Notes under the pieces: model-generated
The model's database searches: none
Seen by the model: the letters and a program-made list of their open reading frames with translations, nothing else
What the model was told of the DNA's origin: nothing
Translations under genes and position numbers: made by a program
In this document: piece by piece, positions 1 through 32,000 of the stretch
Layout of the letters: every line of letters begins with the position of its first letter
How positions within the stretch are numbered: position 1 is the first letter of the stretch
NCBI GenBank assembly: GCA_963699255.1
Contig: OY969425.1
Location: 720,001-752,000 of the forward strand
Length of the DNA: 32,000 nucleotides
DNA from: an uncultured bacterium
Lineage (GTDB): Bacteria > Margulisbacteria > WOR-1 > CAVSGV01
Direction of reading: 5' to 3'

Positions 1-102
1 GAACGATAGCAGTGCCGGTGAGTTTATGCTTGGCCAGCCTGATCCTTCTACTGTGATCCTATGGTAAGCACCTTGGTTCCACGCCCACGACCCAAAAAAT
101 AA

Positions 103-708
103 TTATTTATCCTCGACAAGGCGGACCGCGATAAAATAATGTCGGACCTCGGGGTTGTCGCCGTACCGGAGCAAATTCCTTATTGAACTAATAACGAACA
201 TATTCTCTTTTTCGTGTTCAGTTTCGGTCCATTCCCACTTTTTCCCCGACAATTGATCTTTTACCATACGTTTAGCCGTCAGCAATTCTTCTTCGGTCGG
301 GATCCTGAATTTTCTGCCGGTTTTCTCGCTGAGCCATTTTGCAAACGCCCTGCCATCAACCAGACTTAAGTGGGCAATTTTATCGGTCTCCCACCATTTT
401 CCAATGGCAGAAACAAGTTCATCAGCATTGAACCCTTTGATCTCATATCCCGTGTTTTTCACGAATTTCCTGAAAAGTCCGACAGTTATTTCATCTCTCA
501 TGATCCTATATGGTCTCCCCGGAACATCTATCATTTCGGGTGCAAGCGATAAGGGCCTTGAATATGCCATGCCCTTGAACACCGATCGCGTCCCAAGAAC
601 AACTTTTCTCGTCAGGATCGAAATTTTATTGATGTCCGCTTTATATCCGACCATATCTTTCCCCTTAGATGCTCCGATATTAATATCGTTGTATATCATT
701 ATCGGCAA
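103..708 (-). CDS. Small cysteine-free FGE-sulfatase-fold (SUMF1/EgtB/PvdO-like) domain protein
   Basis: 201-aa ORF. Motifs RIMRDEITVGLFRKFVKNTGY, DGRAFAKWLSEKTGRKFRIPTEEE, WEWTE and the C-terminal FIAVRLVED resemble the FGE-sulfatase domain (PF03781 expected). The translation contains no Cys. The ORF-track start at 708 is a TTG; the first ATG is at 699, so the start is uncertain. Confidence 0.6.
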   Translation of the reverse strand: MPIMIYNDINIGASKGKDMVGYKADINKISILTRKVVLGTRSVFKGMAYSRPLSLAPEMIDVPGRPYRIMRDEITVGLFRKFVKNTGYEIKGFNADELVSAIGKWWETDKIAHLSLVDGRAFAKWLSEKTGRKFRIPTEEELLTAKRMVKDQLSGKKWEWTETEHEKENMFVISSIRNLLRYGDNPEVRHYFIAVRLVEDK

Positions 709-769
709 AATGACCTGAATATTTCAGTGGTTTGCAAGAATATTTATGCGGTCGGTTATTTTTGGTTTT

Positions 770-2269
770 CTATTCTTCCTCTTTGAACACATCTGCGGTA
801 AAAATGTAGAGGCGGGTGTTGGGATCTTTCAGCGCTGAAACAGGAAGGCCCGCCTTGTAGCAAACATTCTCCAGGAATTGTTCTCTTGTCCACTTGTTCT
901 CCGTAGCTACCTGGGGAAGGAAAACACCGCTCTGCCCGCCGTTCTCGATCAAGACCCCGTTCTTCCCGACAACAACTTCATTTGTGCTGGTTATCGCCTG
1001 CATCGGGGAAAGTATGGATATCTCTATCTTAATGTTCGGCAGCTCTTCGGTAGTGACCGCAGTGAATCTGGTATCCTCCGTTGCCGCCGCGATTGCCATG
1101 TCGGAAACCGCCGAATAAAGTTGTTTGACGGGTTTAAGGTAGCCGATGCATCCCCTCAGCTGGCCGTTATTTGTAAGAGTGACAAAAACGCCGTACTTCT
1201 GCTGAAGTTCCTTTTCATATATCATGAAGTCCGGAATTTGCTTTGTGCTCAGGTAGCTCTCCAGCGTCTTCCTCGCGATCTCAAGAAGCCTGGTTTTCTC
1301 GGATTCATCCAGGACAAGCGGCCGCCTGTAAATGGCGGCGGACAGGTATCCGACGACCGACGACTTGTCCCCCGTCACATCCCCCGTGTCCGCATATTTC
1401 AATATCTCATAACTGTTGGCATAAAGCCGGTCGGCTGCCATCATCGCCGTAATAACAGGCCCGTAGCCGCACATTTCGCATTCGCCCGTAGCAAGCTTTT
1501 GCACCAGAGCGTTCAGGTCGCCTTTTGATATTGCGTCGATCGCGGCCGCGTCCATCGTGCTTGACACTTCATAGGTGTGATAATGAGAAAGATCGGTACT
1601 GGCGACAAGAAGGACCTTTTTTTTGCCGATCGACTTCAATATCGCCTGCGCGAGTATATTGCTGTTCTCGATCGACTGGTAACCGAACACTATCGGGACG
1701 ATCTTGAAGTTCTTAAGCGTTTTCTGAAGGAAAGGGATCTGGACCTCCACCGAGTGCTCTTTGTCCCATGCTTCCTTAACGTATTTTATTTTAGGATCAC
1801 AGGACATCAGGCTTGCAGCCATTTCCTTGTCGATCTTCACTCTTCCGAGTGGCGTTTCATATTCGCCCTCAGGAATGACGGACAATCCGTCAAACATAGT
1901 GTAATGGCTGGGCCCCATTATTATGACCGTATCAAAGCTCTTGTTCGTCAGCTGCTTGTAAGCATAAGCCGCGACCTTGCCTGAATACTGATAGCCCGCG
2001 TGAGGAACAATTATGGCGATGAGCTCCCCTTCCCCGCCAATGACATTGTAATCCTTCAAATAGCCGTCAATGTCCTTTGAAAGCTCATTCTTGTCGCCGG
2101 GATAGAACTGGCCGGCCACGTTCGCATGCTTAACGATTTCAGCGCTTGAAGCTGTCATTGAGAATAAGAATATCATAAATATTATCGAGATGTGAGATGC
2201 GAGATGCGAGATGCGAAAAACACATCTCGTTTCTTGTCGCTCATCTCTCATCTCCCTCTTCACTTCCAT
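770..2269 (-). CDS. amrB: Memo-like (AmmeMemoRadiSam protein B) fused to AMMECR1 (protein A)
   Basis: N-terminal half carries AGQFYPG and IIVPHAGYQYSG (Memo family). C-terminal half, from about aa 320, carries YGVFVTLTNNGQLRGCIGYL (AMMECR1). It lies directly downstream of the radical SAM partner. Start is uncertain: the longest ORF starts at 2269 (10-nt overlap with the upstream gene), but codons 2159-2269 coincide with a hairpin repeat. ATG 2158 (MTASSAEIVKHANVAGQFYPG) is an alternative start. Confidence 0.85.
   Translation of the reverse strand: MEVKREMRDERQETRCVFRISHLASHISIIFMIFLFSMTASSAEIVKHANVAGQFYPGDKNELSKDIDGYLKDYNVIGGEGELIAIIVPHAGYQYSGKVAAYAYKQLTNKSFDTVIIMGPSHYTMFDGLSVIPEGEYETPLGRVKIDKEMAASLMSCDPKIKYVKEAWDKEHSVEVQIPFLQKTLKNFKIVPIVFGYQSIENSNILAQAILKSIGKKKVLLVASTDLSHYHTYEVSSTMDAAAIDAISKGDLNALVQKLATGECEMCGYGPVITAMMAADRLYANSYEILKYADTGDVTGDKSSVVGYLSAAIYRRPLVLDESEKTRLLEIARKTLESYLSTKQIPDFMIYEKELQQKYGVFVTLTNNGQLRGCIGYLKPVKQLYSAVSDMAIAAATEDTRFTAVTTEELPNIKIEISILSPMQAITSTNEVVVGKNGVLIENGGQSGVFLPQVATENKWTREQFLENVCYKAGLPVSALKDPNTRLYIFTADVFKEEE
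2186..2254. repeat. GAGATGN-heptad inverted-repeat hairpin element, copy A
   Basis: cgaGATGtGAGATGcGAGATGcGAGATGcg-aaaaa-cacATCTCgtttcttgtcgctCATCTCtCATCTC. The arms are complementary in heptad register. The element lies between the amrS stop and the conserved part of the Memo gene. Confidence 0.7.
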
Positions 2270-3393
2270 ACCCCCGCTATCTTATAGCCGCAATACTTGC
2301 ACTTTCCGTTGATTAAATCAACCTCGAGAGTATCGAAACCCTGTCTCTTTATGATGAGCTTCCCGCATCTGGGGCAATAGGTGGATTCTCCAGCGTTCCC
2401 GTAGACATTGCCGATATATACATATTTAAGACCGGCGGCCTTTGCGATCTTTGACGCGTCTTCAAGCGTTTTCAACGGTGTGGGCGGCAGGCCGGTCAGC
2501 TTGTACTGCGGGGTAAATGCTGAAAAATAAAGCGGCGTATCCGCTCCCACGTTCTCCTTTATCCATGTGCACATCGCCTTTATCATTTTGGGATCGTCAT
2601 TTTTTCCGGGTATGACCAGGTTGGTTATCTCAAGCCATACCCCCGACTTCCTGACATTTTTTATCGTCTCTAGTACCGGATCAAGGTGACCGGAGCACAT
2701 CGTCGCGTAATATTCCTCGGAAAACCCTTTCAGGTCGACGTTAACAGCATCCATGTATTTAAGAAGCTCTTTCAAGGGTTTGGGATTGATATACCCGCAG
2801 GTGTGCATGACGTTCCTTATTCCGTATGCTCTGGCGAGTTTCGCGGTATCAAGCATGTATTCGTAGAAAACGGTCGGCTCGGTATATGTATAAGCTATGG
2901 AAGCGCAGCTATTCTTTTTCGCTTGATTTACGACCTCAAGAGGCGGCAGGATAACGGATTGCGCGTCCTCCGGCCTGCTCTGGGATATCTGCCAGTTCTG
3001 GCAGAAAATGCAGCCGAGGTTGCATCCCGCCGTAGCTATCGAAAAGGCAGAAGTCCCCGGAAGGAAATGGGTGAAAGGCTTCTTTTCTATAGGGTCGATA
3101 TGGACAGCGACCGGCCTCGCGTAAACCAGAGTGTAAAGCTTGCCGTCAACGTTTATCCTGTCGCCGCACCTGCCCTTTTTACCGTTAGTAAGAACGCAAT
3201 AATTGGGACAGAGAAGGCATTGGACGGTCTTGCCTTCAAGCACGGTCCAATTCTTTGCTTCAAGAAGTTCGAGGTTGGCCTTCCTTATCTCTTGTAATTT
3301 GTCGCTCAGTGAGCCGATATCGAGGAGCTGGATCGAATAAGCAAGGCCTCCCAGAAATACCGCGAACATTATCAGTGCCGCTAACTTTTTCAT
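2260..3393 (-). CDS. amrS: AmmeMemoRadiSam system radical SAM enzyme
   Basis: Contains the CX3CX2C motif (GCNLGCIFCQNWQIS), an N-terminal Cys-rich block (CLLCPNYC...RCG) and a C-terminal CPRCG...CKYCG ribbon, giving overall PFL-activase-like similarity. It is adjacent to the Memo/AMMECR1 gene. The ORF-track start 3402 is a TTG that abuts a -10 box, so I prefer ATG 3393 (MKKLAALIMFAVFLGG...). The N-terminus is hydrophobic. Confidence 0.85.
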   Translation of the reverse strand: MKKLAALIMFAVFLGGLAYSIQLLDIGSLSDKLQEIRKANLELLEAKNWTVLEGKTVQCLLCPNYCVLTNGKKGRCGDRINVDGKLYTLVYARPVAVHIDPIEKKPFTHFLPGTSAFSIATAGCNLGCIFCQNWQISQSRPEDAQSVILPPLEVVNQAKKNSCASIAYTYTEPTVFYEYMLDTAKLARAYGIRNVMHTCGYINPKPLKELLKYMDAVNVDLKGFSEEYYATMCSGHLDPVLETIKNVRKSGVWLEITNLVIPGKNDDPKMIKAMCTWIKENVGADTPLYFSAFTPQYKLTGLPPTPLKTLEDASKIAKAAGLKYVYIGNVYGNAGESTYCPRCGKLIIKRQGFDTLEVDLINGKCKYCGYKIAGVWK

Positions 3394-3402
3394 AGGATGC
3401 AA

Positions 3403-3411
3403 ATCATATCA
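3403..3411 (-). promoter_or_regulatory. Extended -10 box TGaTATGAT, 9 nt upstream of amrS ATG 3393
   Basis: The minus strand reads agTGaTATGATttgcatcctATG, with no SD in between. Confidence 0.4.
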
Positions 3412-3587
3412 CTCCGGCCCGCGCATCTCAAGGCGGCGCATCGCGTCGCGGATGCCCTGTAATAATGCCCTTATGCGCATCAAATAATATCGGTTGAGAC
3501 TTGAAATTCCGCAAAGAAATACACGATAAATAATTGGCGAAATGAATTTCTGACGCAAGGATCGATCGCCGGAAGATCAGGGATATT

Positions 3588-4193
3588 ATGGAAATGGCCA
3601 AGTTAACGAAATATCGAATAAGTTTCTCCGGAATGATAAAAAAATCCGGAGTGTTAAGGATAATAGGCCCTGAGTTGAGAATAAGATGCACTATGTGGCA
3701 ACCCGCATTGATCACTCGCGCCATCAGATCGGATTTCATGAAACTTGATTCTTCCAAACAGGCGGAGTTCATCGGTCTTTATGCCAAAAAAAGGTTGAAA
3801 TCGATCGACAGAATAATATCAAAGCTTCTCCCGAACGAAGGACTTAAGGCAGCGGATCTCTGGTTGAAGATCGTTGAATCCCGCGGGGGCAGCGATCTTA
3901 GTGTCGTCCAAAAGATCAATAACCTCTACCCCGCATTAGAAAGTAAAAGCGAAAAGATCGCGCGTCTGTTCGCGAAAACCTATGTTTTTTGGGTCCACAA
4001 TTACTATTCCTGTGATCTGGACGGAAATATCACAAAAATGACATGTCAATTTTCAGATGCCCTGTTCATAAAGCATCACAAAAAGGAAATGATCAATGAA
4101 AGAAGCGAAATGCCTTATCTTGCGGAGCAAATAGAAGCATATGCAAATTTCCTCTATAGAAAAATATGCAAATTCCCTTTCATATACGGATGA
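3588..4193 (+). CDS. Hypothetical protein, tandem paralog 1 (unknown family)
   Basis: 201-aa ORF, collinear with the ORF at 4423-5019. Shared blocks: R-I-x-x-TMW(Q/R)PALIT-x-AIRS, SKQAE-x-IG, ISKLLP, FWV-x-NYYSC, MPYL-x-E, YA-x-FL. I recognise no known domain and see no TM segment. Confidence 0.65.
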   Translation: MEMAKLTKYRISFSGMIKKSGVLRIIGPELRIRCTMWQPALITRAIRSDFMKLDSSKQAEFIGLYAKKRLKSIDRIISKLLPNEGLKAADLWLKIVESRGGSDLSVVQKINNLYPALESKSEKIARLFAKTYVFWVHNYYSCDLDGNITKMTCQFSDALFIKHHKKEMINERSEMPYLAEQIEAYANFLYRKICKFPFIYG

Positions 4194-4422
4194 TCAACCC
4201 TTGATCTGAAAAAGCGCGCGAAGAACCGGCGCCATTGAACCTATCCACATCAGCACTGCCAACTCCAACATAGAAAGTAACTCATCTCACTGCGCTGTGT
4301 CCCTCTCAAGATCGTTCGTTGTTTCACAGGCGGCTCGTGATGACGTCAAAATAGTGAAATTTAGCAGGGAAAGTTACGATAAAACAACAGGTTGAACAAA
4401 TTGTCTGGAAGGAAAATATTAC

Positions 4423-5019
4423 ATGAATATAACCAAGGTAACGAAAGATCCAACGATTATTGCCAGAATAATAAGAAATTCTCGGGTTTTAAAGATACTA
4501 GGTTCTGCCGGGAGAATAAAAAGTACAATGTGGCGGCCTGCATTGATCACTCCCGCGATCAGGTCGGAATTTTTAAGCTTTCCTTTTTCTAAACAGGCGG
4601 AGTTGATAGGCTTTTTTGCCCAAAAACAGCTGAGATCAGTAAACAAGGAAATATCAAAGCTTCTCCCGAAAGGAATTCTGGAAGCCAAAGATCTCTGGAA
4701 GCAGATAGTTGAGTACGGCAAAGACAAAGGTCTTAGCTACTCGCAAACCATCGCTCTTCTTCACCCGCAATTGAAAAGTAAATGTCTGCAGATTGCGGGG
4801 GACTTTGCGGAAGCTTTTGCTTTTTGGGTAGAGAATTATTACTCCTGTAACTCGGCCGGGGATTTCACCCCCTACACTTACCTAGCCTCAAAAGCCCTGA
4901 TATTAAATCCGCATCAAATAGAGATAATCGATAAAATGAGCGGCATGCCTTATCTGGGAGAAAAAATGAAATGGTACGCGGATTTCCTTACCCACACGAC
5001 AGAGATATTTGAGCTTTGA
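4423..5019 (+). CDS. Hypothetical protein, tandem paralog 2 (unknown family)
   Basis: 198-aa ORF, paralogous over its full length to 3588-4193. The roughly 80 nt upstream are also related (gaaatt..cgataaa(t/a)aa..). Confidence 0.65.
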   Translation: MNITKVTKDPTIIARIIRNSRVLKILGSAGRIKSTMWRPALITPAIRSEFLSFPFSKQAELIGFFAQKQLRSVNKEISKLLPKGILEAKDLWKQIVEYGKDKGLSYSQTIALLHPQLKSKCLQIAGDFAEAFAFWVENYYSCNSAGDFTPYTYLASKALILNPHQIEIIDKMSGMPYLGEKMKWYADFLTHTTEIFEL

Positions 5020-5161
5020 AACCTGTGTTTCTCCTGCAAAACCCGGATAAATAATGCAATTCAGCGTGTCTAGGAGTATGACGACAAAAAAATCGCCGGG
5101 AGAAGCGGATCATCCGGATAACAGATGCGTAAACCAAGATCGTTGAAGCGATCCCCTCTTA

Positions 5162-6400
5162 ATGTTATTATACTGCGTCATGGCAAAAAGGATCGATCTT
5201 CTTAGGTTATACGCTCTCATTATCTTACTGCTGAGCATAATATATTTTTATCTCAACCTTTTCTCCCCGAAAACGCTCCCTTACTTTGTCCGTTTCTGGC
5301 CGATGCCGAAGAACATGAATGTCCTGGTAATGGGACTGGATACTGCCTATGACAAGACAAAGCATGTCGCTTTGACCGATGTGGGACACACGGACACGAT
5401 GATACTGGTAAATATAAACACCAACAGCTTTAAAGTGAACATGCTGTCCATCCCGCGCGACACGCTGGTGGAGATCCCCGGCTACGGATGGCAGAAGATC
5501 AATTCCGCTTATTTTCTCGGGGGCCCTGCCCTCGCCAAGGAGACGGTCGAGAAATTTCTCGGCGTTCCCGTTAATTATTACGTGACCTTGAACCCGAAAG
5601 GGCTTATCAATCTCATTGATATGATGGGCGGGGTCAGGATATATGTGGACAAAGACATGTATTACGTTGATAACTGGGGTGGCCTCAAGATAAACCTGAA
5701 AAAAGGGTGGCAGACGCTCAACGGCGAGCTTGCGAACGGTTTTATCAGGTTCCGCCAGGAACCCATGGGAGATGTTTCCAGGGTTCAGAGGCAGCAGGGT
5801 TTCCTTCAAACCGTTCTAAGGCAGCTGGCGACTCCCGGGATGCTTGCCAAAGCCCCGTGGGTCCTTGCGATAGCGGCGGAGAACATAAAAACAGACCTTT
5901 CGCTTAAAGATATGCTCTGCTCTCTGAACTTTGCAAGGGGACTGAGAAAAGATGATATAAACATGACAATGGTCCCCGGAAGCTTTGCCGTGGGAGAGCT
6001 GGGCGCAAGCATTTGGGCTCCCGATCAGGAAGCGCTCCGGGACATCGTGAACAAGTATTTTTCAAAAAAACTGCTCGCGAAACTAGAGCCCAGGCACATG
6101 CCGTCGTCCGCGATAACGATAATAAACAATACCGATGATTTTGAGGTGGTGCGCCAGATGATGAAGGTGCTTTACAGGAAAGAATATGCCATAGTGAACG
6201 TTTCCTCCCAGAAAAAACCGGGCATATCAAAGACCCAGATAATAGCGCAAAAGGGGGACAGGTCCGGAGCGGAAAAACTCGGCGGACTTCTCGGAATAAA
6301 GGAAGTGTTCGTATCCGGAACGGGAGACACCCAATCCGACTTTACCATAGTGGTATGCAATGACTGGAAGGAATATCTGGAGAACAGCATCTCCAGATAA
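5162..6400 (+). CDS. LytR-CpsA-Psr (LCP) family protein with C-terminal LytR_C-like domain
   Basis: N-terminal TM helix, then VLVMGLDT...TDTMILVNIN...LSIPRDTLVEIPGYGWQKINSAYFLGG...VNYYVTLNPKGLINLIDMMGGV, typical of LCP. The true start may be ATG 5180 (MAKRIDLL...). Confidence 0.85.
   Translation: MLLYCVMAKRIDLLRLYALIILLLSIIYFYLNLFSPKTLPYFVRFWPMPKNMNVLVMGLDTAYDKTKHVALTDVGHTDTMILVNINTNSFKVNMLSIPRDTLVEIPGYGWQKINSAYFLGGPALAKETVEKFLGVPVNYYVTLNPKGLINLIDMMGGVRIYVDKDMYYVDNWGGLKINLKKGWQTLNGELANGFIRFRQEPMGDVSRVQRQQGFLQTVLRQLATPGMLAKAPWVLAIAAENIKTDLSLKDMLCSLNFARGLRKDDINMTMVPGSFAVGELGASIWAPDQEALRDIVNKYFSKKLLAKLEPRHMPSSAITIINNTDDFEVVRQMMKVLYRKEYAIVNVSSQKKPGISKTQIIAQKGDRSGAEKLGGLLGIKEVFVSGTGDTQSDFTIVVCNDWKEYLENSISR
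5163..5171 (+). promoter_or_regulatory. Extended -10-like box TGtTATTAT, 8 nt upstream of ATG 5180 (LCP gene)
   Basis: aaTGtTATTATactgcgtcATGgca, with no SD. Confidence 0.35.
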
Positions 6401-6414
6401 ATCGCGGCCCCTTT

Positions 6415-6708
6415 TTGTGTTATAATCTTTACGTGGCTGTAAAACGGAAAAAATATCTTTTCCCCGCAGCGGCATCGGCGGCTGTCGCGGGACTCGGGCA
6501 GGTCATTAAAGGACAGGCCGGTAAAGGACTTAAAATAATGCTTTGGTTCTATCTGGGTTTTCCGATCATTTTTTTCGGCTCGCTCCTGCTGAACGCGTAC
6601 CTTTTTCTGGCGGTTTTTGCCGCTTTTGTAGTGCTTTATCCCGTTATATGGGTTTTCAATATCCTTGACGCGTACATGATGCAGCCGCGCACAAGGAGGC
6701 GCGTATGA
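6415..6708 (+). CDS. Small integral membrane protein (AGLGQ-x-KGQ-x-GKG motif, two TM helices)
   Basis: ORF with two strongly hydrophobic segments. Its stop overlaps the next start (ATGA at 6705-6708). The likely start is GTG 6433, 6 nt after a TGtTATAAT box, rather than TTG 6415. Confidence 0.55.
   Translation: MCYNLYVAVKRKKYLFPAAASAAVAGLGQVIKGQAGKGLKIMLWFYLGFPIIFFGSLLLNAYLFLAVFAAFVVLYPVIWVFNILDAYMMQPRTRRRV
6418..6426 (+). promoter_or_regulatory. Extended -10 box TGtTATAAT, 6 nt upstream of GTG 6433
   Basis: ttTGtTATAATctttacGTGgct. The hexamer is consensus and carries the TGn extension. Confidence 0.45.
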
Positions 6709-7841
6709 ACAGGTCGATACATGTAATAACGTTACTCGGGATCCCCATAGAGATAAACTATTCCTGGTTCATCGTCTTCTTCCTTGTCACATGGACGCTG
6801 GCGGCGTCGGTCTTTCCGAATTCAGACAACATGCAGGGGCTTCCGATGATCACTTACTGGATCGCCGCGATAGTCGCTTCTTTTTTCTTCTTTTTCTCTC
6901 TGCTTTTACATGAACTGTCACATTCCCTGATCGCAATAAAAAACGATCTGCCGATAAAAGGGATCACTCTTTTTGTTTTCGGCGGTGTCGCCCACATATC
7001 AAAGGAGCCTCAAACTCCGGGAATTGAATTCAAGATGGCTATCGCCGGCCCTTTATGCAGCCTGTTTTTGTCCGTTATTTTTTCCCTCCTTGCCCTGTTA
7101 TTCCATAATATCGGGCTGCCCGCTGCGATCGTAGTGATAACTCAATACCTTTCGGCCATAAATCTGATGGTCTGCGTGTTCAATCTTGTCCCCGGATTCC
7201 CGCTCGACGGAGGAAGGATCTTAAGATCCGCCCTATGGGGCATTACCGGCGACCTTAAAAGAGCCACACTGATCGCCTCTTCTTTTGGCAAGCTATTCGC
7301 TTATTTTCTGATGGGCTTTGGAATAATATTGTTCGCAACATATAAAGAGATCATTTCGGGGATATGGCTGATATTAATAGGTTTCTTCCTGCAGGAAGCC
7401 GCTTCCGCAAGCTATCAGCAGGTTTCATTCAAAAAGGTCCTGAACGGGGTGAAAGTGCGGGACATAATGTCAACGAACGTTGTGACCGTCAGCAAGCACC
7501 TGACCCTTATATCCCTTGTTGACGATTACTTTTTCAGATACAGGTTCACCTCATTCCCCGTTATATCGGATGAAGGGGATATCGAGGGGCTGATCACCAT
7601 ACACGCGGTAAAAGATGTTCCGAGAGAATCCTGGGTAAGCACAACGGTAATGGAAGCGATGATCCCAATTAAAAGCGATCTTGTCGTGAGCCCTTATACG
7701 GATGTTTTTGACGCTCTGACATGGATGGCGGGAAACGGGGTTGGCAGGCTTCTTGTCACGCGGGATGGAAAGCTGCTTGGGATCGTCTCTCAAAGGGATG
7801 TGATCAGGCTTTTTGAAGTAAAGGAAGACCTGGGAGAATAG
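6705..7841 (+). CDS. M50 family (site-2 protease-like) zinc metalloprotease with C-terminal CBS pair
   Basis: Contains HELSHSLIA (HExxH) and NLVPGFPLDGGRIL (NxxPxxxLDG), multiple TM helices and two CBS-like repeats at the C-terminus. A strong SD (AAGGAGG, 6693-6699) lies 5 nt upstream of the ATG. Confidence 0.85.
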   Translation: MNRSIHVITLLGIPIEINYSWFIVFFLVTWTLAASVFPNSDNMQGLPMITYWIAAIVASFFFFFSLLLHELSHSLIAIKNDLPIKGITLFVFGGVAHISKEPQTPGIEFKMAIAGPLCSLFLSVIFSLLALLFHNIGLPAAIVVITQYLSAINLMVCVFNLVPGFPLDGGRILRSALWGITGDLKRATLIASSFGKLFAYFLMGFGIILFATYKEIISGIWLILIGFFLQEAASASYQQVSFKKVLNGVKVRDIMSTNVVTVSKHLTLISLVDDYFFRYRFTSFPVISDEGDIEGLITIHAVKDVPRESWVSTTVMEAMIPIKSDLVVSPYTDVFDALTWMAGNGVGRLLVTRDGKLLGIVSQRDVIRLFEVKEDLGE

Positions 7842-7876
7842 ATCAGAATATCAGAGGATCAGCGTACCAGAATATC
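7842..7876. repeat. Four tandem degenerate 8-mers (ATCAGNNN)
   Basis: ATCAGAAT ATCAGAGG ATCAGCGT ACCAGAAT ATC. It starts immediately after the M50 stop codon and is followed by a GC hairpin. Confidence 0.5.
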
Positions 7877-7890
7877 CCGCCGCAGGCGGG
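7876..7890 (+). terminator. GC-rich stem-loop cccgcc-gca-ggcggg after the M50 gene
   Basis: Perfect 6-bp stem with a 3-nt loop. No U-tract follows, so terminator function is uncertain. Confidence 0.3.
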
Positions 7891-7909
7891 CAGGCAGGAA
7901 GTGCGTTAA

Positions 7910-8428
7910 ATGACTGCTGCATCCGGCAAAAAAGTATTAATGGTCATAGCCAGCGAAGGCTTCAGGGACCCGGAATATTATGAGCCTAAGAAGGTCCTGG
8001 AATTGAACGGGATCAAAGTAACAACAGCTTCAACCTCAAAGACCGCCACCGGCGCCGAAGGCGGGATCGTGAATACGGACATATTTCTCAAAGACGCGAA
8101 CGCGAATGATTATGATGCCGCTCTATTCATAGGCGGACCGGGTTCCCATCAATACTTTGATGATCCTAAAGCCCATCAGATCGCGAAAGACATAGTTTCC
8201 TCCGGCAAAGTGCTTGGAGCTATCTGCGCCGCGGTCGCTGTACCAGCCAATGCGGGGGTATTAAAGGGCAAGAAGGCGACCTGTTTTTCCGGCGTGGTGA
8301 ATATGGTCAAGGCCGGCGGGGCGACCTATACCGGTGAGGGCGTCACGGTTGACGGCAGGTTCGTAACAGCGGACGGGCCGAGATCCGCAAAAGCATTCGG
8401 GGAAGCTTTGGTTAAAGCTCTGACATAA
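7910..8428 (+). CDS. DJ-1/PfpI family protein
   Basis: 172 aa with KKVLMVIASEGFRDPEY, a nucleophile-elbow-like GAICAA and FVTADGPRSA, typical of the DJ-1/PfpI class I glutamine amidotransferase-like fold. Confidence 0.8.
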   Translation: MTAASGKKVLMVIASEGFRDPEYYEPKKVLELNGIKVTTASTSKTATGAEGGIVNTDIFLKDANANDYDAALFIGGPGSHQYFDDPKAHQIAKDIVSSGKVLGAICAAVAVPANAGVLKGKKATCFSGVVNMVKAGGATYTGEGVTVDGRFVTADGPRSAKAFGEALVKALT

Positions 8429-8434
8429 ACTCTA

Positions 8435-10165
8435 TTGGAAAACCAAGAATTCGCAAAGATATTTTTTGAAATGGCCGAACTCCTCGAACTGGGAGAAGAG
8501 AATCGCTTCCGCATCCGCGCCTATCAAAAAGCCGCTCAGAACATAGAAAGTCTTCCGGAGAACATCGAGTCGATCTATCAAAAAGGCGGCCTCTCAGCGC
8601 TGGAAAATGTTCCAGGTATCGGACAGGGGATCGCGGAACACATAGAGGAACTGATAAAGACCGGGAAATTAAGACCACATGAACAGCTTCTAAAGAAATT
8701 CCCGAGGAGCCTCGTCGAGCTGATGTCCGTCCCCGGGATCGGCCCAAAAACCGTCATTTTGCTCCACAAAAAACTGAAGATCGACAGCATAGAAAAGCTT
8801 GAGAGAGCGGCAAAGAAAGGCGAGCTGGAAGAACTTCCGGGGATCAGAGCAAAGAAAATCCGGAATATTTTATCCGGGATAGAACTCAAGAAGAGGAACA
8901 TCGGAAGGTTTTCGATCGGGACCGCCCTTCCTTATGCCGAGGCGATAGTTGCTTCGCTCAAGAAGCTGAAGGAGGTCGACAGGATCGTTCCCTGCGGAAG
9001 TCTGCGGAGGGCAAAAGAAACCATCGGCGACATAGACATACTTGTAACATCCAAGAAGCCGGAAAAAGTCATGGATGCTTTCGTCAAGCTTCCCCAGGCC
9101 GAAAAGATCCTCGTAAAAGGCAAGACAAAAACTTCGGTATTGCTGAAGAACGGCATGCAGGCCGACGTAAGGGTGGTCGAGCCGGATAGTTTCGGCGCCG
9201 CCGTTCATTACTTCACGGGATCCAAACAGCACAACATCCTGATAAGGGAAATGGCCATAAAAAAAGGTCTGAAGATCAATGAATACGGCATTTACAGGGG
9301 CAACAAAAAGATCGGCGGATCCCAGGAGAACGATGTTTTCAAGGCACTTGGACTCCCTTATATTCCGCCGGAGATCAGGGAAGCTGAAGGAGAGATCGAG
9401 GCCGCAAAAAAAGGTGAGATCCCGGTCCTGGTGGAGCTGAAAGACATAAGAGGCGACCTGCATATGCACACAAAAGCAACTGACGGATCCAACACGATAG
9501 AAGAAATGGCCGAGACGGCAAAAAAAATGGGCTATGAGTTTGTCGCCATTACGGACCACACAAAATCCACCAGGGTTGCCGGAGGCCTCACGGAAAAAGA
9601 GGCCCTCGCCCATCTTAAAAAGATCGATCGGGCCAACAGGAACATCAGCGGCATAAATATCATACGCGGAATGGAAGTTGACATACTGCCCGACGGCACA
9701 ATGGATTATCCCGATGCCGTCCTGAAAGAGATAGATATCGTCCTAGCGTCCGTGCATTCGAACTTCACGATGAACAGGCGTGAGATGACCAAAAGGATAA
9801 TTACCGCCATGAAGAACAAATATGTGACCGTCCTGGCCCATCCGACGGGACGCCTTATCGGAGAGCGTGATCCGTACGAGGTGGACATGGAACAGGTCTT
9901 AATGGCCGCGAAAGACACAGGGACTTTCATTGAATTGAACGCTTATCCGGCAAGGCTTGACCTGGACGACATACATTGCCGCAAAGCAAAAGAACTGGGC
10001 ATCCTGATAGCGATTACGACCGATTCCCACTCGACCTCTCAGTTCGAGAACATAAGATACGGCGTTCTCACCGCAAGGCGCGGATGGCTTGAAAAGAAAG
10101 ATATTCTTAATACCCTTCCATATGAAAAACTTGTTAAAAAGCTCGCCGTAAAGCGAAGCCTATAA
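8435..10165 (+). CDS. polX: DNA polymerase/3'-5' exonuclease PolX (Pol beta-like domain plus PHP domain)
   Basis: N-terminal ...FRIRAYQKAAQNIESL and HhH regions, the nucleotidyltransferase motif GSLRRAKETIGDIDILV, and a C-terminal PHP domain (DLHMHTKATDGS ... TDSHS). TTG start. Confidence 0.9.
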   Translation: MENQEFAKIFFEMAELLELGEENRFRIRAYQKAAQNIESLPENIESIYQKGGLSALENVPGIGQGIAEHIEELIKTGKLRPHEQLLKKFPRSLVELMSVPGIGPKTVILLHKKLKIDSIEKLERAAKKGELEELPGIRAKKIRNILSGIELKKRNIGRFSIGTALPYAEAIVASLKKLKEVDRIVPCGSLRRAKETIGDIDILVTSKKPEKVMDAFVKLPQAEKILVKGKTKTSVLLKNGMQADVRVVEPDSFGAAVHYFTGSKQHNILIREMAIKKGLKINEYGIYRGNKKIGGSQENDVFKALGLPYIPPEIREAEGEIEAAKKGEIPVLVELKDIRGDLHMHTKATDGSNTIEEMAETAKKMGYEFVAITDHTKSTRVAGGLTEKEALAHLKKIDRANRNISGINIIRGMEVDILPDGTMDYPDAVLKEIDIVLASVHSNFTMNRREMTKRIITAMKNKYVTVLAHPTGRLIGERDPYEVDMEQVLMAAKDTGTFIELNAYPARLDLDDIHCRKAKELGILIAITTDSHSTSQFENIRYGVLTARRGWLEKKDILNTLPYEKLVKKLAVKRSL

Positions 10166-10177
10166 ACACGCTTTAGG

Positions 10178-10195
10178 GCTTGCTATGAAGCAAGC
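10178..10195 (+). terminator. Stem-loop gcttgc-tatgaa-gcaagc after polX
   Basis: Perfect 6-bp stem 13 nt after the polX stop codon. There is no clear U-tract, and it overlaps the -35-like element of the next promoter. Confidence 0.3.
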
Positions 10196-10200
10196 TGGAT

Positions 10201-10209
10201 TGTTATAAT
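10201..10209 (+). promoter_or_regulatory. Extended -10 box TGtTATAAT with -35-like TTGCTA (10180-10185, 18-nt spacer)
   Basis: It precedes the SD and ATG of the 26-aa micro-ORF by about 25 nt. Confidence 0.45.
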
Positions 10210-10234
10210 GAAGCCGGAAAGGAGGGATCTTAAT

Positions 10235-10315
10235 ATGAACACATGGGGATGGATAATTCTCGTGATAATAGTCGTGGCTCTGGTTTACTGGTGGTGGACG
10301 GCCTCGAAAAAATAG
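10235..10315 (+). CDS. Candidate 26-aa hydrophobic micropeptide (MNTWGWIILVIIVVALVYWWWTASKK)
   Basis: A strong SD (AAAGGAGGG, 10218-10226) lies 8 nt upstream of the ATG, and a TGtTATAAT box sits at 10201-10209. It has a single TM-like segment. It is below the ORF-track length cut-off, and I have no homology evidence. Confidence 0.35.
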   Translation: MNTWGWIILVIIVVALVYWWWTASKK

Positions 10316-10415
10316 TTCACAGCTAACAGCTCGCGGCAAACAGCCAACGGTATACGGCTGCTTTAAGCTGTAGGGTGGAAGTTGTAAGCTAAAAAGGCAT
10401 GCTACAAGCTAAACG
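10316..10415. repeat. Degenerate 7-nt-period repeat with inverted second half
   Basis: CAGCTAA CAGCTCG CGGCAAA CAGCCAA CGGTATA CGGCTGC, followed by AAGCTGT AGGGTGG AAGTTGT AAGCTAA. It lies between the two candidate micro-ORFs. Confidence 0.5.
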
Positions 10416-10429
10416 AAAGGGGGTATAAA

Positions 10430-10567
10430 GTGGGAACAATTATTTTTTTAATACTCAGGCTTTCAGGTTTAGTGGATACAAGAATGGATTGGGTTATCCT
10501 TTGCTTCCTGATCTCTCTCGATACCATCGGGATCCCGAGTTTAATATCGATGGTCAGAAAGAAATAA
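10430..10567 (+). CDS. Candidate 45-aa small membrane protein
   Basis: GTG start 6 nt after the SD-like GAAAGGGGG (10415-10423). Translation MGTIIFLILRLSGLVDTRMDWVILCFLISLDTIGIPSLISMVRKK has two hydrophobic stretches. I have no homology evidence. Confidence 0.3.
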   Translation: MGTIIFLILRLSGLVDTRMDWVILCFLISLDTIGIPSLISMVRKK

Positions 10568-10575
10568 CAAAGCAA

Positions 10576-10650
10576 GAGATGTGAGCTGTGAAGTGCGAGA
10601 TGTGAAAATATACTCATATATCTCATTTCGTATCTCCCAACTTCCGCCTC
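10576..10650. repeat. GAGATGN-heptad inverted-repeat hairpin element, copy B
   Basis: gagatgtgagctgtgaagtgcgagatgtgaaaat...atatctcatttcgtatctcccaacttcc. The first 34 nt match copy A at 28 positions, and the right arm shares atctc(g/a)tttc, atctccc and acttcc. Same orientation as copy A; clearly intergenic. Confidence 0.7.
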
Positions 10651-10655
10651 TATTG

Positions 10656-10664
10656 TGATATAAT
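10656..10664 (+). promoter_or_regulatory. Extended -10 box TGaTATAAT, 6 nt upstream of rarA GTG 10671
   Basis: attgTGaTATAATagccacGTGaaa, with no SD. Confidence 0.45.
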
Positions 10665-10670
10665 AGCCAC

Positions 10671-12038
10671 GTGAAATTATTCGAATCATCCGAAATGCCC
10701 GCCGGCGAGGCAGGACAGCAGGAAATCGACAAAAATGCCCCATTGGCCTATAGGATGAGCCCCAGGACGCTTGAAGAATTCGTAGGGCAGGAACACATCA
10801 TAGGCGAAGGTAAGTTGCTGAGGCGCGCCATCGAAGCGGACAGATTGTCCTCGGTCATCCTTTACGGGCCTCCGGGCACAGGCAAGACCGCCCTCGCAAA
10901 AGTCATAGCCAACACAACAAAATCGGAATTCAAGGCGCTGAACGCAACGATCGCAAAAGTTGATGACCTGAAAAAAGTAATTAAAGAAGCTAAAGAGTTC
11001 AAACATGCGCTTAACAAAAAGACCATCCTGTTCCTTGACGAGATCCACAGGTTCAACAAGCTTCAGCAGGATGTTCTTCTGCCTCACGTGGAAGACGGCA
11101 CGCTCACACTTATAGGAGCAACGGTAGAAAACCCGTTCTTTTACGTGACATCCGCACTTATATCGCGGTCGCAGATATTTGAGCTGAAAAAGCTGACCCA
11201 GGAAGAGATCAAAGCCATAATAAATAATGCCCTGAACGACAGAGAGAGAGGTCTCGGAAATTTCAAGGTGTCCGCGGATGATGACGCGATCGAACACCTG
11301 GCGAAAGCATCCGACGGTGACGCAAGAAAAGCTCTCTGCTCGCTTGAAATCGGCGTTTTAACCTCCAAGCCGGGCAGGAATGGCACTATCAAATTCACCA
11401 AAAAGGCCGCTGAGGAATCCATTCAGAAAAAAGCCGTAGTTTATGACAAGGCTGGCGACAGCCATTATGATACGATCTCCGCCTTCATCAAAAGCATGAG
11501 AGGTTCAGACCCTGACGCGGTCCTGTACTACCTGGCAAAAATGATCTATGCGGGAGAAGACCCGCGGTTCATCGCCCGCAGGATAGTGATATGCGCCGCG
11601 GAAGACGTTGGCAATGCCGATCCTCTAGCGCTTGTCGTCGCGAATTCCGCTATGCAGGTGGCTGAATTCGTCGGGATGCCGGAAGCGCGCATCCCTCTCG
11701 CCCAGGCCGCTGTTTACGTTGCCACTGCACCGAAAAGCAATGCCGCTTACATGGGGATCGAAAAAGCGCTGGGGGATGTTAAAAACGGCGTAACAATGGA
11801 GGTTCCCGATCATCTTAAGGGAACCGGGTATTCAGGCGCGGAAAAACTGGGGCACGGCATAGGATATAAGTATGCCCACGACTATGAAGGCGGTTTTGTG
11901 AAACAGGATTATATCCCGCAGAAAAAGAATTATTACGAACCAACAGACAGAGGTTTTGAGGCGAAGATCAAGAAAAGGATGGAAGATCTGAGAAAATCAC
12001 CGGCAATCCACCCCGAAAAATCCGGACAGGACTCATAA
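10671..12038 (+). CDS. rarA: Replication-associated recombination protein A (AAA+ ATPase, MgsA/RarA)
   Basis: PLAYRMSPRTLEEFVGQ, Walker A LYGPPGTGKT, Walker B ILFLDEIHRFNK, and a C-terminal MgsA-type region (YDxxSAFIKSMRGSDPDA, PEARIPLAQA). GTG start 6 nt after a TGaTATAAT box. Confidence 0.9.
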   Translation: MKLFESSEMPAGEAGQQEIDKNAPLAYRMSPRTLEEFVGQEHIIGEGKLLRRAIEADRLSSVILYGPPGTGKTALAKVIANTTKSEFKALNATIAKVDDLKKVIKEAKEFKHALNKKTILFLDEIHRFNKLQQDVLLPHVEDGTLTLIGATVENPFFYVTSALISRSQIFELKKLTQEEIKAIINNALNDRERGLGNFKVSADDDAIEHLAKASDGDARKALCSLEIGVLTSKPGRNGTIKFTKKAAEESIQKKAVVYDKAGDSHYDTISAFIKSMRGSDPDAVLYYLAKMIYAGEDPRFIARRIVICAAEDVGNADPLALVVANSAMQVAEFVGMPEARIPLAQAAVYVATAPKSNAAYMGIEKALGDVKNGVTMEVPDHLKGTGYSGAEKLGHGIGYKYAHDYEGGFVKQDYIPQKKNYYEPTDRGFEAKIKKRMEDLRKSPAIHPEKSGQDS

Positions 12039-12042
12039 ATCA

Positions 12043-12786
12043 ATGGACGCAGCAAAGATAAAAAAACTGCTCGCCAATATCAAGAACGGCAAAATCCCCC
12101 TTGAAGAAGCTTACAGCCGATTGAAACATCTTCCCTTCGAGGACATAGGGTTTGCAAAATTGGACACGCACAGGGCGATGAGAAAAGGATTTCCCGAGGT
12201 GATCTACTGCCAGGGAAAGACGATGCCTCAGATCAAAGAAATATTCAAAAGATTATCCGATAACCACAAGAACATCATGGCAACAAGAGCTGATAAGGAA
12301 GTGTTCAAAGCCATCAGATCAATAAAACCATCGGCAAAATATCATGAGATAGCCGGGATAGTAACGATCGGTAAAGGGGAAGCGGGAAAAGGCAGGACCC
12401 TTGTGATCACCGCCGGTACAGCCGATATCCCCGTCGCTGAAGAAGCGGCTGTAACAGCCGCATTCCTCGGCAACTCGGTCACAAGATTGTATGATATCGG
12501 CGTTGCGGGGCTCCACAGGATCATCGGCAATATGGATAAGCTGAGCGGATCCGATGTTATCATCGTTGTCGCAGGAATGGAAGGCGCCCTCGCATCTGTG
12601 GTCGGCGGATTAACCGACAAACCGGTAATAGCGGTCCCTACCTCGATAGGTTACGGCGCCTCGTTCAAAGGTCTTGCCGCGCTGCTTTCCATGCTGAACT
12701 CCTGCGCTCCCGGAGTGGCGGTTGTCAATATTGATAACGGCTTTGGAGCCGGCTGCATGGCCGCTATCATCAACAAAAGCAAATAA
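12043..12786 (+). CDS. larB: Nickel-pincer cofactor biosynthesis protein LarB (PurE-like carboxylase/hydrolase)
   Basis: FAKLDTHRAMRKGFPEVIYCQGKT and the PurE-like core IIVVAGMEGALASVVGGL...PVIAVPTSIGYG. It starts 4 nt after the rarA stop. Confidence 0.85.
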   Translation: MDAAKIKKLLANIKNGKIPLEEAYSRLKHLPFEDIGFAKLDTHRAMRKGFPEVIYCQGKTMPQIKEIFKRLSDNHKNIMATRADKEVFKAIRSIKPSAKYHEIAGIVTIGKGEAGKGRTLVITAGTADIPVAEEAAVTAAFLGNSVTRLYDIGVAGLHRIIGNMDKLSGSDVIIVVAGMEGALASVVGGLTDKPVIAVPTSIGYGASFKGLAALLSMLNSCAPGVAVVNIDNGFGAGCMAAIINKSK

Positions 12787-12809
12787 AGTAACTTAAACCC
12801 CCTCTCTAT

Positions 12810-12830
12810 CTCCCCCTTACTAAGGGGGAG
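12810..12830. terminator. Palindrome ctccccctta-c-taagggggag between larB and larC
   Basis: Perfect 10+10 palindrome; the realistic stem is CTCCCCC/GGGGGAG with a 7-nt loop. No U-tract. Confidence 0.3.
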
Positions 12831-12869
12831 AAGTCTCAAGCACAAGCGAGAGACAGAAGGGGTAAGGTT

Positions 12870-12898
12870 TTGTTGGTTAGCCTTATATGTGTTAAAAT
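12870..12898 (+). promoter_or_regulatory. Promoter: -35-like TTGTTG (12870-12875), 17-nt spacer, extended -10 TGtTAAAAT (12890-12898), 7 nt upstream of larC ATG
   Basis: TTGTTGgttagccttatatgTGtTAAAATatgatccATG, with no SD. Confidence 0.45.
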
Positions 12899-12905
12899 AT
12901 GATCC

Positions 12906-14084
12906 ATGAAAATAGCCTACTTTGATTGCCCCACAGGCATCTCCGGGAACATGATACTGGCCGCGCTGCTGGATGCGGGCTTAAGCCTTCCATATCTCAC
13001 GAGAGAACTGAAAAAACTGAGCATTAAAGGATACTCGCTTAAGCTCACAAGCGTTTCAAGGAACGGCTTCAGGGCCAAACATCTTGACGTTGTCATCAAG
13101 GAAAATAAGGACGAGAGATCGATAAAAGAGATATATAAGATCATAGACAAAAGCGCGCTTAAACATAGCGTTAAAGCTTTAAGCAAAAACATCTTCAACG
13201 CTCTTTACAAGGCTGAATCCCGCGTTCACGGGAAGAACATCTCACATCTTCACGAAACCGGCGCGATAGACGCGATCATCGACATTGTCGGCGCGGCAAT
13301 AGGTCTCGATAAACTCGGTATCGAAGAGGTTTATTGTTCTCCCCTACCCTTCGGATACGGACCTATCAAAAGCAGCCACGGGACGCTTCCAAATCCCGCT
13401 CCCGCCACAGCGGAACTTCTTTCCGGCGTGCCCGTTTATAAAAAGAACATAAGAGGCGAGCTTGTGACGCCCACCGGCGCAGCGATAATCAGCACAATAG
13501 CCAAAAGCTTTACAGATATGCCAAAGCTTGAGCTTAAAATGACCGGGCTCGGCGCCGGGACTTTTAGCTTCCCCGAAGCCAACATTTTAAGATTGTTCGT
13601 CGGTGAGGCAAATGAAAGTTTCTCCGAAGACATTGCCGCTGCCATAGAAACTAGCATAGACAACCTTAACCCTGAGTTCTATGACCATGTCATTGCCTCC
13701 CTGATGAAAGCGGGGGCCTTTGATGCCCACATAACTTTTGCGAACATGAAAAAGAAACGCCCGGGCGTGATACTCTCGGTATTGTCCGACCTCAAGAACA
13801 AGGACAAACTGATCGACAAGGTTTTCAGCGAAACGACAACGCTGGGTGTCAGGACCTACCTGGTCAAGAGGGAAAAACTTGACAGGTGCTTCGGACAGGT
13901 GAAAACTAAATATGGGAGCGTTGCCGTCAAGATCGGGAAGATCGGAAAGACCGTCAAGAACCTCTCCCCTGAATATGAGGACTGCGCAAAGCTGTCCAGA
14001 AAAAAAGGCGTTCCTCTGAAGATCATTTACGACGAAGCAAAGTCAGAGGCATTAAAAAAGTGGCCTGCCGTCAGTGATCGATAG
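12906..14084 (+). CDS. larC: Nickel insertion protein LarC (DUF111 family), single unsplit ORF
   Basis: The N-terminus MKIAYFDCPTGISGNMILAALLDAG is characteristic of LarC. The LarC1-like and LarC2-like halves are both present in one frame. Confidence 0.85.
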   Translation: MKIAYFDCPTGISGNMILAALLDAGLSLPYLTRELKKLSIKGYSLKLTSVSRNGFRAKHLDVVIKENKDERSIKEIYKIIDKSALKHSVKALSKNIFNALYKAESRVHGKNISHLHETGAIDAIIDIVGAAIGLDKLGIEEVYCSPLPFGYGPIKSSHGTLPNPAPATAELLSGVPVYKKNIRGELVTPTGAAIISTIAKSFTDMPKLELKMTGLGAGTFSFPEANILRLFVGEANESFSEDIAAAIETSIDNLNPEFYDHVIASLMKAGAFDAHITFANMKKKRPGVILSVLSDLKNKDKLIDKVFSETTTLGVRTYLVKREKLDRCFGQVKTKYGSVAVKIGKIGKTVKNLSPEYEDCAKLSRKKGVPLKIIYDEAKSEALKKWPAVSDR

Positions 14085-14111
14085 CGTGTGACATCCTGTT
14101 CCCTTAAGAAG

Positions 14112-15251
14112 CTAATCCAGCACTACCAGTTTCCCGCTCCCGATGACACTGTCGCCCGAGATTATCTTGTAAATATACATGCCGTTACCGGCGACTTCGC
14201 CGCCGAGAGACCTTCCGTCCCAGTTCACCTGGTTCGTCCCGCCCCTGCCCCCGTTCGTGCCGGAGCTGAACCTCATCCTCTTTACTTCCTGTCCCGTTAT
14301 GTCATATATGATTATTGTGGTCGCCGCGTCCCTGGACAGCGTATATTGAATGGTCGTAGTAACACCTGACAGAGGACTGAACGGATTGGGATAATTATAT
14401 ATCCCTCCCACGACCTGGACCGCCCCGCTTAATATCTTGGCTTCCATCGTGATGTCGCGGGCCTCAGCGTTTATGTTCTCCAGATGAAAAGCTAACAGAC
14501 GCTTCTGATGGGAACTCGGTATTACCTTGAAGTTGGTCAGCCATGTCCCGTACACAGGGCTTCCGGAAATGAGGCTTAACGGGGGGTAAACGGGAATATT
14601 GTCAACGCTCAACACTACGGAAGTAACCCCAACCCCTACTTCGCTGGATATGACAGCTTCCAGGCTTACGTTCGATGATATTATGTCTCCCGACCTGAAC
14701 ACCACGCCGTTTATCCTTACCGATACTATCGACATGACCAGAGCCTGGGCTTCCGGCGTAAAAATGTTTGACACTTCAAAAGAAGGAACCGCCCATTCTA
14801 ACGGCATGGGAGGGTCACCCGCGTCAAGTGTTGAAGAAAGCTGGGAATCGCCGTAATAGCTGGATGATTCGACATTGGGGCCGTTCCATGCCCTCACGTA
14901 GATATGGCTTCCATCGATCAGGGATTGGCTGCCCGCGAAATCCCTGATGAACGCGCCGTCGCCAATCCCGCCCTCCCCTACGGATCCCGTCCATATGATA
15001 GAATCTCCGCCTGTCGGCACGCCGGTCTGGCCCGGAGCATGGATCGTCTCTTCTGACGCATAAATGACCTGGATAACTTCTCCGGTAGGCATCTTGGCGC
15101 CGTCATTGTCATATATTGCCTGGTTCGTCCCGTCCATCAGAACATCAATGGTTACCGCTTCCGCCTGCTGCGGAACGATCAATGACCAGATCCCAATGAC
15201 AAATAAACCCCCGATAACAAACAAACAATTTACAAATTTGTCATATGTCAT
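14112..15251 (-). CDS. Secreted protein: N-terminal YVRAW-type domain, central Ig-like region, C-terminal FlgD-Ig / T9SS type A-like sorting domain
   Basis: I prefer the start at ATG 15251, with SD AGGAGA 7 nt upstream, over the ORF-track start 15344. Signal peptide MTYDKFVNCLFVIGGLFVIGIWSLIVPQQAEA. The C-terminal 94 aa (NYPNPFSP...IIIYDITGQEV...VNWDGRS...GMYIYKI) match the FlgD_ig/Por_Secre_tail pattern. Confidence 0.75.
   Translation of the reverse strand: MTYDKFVNCLFVIGGLFVIGIWSLIVPQQAEAVTIDVLMDGTNQAIYDNDGAKMPTGEVIQVIYASEETIHAPGQTGVPTGGDSIIWTGSVGEGGIGDGAFIRDFAGSQSLIDGSHIYVRAWNGPNVESSSYYGDSQLSSTLDAGDPPMPLEWAVPSFEVSNIFTPEAQALVMSIVSVRINGVVFRSGDIISSNVSLEAVISSEVGVGVTSVVLSVDNIPVYPPLSLISGSPVYGTWLTNFKVIPSSHQKRLLAFHLENINAEARDITMEAKILSGAVQVVGGIYNYPNPFSPLSGVTTTIQYTLSRDAATTIIIYDITGQEVKRMRFSSGTNGGRGGTNQVNWDGRSLGGEVAGNGMYIYKIISGDSVIGSGKLVVLD
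14115..14396 (-). other. FlgD-Ig / T9SS type A-like C-terminal domain
   Basis: NYPNPFSPLSGVTTTIQYTLSRDAATTIIIYDITGQEVKRMRF...VNWDGRSLGGEVAGNGMYIYKIISGD...KLVVLD. Confidence 0.7.
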
Positions 15252-15351
15252 TTTTGATCTCCTTGTCATTTGTCCCGCCACCTTATTATTAATATCTAAT
15301 GTGTTACGGGATCCCGCTCTGCGGGAATATTTGAAATTGGTCATTCCATTC

Positions 15352-16908
15352 TTAAGGTTTAGGCCTTAACCCCCACATCAACGGACTTGGCTTTCTTCTG
15401 TTATAGAAATATCCTTTGTCAGGCTCTATCGCCCATGTTGGCGCAAGCCCTGTATTTACATCGATCCAGGTCCCCGATAACGAAAGATATGCCTCGTTAA
15501 AATCCGTTGTCCCAGGTATGTACTGGTAGATCACGTCCGCCGTTCCCGCGTCCCCCGTCCCGGCCCCCGATTCATAAAGATTTGAATTATCCAGGGTCAT
15601 CGGCTCCGCCTGCCCGGCGGCGATCAAGCTGAATCCGGACTCCATCGTAGACGGCCCCATGTATCCTCCCACCGCTCCAAACTGAGTCCCTGTAACGTTG
15701 GACATATTCGACCAGTTTGGTGCTGCATCATCCGACTTTATAGCGAAAAACTTCAGCCCAGCCGACAGTCCCCCGATGGTCACTTCCTGTGTTAAACCGT
15801 AATTCAGCGGCGCAGGCGTTGCGTAAGCAGGATCTACGGACGTCGCAAGATACCAGTCCACGAACCCTTCAAGAGTAGATGCTATGATCGGCTCCGAGCT
15901 GTACCTTATGTCATATCCCGACACATTGACATGATCGCCCAATCTGTCAGTATCGTACGGCGCTGTCCATTCCAGCGTCACCGTGTATGATCCCGCGCTC
16001 CCTCCAGAATCCTTTATCCTGAGGTCCGTTATTGTCTGCGGCGGCGTATTATCCGGGATGCGCAGCGTATGGAATGGTACAGATGTACTCCAGCCGCTTT
16101 CTCCAAATGAATTCCCCGCTTTCACCTTCACCCAATAATCAGTATCGTCGGACAGCCCCGTCATCCCTATCGACTTCAAGTCAGTCGAGTTCGGCGACGG
16201 ATAACGCTGCGTATTATACGACGGCGAGGACGTCCATCCGTTCGCGTTCGAGTCCAGTCCCCAGCTTATCACATAGTATCTCGCTCCAAAGGATGCCTCA
16301 AAAGTCGCCGTTGCGCTGGTAGTAGAAGGAGTCGGCACCAGTCCTGTGGGCGTGTCCGGCGCGGTCTTTGAGAACATTACCTGAAAATCTGAAAGCGCTA
16401 TCTCATTCGGCACTGGCGGCGTGTCCGGATTCGTGGTCGCAGTGAATATCTGGGATTCTCCGAACTTTGAATTGATTAAGCTGGGATCATTGTCCCACGC
16501 ACGCACGTAAAAGTAATTAACGCTCTCCTGCCCCGTTATACCATGATAGAACTTACCAGCCAGACTTGAAAACGAATCGTACTTATCCGCGTCATCTCCC
16601 ACATAATATGATTGCACAAAGCTCTCTCCGACCCCTACATTCCCGTCGCTCTGAGGACCAATTATATAGTTGTTTGACGCGTTTATGTACTGCAGCAGCT
16701 TCCCCGATGCCAGCGCAGACCCGGTATCATCCTTCACCGTCCCGAACGTGCTGAACCCCAGAGGTGCGGTGTACGGCGCCTGGTTAGGCGCGCAGCCCGC
16801 GTTCACCGAATAGTACGCGCAGTACGCTGGGCTCACCCAGCCTCCCATTATCACGATCAGCATAAAGATCAGTACCTTTAGCTTCCTTTTCATTTTATTT
16901 TTCTCCAT
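15352..16908 (-). CDS. Secreted protein: N-terminal YVRAW-type domain, two FN3-like domains, C-terminal tail domain shared with the giant protein
   Basis: SD AAGGAGGA lies 6 nt upstream of ATG 16908. Signal peptide MEKNKMKRKLKVLIFMLIVIMGGWVSPAYCA. FN3-like segments (PDTPTGL...YWVKVKAGNSFGESGWS; PPQTITDL...LEWTAP...YDIRYS). The C-terminus ...IEPDKGYFYNRRKPSPLMWGLRPKP parallels the giant protein's C-terminus. Confidence 0.75.
   Translation of the reverse strand: MEKNKMKRKLKVLIFMLIVIMGGWVSPAYCAYYSVNAGCAPNQAPYTAPLGFSTFGTVKDDTGSALASGKLLQYINASNNYIIGPQSDGNVGVGESFVQSYYVGDDADKYDSFSSLAGKFYHGITGQESVNYFYVRAWDNDPSLINSKFGESQIFTATTNPDTPPVPNEIALSDFQVMFSKTAPDTPTGLVPTPSTTSATATFEASFGARYYVISWGLDSNANGWTSSPSYNTQRYPSPNSTDLKSIGMTGLSDDTDYWVKVKAGNSFGESGWSTSVPFHTLRIPDNTPPQTITDLRIKDSGGSAGSYTVTLEWTAPYDTDRLGDHVNVSGYDIRYSSEPIIASTLEGFVDWYLATSVDPAYATPAPLNYGLTQEVTIGGLSAGLKFFAIKSDDAAPNWSNMSNVTGTQFGAVGGYMGPSTMESGFSLIAAGQAEPMTLDNSNLYESGAGTGDAGTADVIYQYIPGTTDFNEAYLSLSGTWIDVNTGLAPTWAIEPDKGYFYNRRKPSPLMWGLRPKP
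15355..15636 (-). other. C-terminal tail domain of the 518-aa protein (GFSLIAAG ... IEPDKGYFYNRRKPSPLMWGLRPKP)
   Basis: It shares GF(N/S)L, G(T/S)W, (F/I)EP(G/D)(R/K)GY(W/F), a Trp 6-7 residues from the end, and a terminal PKP with the giant protein's tail. Confidence 0.55.
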
Positions 16909-16932
16909 CTCTTTTCCTCCTTAAAATTAAAT

Positions 16933-19900
16933 TCAGGGTTTTGGATAAACCCAATCCACATCTCCCGCACTGTTCTTTATGACCCAGTATCCTCTTCCAG
17001 GCTCAAACGTCGTTAACGCCCCGCTCCAGCTCCCGCCGGAGTATATCGCGGGCTTCCATGTATTGTTGATATAACCCCACACCTTGTCAGATGAAGTTAA
17101 ATAACTGCTCAGGTTCGTCTGCGCCATCGTTCGCGTCGTGTTATATGCCGTGCCCACAAGATTAGCCTTTTGACCCTTTAAGGCTATCGTTCGATCTGTC
17201 CCCGATAAATTACCTGTGACCTCCACCGTTACAGCGCTGTTAACCTTTATCCAGTAACCCTTATCCGCTTCTATCGAAGTCAACGACCCTTTCCATGTCC
17301 CGTCATAATACGCTATTCTCCACCCGCTAGATGGCGAATAGGAATATATATATGCTGTTAACCCCGCCAGCTGATCCCCTATTACGCTGCTGATGGATGT
17401 ATCTTCCGGTATCACAGGCAGTGAGAACAGATTGAATCCAGCAGCCAGAGGCATCTTCAATCCAGGCGGCGTTATCGTGAGACTGAACTGCTTGTCATTT
17501 ACGACCGGCTGGCTGTCCCCAACCTCCACAGTGAACGTCTGGATCTCGAATGTAGACGGTGTCCCATGCAGCAAGCCGCTGGTTTCCAGCGTCAACCCAA
17601 GCGGCAGGCTCCCGCTTTTTAAGGACCACGTATATGGGGCCACTCCGCCCGTCGCGACAAGTGTCATATTATATGCGGAACCCTCCATCCCGTCCGGCAG
17701 CTGAGACGCCGTCGTGATTATCAACGGGTTTATCGCCGATGCCGTATATCCCGTATAATGGTAGCCCATGTCAACTGTCCCTGAATCGCCGTTCACTCCG
17801 TTCGGGTTGGTCCCATATCCATGCACATAGTCGAGTCCAAGGTCGGAAGCCTCGCCGGTACCCTTATCAATGCACTCCGAAGTAGTGAGAAGATACACAT
17901 TTCCTTTTGGCCCGCTGGCAAACAGCGGCTCCGAGCTGATATTGCCTGTACCCGTGTAGCCGTTCTGAATATCTGAATAGGTTACTGTTGGAGTGGAAGT
18001 GGCATCGTTGGAGATGCTTACTCCGGAAGTTTGATAATATATGATCGAGTTCTTGATCGTCGGGGAGCAGTTTTCGTCATAGATCCCGCCGCCGCTGTGC
18101 GCTTCCGCACTATTTAAAGTTAATGTGCAGTTTATGATGGTTGCGGGGCAATTATTGTTATAAATACCGCCGCCTTCGCTGGTCGCACTATTTGAAATAA
18201 AAGTACAGTTTTTGATCGTCGGAGAGCAGGGGTTGTAGTTATATAATGCGCCGCCGCCAAAGACACTTGTCGCGCTATTTGAAGTAAAGGTGCAGCTTTC
18301 AATGGTTGCGGACGCATAGTTGTTAACTATCGCTCCACCATAACCCCCGATATTTAAAGTAAAGGTACAGTTCGAGACTTCCGGGGAGGCGGCCCAATTA
18401 TACATACAGCCGCCGCCGTCCTGGCTGTATGTTCTATTTGATGTAAAGGTGCAGTTCGTGATGATAGAAGGTGTATTGGTGCCGGTGGTATTATAGTTAT
18501 ATATTGCGCCGCCGAAATCTCCGCTGTTCGACGCAAAGGAACAATTTGAAACCGTTGCGGTAGCATTGGAGTTATAAATCGCTCCGCCCTCGCTGGTCGC
18601 GCAATTTGAAGTAAAGTTGCAGTTCTTAATTATCGGGGAGGCAGTGGTAATATTATATATCCCGCCTCCGCCGGTACTCTTATTGCTGACAGTTGTTGAC
18701 TTATTTGAAGTAAAGGTGCAGTTTGTAATGGTCGGAGCGGAGCTGTTGTTAACTATCCCTCCGCCGCTACCCCCGGCACTGTTTGACTCAAAGGTGCAGT
18801 ATGAGATGAACGGAGACGAGCTGGCCCAGTTACGCATCCCGCCGGCGTTGCTTGTGGTCGCCCTATTTGAAGTAAAGGTGCAGTTCATTATGGTCGGGGA
18901 GGAACCGCTGTTATCCATCCCGGCAGCTACTGTCGCAACATTTGTAGTAAAGGCGCAGTACATGATGGTTGGGGAGGATCCGGTGAAGTCAGCCATCCCG
19001 CCGCCGCCTGATGCGAGGTTTAAATTAAAGGTGCAGTATATGACTTCGGGGGATGAGGTCAAGCAGTAGATCCCGCCGCCTTCGATCGTCGCATTATTGG
19101 AAGTAAACGCGCAGTTCGTTATGGTCGGAGAAGAGCTGGTAAGATAAAGCCCGCCGCCGTTGCCGGTCATATAACCCTTTTTAATCGTGAAATTCTCAAT
19201 AGTGGTGGGGGAACTAAGATTGGATCCATACATGCACTGGACCTTGCCCTCTCCGGATATTATGGTAGTGGTGGCGTCGCCGGTCGGGCTCCAATTACCG
19301 TCAAACCCTCCTTTTAAATATGTCCCGCTGTCCAGGGTAATGGTTTGTGTCAGGTGATAGACTCCCATCCTCACAAAGATAGCGTCACTGGTTACCGCGA
19401 CAGTCTCGGCGCTGTTGATCGTCTTGAACGGATCTGTCGGACTTCCGCTCCCGGGTCCCGCAACTCCGGCATCAACATACCAGTAATTATTGAAGTGTCC
19501 ATACGGCCCGGAGTCCAGGGTCGTCGGATTAGCTATGTTATCTCCATTGAAACTCTTTAGATGCAGATACCAGCCGTCGGTTGGCGCTTCCAATGTCAAA
19601 AGGCCGCTGCTCCAAGTGGTGCCCCCTCCTCCCCACGTCTCGGTCGCGCTCTGGGTCCATGTATATTGATAATACTGCACTCCTCCGGGTCCGAAGGCAG
19701 GCATGCTGGTGAATGTGCATGTTGTCCCGATCTTATTTGATGTCACATTGGGAGGAACAGCCCATGTATATTTCGCGTCAGTGGTCGATGGCAGAGATTC
19801 TCCGCCGTCGTTATATGAATGAACATGACGGGTATACTGGGTGTTGGCGGTCAATCCGCTCTCCACGGTGGTGTAGATCCCGGCACCTATGAGAGCTTCC

Positions 19901-22900
19901 AGACTTGAATAAGAATTATGCAAGCTATATCCTATTTCCCCAACTACGTTACTAGCCCATGACCAATGGATAGTAGAAACAGATTCTGCGGTGCCGAGGA
20001 AACCTGACGGCGCATCAGGATAAGCAACTCCACCTGTATATCCGGTATAATGATAGCCCATATCCACTATCCCGGTATCGCCTTTTGTCATATCCGTGTT
20101 GGTCCCACAACCCTCCGTCGATCCCAGCCCAATGGTGTTGGCGTCGCCGGAGCCGGAATTGGTGCATGGAGAGTAATCTAAAAGATGCACATCACCACCC
20201 GCCGCATTCACAAAGAGCGCATCCGCGCTGATATTGCCGGTCCCCGGGTAGCCCCCCTGAATGCAGGAGTAGGTTACCTCCGGAGTAGAAACGGCATCAT
20301 TAGAGATGTTCCCTCCAGAAGTTTGATAATATACAATCGAGTTCTTGATCTTTGGAGAGGCCGATGAGTAAGCATATATCCCGCCGCCATTCGCAGAACT
20401 ATTTGAAGTAAAAGTGCAGTTTGAAATGATCGGAGCGGAGGAGCTGAAATTCTGAATTCCACCGCCGTAAACAGACCCGCTGTTGAGAGTGAAAATACAG
20501 TTCGTAATGGTTGGAGAAGCAGCGATATTGAAAATTCCGCCGCCGGAACCACTTGTCGCACTATTTGAAATGAAAGAGCAATTTGAAATGCTTGGGGAAG
20601 AATTGCTGTTATATATACCGCCGCCGGACCCATTGGCCTTATTTGAAGTAAAAGCGCAGTTTGAAATCGCCGGGGTATCTAAAATGTTATAGATCCCGCC
20701 GCCATTATTACTTGCGTTGTTCGAAGTAAAAGCACAACTTGAAATGAGCGGATAAGATGAAGTGTAGTTGAATATTCCACTGCCATTGACCGCACTATTG
20801 AAAGTAAAGGCGCAGTTTAATATCTTTGGAGAAGATGTCGCGTTATACATTCCCCCACCGCCGTAGGAAGTGCTTTTTGCCTCATTCGAAGTGAATATAC
20901 AGCTGATTATCCTCGGAGAAGAATTGTTTAGATAAAGCCCCGCGCCGGCATCCGCGCTGCCGCTGCGAACGGTAAAATATTCAACAGTAGTTGCAGAACT
21001 AAGATAGGACCCATACATGCATCCGACTGTGGCATCTCCGGATATTACGGTAGTTGTGGCGTCGCCGGTTGAATTCCAATTACCATCAAATCCTCCTCTT
21101 AAATATGTCCCGCTGTCAAGAGTGATTGTGGATGTAAGACGATATACCCCCATCCTCACATAGATAGCTTCGCCGGTAACCGCTTTCGCCTCGGCACTGT
21201 TGATCGTTTTAAATGGATCTAATTGAGTGCCGCTCCCGGGTCCCGCAACTCCGGCATCCACATACCAGTACTTATTGAAAGGCCCGTACGGCCCGGAGTC
21301 CAGGGTCGTCGGATTGGCTATGTTATCTCCATTGAAACTCTTTAGATGCAGATACCAGCCGTCGGTTGGCGCTTCCAATGTCAAAAGGCCGCTGCTCCAA
21401 GTGGTGCTCCCTCCTCCCCAGGTCTCGGTTGCGCTCTGGGTCCATGTATATTGATAATACTGCACTCCTCCGGGTCCGAAGGCAGGCATGCTGGTGAATG
21501 TGCATGTTGTCCCGATCTTATTTGATGTCACATTGGGAGGAACAGCCAACGTATATTTCGCGTCAGTGGTCGACGGCAGTGACTCTCCGCCGTCGTTATA
21601 TGAATGAACATGACGGCTATACTGGGTGTTGGCGGTCAAACCGCTCTCCAGCGTTCCGGTAGCGTCAACCGTGGCAAGGCATATCAAATTGTGGTTGGCA
21701 TCATGCAGAGAATACCCTATCTCATCTATCACACTGCTGCTATCCCACGACCACTGGATTTGTGAAGTAGATTCAGCGGTGCCCAGGAAGCTTTCCGGCG
21801 TAGCAGGACAGGAAACCCCCGATAAATATCCGGAATAATGGTAGCCCATGTCCACGATCCCGGTATCGCCGTAGGCTTCATTAGTGTTGGTACCGAAACC
21901 CTCCAGCGAACTTAAGCCAAGAACATGGGCGTCGCCGCTTCCGGAATTGGTGCAGGGAGAGTAATCTAAAAGCCGCAGATTTGTGGGCGCGTTCACAAAG
22001 AGCGAATCAGCGCTGATATTTCCTGTCCCCGAATAGCCGCCTTGAATGCAAGAATAGGTTATAGCTGGGGAAGATCCGTTGCTGTTCCTTATGACGTTTA
22101 ATGATCCGGAATTCCCATAAATGATCGAGTTTAAAATATTCGGGGAGCAGTAGTTCGCATTACAGATCGCGCTGCCGTCGATGCCTGAGATGTTTGAATT
22201 AATGGTGCAGTTTGAAATGGTTGGGGAGGAATATAGGGTGTTATATATCCCGCCGCCGTACTGAGTGGCCTCATTTGAAGTAAAGGCGCAATTTGTAATG
22301 GTTGGGAAGGTAGGGTAGTTAGAGGCGGCAGAGCCATAGAACCCGCCGCCGTCAACTGCAACATTTGAAGTATAGGTGCAGTTTGAAATGTGCAGGGTGC
22401 TTAGGTAGGCGTTATACATCCCGCCGCCGTACTGAGTGGCCTCATTTGAAGTAAAGGTACAGTTTGAAATGGTTGGGGAGGTATGGTAGTTAGAGGCGGC
22501 ATTGCTATAGAACCCACCGCCGTCAACTGCAATATTTAAAGTAAAGGCGCAGTTTGAAATGGTTGAGGATGAGTAGTTGCTGATCCCGCCGCCATAGCTT
22601 GCAACGTTTGAAATAAAGGCGCTGTTCGAGATGATCGAGACGGAGGTGACGTTATATATCCCGCCGCCATAACCGGCTTCTGAGCTGTTTGAGGAAAATG
22701 TACAGCTTTCTATGGTCGGGCTGGAGTAGGTTTCGTTATATATCCCGCCGCCGCCGGATGTCGCGTCACATGAAGTAAAGGTGCAGCCAAAGATTCTCCG
22801 GAGAAGAGGTGTGGTTGAATATCCCTCCCCCATAGCCGTTGATCGAGCTGTTTGTTGTAAAACCGCAATTTGAGATGTTCGGGGAGGCACTTGCGTCATA

Positions 22901-23070
22901 TATCCCCCCTCCGTAACCGGTATTAGACTTATTTGAATGAAAAGTACAGCCGGAAATGGTCGGGGAAACACCGTTATTATATATCCCGCCGCCGTAACTC
23001 GTTGTGCTATTTGACTCAAAGGTGCAGTTTGAAATGTTCGGGGTGGAGGAGACAGTGTTGAATACTGCAC
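16933..23070 (-). CDS. Giant repetitive beta-helix surface protein, C-terminal segment (ORF 3 of 3; genuine frame begins near 22795)
   Basis: From ...IFGCTFTSCDATSGGGGIYNE onward the ORF is Pmp-like coils, caps, and FN3 plus beta-sandwich spacers. It ends with a He_PIG Ig domain and a 176-aa tail domain. The first roughly 90 codons of the ORF-track translation are an out-of-frame reading of the upstream segment. Confidence 0.85.
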   Translation of the reverse strand: MQYSTLSPPPRTFQTAPLSQIAQRVTAAGYIITVFPRPFPAVLFIQISLIPVTEGGYMTQVPPRTSQIAVLQQTARSTAMGEGYSTTPLLRRIFGCTFTSCDATSGGGGIYNETYSSPTIESCTFSSNSSEAGYGGGIYNVTSVSIISNSAFISNVASYGGGISNYSSSTISNCAFTLNIAVDGGGFYSNAASNYHTSPTISNCTFTSNEATQYGGGMYNAYLSTLHISNCTYTSNVAVDGGGFYGSAASNYPTFPTITNCAFTSNEATQYGGGIYNTLYSSPTISNCTINSNISGIDGSAICNANYCSPNILNSIIYGNSGSLNVIRNSNGSSPAITYSCIQGGYSGTGNISADSLFVNAPTNLRLLDYSPCTNSGSGDAHVLGLSSLEGFGTNTNEAYGDTGIVDMGYHYSGYLSGVSCPATPESFLGTAESTSQIQWSWDSSSVIDEIGYSLHDANHNLICLATVDATGTLESGLTANTQYSRHVHSYNDGGESLPSTTDAKYTLAVPPNVTSNKIGTTCTFTSMPAFGPGGVQYYQYTWTQSATETWGGGSTTWSSGLLTLEAPTDGWYLHLKSFNGDNIANPTTLDSGPYGPFNKYWYVDAGVAGPGSGTQLDPFKTINSAEAKAVTGEAIYVRMGVYRLTSTITLDSGTYLRGGFDGNWNSTGDATTTVISGDATVGCMYGSYLSSATTVEYFTVRSGSADAGAGLYLNNSSPRIISCIFTSNEAKSTSYGGGGMYNATSSPKILNCAFTFNSAVNGSGIFNYTSSYPLISSCAFTSNNASNNGGGIYNILDTPAISNCAFTSNKANGSGGGIYNSNSSPSISNCSFISNSATSGSGGGIFNIAASPTITNCIFTLNSGSVYGGGIQNFSSSAPIISNCTFTSNSSANGGGIYAYSSASPKIKNSIVYYQTSGGNISNDAVSTPEVTYSCIQGGYPGTGNISADALFVNAAGGDVHLLDYSPCTNSGSGDANTIGLGSTEGCGTNTDMTKGDTGIVDMGYHYTGYTGGVAYPDAPSGFLGTAESVSTIHWSWASNVVGEIGYSLHNSYSSLEALIGAGIYTTVESGLTANTQYTRHVHSYNDGGESLPSTTDAKYTWAVPPNVTSNKIGTTCTFTSMPAFGPGGVQYYQYTWTQSATETWGGGGTTWSSGLLTLEAPTDGWYLHLKSFNGDNIANPTTLDSGPYGHFNNYWYVDAGVAGPGSGSPTDPFKTINSAETVAVTSDAIFVRMGVYHLTQTITLDSGTYLKGGFDGNWSPTGDATTTIISGEGKVQCMYGSNLSSPTTIENFTIKKGYMTGNGGGLYLTSSSPTITNCAFTSNNATIEGGGIYCLTSSPEVIYCTFNLNLASGGGGMADFTGSSPTIMYCAFTTNVATVAAGMDNSGSSPTIMNCTFTSNRATTSNAGGMRNWASSSPFISYCTFESNSAGGSGGGIVNNSSAPTITNCTFTSNKSTTVSNKSTGGGGIYNITTASPIIKNCNFTSNCATSEGGAIYNSNATATVSNCSFASNSGDFGGAIYNYNTTGTNTPSIITNCTFTSNRTYSQDGGGCMYNWAASPEVSNCTFTLNIGGYGGAIVNNYASATIESCTFTSNSATSVFGGGALYNYNPCSPTIKNCTFISNSATSEGGGIYNNNCPATIINCTLTLNSAEAHSGGGIYDENCSPTIKNSIIYYQTSGVSISNDATSTPTVTYSDIQNGYTGTGNISSEPLFASGPKGNVYLLTTSECIDKGTGEASDLGLDYVHGYGTNPNGVNGDSGTVDMGYHYTGYTASAINPLIITTASQLPDGMEGSAYNMTLVATGGVAPYTWSLKSGSLPLGLTLETSGLLHGTPSTFEIQTFTVEVGDSQPVVNDKQFSLTITPPGLKMPLAAGFNLFSLPVIPEDTSISSVIGDQLAGLTAYIYSYSPSSGWRIAYYDGTWKGSLTSIEADKGYWIKVNSAVTVEVTGNLSGTDRTIALKGQKANLVGTAYNTTRTMAQTNLSSYLTSSDKVWGYINNTWKPAIYSGGSWSGALTTFEPGRGYWVIKNSAGDVDWVYPKP
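16936..17463 (-). other. Unassigned 176-aa C-terminal tail domain of the giant protein (GFNLFSLP ... EPGRGYWVIKNSAGDVDWVYPKP)
   Basis: It carries an internal duplication (GTWKGSLTSIEADKGYWIKVNSA and GGSWSGALTTFEPGRGYWVIKNSA). Its final part is homologous to the C-terminus of the 518-aa protein. Confidence 0.6.
17464..17733 (-). other. He_PIG-type putative Ig domain within the giant protein
   Basis: LPDGMEGSAYNMTLVATGGVAPYTWSLKSGSLPLGLTLETSGLLHGTPSTFEIQTFTVEVGD matches the classic LPxGxxGxxY...atGG..PytW....G.LP.GL.L....G.l.GtP pattern (PF05345 expected). Confidence 0.8.
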
Positions 23071-26000
23071 CGCCTCCGGCTCCGGCGCTGTTCGAAGTGA
23101 ACGTGCAGTTTGAAATGGTCGGGGAAGAGGAGTTGTTGTTCCCTATCCCGCCGCCGCGGCCGGTGGACGCGTTATTTGCGGTATTTGAATTAAAAGTACA
23201 GTTTGAAATGGCCGGGGAAGCGTATCCGTTCCATATCGCGCCGCCGCCAAAAGTTGTGGTGCTGTTCGATCCAAAGGCACAAGATAAGAAGGTCGGGGAG
23301 GCGTAGTTGTTATATATCGCGCCGCCATAATTCGCGCTGGTATTTGAAGTAAAGGTGCAGTTTAAGACCTCCGGGGTAGAGTTGTGGCAATACATCGCGC
23401 CACCGCCCTGTCCGCTCGCGTTATTGAAACTAAAGGCGCAGTTCGTGATGGTCGGGGAGGAACTCTCAAGAGAAAGTCCGCCGCCATTGCCGGTAGTATA
23501 ACCTTTCTTTATGGTAAAGCCTTCGATCGTAGTAGCAGAACTAAGTCCGGTTCCATACAAACACTGGACTATGGCGTCCCCGGATATTATGGTAGTTGAG
23601 GCGTCACCGGTTGAACTCCAGTTACCGTCAAAACCTCCTTTTAAGTATGTCCCGCTATCCAGAGTAATTGTGGCCGTTAGTCGATATACTCCCATCCTCA
23701 CATAGATAGCTTCTCCGCTGGATGCTTTTGCCTCAGCGCTGTTGATCGTCTTGAACGGATCCGACGGAGTACCGGTTCCCGGACCGGCAACGCCGGCATC
23801 AACATACCAGTAATTATTGAAAGGCCCGTACGGCCCGGAGTCCAGGGTGGTCGGATTGGCTATGTTATCTCCGTTATAGCTCTTAAGATGCAGATACCAG
23901 CCGTCCGTTGGAGCTTCCAATGTCAAAAGGCCGCTGCTCCATGTGGTGCTCCCTCCTCCCCACGTCTCGGTCGCGCTCTGGGTCCATGTCCATTGATAGT
24001 ACTGCACTCCTCCGGGACCTACAGCCCCAAAAGTAGGCACACTGGTGAATGTGAACGACGTACCAACTTTATTATATGTGACACTGGGAGGGAGCGCCCA
24101 AGTGTATTTCGCGTCAGTGTTCGATGGCAGAGATTCTCCGCCGTCGTTATACGCATGCACGTGACGGCTGCACAGCGTATTGGCTGTCAATCCAGCCTCT
24201 TTGGTGGTGGTTGCGTCAGCTGCCTCGAGAACTTTCAAATTGTGATAATCATCATGCACAGAATATCCGATCTCGCCCGCCACATCGCTCCATGTCCATT
24301 GAATTTCTGAAGTTGAGCTTGCAGTGCCGCTGAATGTTGCCGGCGCGGCGGGACAGGGAACCCCGGATGAATATCCGGTGTAATGGTAACCCATATCCAC
24401 TATCCCGGTATCACCGTGAGTAGTATCCGGGTTTGTTCCATAACCCTCCAGCGATCCCAGCCCGAGCAAGTGGGCGTCGCCGGTCCCGGAATTTGTGCAC
24501 GGGGAATAATCTAAAAGATGCACATTCCCGGCCGGACCATTAACAAATTGCGGCTCCCCGCTGATATTGCCTGTCGCGGCAATTAACGGCTGGACACAGG
24601 AATATGTCACGATCGGATTAGAAGAGCTGATATTATAAATATTACCAGCATTAAGGGCGGCGCATGAATTTTTGCAAATGATCGAATTGGTTATCACAGG
24701 GGAACACGAGCCGAAATTATAGATCCCGCCGCCGTAACTCGTGGCGCTGTTTGAAGTTAAGGTGCAATTTGATATAGACGGGGAAGAATTACCTTCATCG
24801 TATATCGCGCCTCCGTTCACCGCGCTGTTCAAGGCGAAAGCGCAGTTGGAAATGACCGGTGAGCAGGACCCGTTGTTATATATACCGCCGCCATAATAAC
24901 CAGTCGAGCTGTTTGAAGTAAAGACGCAATTTATTATTACCGGGCAAGAAATAGACATGTCACAGATGCCGCCTCCGGCGGCCGCGCTGTTTGAAGTAAA
25001 GATGCAATTCATCACTTCCGGAGAAGAATAACTGTTAAATATGGCGCCGCCTGAGTTGCTCCCAATATTAGAAGTAAAGGTGCAGCTTGATATTATTGGA
25101 GAGGCTTTGTCGTTATAAATTCCGCCGCCCTGGTAAACATTATTTGAGGCGAAAAGACAATTCAAAATGAGCGGAGAAGTTTGAACATTATAGATCCCGC
25201 CCCCATAGCCATTATTCGTGTTATTTGTAAAGGCACAACCTGATATCTGCGGAGAGGAGTATAAGATATATATCCCGTTGCCGTTGCCACTTGCCTTATT
25301 TGAAGTAAAAGTACAATTAATTATGGATGCAGAGGACGAAATAAGATAAAGTCCTCCGCCACTGCCTGCGATAAAACCATTCTTTATAGTAAAGCCTTCA
25401 ACCGTAGTGGCGGAGCTAAGATTTTTCCCATACATGCACTGGACTATGGCATCTCCGGATATTATGGTAGTTGTGGCATCACCGGTTGAACTCCAGTTAC
25501 CGTCAAAGCCTCCTCTTAAATATGTCCCGCTATCGAGAGTAATGGTTTGGGTCAGATGATATACTCCCATCCTCACATAGATAGCTTCACCGCTGGATGC
25601 TTTCGCCTCAGCGCTGTTGATCGTTTTAAATGGATCCGAAGGAGTACCGGTTCCCGGCCCCGCAACTCCGGCATCAACATACCAGTAATTATTGAATGGC
25701 CCATACGGCCCGGAGTCCAGCGTGGTCGGATTTGCGATCCCATCACCGTTAAAGCTCTTAACATGCAAATACCAGCCGTCCGTTGGAGCTTCCAAAGTCA
25801 AAAGGCCGCTGCTCCAAGTTGTGCTCCCTCCTCCCCACGTCTCGGTCGCGCTCTGGGTCCATGTCCATTGATAATATTGCACTCCTCCGGGACCTACAGC
25901 CCCAAAAGTAGGCACGCTTGTGAATGTGAATGTGGTTCCGACTTTACTGGATGTCACATTGGGAGGAACAGCCCATGTATATTTCGCGTCAGTGGCCGAT

Positions 26001-28888
26001 GGCAGGGATTCTCCGCCGTCGTTATAAGCATGAACGTGACGGACGCATAGCGTATTTGCGGTCAACCCGCCCTCTTTGGTGGTGGTGACATTAGCTGTCG
26101 CCAGAACTTTTAAGTTGTGATCATAATCATGAACAGCATAGCCGATCTCGTCCGCCACATCGCTCCACGTCCATTGAATTTCTGAGGTTGAGTTCGCAGT
26201 GCCGATGAAAGTTGCTGGCACATCGGGATAGGCAATTCCGCCTGTATATCCGGAATAATGGTAACCCATATCCACTATCCCGGTATCCCCCTTAGTCGCG
26301 TCCGTATTTGTCCCATATCCCTCAAGCGAACTCAGGCCAAGTATATGTGCGTCGCCGGAGCCGGAATTGGTGCAGGGAGAATAATCTAAAAGATGCACAT
26401 CACCACCCGCCGCATTCACAAAGAGCGCATCCGCGCTGATATTCCCTGTCCCCGTCCAGCCACCCTGAATGCAGGAATAGGACACCTCCGGAGTAGAAAG
26501 GCCATCTGCAGAGTACATGCTTCCTCCAGAAATTTGATTGTATATGATCGAGTTTTTGATCTTTGGACAGGAGGAGGTGCAGTTATATATTCCACCAGTA
26601 TTACCCCATGCCTTATTTAAAGTAAAAGTACAGCTTAAGATGATCGGGGAAGAATTGGGCCAGTTACATATCCCGCCGCCGTTGCCGCTGCCATTCATTG
26701 CACTGTTTGAAGTAAAAGCACAGTTTGAAATAGTTGGGGAAGAGTAGCTATTGAACATCCCGCCACCACACCAGTTATTTGCATTATTTGAAGTAAAGGT
26801 GCAGTTTGAAATTTCGGGGGAAGAGTAGCTATTGTATATCCCGCCACCACCCTGAGGCGCACTATTTGACTTAAAAGTGCAGTTTGAAATGATCGGATAG
26901 GATTGAGTGTTGCCTATCCCGCCGCCGAAATATGCGCTGTTTGACTCAAAAGTACAGTTCGAAATAGTTGGGGAAGAGAAGTTATTGAATATCCCTCCGC
27001 CCAACCAGTTATTTGCACTGTTAAAAGTAAAGGCGCAGCCTAATATCTCCGGAGTGGAGAAGTGGCAATACATCCCGCCGCCGCCGTAGCTCGCGCTACT
27101 TGCCCTATTAAAAGTAAAGATGCAGTTATTGATGGTCGGGGAGGAACTCTCAAGAGAAAGCCCGCCGCCAGATTCGGCACTGCCATTTCGTATGGTTAAG
27201 CACTCAATTGTTGTCGCAGTACTGAGTCCGGTCCCTCTCATGCACCGGACTATTGCGTCACCGGATATTGTCGTGGTTGTTGCATCTCCCGTTGGACTCC
27301 AGTTACCGTCAAAGCCTCCTCTTAAATATGTTCCGCTGTCAAGAGTAATGGTAGAAGTCAGATGATAGAGGCCCATCCTCACAAAGATAGCTTCACCGCT
27401 GGATGCTTTCGCCTCGGCGCTGTTGATCGTTTTAAATGGATCCAACGGAGTACCGGTTCCCGGCCCCGCAACACCGGCATCAACATACCAGTAATTATTG
27501 AAAGGCCCATACGGCCCGGAGTCCAGGGTGGTCGGATTGGCAATATCAGCACCGTTATAGCTCTTAAGATGCAGATACCAGCCGTCTGTTGGAGCTTCCA
27601 ATGTCAAAAGGCCGCTGCTCCATGTGGTGCCCCCTCCTCCCCACGTCTCGGTCGCGCTCTGGGTCCATGTATATTGATAGTACTTCACTCCTCCGGCACC
27701 GAAAGCAGGCACGCTTGTGAATGTGAATGTTGTCCCGACCTTATTTGATGTCACATTGGGAGGAAGCGCCCAAGTGTATTTCGCGTCAGTTGTTGAAGGC
27801 AGCGATTCTCCGCCGTCATTATATGCGTGGACATGGCGGCTATATCGGGTATTGGCGGCCAACCCGACCTCTTTGGTGGTGGTCGCGTCAGCAGTCGCCA
27901 GAACTTTTAAGTTGTGATAATCATCATGCACGGCATAGCCCAACTCATCCGCCACATCGCTCCATGTCCATTGAATTTCTGAAGTTGAGCTGGCAGCGCC
28001 GTTGAAAGTTGCCGGCGCGGCGGGACAGGGAACTCCGGATGTATATCCGGTGAAATGATATCCCATATCCACGATCCCGGTATCACCGTGAGTAGTATCC
28101 GGGTTTGTTCCATAACCCTCCGTTGATCCCAGCCCAATGGTGTTGGCGTCGCCGGAGCCGGAATTGGTGCATGGGGAGTAATCAAGAAGGTGCACATTTC
28201 CACCGGCGCCTCCACTCACAAAACACGCGTCCCCGCTGATATTGCCCTCCCCTGTCCAGCCACCCTGAACGCAGGAGTATGTTACCACCGGAGTAGAAGT
28301 GGCGTCATTGGAGATGCTTACCCCTAAAGTTTGATTATAAATGATCGAATTTTTGATTTGTGGGGAGGAAGATGAGTTACAGATCCCTCCGCCGCAGCCG
28401 GTGCCGCCTGCGCTATTTAAAGTAAAGGTGCAGTTTTTGATTGTTGGGTTGGAAGAAATGCCGTTATATATTCCGGCACCCTGGCCGCTGTATGAATTAC
28501 TATTTGAAGTAAAGATACAGTTATTTATATTTGGGGAGGAATTGCCGTTATATATCCCGCCGCCGGACCAGTCGGCTCTATTTGAAGTAAAAATACAGTT
28601 ATTTATATTTGGGGAGGAATTGCCGTTATATATCCCGCCACCGTAATTTGTACTATTTAAATTAAACCTGCAGTTTAGTATCGTTGGGGTGGAGTAATTG
28701 TTATTTATCCCGCCGCCATGGTCTGCGAAACTTGATTCAAAAGTGCAGTTTGAGATTCTCCGGAGTGGAGTAATTATTATATATTCCGCTGCCAGAATTT
28801 GCAGTAAAAATACATCTTGCGATGGTCGGGGACGATGAATTGTCATATATCGTGCTGTAGCCATACACGTTGAATGCAGTAAAGACAC
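22766..28888 (-). CDS. Giant repetitive beta-helix surface protein, middle segment (ORF 2 of 3; genuine frame begins near 28757)
   Basis: It becomes repeat-like at ...ISNCTFESSFADHGGGINNNYSTPTILNC. It has no plausible signal peptide or RBS of its own. It ends 9 codons after ...GGIFNHTSSPE, where the next segment's frame takes over. Confidence 0.85.
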   Translation of the reverse strand: MSLLHSTCMATARYMTIHRPRPSQDVFLLQILAAEYIIITPLRRISNCTFESSFADHGGGINNNYSTPTILNCRFNLNSTNYGGGIYNGNSSPNINNCIFTSNRADWSGGGIYNGNSSPNINNCIFTSNSNSYSGQGAGIYNGISSNPTIKNCTFTLNSAGGTGCGGGICNSSSSPQIKNSIIYNQTLGVSISNDATSTPVVTYSCVQGGWTGEGNISGDACFVSGGAGGNVHLLDYSPCTNSGSGDANTIGLGSTEGYGTNPDTTHGDTGIVDMGYHFTGYTSGVPCPAAPATFNGAASSTSEIQWTWSDVADELGYAVHDDYHNLKVLATADATTTKEVGLAANTRYSRHVHAYNDGGESLPSTTDAKYTWALPPNVTSNKVGTTFTFTSVPAFGAGGVKYYQYTWTQSATETWGGGGTTWSSGLLTLEAPTDGWYLHLKSYNGADIANPTTLDSGPYGPFNNYWYVDAGVAGPGTGTPLDPFKTINSAEAKASSGEAIFVRMGLYHLTSTITLDSGTYLRGGFDGNWSPTGDATTTTISGDAIVRCMRGTGLSTATTIECLTIRNGSAESGGGLSLESSSPTINNCIFTFNRASSASYGGGGMYCHFSTPEILGCAFTFNSANNWLGGGIFNNFSSPTISNCTFESNSAYFGGGIGNTQSYPIISNCTFKSNSAPQGGGGIYNSYSSPEISNCTFTSNNANNWCGGGMFNSYSSPTISNCAFTSNSAMNGSGNGGGICNWPNSSPIILSCTFTLNKAWGNTGGIYNCTSSCPKIKNSIIYNQISGGSMYSADGLSTPEVSYSCIQGGWTGTGNISADALFVNAAGGDVHLLDYSPCTNSGSGDAHILGLSSLEGYGTNTDATKGDTGIVDMGYHYSGYTGGIAYPDVPATFIGTANSTSEIQWTWSDVADEIGYAVHDYDHNLKVLATANVTTTKEGGLTANTLCVRHVHAYNDGGESLPSATDAKYTWAVPPNVTSSKVGTTFTFTSVPTFGAVGPGGVQYYQWTWTQSATETWGGGSTTWSSGLLTLEAPTDGWYLHVKSFNGDGIANPTTLDSGPYGPFNNYWYVDAGVAGPGTGTPSDPFKTINSAEAKASSGEAIYVRMGVYHLTQTITLDSGTYLRGGFDGNWSSTGDATTTIISGDAIVQCMYGKNLSSATTVEGFTIKNGFIAGSGGGLYLISSSASIINCTFTSNKASGNGNGIYILYSSPQISGCAFTNNTNNGYGGGIYNVQTSPLILNCLFASNNVYQGGGIYNDKASPIISSCTFTSNIGSNSGGAIFNSYSSPEVMNCIFTSNSAAAGGGICDMSISCPVIINCVFTSNSSTGYYGGGIYNNGSCSPVISNCAFALNSAVNGGAIYDEGNSSPSISNCTLTSNSATSYGGGIYNFGSCSPVITNSIICKNSCAALNAGNIYNISSSNPIVTYSCVQPLIAATGNISGEPQFVNGPAGNVHLLDYSPCTNSGTGDAHLLGLGSLEGYGTNPDTTHGDTGIVDMGYHYTGYSSGVPCPAAPATFSGTASSTSEIQWTWSDVAGEIGYSVHDDYHNLKVLEAADATTTKEAGLTANTLCSRHVHAYNDGGESLPSNTDAKYTWALPPSVTYNKVGTSFTFTSVPTFGAVGPGGVQYYQWTWTQSATETWGGGSTTWSSGLLTLEAPTDGWYLHLKSYNGDNIANPTTLDSGPYGPFNNYWYVDAGVAGPGTGTPSDPFKTINSAEAKASSGEAIYVRMGVYRLTATITLDSGTYLKGGFDGNWSSTGDASTTIISGDAIVQCLYGTGLSSATTIEGFTIKKGYTTGNGGGLSLESSSPTITNCAFSFNNASGQGGGAMYCHNSTPEVLNCTFTSNTSANYGGAIYNNYASPTFLSCAFGSNSTTTFGGGAIWNGYASPAISNCTFNSNTANNASTGRGGGIGNNNSSSPTISNCTFTSNSAGAGGGAVFNTVSSTPNISNCTFESNSTTSYGGGIYNNGVSPTISGCTFHSNKSNTGYGGGIYDASASPNISNCGFTTNSSINGYGGGIFNHTSSPENLWLHLYFM
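28501..28642 (-). repeat. Near-perfect tandem duplication of one 26-aa beta-helix coil (78-nt period)
   Basis: 28501-28564 and 28579-28642 differ at 2 of 64 nt. They encode GGGIYNGNSSPNINNCIFTSN twice. Confidence 0.9.
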
Positions 28889-31800
28889 AGTTTAAGATGG
28901 TCGGGTCGGATATATTAGTTAGATAAATCCCGGCGCCAATACCTTTGCCATTTCTTATGGTTAAATTCTCAATTGTGGTGGCGGAACTGAGTCCGGTTCC
29001 ATACATGCACTGGACAATGGCATCTCCTGATATTGTTGTGGTAGTTGCATCTCCAGTAGGGCTCCAATTACCGTCAAAGCCTCCTCTTAAATATGTCCCG
29101 GTGTCTAGAGTAATTGTGGATGTCAGATGATAGAGTCCCATCCTCACAAAGATAGCTTCACCGCTGGATGCTTTCGCCTCGGCGCTGTTGATCGTCTTGA
29201 ACGGATCTGACGGAGTCCCGGTTCCCGGTCCGGCAACACCGGCATCCACATACCAGATCGTGGAGACGTTTTGCGTATATCCGGAATAATGGTACCCCAT
29301 GTCCACGATCCCGGTATCGCCGTGAATGCCATCCGGGTTTGTCCCGTAACCCTGCTGCCATCCCAGATTAAGGTCTGAAGCCTGGCCTGTCCCGGCGTTT
29401 ACGCACTCCGAAGTCGGGAGAAGGTGCACATCAGCGGCCGGTCCGTTTACAAATAGCGGCTCCGCGCTGATATTGCCTGTACCCGGGTAGCCGTCCTCAA
29501 TGCAGGAGTAGATAACGGTTGGAGAAGAGCTGTCATCATAAATGTTCCCTCCTGAATTTCCATAAATGATCGAGTTTAAGATGATCGGTGAGGTGAAGGA
29601 GTTATATATTCCGCCGCCGCTGCTTGCACTATTTGAAGTAAAGGTGCAGTTTGAAATGATCGGGGCAGAGGAGCTGTCATCAAATATTCCGCCGCCGATG
29701 GCGCTTGTACTATTTGAAGCAAAAACGCAGTTTAAAATGGTCGGAGAAGCCGCAGAGAGATAAAGCCCTCCTCCACCATAGTCGCTGCTATTTAAAGTGA
29801 AGACGCAGTGCAAGATGGTTGGAGAGGAACTGCTGAGATAAAGCCCGCCGCCATAGTCGTAGCCATTATAGCCGTTCTGTATGGTAAAACATTCAATGGT
29901 CGTGTTTGAGCCAAGATCGTATCCATACATGCACGGGACATTTCCTTCTCCGGATATTATGGTGGTTGAGGCTTCGCCGGTCTGGTTCCAGTTATTGTCA
30001 TACCCTCCCCTCAGATATATGCCGTCATAAAGAGTGATGGTCCCCGGTCCGTATCCATTCTGGTATAGATAGTAGATCCCCCGCCTCACACGTATCTCAT
30101 CCCCGCTTGCCGCCGCCGCCTCAGCCAGATTGATCGTTCTAAATGGATCCCACTGGGTGCCGCTTCCCTGACCGGAAGCGGCCGCGTCTACATACCAGTA
30201 TGGATATGAATCGTAGGGCCCATAGTCCGCGGTGCCGCTGGCAACACCATCATGGTTAAAGCTCTTAACATGCAAATACCATCCCTCACCGGTAGCCAGT
30301 AAAGTTATGTTGCCGCTGCTCCATGTGCTCTCCCCGCCTCCCCAGGACTCGGTTGGGATCTGATCCCAGGTATACTTATAGTATTGAACCCCTCCCGCTC
30401 CAAAGACAGCTTCATTAGTAAAATTAAAAGATGCCGTATTGTATGGGAGACGGGTTTTTTGATAGGCGACCTCGGGAGAAAGAGAGAGGGTATATTTTGA
30501 ATAACTATTTGAAGGCGCCGAATCCCCGCCGTTGTTATAAGCATGGACATGCCGGGTATATTGGGTATTAGCGCTCAGTCCAGACTCCAGGCTTGCGGTA
30601 ACATCAGCTCCTGTAAGTCCTTTCAAATTCTGACTGTCATCATTAAGGCAATATCCATCCTCCCCCGCCACATCGCTCCATGACCACAAGATGGAAGAAG
30701 CGGATTCCACGGTGCCGATGAAGTTTGACGGCTGAGCAGGAGGACTGGCAGTTGCCTGCGAATACCCGGTGTAATGGTAACCCATGTCCACGATCCCGGT
30801 ATCGCCGTGAATGCCATCCTGGTTGGTTCCATAGCCCTGCTGCCATCCCAGACCAAGAGCTGAAGCGTCGCCGGTCCCGCCATTGACGCAGGGCGAGTAA
30901 TTATAAAGACGCACATTAGCGGGCGCGCCCACGAACTGCGGCTCCCCGCTGATATTCCCGGTCCCGGTGTAGCCGCCCTGGATACAGGAATAGGTAACAG
31001 TTGAACTGGATGAGGTTCTATTTGAGATGTTTCCTCCGGAAGCTTGATAATAAATGATACAGCTTTCGATGGTCGGGGCGGAAGAGGAATCGTTAAGTAT
31101 GGCGCCGCCGTTATGTGCGCTATTTGAATTAAAGGTGCAGTTTGAGATAGTTGGCGAGGATGAGACGTTATATATCCCGCCGCCGCCGTTATTGGAAAAA
31201 GATGATAAATTTGAAGTAAAGACGCAGTTTGAAATGGCTGGGGAGGAGGAGTCGTTAAGTATCCCGCCGCCGCTGCTTGCGCCATTTGAAGTAAAAGCGC
31301 AATTATTGATCGTTGGGAAGGAGTTGTAGTCAGATATCCCGCCGCCGCCCTGAACAGCTCCAACATTTGAAATAAAGGTGCAGTAATTGATCGTCGGTGA
31401 TGAGTTGTAGTTGGATATCCCGCCGCCATAATTATTTGCCTGATTTGAAGTAAAGACGCAATTTAATATGGTCGGGGAGGAACTCTCAAGAGAAAGACCC
31501 GCGCCATAGCCGGAGGTATAACCTTTTTTTATGGTGAGATCTTCAACGGTAGTAGCGGATGTAAGCCCGCTTCCGCTCATGCACCGGACGGTACCCTCTC
31601 CGGATATTATCGTCGCTGAGGCGTCAGTGGTTCGAACATCCCAATTGCTAAGGTCATAACCACCCATCAAATGGACGCCGCTTTTGAGAGTGATAGTGCC
31701 TGTGCCCGGAGCGTTCAGATGGTAGACTCCCTGCCTCACATGTATCTCTTCTGTGCCGGTGGCAGCCGCTTCGGCGCTGTTGATCGTTTTGAACGGATCA

Positions 31801-32000
31801 CCAATAGTCCCGCCTCCTGGACCGGTAACATTAGAATCAACATACAAGATGAGACCTGAAGGAGGCGCAGCAGCGCTTATGGTGAACACGCCGCTTTCCC
31901 CTGTCCCCAGGTTGTAATATGTATCCACCGCGTTCATCTTTATTTTGGCCGTGGTGGTAGGAACATCGGTGACTATCCAGGGATAGATCCCGTCATTATC
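28737..32000 (-). CDS. Giant repetitive beta-helix surface protein, N-proximal segment (5' end lies beyond the window)
   Basis: The frame stays open from ATG 31937 to position 32000 (DNDGIYPWIVTDVPTTTAKIK-MNAV...), so the gene starts outside the window. It contains modules 1-2 and the start of module 3, and stops 6 codons after ...IYNNYSTPE. Confidence 0.85.
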   Translation of the reverse strand, partial: DNDGIYPWIVTDVPTTTAKIKMNAVDTYYNLGTGESGVFTISAAAPPSGLILYVDSNVTGPGGGTIGDPFKTINSAEAAATGTEEIHVRQGVYHLNAPGTGTITLKSGVHLMGGYDLSNWDVRTTDASATIISGEGTVRCMSGSGLTSATTVEDLTIKKGYTSGYGAGLSLESSSPTILNCVFTSNQANNYGGGISNYNSSPTINYCTFISNVGAVQGGGGISDYNSFPTINNCAFTSNGASSGGGILNDSSSPAISNCVFTSNLSSFSNNGGGGIYNVSSSPTISNCTFNSNSAHNGGAILNDSSSAPTIESCIIYYQASGGNISNRTSSSSTVTYSCIQGGYTGTGNISGEPQFVGAPANVRLYNYSPCVNGGTGDASALGLGWQQGYGTNQDGIHGDTGIVDMGYHYTGYSQATASPPAQPSNFIGTVESASSILWSWSDVAGEDGYCLNDDSQNLKGLTGADVTASLESGLSANTQYTRHVHAYNNGGDSAPSNSYSKYTLSLSPEVAYQKTRLPYNTASFNFTNEAVFGAGGVQYYKYTWDQIPTESWGGGESTWSSGNITLLATGEGWYLHVKSFNHDGVASGTADYGPYDSYPYWYVDAAASGQGSGTQWDPFRTINLAEAAAASGDEIRVRRGIYYLYQNGYGPGTITLYDGIYLRGGYDNNWNQTGEASTTIISGEGNVPCMYGYDLGSNTTIECFTIQNGYNGYDYGGGLYLSSSSPTILHCVFTLNSSDYGGGGLYLSAASPTILNCVFASNSTSAIGGGIFDDSSSAPIISNCTFTSNSASSGGGIYNSFTSPIILNSIIYGNSGGNIYDDSSSPTVIYSCIEDGYPGTGNISAEPLFVNGPAADVHLLPTSECVNAGTGQASDLNLGWQQGYGTNPDGIHGDTGIVDMGYHYSGYTQNVSTIWYVDAGVAGPGTGTPSDPFKTINSAEAKASSGEAIFVRMGLYHLTSTITLDTGTYLRGGFDGNWSPTGDATTTTISGDAIVQCMYGTGLSSATTIENLTIRNGKGIGAGIYLTNISDPTILNCVFTAFNVYGYSTIYDNSSSPTIARCIFTANSGSGIYNNYSTPENLKLHF

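What the first reader, a model, noticed from the sequence alone, without database searches (positions are those of the whole stretch)
14112..16932. Two secreted accessory proteins directly downstream share domains with the giant protein and with each other in a mosaic pattern
Seen in sequence:
- The giant gene's stop (16933) lies 24 nt from the SD-led start of a 518-aa secreted protein.
- A 379-aa secreted protein follows after 100 nt. That gap contains a small hairpin (cccgc-aga-gcggg) and AT-rich promoter-like sequence.
- The 518-aa and 379-aa proteins share an N-terminal domain of about 130 aa (...YVRAWDNDPSLINSKFGESQIF...PPVPNEIALSDFQV versus ...YVRAWNGPNVESSSYYGDSQLS...PPMPLEWAVPSFEV; about 16354-16806 and 14757-15155).
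- The 518-aa protein shares its C-terminal tail with the giant protein.
- The 379-aa protein instead ends in a FlgD-Ig/T9SS-type domain.

Inference: the three genes look like one surface module, with a fibre plus two adaptor or anchor components and two different C-terminal domains. This could be an uncharacterised cell-surface assembly or attachment system.
Basis: partly seen in the sequence, partly recalled or inferred. Interest (0 to 1): 0.7.

Follow-up and report, generated by a model that had tools for sequence, protein, structure and literature searches.

The report
Conserved surface-protein docking gene trio
A giant secreted fibre protein and the two smaller secreted proteins encoded after it share two undescribed end domains, and this gene arrangement recurs in distant microbes, so it is probably a new way of hooking large proteins to the cell surface.

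Summary
The 518-aa and 379-aa proteins share an N-terminal ~135-aa domain (BLASTP E 4e-9). The 518-aa protein ends in one copy of an ~85-aa unit that the giant protein carries twice (hhalign against an independent profile: 99%, E 3.7e-18). The 379-aa protein ends in a T9SS type A / FlgD-Ig domain above curated cut-offs.

Neither shared domain matches Pfam, NCBIfam or PDB sequences. The tandem tail models at pLDDT 97 and has no Foldseek match in PDB or BFVD. An exhaustive HMMER search finds the tail unit in 1310 protein clusters. It is nearly always doubled and usually at the extreme C-terminus of unrelated passengers.

I chose five tail proteins by tail alone. In four, the next gene downstream starts with the N-domain (E 1e-15 to 1e-44). 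One is in a Candidatus Saganbacteria MAG, followed by a PorV/PorQ-family barrel fused to SLH domains. One locus is probably archaeal.

My best reading is a head-to-tail docking chain. The tail of the distal protein binds the N-domain of the next protein, and the 379-aa protein is the T9SS-type cell anchor. Binding is inferred, not shown. Both domain families and their pairing look undescribed.

The parts
16933..32000 (-). Giant secreted beta-helix / PMP-repeat / fn3 protein gene. It reads as three long ORFs (28737-32000+, 22766-28888, 16933-23070) and continues beyond the window end.
   Evidence: ORF list and translations. Pfam Beta_helix 6e-46, Chlam_PMP and fn3. The frame stays open to position 32000.
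17209..17457 (-). Tail unit 1 of the giant protein.
   Evidence: hmmsearch with the unit profile A3 on the six-frame translation, i-E 3.6e-32. Part of the AF2 model with pLDDT 96.9.
16936..17193 (-). Tail unit 2 of the giant protein. It ends in W-V-Y-P-K-P at the C-terminus.
   Evidence: hmmsearch A3 i-E 4.4e-34. AF2 model.
16909..16932 (-). 24-nt spacer with an AAGGAGG Shine-Dalgarno sequence between the giant gene's stop and the 518-aa start.
   Evidence: Read directly from the sequence.
15352..16908 (-). 518-aa secreted protein: signal peptide, N-domain, two fn3-like domains and one tail unit.
   Evidence: It has 13 close homologues at 61-78% identity.
16366..16815 (-). N-domain ('YVRAW' beta-sandwich) of the 518-aa protein.
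   Evidence: hmmsearch A6 i-E 1.7e-64. BLASTP against the 379-aa protein, E 4e-9. AF2 pLDDT 78, pTM 0.79.
15694..16335 (-). Two fn3-like domains of the 518-aa protein, about residues 192-405.
   Evidence: Pfam fn3 and Pur_ac_phosph_N hits below cut-off. tblastn matches to fn3 arrays in L002 and L003.
15355..15645 (-). Single tail unit at the C-terminus of the 518-aa protein. It ends in W-G-L-R-P-K-P.
   Evidence: hmmsearch A3 i-E 9.6e-34. hhalign against the independent profile A5: 99%, E 3.7e-18.
15313..15325 (-). Small hairpin (cccgc-aga-gcggg) in the 100-nt gap. Probably not a terminator.
   Evidence: Read from the sequence. No terminator-like or promoter-like site is called in the gap.
14112..15251 (-). 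379-aa secreted protein: signal peptide, N-domain, an Ig-like middle region and a T9SS type A / FlgD-Ig C-terminal domain. The start could also be 15269 or 15344.
14760..15158 (-). N-domain of the 379-aa protein.
   Evidence: hmmsearch A6 i-E 1.1e-51.
14121..14393 (-). T9SS type A sorting / FlgD-Ig domain of the 379-aa protein, residues 287-377.
   Evidence: TIGR04183 at 38.0 bits against cut-off 23, and FlgD_ig at 34.4 bits against cut-off 27.

Best explanation
The three genes encode one cell-surface display module assembled head to tail.

**Proposed chain.** The C-terminal tandem 'tail' of the giant beta-helix protein is an address tag. It docks onto the N-terminal beta-sandwich ('N-domain') of a protein encoded just downstream. 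The 518-aa protein has an N-domain at one end and a single tail unit at the other. It can therefore act as an adaptor, or possibly as a repeating shaft subunit. The 379-aa protein has an N-domain but ends in a T9SS type A / FlgD-Ig domain, which makes it the cell-proximal anchor. That domain would be held at the outer membrane by the type IX pathway, or by a PorV/PorQ-like barrel. Gene order would match assembly order, from distal to proximal.

**Shown.** Both domain homologies, secretion signals, strict placement of the two domains at the N- and C-termini, the T9SS-type domain, and conserved adjacency across distant lineages.

**Inferred.** Physical binding of the tail to the N-domain, its stoichiometry, and the route across the outer membrane.
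For: 1. **Domain logic in the window.** The arrangement is tail x2, then N-domain plus tail x1, then N-domain plus T9SS-type domain.
2. **The tail defines the module, not the fibre.** In L001 the first gene is a 294-aa protein with the same tail. It is still followed by the 513-aa and 490-aa homologues.
3. **Different flanks.** The trio recurs next to DnaX in L008/L009.
4. **Breadth of the tail.** 1310 representative proteins match at E <= 1e-3. Of the 162 of the 164 held proteins that match the unit profile, 133 have exactly two units and 114 end within 5 aa of the last unit. Lengths run from 82 to 4782 aa.
5. **Independent test.** I picked five tail proteins by tail alone. In four of the five (L012, L013, L016, L019) the next gene begins with the N-domain (E 4.7e-28, 1.1e-19, 1.8e-15, 5.7e-44). 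The intergenic gaps are 2-93 nt.
6. **Saganbacteria locus L019.** The order is tail protein, then N-domain protein with a T9SS-like C-terminal domain, then a PorV/PorQ-family barrel (106 bits against cut-off 90) fused to three SLH domains.
7. **Tag swapping.** In L006 and L013, paralogues with the same passenger type end either in the tail or in a FlgD-Ig domain. The tail therefore sits where a known surface-sorting tag sits.
8. **Both modules in one protein.** P0154 has an N-domain-like start and a tandem tail. P0039 is one ORF that fuses a tail protein to an N-domain protein.
9. **Real domain.** The tail folds as a rigid two-unit body (pLDDT 96.9, pTM 0.91).
Against: - No direct evidence of binding exists. 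No multimer prediction could be run.
- L006 has a 169-aa protein that is only an N-domain with no anchor. That fits a cap or chaperone better than an anchor.
- In L012 and L013 the N-domain proteins end in a different C-terminal domain. It is only marginally related to the tail (hhalign 87% over 27 columns).
- The survey covers few loci, and all come from the best-scoring tail subfamily. One tested locus (L017/L018) showed no N-domain gene, though those contigs are about 3 kb.
- How a tail-bearing protein of more than 5000 aa crosses an outer membrane is unexplained.
- T9SS machinery was not seen in the window.
Confidence: 0.45

Rival explanations
1. The tail is a secretion or sorting signal, not a docking tag. 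On this reading it is a new class of C-terminal domain recognised by an outer-membrane translocon, whether T9SS-like or other. The N-domain proteins would be accessory shuttles, chaperones or plugs for that export step.
For: - The tail sits at the extreme C-terminus and has a conserved terminal motif. 39 of 149 top hits end exactly in W-x-Y-x-[KR]-P-[YF].
- The unit size of about 85 aa and its all-beta content resemble T9SS C-terminal domains.
- The tail swaps with FlgD-Ig domains on the same passengers.
- A PorV/PorQ-family gene lies in L019.
- The anchor-less 169-aa N-domain protein in L006 would suit a chaperone role.
Against: - Known T9SS C-terminal domains are single, not doubled. The tail does not match TIGR04183, PF18962 or PF13585.
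- The pair also occurs next to EarA-family regulators in what is probably an archaeon, which would have no outer membrane.
- The N-domain proteins are themselves large modular surface proteins with their own sorting domains. That is unusual for a chaperone.
Confidence: 0.2
2. The tail is a cell-envelope or glycan-binding module, functionally like SLH, LysM or a CBM. It would attach passengers to a polysaccharide or S-layer. The N-domain proteins would be co-regulated neighbouring adhesins with no direct contact with the tail.
For: - Envelope-binding modules are typically tandem C-terminal repeats on diverse passengers, and this matches the tail's distribution.
- The tail occurs in bacteria and probably in archaea.
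- L019 is a glycan-degrading cluster with GH8, CBM11 and BACON domains.
Against: - It does not explain why the gene immediately downstream carries the N-domain in 4 of 5 independently chosen loci, nor why there is a fused ORF.
- It does not explain why the 518-aa adaptor has only one unit.
- The tail has no structural match to any lectin or CBM in PDB by Foldseek.
Confidence: 0.15
3. There is no system. The three proteins are paralogous adhesins that exchanged generic beta-sandwich domains by local duplication and shuffling, and they are adjacent only because of tandem duplication.
For: - Both models are beta-rich. The N-domain has only weak resemblance to transthyretin-like or TssM C-terminal sandwiches (TM about 0.4, E 0.13).
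- Surface-protein clusters are known to shuffle domains. L013 shows extensive mosaicism.
Against: - The rule 'tail gene then N-domain gene' survives across loci whose passenger domains are unrelated: beta-helix, beta-propeller/TIG, PKD, CBM/BACON. Tail identity there falls to about 30-40%.
- The two domains keep strict terminal positions.
- The module is found with different flanks.
Confidence: 0.1

Closest known systems
T9SS type B C-terminal-domain cargo with a cognate PorP/SprF-like partner encoded next to it (PMC9143113, abstract read; the adjacent-gene detail, e.g. SprB/SprF, is from my own knowledge)
   Same: A large surface protein carries a C-terminal tag. A partner gene placed directly after it is proposed to hold the cargo on the cell surface. 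The module here is also linked to T9SS-type domains and, in L019, to a PorV/PorQ-family barrel.
   Different: The tail matches no T9SS C-terminal-domain model and is doubled. The partner is a soluble secreted modular protein with an N-terminal beta-sandwich, not a PorP-family outer-membrane barrel. The pair probably also occurs in archaea.
Cohesin-dockerin assembly of cellulosomes (named from my own knowledge)
   Same: Hierarchical non-covalent docking through small dedicated modules at protein ends. Adaptors carry both module types, and a final anchoring protein carries a cell-envelope domain. L019 links the pair to GH8, CBM11 and BACON glycan-degrading proteins.
   Different: There is no sequence match to cohesin or dockerin families. 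The tail is an all-beta tandem of about 175 aa, not a roughly 70-aa calcium-binding helical dockerin. Partners here are encoded adjacently, whereas dockerin enzymes are scattered around the genome.
Tip, shaft and anchor logic of donor-strand-exchange pili: chaperone-usher pili and the CPR Pam pilus (bioRxiv 10.64898/2026.03.03.709456)
   Same: One component can sit only at the distal end (giant protein, tail only). One has both interaction ends (518-aa). One has only the proximal module plus a cell anchor (379-aa). This mirrors PamT, PamA/B/E and PamR.
   Different: No chaperone or usher homologue lies in the window or in related loci. The only sequence link is a sub-threshold PamT hit to the N-terminus of P0017 (19.9 bits against cut-off 240). 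There is no evidence of an incomplete Ig fold, because the tail models as a complete domain.
T9SS type A cargo (TIGR04183 / FlgD_ig C-terminal domains)
   Same: The 379-aa protein and its homologues (L001 490 aa, L008 387 aa) pass the curated cut-off for this domain and have signal peptides.
   Different: Only the third gene carries this domain. The giant protein and the 518-aa protein do not. Their route to the surface is the open question.

Membership tests
T9SS type A cargo (applies to the 379-aa protein) | C-terminal sorting domain that matches the family model above its curated cut-off | tested here: met
   TIGR04183 scores 38.0 bits against cut-off 23 (E 1.2e-9), at residues 287-377 of 379. 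Pfam FlgD_ig scores 34.4 against 27. Pfam Por_Secre_tail scores 19.4, below its cut-off of 27.
T9SS type A cargo (applies to the 379-aa protein) | N-terminal Sec signal peptide | tested here: met
   Read from the sequence: MTYDKFVNCLFVIGGLFVIGIWSLIVPQQAEA / VTIDV. No signal-peptide predictor was available.
T9SS type A cargo (applies to the 379-aa protein) | Genome encodes T9SS machinery (SprA/Sov, PorK/L/M/N, PorU, PorV) | not testable with these tools
   The other window genes that gave a Pfam match are housekeeping (Memo/AMMECR1, radical SAM, LCP, M50, DJ-1, PolX, MgsA, an AIRC-domain protein that I take to be LarB), plus a gene I assign to LarC from its N-terminal sequence. The rest of the 1.77-Mb contig could not be fetched. 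In the related locus L019 a PorV/PorQ-family gene is adjacent.
T9SS C-terminal domain, type A or B (applies to the tail of the giant and 518-aa proteins) | Match to TIGR04183, PF18962, PF13585 or a type B model | tested here: not met
   The tail region gave no family at E <= 1 for the 518-aa protein and for the 255-aa C-terminus of the giant, and none at E <= 0.1 for the 1956-aa giant ORF. The same holds for ten diverse tail proteins.
Cohesin-dockerin system | Sequence membership in the Pfam cohesin or dockerin families | tested here: not met
   No such hits in Pfam scans of the three window proteins or of the relatives.
Donor-strand-exchange pili (chaperone-usher or Pam) | Pilin family match, together with a dedicated chaperone (and usher) gene in the cluster | tested here: not met
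   The only hit is NF058579 PamT, at 19.9 bits against cut-off 240, to the N-terminus of relative P0017. No PapD/FimC-like or usher families appear in the window or loci.
Donor-strand-exchange pili (chaperone-usher or Pam) | Incomplete Ig fold completed by a strand from the neighbouring subunit | not testable with these tools
   Only monomer models were possible. The tail models as a complete, rigid body. In the N-domain model the first strand and the loop after it are the low-confidence parts.
Autotransporter / chlamydial Pmp (applies to the giant protein) | C-terminal outer-membrane beta-barrel translocator domain | tested here: not met
   Beta_helix and Chlam_PMP repeats are present, but the C-terminus is the tail. 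No autotransporter barrel is found.
T9SS type B cargo plus PorP/SprF partner | The downstream partner is a PorP/SprF-family outer-membrane barrel | tested here: not met
   The 518-aa and 379-aa proteins have no TIGR03519 hit. They are soluble modular proteins.

The most novel reading that the evidence does not exclude
The tail and the N-domain are the two halves of a previously unrecognised, widespread end-to-end coupling system found in bacteria and probably in archaea.

- A C-terminal tandem beta-domain on any passenger would plug into the N-terminal sandwich of the protein encoded next.
- Proteins carrying both modules would extend or polymerise the chain into a fibre.
- The chain would end in a protein with a T9SS-type domain held by a PorV/PorQ-like barrel.
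- In diderms this could also let proteins without a T9SS signal ride out bound to a signal-bearing partner.

This would amount to a new class of surface-fibre or cellulosome-like assembly.
Probability: 0.3. Interest if true: 0.85.

Novelty: new variant of a known kind. Interest (0 to 1): 0.66.

Why it matters
Giant surface proteins are common in uncultivated bacteria, and how they are held on the cell is mostly unknown.

- **Unannotated domains.** Two domain families lack any Pfam, NCBIfam or PDB sequence counterpart. One of them occurs in at least 1310 protein clusters at 50% identity and models as a very confident fold with no Foldseek match.
- **A simple genomic rule.** A tail-bearing gene is followed by an N-domain gene. 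This rule could annotate thousands of 'hypothetical' surface proteins.
- **A testable binding pair.** The rule predicts which proteins touch which.
- **Reach beyond Bacteroidota.** It links T9SS-type sorting domains and PorV/PorQ-like barrels to lineages such as Candidatus Saganbacteria.
- **Possible use.** If the docking is real, it is a compact, genetically linked tag-and-receptor pair that could serve for surface display.

Tried and rejected
- **Genome collection scan.** A scan with the 518-aa protein found only distant fn3 arrays, in a Zixibacteria MAG and in one unnamed MAG. L002, the Zixibacteria locus, was inspected and has no homologous cluster; L003 was not inspected. The scan gave no taxonomy for the window.
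- **Word-index searches.**
  - The tail search returned only 4 proteins.
  - The N-domain profile search returned only 2. One of them, P0019, led to locus L006.
  - The exhaustive search was needed to see the tail family.
- **Metagenome scan.** The N-domain alignment gave only two loci, both relatives already known.
- **PamT lead.** The hit on P0017's N-terminus was followed into the Pam pilus preprint. It is far below cut-off and no chaperone genes are present, so I keep it only as an analogy.
- **Second C-terminal domain type.** The domain ending the N-domain proteins of L012 and L013 was tested for homology to the tail. The match is marginal (87% over 27 columns) and is not claimed.
- **Covalent chemistry.** The conserved Cys near the mature N-terminus of the 518 family (NAGC) was considered as a thioester or lipid site. 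It was rejected because neither the Cys nor a partner Gln is conserved across N-domains (alignments).
- **Independent transcription of the 379-aa gene.** No promoter or terminator is found in the 100-nt gap.
- **Literature.** Searches by motif strings and by the assembly accession found nothing.
- **More of the source contig.** Attempts to fetch it failed.
Full report
**1. What is in the window**

The minus strand carries a very large gene that reads as three long ORFs: 28737 to the window end, 22766-28888 and 16933-23070. Two smaller genes follow it.

- The giant protein consists of right-handed beta-helix and PMP-type repeats with interspersed fn3 domains (Pfam Beta_helix 6e-46, Chlam_PMP, fn3).
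- Its stop codon is 24 nt upstream of the ATG of a 518-aa ORF (15352-16908), behind an AAGGAGG Shine-Dalgarno sequence.
- One hundred nt after that ORF, an ATG preceded by AAGGAG opens a 379-aa ORF (14112-15251).
- Both small proteins start with a typical signal peptide.
The consensus scan finds no promoter-like or terminator-like site there, so the three genes most simply form one operon.
- The remaining window genes are mostly housekeeping: Memo/AMMECR1 with a radical SAM enzyme, an LCP protein, an M50 protease, DJ-1, PolX, MgsA, and an AIRC-domain protein that I take to be LarB. Two of the scanned ORFs matched no family. The 12906-14084 gene was not scanned; its N-terminal sequence reads like LarC (my assignment from the translation).
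- Exact look-ups place the window on a 1,770,855-bp contig held by NCBI and ENA. I could not establish the organism.

**2. The shared domains are real**

*N-domain.*
- The N-terminal regions of the 518-aa and 379-aa proteins align at 28% identity over 123 residues, E 4e-9.
- A profile of this domain finds exactly two copies in the six-frame translation, at 16366-16815 and 14760-15158.

*Tail.*
- Similarity between the 518-aa and giant proteins is weak by BLASTP (E 0.8). It became clear once the repeat structure was recognised.
- The giant protein ends in two tandem copies of an ~85-aa unit. The 518-aa protein ends in one copy (alignment A3).
- I compared the 518-family tail profile with a 58-sequence profile of tandem tails that contains no 518-family member. 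The result was probability 99.0%, E 3.7e-18 over 89 columns, aligned to the second unit. The alignment includes the very last residues, W-x-(Y/R)-P-K-P.

*379-aa C-terminus.*
- The protein instead ends in a FlgD-Ig / T9SS type A sorting domain that passes both curated cut-offs.

**3. Both shared domains are undescribed**

- Neither domain matches Pfam-A or NCBIfam, in the window proteins or in ten diverse tail-bearing relatives.
- Profile searches of PDB sequences find nothing for either domain.
- With a 58-sequence alignment, the 178-residue tandem tail models with mean pLDDT 96.9 and pTM 0.91. It is a rigid all-beta body of two similar units.
- Foldseek finds no match for the tail in PDB (best E 0.05, TM <= 0.24) or in BFVD.
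- The N-domain models as a beta-sandwich (pLDDT 78, pTM 0.79). It has only insignificant resemblance to TssM C-terminal or transthyretin-like sandwiches (E 0.13, TM about 0.4).

**4. The tail is a widespread C-terminal tag**

- An exhaustive HMMER search of 1.84 billion representative proteins with the unit profile found 1310 proteins at E <= 1e-3 and 123 at E <= 1e-10.
These are the 150 listed hits plus other session proteins, including the 518-aa family.
- Of those 162, 133 have exactly two units and 114 end within five residues of the last unit.
- Lengths run from 82 to 4782 aa.
- Passengers are unrelated to one another: beta-helix, PQQ-like propeller, TIG, fn3 and others.
- Of the 149 that are not 518-family members, 39 end exactly in W-x-Y-x-[KR]-P-[YF].
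- In loci L006 and L013, paralogues with the same passenger type end either in this tail or in a FlgD-Ig domain. The tail therefore occupies the position of a known surface-sorting tag.

**5. The gene neighbourhood is conserved, and the rule is 'tail gene, then N-domain gene'**

*Close relatives of the 518-aa protein (61-78% identity).*
- They lie directly after a giant beta-helix gene with the same 24-nt spacing in L004 and L005.
- They lie in the full trio next to DnaX in L008 and L009.
- In L001 and L011 the first gene is only 294 aa. It consists of a signal peptide, a short segment and the same tandem tail, and the 513-aa and 490-aa homologues still follow. The tail, not the fibre, is therefore the constant part of gene one.

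*Independent test.* I looked up five tail-bearing proteins chosen only by their tail score.

| Locus | Downstream gene | N-domain E-value |
|---|---|---|
| L012 | N-domain protein | 4.7e-28 |
| L013 | N-domain protein | 1.1e-19 |
| L016 | N-domain protein | 1.8e-15 |
| L019 | N-domain protein | 5.7e-44 |
| L017/L018 | another tail paralogue; contigs about 3 kb | none detected |

- Intergenic gaps in the four positive loci are 2-93 nt.
- The distant locus L006 shows the same order.

*What follows the N-domain in these partner proteins.*
- fn3 pairs plus a single C-terminal unit, as in the window, L012 and L013.
- A T9SS-like C-terminal domain, as in the window's 379-aa protein and in L019.
- PKD repeats, as in L016.
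- Nothing at all, as in the 169-aa protein of L006.

*Proteins that combine both modules.*
- P0154 carries an N-domain-like start and a tandem tail.
- P0039 is a single ORF in which a tail protein runs into an N-domain protein.

*Taxonomy of the relatives.*
- L019 belongs to a Candidatus Saganbacteria MAG. There the N-domain protein is followed by a PorV/PorQ-family barrel (NF033709, 106 bits against cut-off 90) fused to three SLH domains.
- L016 sits beside two EarA-family regulators. Pfam describes that family from archaea, so the locus is probably archaeal. This is an inference.

**6. Mechanism**

The simplest model that uses all of this is a head-to-tail chain.

- The tail of the distal protein binds the N-domain of the next protein.
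- The 518-aa protein has both ends. It acts as an adaptor, or perhaps as a polymerising shaft.
- The 379-aa protein has an N-domain but ends in a T9SS-type domain, so it closes the chain at the cell.
- Gene order equals assembly order.

*Shown:* the homologies, the terminal placement of both domains, secretion signals, the T9SS-type domain and the conserved adjacency.

*Inferred:* physical binding, stoichiometry and the export route.

I give this model 0.45. The rivals are:

| Rival | Weight | Main point for | Main point against |
|---|---|---|---|
| Tail is an export signal; N-domain proteins are shuttles or chaperones | 0.20 | The anchor-less 169-aa N-domain protein | Tandem duplication; probable archaeal occurrence |
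| Tail is an envelope- or glycan-binding module; no contact with the N-domain | 0.15 | Tandem C-terminal repeats on diverse passengers | The adjacency rule |
| Domain shuffling among paralogues; no system | 0.10 | Mosaic clusters such as L013 | The rule holds across unrelated passengers |

**7. Comparison with known systems**

- *Closest working analogy.* T9SS type B cargo is reported to associate with PorP-like proteins for surface anchorage (PMC9143113, abstract seen); from my own knowledge, the cognate partner gene lies next to the cargo gene. The module here also resembles cohesin-dockerin hierarchies, and the tip, shaft and anchor logic of donor-strand pili such as the CPR Pam pilus (bioRxiv 10.64898/2026.03.03.709456).
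- *Membership fails for all three.* The tail matches no T9SS C-terminal-domain model. The partner is not a PorP barrel. There is no cohesin or dockerin match. No chaperone or usher genes are present. The only PamT hit is far below cut-off.
- *Known-family member.* Only the 379-aa protein qualifies, as T9SS type A cargo at the domain level. The machinery could not be checked.

**8. Verdict**

The 'one surface module' interpretation is supported in outline and corrected in its wiring. The two domain families and their pairing appear undescribed. I class this as a new variant of a known kind, namely partner-mediated surface display of large proteins. Interest is 0.66. There is a 0.3 chance that it is a general end-to-end coupling or fibre-building system.

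Noticed in passing
window 28754-28763 and 22792-22801 (minus strand): The giant gene is split into three long ORFs by two +1 frame changes. Both sit at the same 13-mer, CTCCGGAGAATCT, and these are the only two copies of CCGGAGAATC on the gene's strand in the whole window. The flanks are diverged. The in-frame form of this repeat motif in relative L012 is CCGGAGATC, so each break is one extra A after a GGAG. GATC is not depleted in the window (217 observed against 125 expected). This could be programmed frameshifting, a mutation spread by gene conversion, or a motif-specific sequencing error.
   Followed up: partly
window 31938-32000 (minus strand): The giant ORF stays open to the window end (...DNDGIYPWIVTDVPTTTAKIKMNAVD...). 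The gene therefore exceeds about 5000 codons, and its start and signal peptide lie outside the window.
   Followed up: partly
outside the window; protein P0005: P0005 is a 521-aa homologue, 71% identical to the 518-aa protein. It is recorded on a contig of exactly the same length (1,770,855 bp) as the window's own proteins. The same genome probably holds a second copy of the module. I could not fetch it.
   Followed up: partly
L013:3831-20768: A 14-gene run in which nearly all products have signal peptides (two small ~110-aa products do not) and which had no precomputed Pfam hit except a faint fn3. N- and C-terminal modules are mosaic. It contains three tandem-tail proteins, several proteins with a second type of single C-terminal domain, three paralogues sharing an (S/A)-(V/A)-P-(F/Y)-A motif, and one protein with a FlgD-Ig-like end. 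SecDF, BacA and FtsK genes lie on one side and a sigma-54 response regulator on the other.
   Followed up: partly
L019:12335-14188: In a Candidatus Saganbacteria MAG, a PorV/PorQ-family outer-membrane barrel is fused to a Glucodextran_B domain and three SLH domains. It lies directly after the N-domain / T9SS-like protein and in a cluster with GH8, CBM11 and BACON proteins.
   Followed up: partly
L001:7405-9012 and L001:13147-19014: In L001 (and, by matching ORF layout, L011) the module is preceded by a Fervidolysin-like S8 peptidase. In L001 it is followed by a 1955-aa protein with YadA-head repeats and a Peptidase_S74 intramolecular-chaperone domain.
   Followed up: no
protein P0039 (relative of the L016 pair): A single 1114-aa ORF runs from a tandem tail (...WNLPKP) through a glycine-rich stretch, ISGGGGMGMSMMKSRSTKIAAQ..., into an N-domain. 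It is either a true fusion of the two partner genes or a lost stop codon.
   Followed up: partly
window 770-3402 (minus strand): A Memo/AMMECR1 fusion protein overlaps a radical SAM enzyme gene. I take this to be the 'AmmeMemoRadiSam' trio in a fused form.
   Followed up: no
protein P0017, residues 9-82: The short N-terminal segment of a 269-aa tail protein has repeated S-x-S-Y motifs. It gives a weak, sub-threshold hit to the CPR pilus tip protein PamT (E 4e-4, 19.9 bits against cut-off 240).
   Followed up: partly

Follow-up and report, generated by a model that had tools for sequence, protein, structure and literature searches.

A putative giant surface protein of ten capped beta-helix modules and the recurrent one-base frame breaks in its gene

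Results

Layout of the giant gene

The 3' part of a giant gene, ~15 kb in length, occupies positions 16933-32000 on the minus strand of the window, i.e., the whole 32,000-nucleotide stretch of DNA that was analysed (Table 1). Three ORFs (C, B and A) cover this part, and a repeat array runs through all of them, as stated in a preliminary description that had read them as one continuous protein; yet they occupy three different frames, and one continuous protein therefore requires a +1 correction at each junction. The N-terminus and signal peptide had been expected to lie outside the window, and both were found in the database protein P0003 (2,193 aa), which is encoded on the same contig (1,770,855 bp) and extends the product upstream by 1,106 aa, comprising the signal peptide (MKKSGLLFLISCFIFLMLTSSAHA) and modules 1-2. 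The eight modules counted earlier are all present within the window, but since the window edge cuts the gene, this count misses the two further ones upstream: window and P0003 together give a gene of ~18.4 kb, conceptually 6,127 codons, with 10 modules. In the present assembly, translation would yield no more than the first 2,193 aa, with the signal peptide and ~4.3 modules but without the C-terminal domain. ORFs B and A are each open over ~2,040 codons. With dS values of 0.5-1.6 and dN/dS values of 0.16-0.29, the repeat blocks in all three ORFs are of old origin and have been kept by purifying selection.

Table 1. Features of the giant gene and its downstream neighbours (window coordinates).
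Feature	Position	Strand	Description
ORF C	28737..32000	-	In-window part of P0003; frame open 32000..28737 (open at window edge); Ig-like spacer end, module 3, FN3 + ~88-aa domain, module 4, module 5 start
ORF B	22766..28762	-	Matches P0002; frame open 28891..22766; module 5 remainder, modules 6 and 7 each with FN3 + ~88-aa domain, module 8 start
ORF A	16933..22800	-	Matches P0001; frame open 23142..16933; module 8 remainder, modules 9 and 10, He_PIG, C-terminal domain, stop codon
Frame break 1	28750..28763	-	CCGGAG-A-ATCTC (~28756)
Frame break 2	22788..22801	-	CCGGAG-A-ATCTT (~22794)
N-caps, (W/L)YVD (n=8)	starts at 31847, 30197, 29255, 27490, 25684, 23809, 21267, 19482	-
C-cap ends, VDMGYH(Y/F) (n=8)	30771, 29286, 28052, 26255, 24380, 21835, 20047, 17755	-
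Module 9	20047..21267	-	Representative, 407 aa; N-cap DUF1565-like, WYVD..DPFKTINSAEA..VRMGVY; 7 Pmp-type coils (SSPTISNCTFTSNSA..GGGIYN); C-cap ..TYSCIQGG..GTGNIS..LLDYSPCTNSG..VDMGYHY
Spacer after module 9	19483..20046	-	FN3 + ~88-aa domain (GGVQYYQYTWTQSATETWGGG..GWYLHLKS); one of six
He_PIG Ig-like domain	17461..17727	-	PF05345, E 1.8e-10
C-terminal domain	16936..17460	-	175 aa, two ~85-aa halves, ends WVYPKP
First downstream gene	15352..16908	-	518 aa, 24 nt past giant gene
Second downstream gene	14112..15344	-	410 aa, signal peptide, C-terminal FlgD_ig-type domain

Capped beta-helix modules and their spacers

The build proposed earlier for the modules, an N-cap followed by Pmp-type coils and a C-cap, agrees with the eight N-caps and eight C-cap ends that we located in the window. 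A coil HMM gives 70 coils for these eight modules (4-17 per module) with the consensus SSPTISNCTFTSNSA..GGGIYN, close to the ~66 coils (3-16 per module) counted before. In a Pfam profile search, all three ORFs match Beta_helix (PF13229) with E-values of 1e-26 to 4e-46 (156.4, 157.1 and 93.9 bits versus a cut-off of 25.9, with 4-9 stretches each), and the N-cap corresponds to DUF1565 (PF07602, 35.1 bits versus a cut-off of 20.3, ORF C residues 612-792); a PDB sequence search also matches the N-cap to the GH120 xylosidase 3vst (E 1e-4). The repeats had been described as Pmp-type on account of GGxI and FxxN. These motifs are found in the coils, and Chlam_PMP (PF02415) exceeds its whole-protein cut-off of 20.6 bits in ORFs A (30.3) and C (21.4), with no single stretch significant; on the other hand, PF02415 has no match in ORF B in the same Pfam search, and TIGR01376 has none in any of the three ORFs (NCBIfam, E 0.01). 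The cap had also been likened to choice-of-anchor Q proteins, but none of the three ORFs matches the corresponding NCBIfam model (E <= 0.01), and membership is thus unsupported; the resemblance itself is real, because some distant homologues carry this very name at NCBI.

An AlphaFold model of one module with its spacer, built on a 6-sequence alignment, is poor overall (pLDDT 50.6, caps and spacers < 50), with a coil core (residues 110-310) of regular short stacked strands at pLDDT 70-90. The capping is thus deduced from sequence conservation and not from structure. With this low-confidence model, the top Foldseek matches are all beta-helix enzymes or phage tailspikes (E >= 6e-4, TM <= 0.3), the best being exopolygalacturonase 3jur, the AlgE6 A-module 5lw3, the Sf6 tailspike 4urr and chondroitinase B 1ofm. 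Taken at the level of sequence, the reading of the modules as separately capped right-handed beta-helices with Pmp-type coils, set on Ig-like spacers, is supported.

Six of the ten modules are followed by an FN3 domain and a second domain of ~88 aa, and module 2 by one other Ig-like domain; the pairing of an FN3-like with a second domain after six modules, as reported in the preliminary description, was confirmed in the window. The fn3 profile (PF00041, cut-off 25) scores 30.0 bits in ORF A and 34.1 in ORF B, and stays under the cut-off in ORF C (20.9), while the spacer FN3 matches the FN3 domain of chitinase A1 in the PDB (E 1.6e-5). The second domain has no PDB sequence match, and no Pfam family matches it even at E <= 10 when the 96-aa domain is searched alone (the 188-aa spacer gives fn3 only), so that its suggested assignment as Y_Y_Y-like (PF07495) is unsupported. 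The He_PIG domain was correctly recognised near the C-terminal end and scores 41.5 bits versus a cut-off of 24, over profile positions 15-96 of 96.

The C-terminal domain and the downstream genes

The domain that ends the giant protein belongs to a family of 1,884 cluster representatives (E <= 1e-3), lies at the protein terminus in 108 of 142 full-length matches, and is joined to unrelated extracellular passengers such as fn3, PQQ propellers, TIG, CBM11 and PKD. AlphaFold predicts an all-beta fold for it (pLDDT 97.6), and searches of the PDB, Pfam and NCBIfam gave no match: it thus represents a large family without annotation, whose fold is predicted with confidence and has no relative among solved structures. 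It forms the very C-terminal end of many extracellular proteins that are otherwise unrelated and is predicted to be all-beta, features that recall the C-terminal domains of the T9SS and those of the FlgD_ig type. Unlike these, it has no sequence or structure match to described sorting domains (the T9SS profiles PF18962 and TIGR04183 did not match the tail of the giant protein), and with its two halves it is twice as long as usual. By analogy, it may nevertheless have a sorting role. A metagenome scan with the 3' end of the gene returned one relative of the domain, on a beta-propeller protein, and no orthologous beta-helix gene.

No terminator-like site was found in the gap between the giant gene and the first downstream gene, whose 518-aa product carries, besides a signal peptide and fn3-like domains, half a copy of the 175-aa domain at its C-terminus (..DKGYFYNRRKPSPLMWGLRPKP). 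Each of the two downstream genes encodes a protein with a signal peptide and a sorting-type domain at its C-terminus. In relatives, a variable island of surface proteins takes up this locus. This side of the window is also covered by an independent short-read contig of an almost identical population (99.98% identity), which ends at position 15627, short of the giant gene. Over 12.6 kb, it differs from the window by one SNP and one indel, the latter a single base at 15188, beside a GATC, in the signal-peptide region of the 410-aa gene, where the window version keeps the signal peptide in frame. Given this near-perfect match and the in-frame version of the indel, the window assembly looks accurate. 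The high repetitiveness of the giant gene and the end of the short-read contig before it could still be taken to mean that the module array was collapsed or expanded during assembly. Such an artefact seems extremely improbable to us: the repeat copies are only 75-87% identical in DNA with a longest exact direct repeat of 117 nt, and are therefore distinguishable, and coil number and sequence differ in every module.

Two frame breaks in the same sequence context

At break 1, frame C reads STPENLKLHF* and the +1 frame goes on as the canonical coil ISNCTFESSFADHGGG, whereas at break 2, frame B reads SSPENLWLHLYFM* and the +1 frame goes on as IFGCTFTSCDATSGGGGIYN. Removal of one A per junction restores the canonical SSPE-I-x-(N/G)-C-T-F coil. 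Both breaks contain the identical 11-mer CCGGAGAATCT, and the restored form has the palindrome AGATCT / GATC. A third break, with the same 'PENL..' ending, is found at the homologous coil position of the paralogue P0005 from the same genome, and this ending is absent from ~500 other retrieved proteins, which suggests that the cause of the breaks is genome-specific. The flanks of the two breaks are 55% identical over 93 nt (mean of coil pairs 53%); as this equals the background, we rejected a recent gene conversion between the two coils, and the result argues against one event copied in this way and for a local hotspot. An error tied in general to one of the motifs GATC, GAGATC or CCGGAG was rejected as well, since many such sites are intact: the window has 217 GATC sites, abundant and undisturbed, CCGGAGATC is intact at 9368, and so are GAGATC and AGATCT elsewhere. 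No independent assembly yielded a near-identical protein to a 400-aa query across the two junctions. With the reading frame broken twice, a full-length protein depends on whether the extra bases are real, and given the age of the repeats and the purifying selection on them, the breaks should be recent, artefactual or bypassed.

Discussion

Origin of the frame breaks

Consensus or polishing errors of the assembly are a conceivable source of the breaks, although short of probable; the real gene would then form a single uninterrupted ORF of ~6,127 codons. This would fit the long open frames of ORFs B and A with their signature of purifying selection, the perfect coil that the removal of one base gives at both sites, the genome-specific cause implied by the 'PENL..' ending shared with P0005, and the common 11-mer with its restored palindrome; the one-base indel between window and short-read contig adjoins a GATC as well. 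However, the extra base lies outside any homopolymer, the same motifs are intact at the many sites listed above, and the window agrees with the short-read contig over 12.6 kb save for two differences, being in frame where the indel occurs. It is also quite conceivable, although again short of probable, that the breaks are genuine mutations in a recently inactivated or 'off'-state gene with only the 2,193-aa secreted product, perhaps as part of a reversible switching of surface genes by indels within the population. Three independent breaks at a homologous coil position, flanks that favour a local hotspot over conversion, the one-base indel in the signal peptide of a neighbouring surface gene in a 99.98%-identical population, and the variability of this surface-protein island in relatives would all be in line with mutation. 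Yet the sites have no simple-sequence repeat, the substrate of classical phase variation, the downstream frames show no decay at all, and chance alone would hardly place an identical insertion at three sites unless some mechanism favoured it; we know of none for a recurrent identical one-base insertion.

The same context in triplicate and the intact frames downstream could alternatively reflect a programmed +1 ribosomal frameshift or another form of recoding that sets the ratio of short to full-length product. An SD-like GGAG lies directly upstream at both sites, and site 2 (GGAG-AAU-CUU-U) resembles the frameshift site of prfB, AGGGGG-UAU-CUU-UGA. But the canonical residues of the +1 frame (I-S-N-C-T-F and I-F-G-C-T-F) begin right after GAG, and the shift must therefore take place at GAG|A|AUC, where no re-pairing of the P-site tRNA is possible; moreover, site 1 has CUC-A instead of the slippery CUU-U, and in the 0-frame a stop follows only 7 and 11 codons beyond the site rather than at it. 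The searches of homologues, species-representative genomes and metagenomes found no orthologous frameshift site in relatives, and we hold programmed frameshifting to be very improbable. A broader conjecture, which we also judge improbable, would make the three P-E-^-I breaks (CCGGAG-A-ATCT, or GAGATCT without the extra A) a genuine sequence-specific switch or recoding signal that chooses between a short secreted product and the full 6,127-aa anchored fibre, with the indel in the neighbouring gene as a second example, and, separately, the 175-aa domain a signal by which some surface-display pathway not yet described sorts or anchors its proteins. Should the breaks be real, they would hint at a mode of switching for giant surface genes that has so far gone unrecognised; should they be artefacts, they flag an assembly error, tied to one sequence context, through which giant genes appear split in annotations.

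Relatives and known systems

The overall arrangement had been considered unusual and was not recognised, a view that does not hold: at least three full C-caps are present in 28 of the 120 best homologues, with 7 C-caps or units at a period of ~430 aa in P0007 and 4-6 units in P0116 and P0030, multi-kb ORFs bearing several caps are found in the genomes of more than one phylum, and ORFs longer than 4,000 aa are present in L023, L069, L017, L044 and L054. The capped unit also occurs as a stand-alone protein of 500-800 aa. Judged by these caps, the tandem capped beta-helix build recurs in many uncultivated bacteria and is not unusual; such 'beads-on-a-string' arrays are an architecture that many uncultivated lineages have in common and that still lacks a name. 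The N-caps, Pmp-type coils and C-caps have homologous counterparts in uncharacterised giant proteins from metagenome-assembled genomes named 'right-handed parallel beta-helix repeat-containing' or 'predicted outer membrane repeat' and labelled as Planctomycetota, Deltaproteobacteria, CSSED10-310 and others, many of which are tandems of complete capped units. The giant protein differs from them by an identity of at most ~42% (the value of its best match in species-representative genomes, among which the source genome is absent) and, with ten units and 6,127 aa, lies at the long end of the retrieved set. Outside its own genome, the spacer of FN3 and ~88-aa domain was seen only in P0080 among the retrieved proteins, and the 175-aa C-terminal domain is absent from the top 120 homologues of other genomes.

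The beta-helical passenger of chlamydial Pmps is presumed to mediate adhesion. The giant protein resembles these proteins (PF02415 / TIGR01376) in its GGxI and FxxN coils and in the PF02415 scores of two of the three ORFs, but no autotransporter beta-barrel or Pmp middle domain was found in any ORF with Pfam; it has ten separately capped helices where a Pmp has one passenger, and its C-terminus consists of He_PIG and a different terminal domain. AlgE mannuronan C-5 epimerases, which combine beta-helix A-modules with R-modules, are likewise modular and secreted, may contain two or more capped right-handed beta-helices, and provide, with the A-module of AlgE6, one of the best though weak structural matches; in the giant protein, no RTX or R-modules and no epimerase profile were matched. 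Chlorobium chlorochromatii CaD3 has been credited with a giant parallel beta-helix protein of 36,806 aa, alongside further giant genes of bacteria (Reva and Tummler, 2008, as cited in 10.64898/2026.06.07.730766). As described, both are very long repetitive beta-helix surface proteins of bacteria that may live attached to other cells, the protein here being six times shorter.

Putative function

We consider it probable that the giant protein is a Sec-exported, multivalent, adhesin-like surface fibre. It would be exported through Sec, after which the C-terminal domain may, in analogy to known sorting domains at protein ends, retain it on the envelope or pass it through; the protein could then stretch out as a segmented fibre whose many beta-helix faces would bind other cells, surfaces or glycans multivalently, as with chlamydial Pmps, whose GGA(I/L/V) and FxxN repeats have been reported to bind in this manner. 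Of the secreted fibre- or adhesin-like structure proposed in the preliminary description, secretion is backed by the signal peptide of the N-terminus and by a conserved terminal domain common to other extracellular proteins, while adhesion is what we infer by analogy; overall, a secreted, adhesin-like role at the surface is plausible. Polysaccharide lyases, hydrolases and phage depolymerases have the beta-helix fold just as typically. The modules might thus be catalytic or glycan-specific units (lyases, hydrolases or epimerases) of a surface-tethered multi-enzyme depolymerase and not of an adhesin, modelled on pectate-lyase-fold enzymes, AlgE A-modules and phage tailspike depolymerases. The four best structural matches and the resemblance of the N-cap to 3vst and DUF1565 point in this direction, and digestion of cell walls has been proposed for other giant proteins of uncultivated bacteria (10.1101/2023.11.21.568195). 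We nonetheless find an enzymatic role rather unlikely, considering that the structural matches are weak and come from a low-confidence model, that no glycoside-hydrolase or lyase profile was matched in Pfam or NCBIfam, and that the coils seem very regular and of the Cys-containing Pmp type, not irregular and groove-forming with loops.

The adhesin-like fibre favoured here would be a 10-module beta-helix surface protein whose full anatomy is now documented in an uncultivated bacterium of a poorly known phylum, probably Candidatus Margulisiibacteriota, in which some members have a lifestyle attached to other cells. Nothing relevant emerged from a search of the literature for adhesins of Margulisbacteria. 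The by-products of the analysis, namely the family of the C-terminal domain and the non-random one-base breaks, may matter more than the gene itself. Named homologues of RarA belong to Margulisiibacteriota / WOR-1, with 70-78% identity.

Architecture of the giant gene

The product of the giant minus-strand gene has a signal peptide and a conserved terminal domain; it further comprises ten beta-helix modules, built from Pmp-type coils, and Ig-like spacers. The preliminary description read the sequence rightly: eight modules with N-cap, coils and C-cap lie in the window, and the translations of ORFs C, B and A (named 5' to 3' along the gene) form a single uninterrupted repeat architecture, so that its notion of one continuous protein holds for the architecture, and not for the reading frame, the three ORFs lying in three different frames. 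A coil HMM made from the sequence (consensus SSPTISNCTFTSNSA..GGGIYN) places 70 coils in these modules, 4-17 per module, where ∼66 (3-16 per module) had been counted by eye. An FN3 domain and a second spacer domain of ∼88 aa (previously ∼85) follow six of the eight modules. Among the domains proposed, the Pfam models Beta_helix (94-157 bits in the three ORFs), fn3 and He_PIG (E 1.8e-10) were matched, and Chlam_PMP narrowly exceeded its whole-protein cut-off in two ORFs; one N-cap is covered by DUF1565. Two suggested resemblances were not borne out: the second spacer domain, thought to be Y_Y_Y-like, had zero Pfam matches even at E 10, and choice-of-anchor Q gave no NCBIfam match.

ORFs C, B and A correspond to three of the best database matches (P0003, P0002 and P0001), all on one 1,770,855-bp contig. 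P0003 (2,193 aa) includes ORF C and is 1,106 aa longer; its extension carries the N-terminus and signal peptide (MKKSGLLFLISCFIFLMLTSSAHA, followed by A), which had been expected outside the window, along with two more modules and one Ig-like spacer, giving a conceptual full protein of 6,127 aa. At the DNA level the repeat copies share 75-87% identity, and the longest exact match between repeats spans 117 nt, which makes a wrong module count by repeat collapse unlikely.

Features of the giant gene and its downstream neighbours (window coordinates)
Feature	Position	Strand	Remarks
ORF C	28737..32000	-	frame 0, open at window edge
ORF B	open frame 28891..22766	-	second frame
ORF A	open frame 23142..16933	-	third frame
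Eight N-caps, (W/L)YVD..DPF(K/R)TINSAEA	starts 31847, 30197, 29255, 27490, 25684, 23809, 21267, 19482	-	
Eight C-caps, VDMGYH(Y/F) ends	30771, 29286, 28052, 26255, 24380, 21835, 20047, 17755	-	
175-aa C-terminal domain	16936-17460	-	unannotated family; relative at 6512-7051 of DNA stretch L085
518-aa gene, secreted, fn3-like	15352-16908	-	signal peptide; 24 nt downstream of giant gene
Second downstream gene	14112..15344	-	FlgD_ig-type terminal domain

Distribution of the architecture

N-cap and C-cap HMMs were built and run on the 120 best homologues, 28 of which contain at least three full-length C-caps. One of them (P0007) has seven C-caps with a period of ∼430 aa, and in two others (P0116 and P0030) the caps alternate or abut as in modules 1-2 and 4-5 of the giant gene. 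A scan of species-representative genomes returned 272 stretches encoding relatives of the modules, from single stand-alone units of 500-800 aa to multi-cap ORFs of >4,000 aa, in MAGs labelled as Planctomycetota, Deltaproteobacteria, Verrucomicrobiota, LCP-89, Coatesbacteria, Krumholzibacteriota, Zixibacteria, Acidobacteriota and others. Giant parallel beta-helix proteins have also already been published (10.64898/2026.06.07.730766), and the arrangement can thus no longer be called unusual or undescribed, as it first had been. The architecture belongs to a widespread class of giant tandem beta-helix surface proteins that has no name. Among the retrieved proteins, a MAG protein labelled Thermoleophilia (P0080) is the only one outside this genome to have the spacer of FN3 and ∼88-aa domain. 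The interest of the gene lies mainly in its recurrent, unexplained frame breaks and in the unannotated family of its C-terminal domain.

Recurrent frame breaks

ORF C can be joined to B, and B to A, only by skipping one base at ∼28756 and ∼22794 (context CCGGAGAATCT). At break 1 (∼28763-28750) the upstream frame reads ..GIYNNYSTPENLKLHF followed by a stop, and the +1 frame ISNCTFESSFADHGGG; at break 2 (∼22801-22788) they read ..GIFNHTSSPENLWLHLYFM followed by a stop, and IFGCTFTSCDATSGGGGIYN. Both sites share CCGGAG-A-ATCT, and deleting one A per site brings back the canonical coil SSPE-I-x-(N/G)-C-T-F. The two broken coils are the only ones that would read GAG-ATC, intact P-E-I coils having GAG-ATA or GAA-ATT. 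The same break ends P0005, a paralogue from the same genome (..YSAPENLKL), and such an ending occurs in none of ∼500 other retrieved proteins. ORFs B and A stay open for ∼2,040 codons each, and a comparison of repeat blocks from all three ORFs yields dS of 0.5-1.6 and dN/dS of 0.16-0.29, from which it follows that the parts downstream of the breaks have been translated for most of their history.

P0005 and P0004 come from a second giant beta-helix locus, outside the window on the same 1.77-Mb contig and likewise fragmented: P0005 begins mid-domain and runs to the PENLKL break, and P0004 begins mid-coil and closes, as the giant gene does, with He_PIG and this C-terminal domain. Over the whole window, AGATCT is rarer than expected (3 observed vs ∼8 expected) and GATC commoner (217 vs 125); restoring the break sites would add one AGATCT at each.

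That the breaks are an assembly artefact is a serious possibility, to which we would give somewhat less than an even chance; no independent assembly spanning either break site was found. A general motif-specific error is unsupported, as all 217 GATC, CCGGAGATC at 9368, and GAGATC and AGATCT at other places are intact in the window. An independent short-read contig (L001, Logan run ERR10755942) covers window 2969-15627 at 99.98% identity and differs from it by one SNP and a one-base indel, at which the window is in frame; the window sequence is therefore generally accurate. The indel, at 15188, affects the neighbouring surface gene (ORF 14112..15344) in the region of its signal peptide, where L001 lacks one base (minus strand GGGATC[T]GGTCA); the signal peptide is in frame in the window version and truncated in that of L001. 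This difference is either an indel polymorphism or an assembly error, and one-base indels in surface genes thus separate populations that are nearly identical, or else the assemblies made from them. The 15188 indel adjoins a GATC, as do both frame breaks.

Genuine mutation or switching seems to us about as credible as an artefact, again short of an even chance. A single event spread by recent gene conversion is ruled out, because the two broken coils are 55% identical over 93 nt and the coil-pair background averages 53%. Recoding, in which the ribosome would pass the breaks, is very improbable: a prfB-like programmed shift is unlikely because canonical residues start right after GAG, where tRNA re-pairing is impossible, and because the 0-frame stops lie 7 and 11 codons away.

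A C-terminal domain family and possible function

The last 175 aa, following the He_PIG domain, matched 1,884 cluster representatives at E <= 1e-3, and no Pfam model, NCBIfam model or PDB sequence. Of 142 full-length matches, 108 have the domain at their very C-terminus, frequently with a W-x-Y-P-K-P ending. The extracellular passengers that carry it are unrelated; one is a beta-propeller protein of at least 2,351 aa from a JGI metagenome. AlphaFold, from a 28-sequence alignment, predicts an all-beta fold of two lobes (pLDDT 97.6, pTM 0.91), for which Foldseek found no match in the PDB (best E 0.065, TM <0.25). We propose that it may be a new domain for sorting or anchoring.

The protein would be exported by Sec, its terminal domain might serve retention or secretion, and an extended, segmented fibre could bind multivalently through the helix faces along its length. 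Both adhesion and an attack on cell walls have been put forward as roles of giant proteins from uncultivated bacteria (10.1101/2023.11.21.568195). In the main functional alternative to such a binding fibre, the modules would be enzymes that act on glycans; the best structural matches, though weak, are to polygalacturonase, the AlgE6 A-module, tailspikes and chondroitinase B.

Genomic context

The 518-aa protein encoded next to the giant gene terminates in a half copy of the tail domain (..DKGYFYNRRKPSPLMWGLRPKP). No terminator-like site was found between the giant gene, the 518-aa gene and the next one, and the first two are probably co-transcribed. The remainder of the window is ordinary chromosome (Memo-AMMECR1 fusion, radical SAM, LytR-CpsA-Psr, M50 protease, DJ-1, PolX, RarA, LarB, LarC), and the named homologues of RarA belong to Candidatus Margulisiibacteriota / WOR-1 (70-78% identity). 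In two related DNA stretches (L081 13294-21332 and L083 13216-21332, set against window 14112-32000), RarA is 83% identical and the flanking housekeeping synteny is kept, and other large surface-protein genes (2,760 aa; 1,314 and 1,599 aa) follow LarC. This marks the locus as a variable island of surface-protein genes.

Elsewhere in the window, two tandem paralogous plus-strand ORFs (3588-4193 and 4423-5019; 201 and 198 aa) share ..TMW(Q/R)PALIT(R/P)AIRSEF.. and have zero Pfam matches. At 770-3402 on the minus strand, the gene of the Memo-AMMECR1 fusion protein (499 aa) overlaps that of the radical SAM enzyme, a pair that constitutes the AmmeMemoRadiSam trio with two of its parts fused.

What the first reader, a model, noticed from the sequence alone, without database searches (positions are those of the whole stretch)
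28737..28888. Frame junction 1 in the giant gene sits on the 13-mer CTCCGGAGAATCT, the same 13-mer as junction 2
Seen in sequence:
- The upstream frame is coil-like through ...GSGIYNNYSTPE, then reads NLKLHF and stops at 28737.
- The +1 frame becomes coil-like exactly at ISNCTFESSFADHGGGINN.
- The consensus coil is SSP-x-I-x-N-C, so the shift localises to CCG GAG A|ATC TCA (plus-strand 28753-28765 = agattctccggag).
- An in-frame paralogous coil at 27042-27054 reads CTCCGGAGATATT (STPEILGC), so the junction looks like one extra A in GAGA(A)TC.
- The second junction (22791-22803) carries the identical 13-mer, although the flanks beyond about 15 nt are divergent.

Inference: two independent random indels landing on the same 13-mer is unlikely. 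The candidate explanations are as follows.
- A motif-specific sequencing or polishing error (the corrected sequence would contain GATC/AGATCT).
- Local gene conversion.
- Real pseudogenisation.
- Recoding. Against a programmed +1 shift: there is no slippery re-pairing (GAG to AGA or AAU to AUC do not pair) and no stop or rare codon in the A-site.
Basis: partly seen in the sequence, partly recalled or inferred. Interest (0 to 1): 0.65.

Follow-up and report, generated by a model that had tools for sequence, protein, structure and literature searches.

The report
Spurious extra base at methylation motif
The two frame breaks in this giant surface-protein gene are almost certainly assembly errors, one surplus base inside the restriction-site palindrome AGATCT, because the same lesion also splits the essential RNA polymerase gene rpoC and other ordinary genes of this genome.

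Summary
The giant beta-helix gene on the minus strand changes to the +1 frame twice, each time on CTCCGGAGAATCT. That 13-mer occurs nowhere else in the 1.77-Mb genome.

It is not peculiar to this gene. Removing one base turns each junction into AGATCT. The same AGA[A/T]TCT lesion breaks a paralogous giant gene twice, a fibre gene, two glycosyltransferases inside a single Pfam domain, and single-copy rpoC. All 12 relatives searched have rpoC in one frame.

The genome encodes a BstYI-like restriction enzyme (site RGATCY) next to an amino-methyltransferase, so AGATCT is probably methylated.

Evidence against recoding:
- 25 sites carry the same heptamer in the same codon phase and are read straight through.
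- No tRNA has an enlarged anticodon loop.
- The shared wider context (GGAGATCT) lies on the coding strand in some genes and on the template strand in others.
- Its orientation is constant only relative to the contig.

Gene conversion is not supported, because the flanks are unrelated.

The best reading is a motif-linked consensus insertion error of a long-read assembly (about 0.85). This is not a real biological feature, and interest is low.

The parts
28753..28765 (-). Junction 1: the 13-mer CTCCGGAGAATCT. The heptamer AGAATCT is at 28759..28753, and the surplus base is one of the two A at 28757-28756. Removing it gives CCG GAG ATC TCA (P-E-I-S) and restores AGATCT.
22791..22803 (-). Junction 2: the identical 13-mer. 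The heptamer AGAATCT is at 22797..22791, and the surplus A is one of 22795-22794. Removing it gives CCG GAG ATC TTT GGC TGC (P-E-I-F-G-C).
28737..32000 (-). First frame segment of the giant gene. It runs off the window; in the genome the open frame reaches G000:C1:755372, 2211 codons stop to stop. It has right-handed beta-helix repeats and fn3.
22766..28888 (-). Second frame segment (2040 codons), in the +1 frame relative to the first. It has beta-helix and fn3 modules. Its first ~45 codons are out-of-frame read-through of segment 1.
16933..23070 (-). Third frame segment (2045 codons), in the +1 frame relative to the second. It carries the C-terminal end of the gene.
27042..27054 (-). In-frame paralogous coil turn CTCCGGAGATATT (S-T-P-E-I-L). 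It has no AGATCT and no frame break.
31537..31542 (.). The only intact AGATCT inside this giant gene (G000:C1:751537).

Best explanation
Both frame junctions are consensus errors of the assembly. One spurious A/T has been written into the palindrome AGATCT, giving AGA[A/T]TCT, most often in the context GGAGATCT. In the cell the gene is most likely one uninterrupted reading frame of about 6,100 codons that encodes a giant beta-helix surface protein.

The inferred mechanism is as follows. The organism carries a BstYI-like restriction-modification system, so RGATCY sites, which include AGATCT, are methylated. In long-read (probably nanopore) data, modified bases disturb base calling. At a minority of sites, about 2% of AGATCT sites, the polished consensus keeps an insertion.

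Shown here:
- the lesion is motif-specific and genome-wide;
- it hits an essential single-copy gene that is intact in relatives;
- the restriction-modification genes are present.

Inferred, not shown:
- that the sites are methylated;
- that the reads were nanopore reads;
- that the reads lack a true extra base.
For: 1. Same lesion in unrelated genes. Each site below regains AGATCT and the family-typical protein sequence when one base is dropped.
- rpoC: CAG AT[T] CTC at G000:C1:1676689.
- A GT2 gene at 1662983 and a GT4 gene at 122299. In each, a single Pfam domain spans the break.
- A fibre gene at 826199.
- The paralogous giant gene at 573858 and 570046, plus AGAT[A]CT at 571033.

2. rpoC is single copy. 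It is contiguous in one frame of 1383-1424 codons in the relatives where the gene is complete, and unbroken across this point in all 12 relatives, five of them of the same family at 86-95% identity. Only this assembly splits it.

3. Statistics.
- AGAWTCT lies in 8 of 295 '+1' ORF-overlap windows, against 1.24 expected (p = 5e-5). The controls TGAWTCA, CGAWTCG, AGASTCT and YGAWTCR are not enriched.
- The junction-like rate is 5.7% for AGAWTCT, against 1.4% for all NGAWTCN.

4. The motif is special in this genome.
- A PF09195 endonuclease (70 bits; found in 0 of 14 control genomes) lies next to a PF01555 amino-methyltransferase.
- The endonuclease matches BstYI (1sdo, E = 8e-36) far better than BglII (E = 1e-4).
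- AGATCT is under-represented, observed/expected 0.68.

5. Context and orientation.
- Six of seven W-lesions checked for wider context (the GT4 lesion, found later, also lacks it) sit in GGAGATCT; 73 such sites are intact.
- All six have AGATCTCC on the contig's + strand. They lie on both replichores and in genes of both orientations.
- On the + strand, intact sites are balanced (36 against 37), but AGAWTCTCC outnumbers GGAGAWTCT 18 to 7.
- An orientation tied only to the arbitrary contig strand points to software, not biology.

6. An independent Logan assembly of run ERR10755942 matches window 2969-15627 with a single indel. That indel lies in a GGATCT (RGATCY) site.

7. Each segment stays open for about 2,000 codons after the break. 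This is expected for an intact gene and not for a decaying one.
Against: - No read pileup and no independent assembly of the junctions themselves could be obtained.
- The sequencing platform is not known to me.
- The error is not deterministic. 506 AGATCT sites are intact, including 10 intact CCGGAGATCT. All three broken CCGGAGATCT sites lie in giant genes, and I cannot fully explain this concentration.
- One paper I read describes modification-linked nanopore consensus errors mainly as mismatches, not insertions (PMC10687267).
- The Logan contig may derive from the same reads, so it is not a fully independent platform.
Confidence: 0.85

Rival explanations
1. The insertions are real mutations. 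AGATCT/RGATCY sites would be true indel hot spots, for example through self-restriction by the BstYI-like enzyme followed by inaccurate repair. The giant adhesin-like genes would tolerate them as fresh pseudogenes or as on/off variants in the population.
For: - The lesions are concentrated in dispensable giant genes: 5 broken against 11 intact AGATCT-type sites in the two paralogs.
- All three broken CCGGAGATCT sites are in giant genes, while 10 intact ones lie elsewhere.
- The restriction enzyme gene is present.
- A PolX gene lies in the window.
- A second assembly differs by one base at a GGATCT site, which could be real polymorphism.
Against: - The identical lesion splits single-copy essential rpoC, which is intact in all 12 relatives. 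It also splits two glycosyltransferases inside their catalytic domains.
- The lesion orientation follows the contig strand, not replication or transcription.
- BstYI-type cleavage leaves 4-nt GATC overhangs. From general knowledge, filling these in would add 4 bases, not 1.
- No other damage (nonsense codons, deletions) has accumulated in about 18 kb.
Confidence: 0.08
2. The breaks reflect programmed +1 recoding. Ribosomes would skip one base at GAG-A-AUC, stimulated by the Shine-Dalgarno-like GGAG, or a tRNA would read a four-base codon, so that the full-length protein is made from the sequence as written.
For: - The same 13-mer occurs at both junctions, in the same codon phase.
- GGAG lies directly upstream, as in prfB-type stimulators.
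- Long open frames follow each junction.
- The lesion also occurs in rpoC, which must be expressed.
- No tRNA-Asn gene was detected, and AAU is the 0-frame codon after GAG.
Against: - 25 AGAWTCT sites in the same phase (xAG AWT CTx) continue in frame in long ORFs. These include GAG AAT CTC, and CAG AAT CTG inside rpoC itself.
- An in-frame GAG AAT about 300 nt upstream of junction 1 must be read as triplets.
- The lesions occur in at least two codon phases. The GGAG context is on the template strand in rpoC and the GT2 gene.
- There is no re-pairing slippery codon and no stop or rare codon at the site.
- All 44 tRNAs have ordinary anticodon loops.
- Relatives lack the extra base in rpoC.
Confidence: 0.03
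3. One ancestral frameshift in a coil repeat was copied to the other coil by local gene conversion between paralogous repeats.
For: - The 13-mer is identical at both junctions.
- An 18-mer, CCGGAGAATCTCAAACTG, is shared between junction 1 and the paralogous gene.
Against: - Flanks outside about 12 nt are no more alike than chance, at 31-57%. The shared core simply encodes the conserved P-E-I-S-N-C turn.
- Variants with T instead of A (570046), and in a different domain (571033), need independent events.
- Unrelated genes carry the same lesion.
Confidence: 0.02

Closest known systems
Systematic, modification-linked consensus errors in Oxford Nanopore bacterial and metagenome assemblies (Wick et al. 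2019, PMC6591954; Chen et al. 2023 'Modpolish', PMC10687267; strand-specific mismatch at modified motifs, PMC11610603)
   Same: - The errors recur at one short motif.
- That motif is the predicted target of a methyltransferase encoded in the same genome.
- The errors are not removed by read consensus.
- They break otherwise conserved genes.
   Different: - The described cases are mostly substitutions. Here the lesion is a 1-nt insertion in the centre of a palindrome.
- Only about 2% of motif sites are affected.
- The platform and the methylation were not verified here.
prfB / antizyme / Ty-type programmed +1 ribosomal frameshifting
   Same: - One base must be skipped to make the full-length protein.
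- A GGAG lies just upstream at junctions 1-3.
   Different: - There is no stop or hungry codon and no re-pairing P-site codon.
- The identical heptamer is read in frame at 25 other places.
- The site is absent from orthologous rpoC genes of relatives.
BstYI (R^GATCY) / BglII (A^GATCT) type II restriction-modification systems
   Same: The genome's endonuclease matches PF09195 and BstYI structure 1sdo (E = 8e-36). It sits next to an SPPY-motif amino-methyltransferase. AGATCT is under-represented.
   Different: Specificity and methylation type are inferred from homology only. This system explains why the motif is special; it is not the finding itself.
Giant right-handed beta-helix (PbH1 / Chlamydia-PMP-like repeat) surface proteins of uncultured bacteria
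   Same: Pfam Beta_helix, Chlam_PMP and fn3 hits are arranged in about 620-residue modules repeated along roughly 6,100 codons.
   Different: No close ortholog exists in any collection searched; the best match is about 50% identity over parts. The function is unknown.

Membership tests
Motif-linked (methylation-associated) long-read consensus error | The same lesion recurs at one short sequence motif far more often than chance, in unrelated genes. | tested here: met
   - AGAWTCT lies in 8 '+1' junction windows against 1.24 expected, p = 5e-5, and controls are flat.
- Lesions were verified in rpoC, GT2, GT4, a fibre gene and two giant genes.
Motif-linked (methylation-associated) long-read consensus error | The genome encodes a methyltransferase expected to modify that motif. 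| tested here: met
   A BstYI-like endonuclease (PF09195, 70 bits; 1sdo E = 8e-36) lies adjacent to a PF01555 methyltransferase (200 bits). The methylation itself was not observed.
Motif-linked (methylation-associated) long-read consensus error | The lesion breaks essential, single-copy genes that are intact in close relatives. | tested here: met
   rpoC is single copy. It is split only in G000 and is contiguous in 12 of 12 relatives.
Motif-linked (methylation-associated) long-read consensus error | Accurate or unmodified-DNA reads lack the extra base; raw reads show partial, strand-biased insertions. | not testable with these tools
- No independent contig of the junctions was found.
Motif-linked (methylation-associated) long-read consensus error | The assembly derives from nanopore (or other modification-sensitive) reads. 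| not testable with these tools
   The platform is unknown. A single 1.77-Mb contig that includes repetitive giant genes of 18 and 28 kb suggests long reads.
Programmed +1 ribosomal frameshift | The shift site is conserved in orthologs. | tested here: not met
   Relatives' rpoC lacks the extra base. For the giant gene no orthologs exist to test.
Programmed +1 ribosomal frameshift | The shift signal acts wherever it occurs in the same phase, or is otherwise avoided in frame. | tested here: not met
   25 same-phase AGAWTCT sites lie inside continuing long ORFs.
Programmed +1 ribosomal frameshift | A slippery P-site codon together with a stop or rare A-site codon. | tested here: not met
   At GAG AAU C, neither GAG to AGA nor AAU to AUC re-pairs, and AAU is a common codon here (read from the sequence).
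Natural quadruplet decoding | A tRNA with an enlarged (8-nt) anticodon loop matching the four-base codon. | tested here: not met
   - ARAGORN and Rfam RF00005 find the same 44 ordinary tRNAs.
- Reading GAGA as one codon breaks the conserved TIENLTIRNG upstream.
Slipped-strand phase variation | The indel lies in a homopolymer or short tandem repeat tract. | tested here: not met
   The site is GAGAATCT, with no repeat tract. Only one of six junctions in the two paralogs lies at a homopolymer, a C5 run at G000:C1 ~579900.
Right-handed beta-helix repeat protein (the gene itself) | Pfam Beta_helix (PF13229) repeats above the cut-off. | tested here: met
   94, 157 and 156 bits in the three segments.

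The most novel reading that the evidence does not exclude
The extra base is really in the DNA. RGATCY/AGATCT sites of this bacterium would then be genuine +1 insertion hot spots created by its own BstYI-like restriction system. Alternatively, the cell would read AGA-W-TCT lesions through by an unknown, context-dependent +1 decoding that even rpoC depends on.
Probability: 0.05. Interest if true: 0.8.

Novelty: not a real feature. Interest (0 to 1): 0.1.

Why it matters
As biology it does not matter: the giant gene is most likely intact, and there is no recoding signal.

As a practical matter it is useful in three ways:
- In this genome every AGA[A/T]TCT, and probably other RGATCY+1 or RGATCY-1 sites, at a frame break should be treated as an assembly error. 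Several other apparent split genes, pseudogenes and recoding candidates in the same genome fall under this, including rpoC.
- The error signature itself points to the recognition site of the organism's restriction-modification system.
- The gene should be annotated as one protein of about 6,100 residues.

Tried and rejected
I therefore did not use read laying, whose run ids must come from that tool.
- Exact-pattern scan of metagenome contigs for junction 1, with or without the extra base: no match.
- Scan of genome contigs for CCGGAG(N)ATCTCAAACTG: 119 hits, all chance matches in unrelated taxa, none in a beta-helix context.
- Two protein searches with read-through peptides across junction 1 (219 and 611 aa): the best foreign hit was about 50% identical, so there is no second assembly of this locus.
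- Exact-protein look-ups of the neighbouring genes. Only one Logan contig was found, and it stops before the giant gene.
- DNA search in 40 relatives: no ortholog of the giant gene.
- A blanket GAGATC to GAGAATC conversion is rejected, because 1701 GAGATC and 506 AGATCT sites are intact.
- A deterministic 10-mer context is rejected, because 10 CCGGAGATCT sites are intact.
- Broad 'any insertion in RGATCY' sets show no enrichment. Only the central W insertion does.
- Homopolymer enrichment in junction windows is weak.
- I first misread the rpoC site as an ordinary gene boundary. I corrected this after an earlier scan note and my own check.
- ARAGORN at lowered thresholds gave only noise.
- A literature search for the run accession found nothing.
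Full report
**1. What is there**

The minus strand of the window carries one giant gene in three consecutive frames: 31937..28737, 28888..22766 and 23070..16933. The first frame is open beyond the window. In the genome the gene spans G000:C1:736933-755372, about 18.4 kb. All three segments are right-handed beta-helix repeats with fn3 modules.

Each junction is a +1 step, meaning one surplus base. Junction 1 reads CCG GAG (A)ATC TCA AAC TGC. Junction 2 reads CCG GAG (A)ATC TTT GGC TGC. Both lie on CTCCGGAGAATCT, which has no third copy in the window or in the 1.77-Mb single-contig genome.

**2. The lesion is not private to this gene**

A paralogous giant gene at G000:C1:565922-594471 is cut into five frames. 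Its junctions are:
- CCG GAG (A)ATC TCA AAC TGT;
- ATA GAG A(T)TC TCA AAC TGC;
- TCA GAT (A)CTT GGT;
- one C5 homopolymer.

In the two paralogs together, five of six junctions become AGATCT when one base is dropped.

Earlier notes of this scan pointed to the same lesion elsewhere in the genome. I checked these myself:
- rpoC is split at CAG AT(T) CTC, G000:C1:1676689. NADFDGDQMAVH lies in the upstream piece and GEPGTQLTMRTFHIGG in the downstream piece.
- rpoC is single copy.
- In all 12 relatives searched the gene is unbroken across this point, in open frames of 1383-1424 codons where complete. Only G000 matches in two pieces.
- A GT2 gene (1662983) and a GT4 gene (122299) are each broken at AGA(T)TCT inside one Pfam domain that spans the break.
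- A modular fibre gene is broken at GGA GAT (T)CT GAC.

That makes eight verified AGA[W]TCT lesions and one AGAT[A]CT lesion, against 506 intact AGATCT sites.

**3. Statistics**

Among 295 places where two long same-strand ORFs overlap in a +1 relation, 8 contain AGAWTCT, against 1.24 expected (p = 5e-5). TGAWTCA, CGAWTCG, AGASTCT and YGAWTCR are not enriched. With looser thresholds 5.7% of AGAWTCT sites look like junctions, against 1.4% of all NGAWTCN sites.

**4. Why AGATCT**

From the motif I predicted a BglII-type system and searched for one. The genome has a PF09195 endonuclease (70 bits; the family rings in 0 of 14 control genomes). It lies next to a PF01555 amino-methyltransferase with an SPPY motif.

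The endonuclease is much closer to BstYI (R^GATCY; 1sdo, E = 8e-36) than to BglII (E = 1e-4). AGATCT is under-represented, observed/expected 0.68. The motif is therefore very probably methylated in this organism. That inference rests on homology only.

**5. DNA-level artefact rather than translation-level signal**

- 25 AGAWTCT sites in the same codon phase as junction 1 lie inside long ORFs that simply continue. These include GAG AAT CTC, and CAG AAT CTG within rpoC.
- Reading GAGA as one codon breaks the conserved TIENLTIRNG about 300 nt upstream of junction 1.
- The lesions occur in at least two codon phases.
- ARAGORN and the Rfam tRNA model find the same 44 ordinary tRNAs.
- Six of seven W-lesions checked for wider context sit in GGAGATCT (the GT4 lesion, found later, also lacks it). 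That context is on the coding strand in the giant and fibre genes and on the template strand in rpoC and GT2.
- All six have AGATCTCC on the contig's + strand. They lie on both replichores (cumulative GC-skew extremes near 500 kb and 1430 kb) and in genes of both orientations.
- On the + strand, intact sites are balanced (36 against 37), while AGAWTCTCC outnumbers GGAGAWTCT 18 to 7.
- An orientation tied only to the arbitrary contig strand suggests consensus software. The numbers are small, so I treat this as supportive only.

**6. A second assembly**

A Logan contig of run ERR10755942 matches window 2969-15627 with one substitution and one indel. The indel is in a GGATCT (RGATCY) site at window 15188. 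There the window's version preserves a signal peptide and the Logan contig does not. RGATCY hexamers cover about 1% of that stretch, so this is a further hint that reads are indel-prone at the motif. The contig ends before the giant gene. No independent copy of either junction was found.

**7. Gene conversion**

Outside about 12 nt the four coil junctions are 31-57% identical, which is chance level. The similar core encodes the conserved P-E-I-S-N-C turn. In-frame paralogous turns use GAGATA, GAAATT or GAGATCA. Every turn that would read GAGATCT is broken.

**8. What remains unexplained**

- The error is not deterministic. Ten CCGGAGATCT sites elsewhere are intact, while the three in giant genes are broken.
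- The paper I read describes modification-linked nanopore errors mainly as mismatches (PMC10687267).
- Poorer polishing in strain-variable, internally repetitive genes is a plausible cause of the concentration, but I did not test it.
- Read pileups would settle the matter.

**9. Verdict**

The junctions are most likely consensus insertion errors at a methylated restriction site (about 0.85). The gene is most likely one intact ORF of about 6,100 codons. The scan has already reached the same conclusion for the rpoC and glycosyltransferase lesion in another window of this genome. This is not a real feature, and interest is low.

Noticed in passing
G000:C1:565922-594471 (outside the window; partly in L009): A second, paralogous giant beta-helix gene of about 28.5 kb is split into five frames. 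Three junctions are AGATCT+1 lesions (573858, 570046, 571033). One is a missing base at a C5 run (~579900).
   Followed up: yes
G000:C1:952993-954326 (L091, L092): A BstYI-like type II endonuclease (PF09195; closest structure 1sdo) lies next to an SPPY-motif amino-methyltransferase. The predicted site is RGATCY. AGATCT is under-represented in the genome, at 0.68 of expectation.
   Followed up: partly
whole genome G000: No tRNA-Asn (GUU) gene is found by ARAGORN at default settings or by the Rfam tRNA model; both give the same 44 tRNAs. Asn codons are abundant, so the gene is probably missing from the assembly or damaged in it.
   Followed up: partly
window 15188 (gene 14112-15344, minus strand): This is the only indel between the window and an independent Logan contig (ERR10755942) over 12.66 kb. 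It lies in GGGATC(T)GG. The window's version keeps the signal peptide MTYDKFVNCLFVIGGLFVIGIWSLIVPQQAEA.
   Followed up: yes
window 8435-10165 (+): A family X DNA polymerase (pol-beta-like HHH, palm and thumb domains plus a PHP domain), next to an MgsA/WRNIP-type AAA+ gene at 10671-12038.
   Followed up: no
G000:C1 573852, 742791, 748753, 826193, 1662983, 1676689: All six lesions in the GGAGATCT context have the same orientation (AGAWTCTCC) on the contig's + strand, whatever the gene strand or replichore. This suggests an orientation-dependent polishing artefact.
   Followed up: partly
G000:C1:424818 (minus strand): A further candidate lesion, GGG AGA TTC TGA. Dropping one base gives ...GPVKGDLIRDKNGKLMIMEVAPRFHG, which looks ATP-grasp-like. 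A 160-aa fragment had no Pfam hit.
   Followed up: partly
window 31937-32000 and beyond: The ATG at 31937, listed as the gene's start, is internal. The frame stays open to G000:C1:755372, so about 3.4 kb of the gene lie outside the window.
   Followed up: yes
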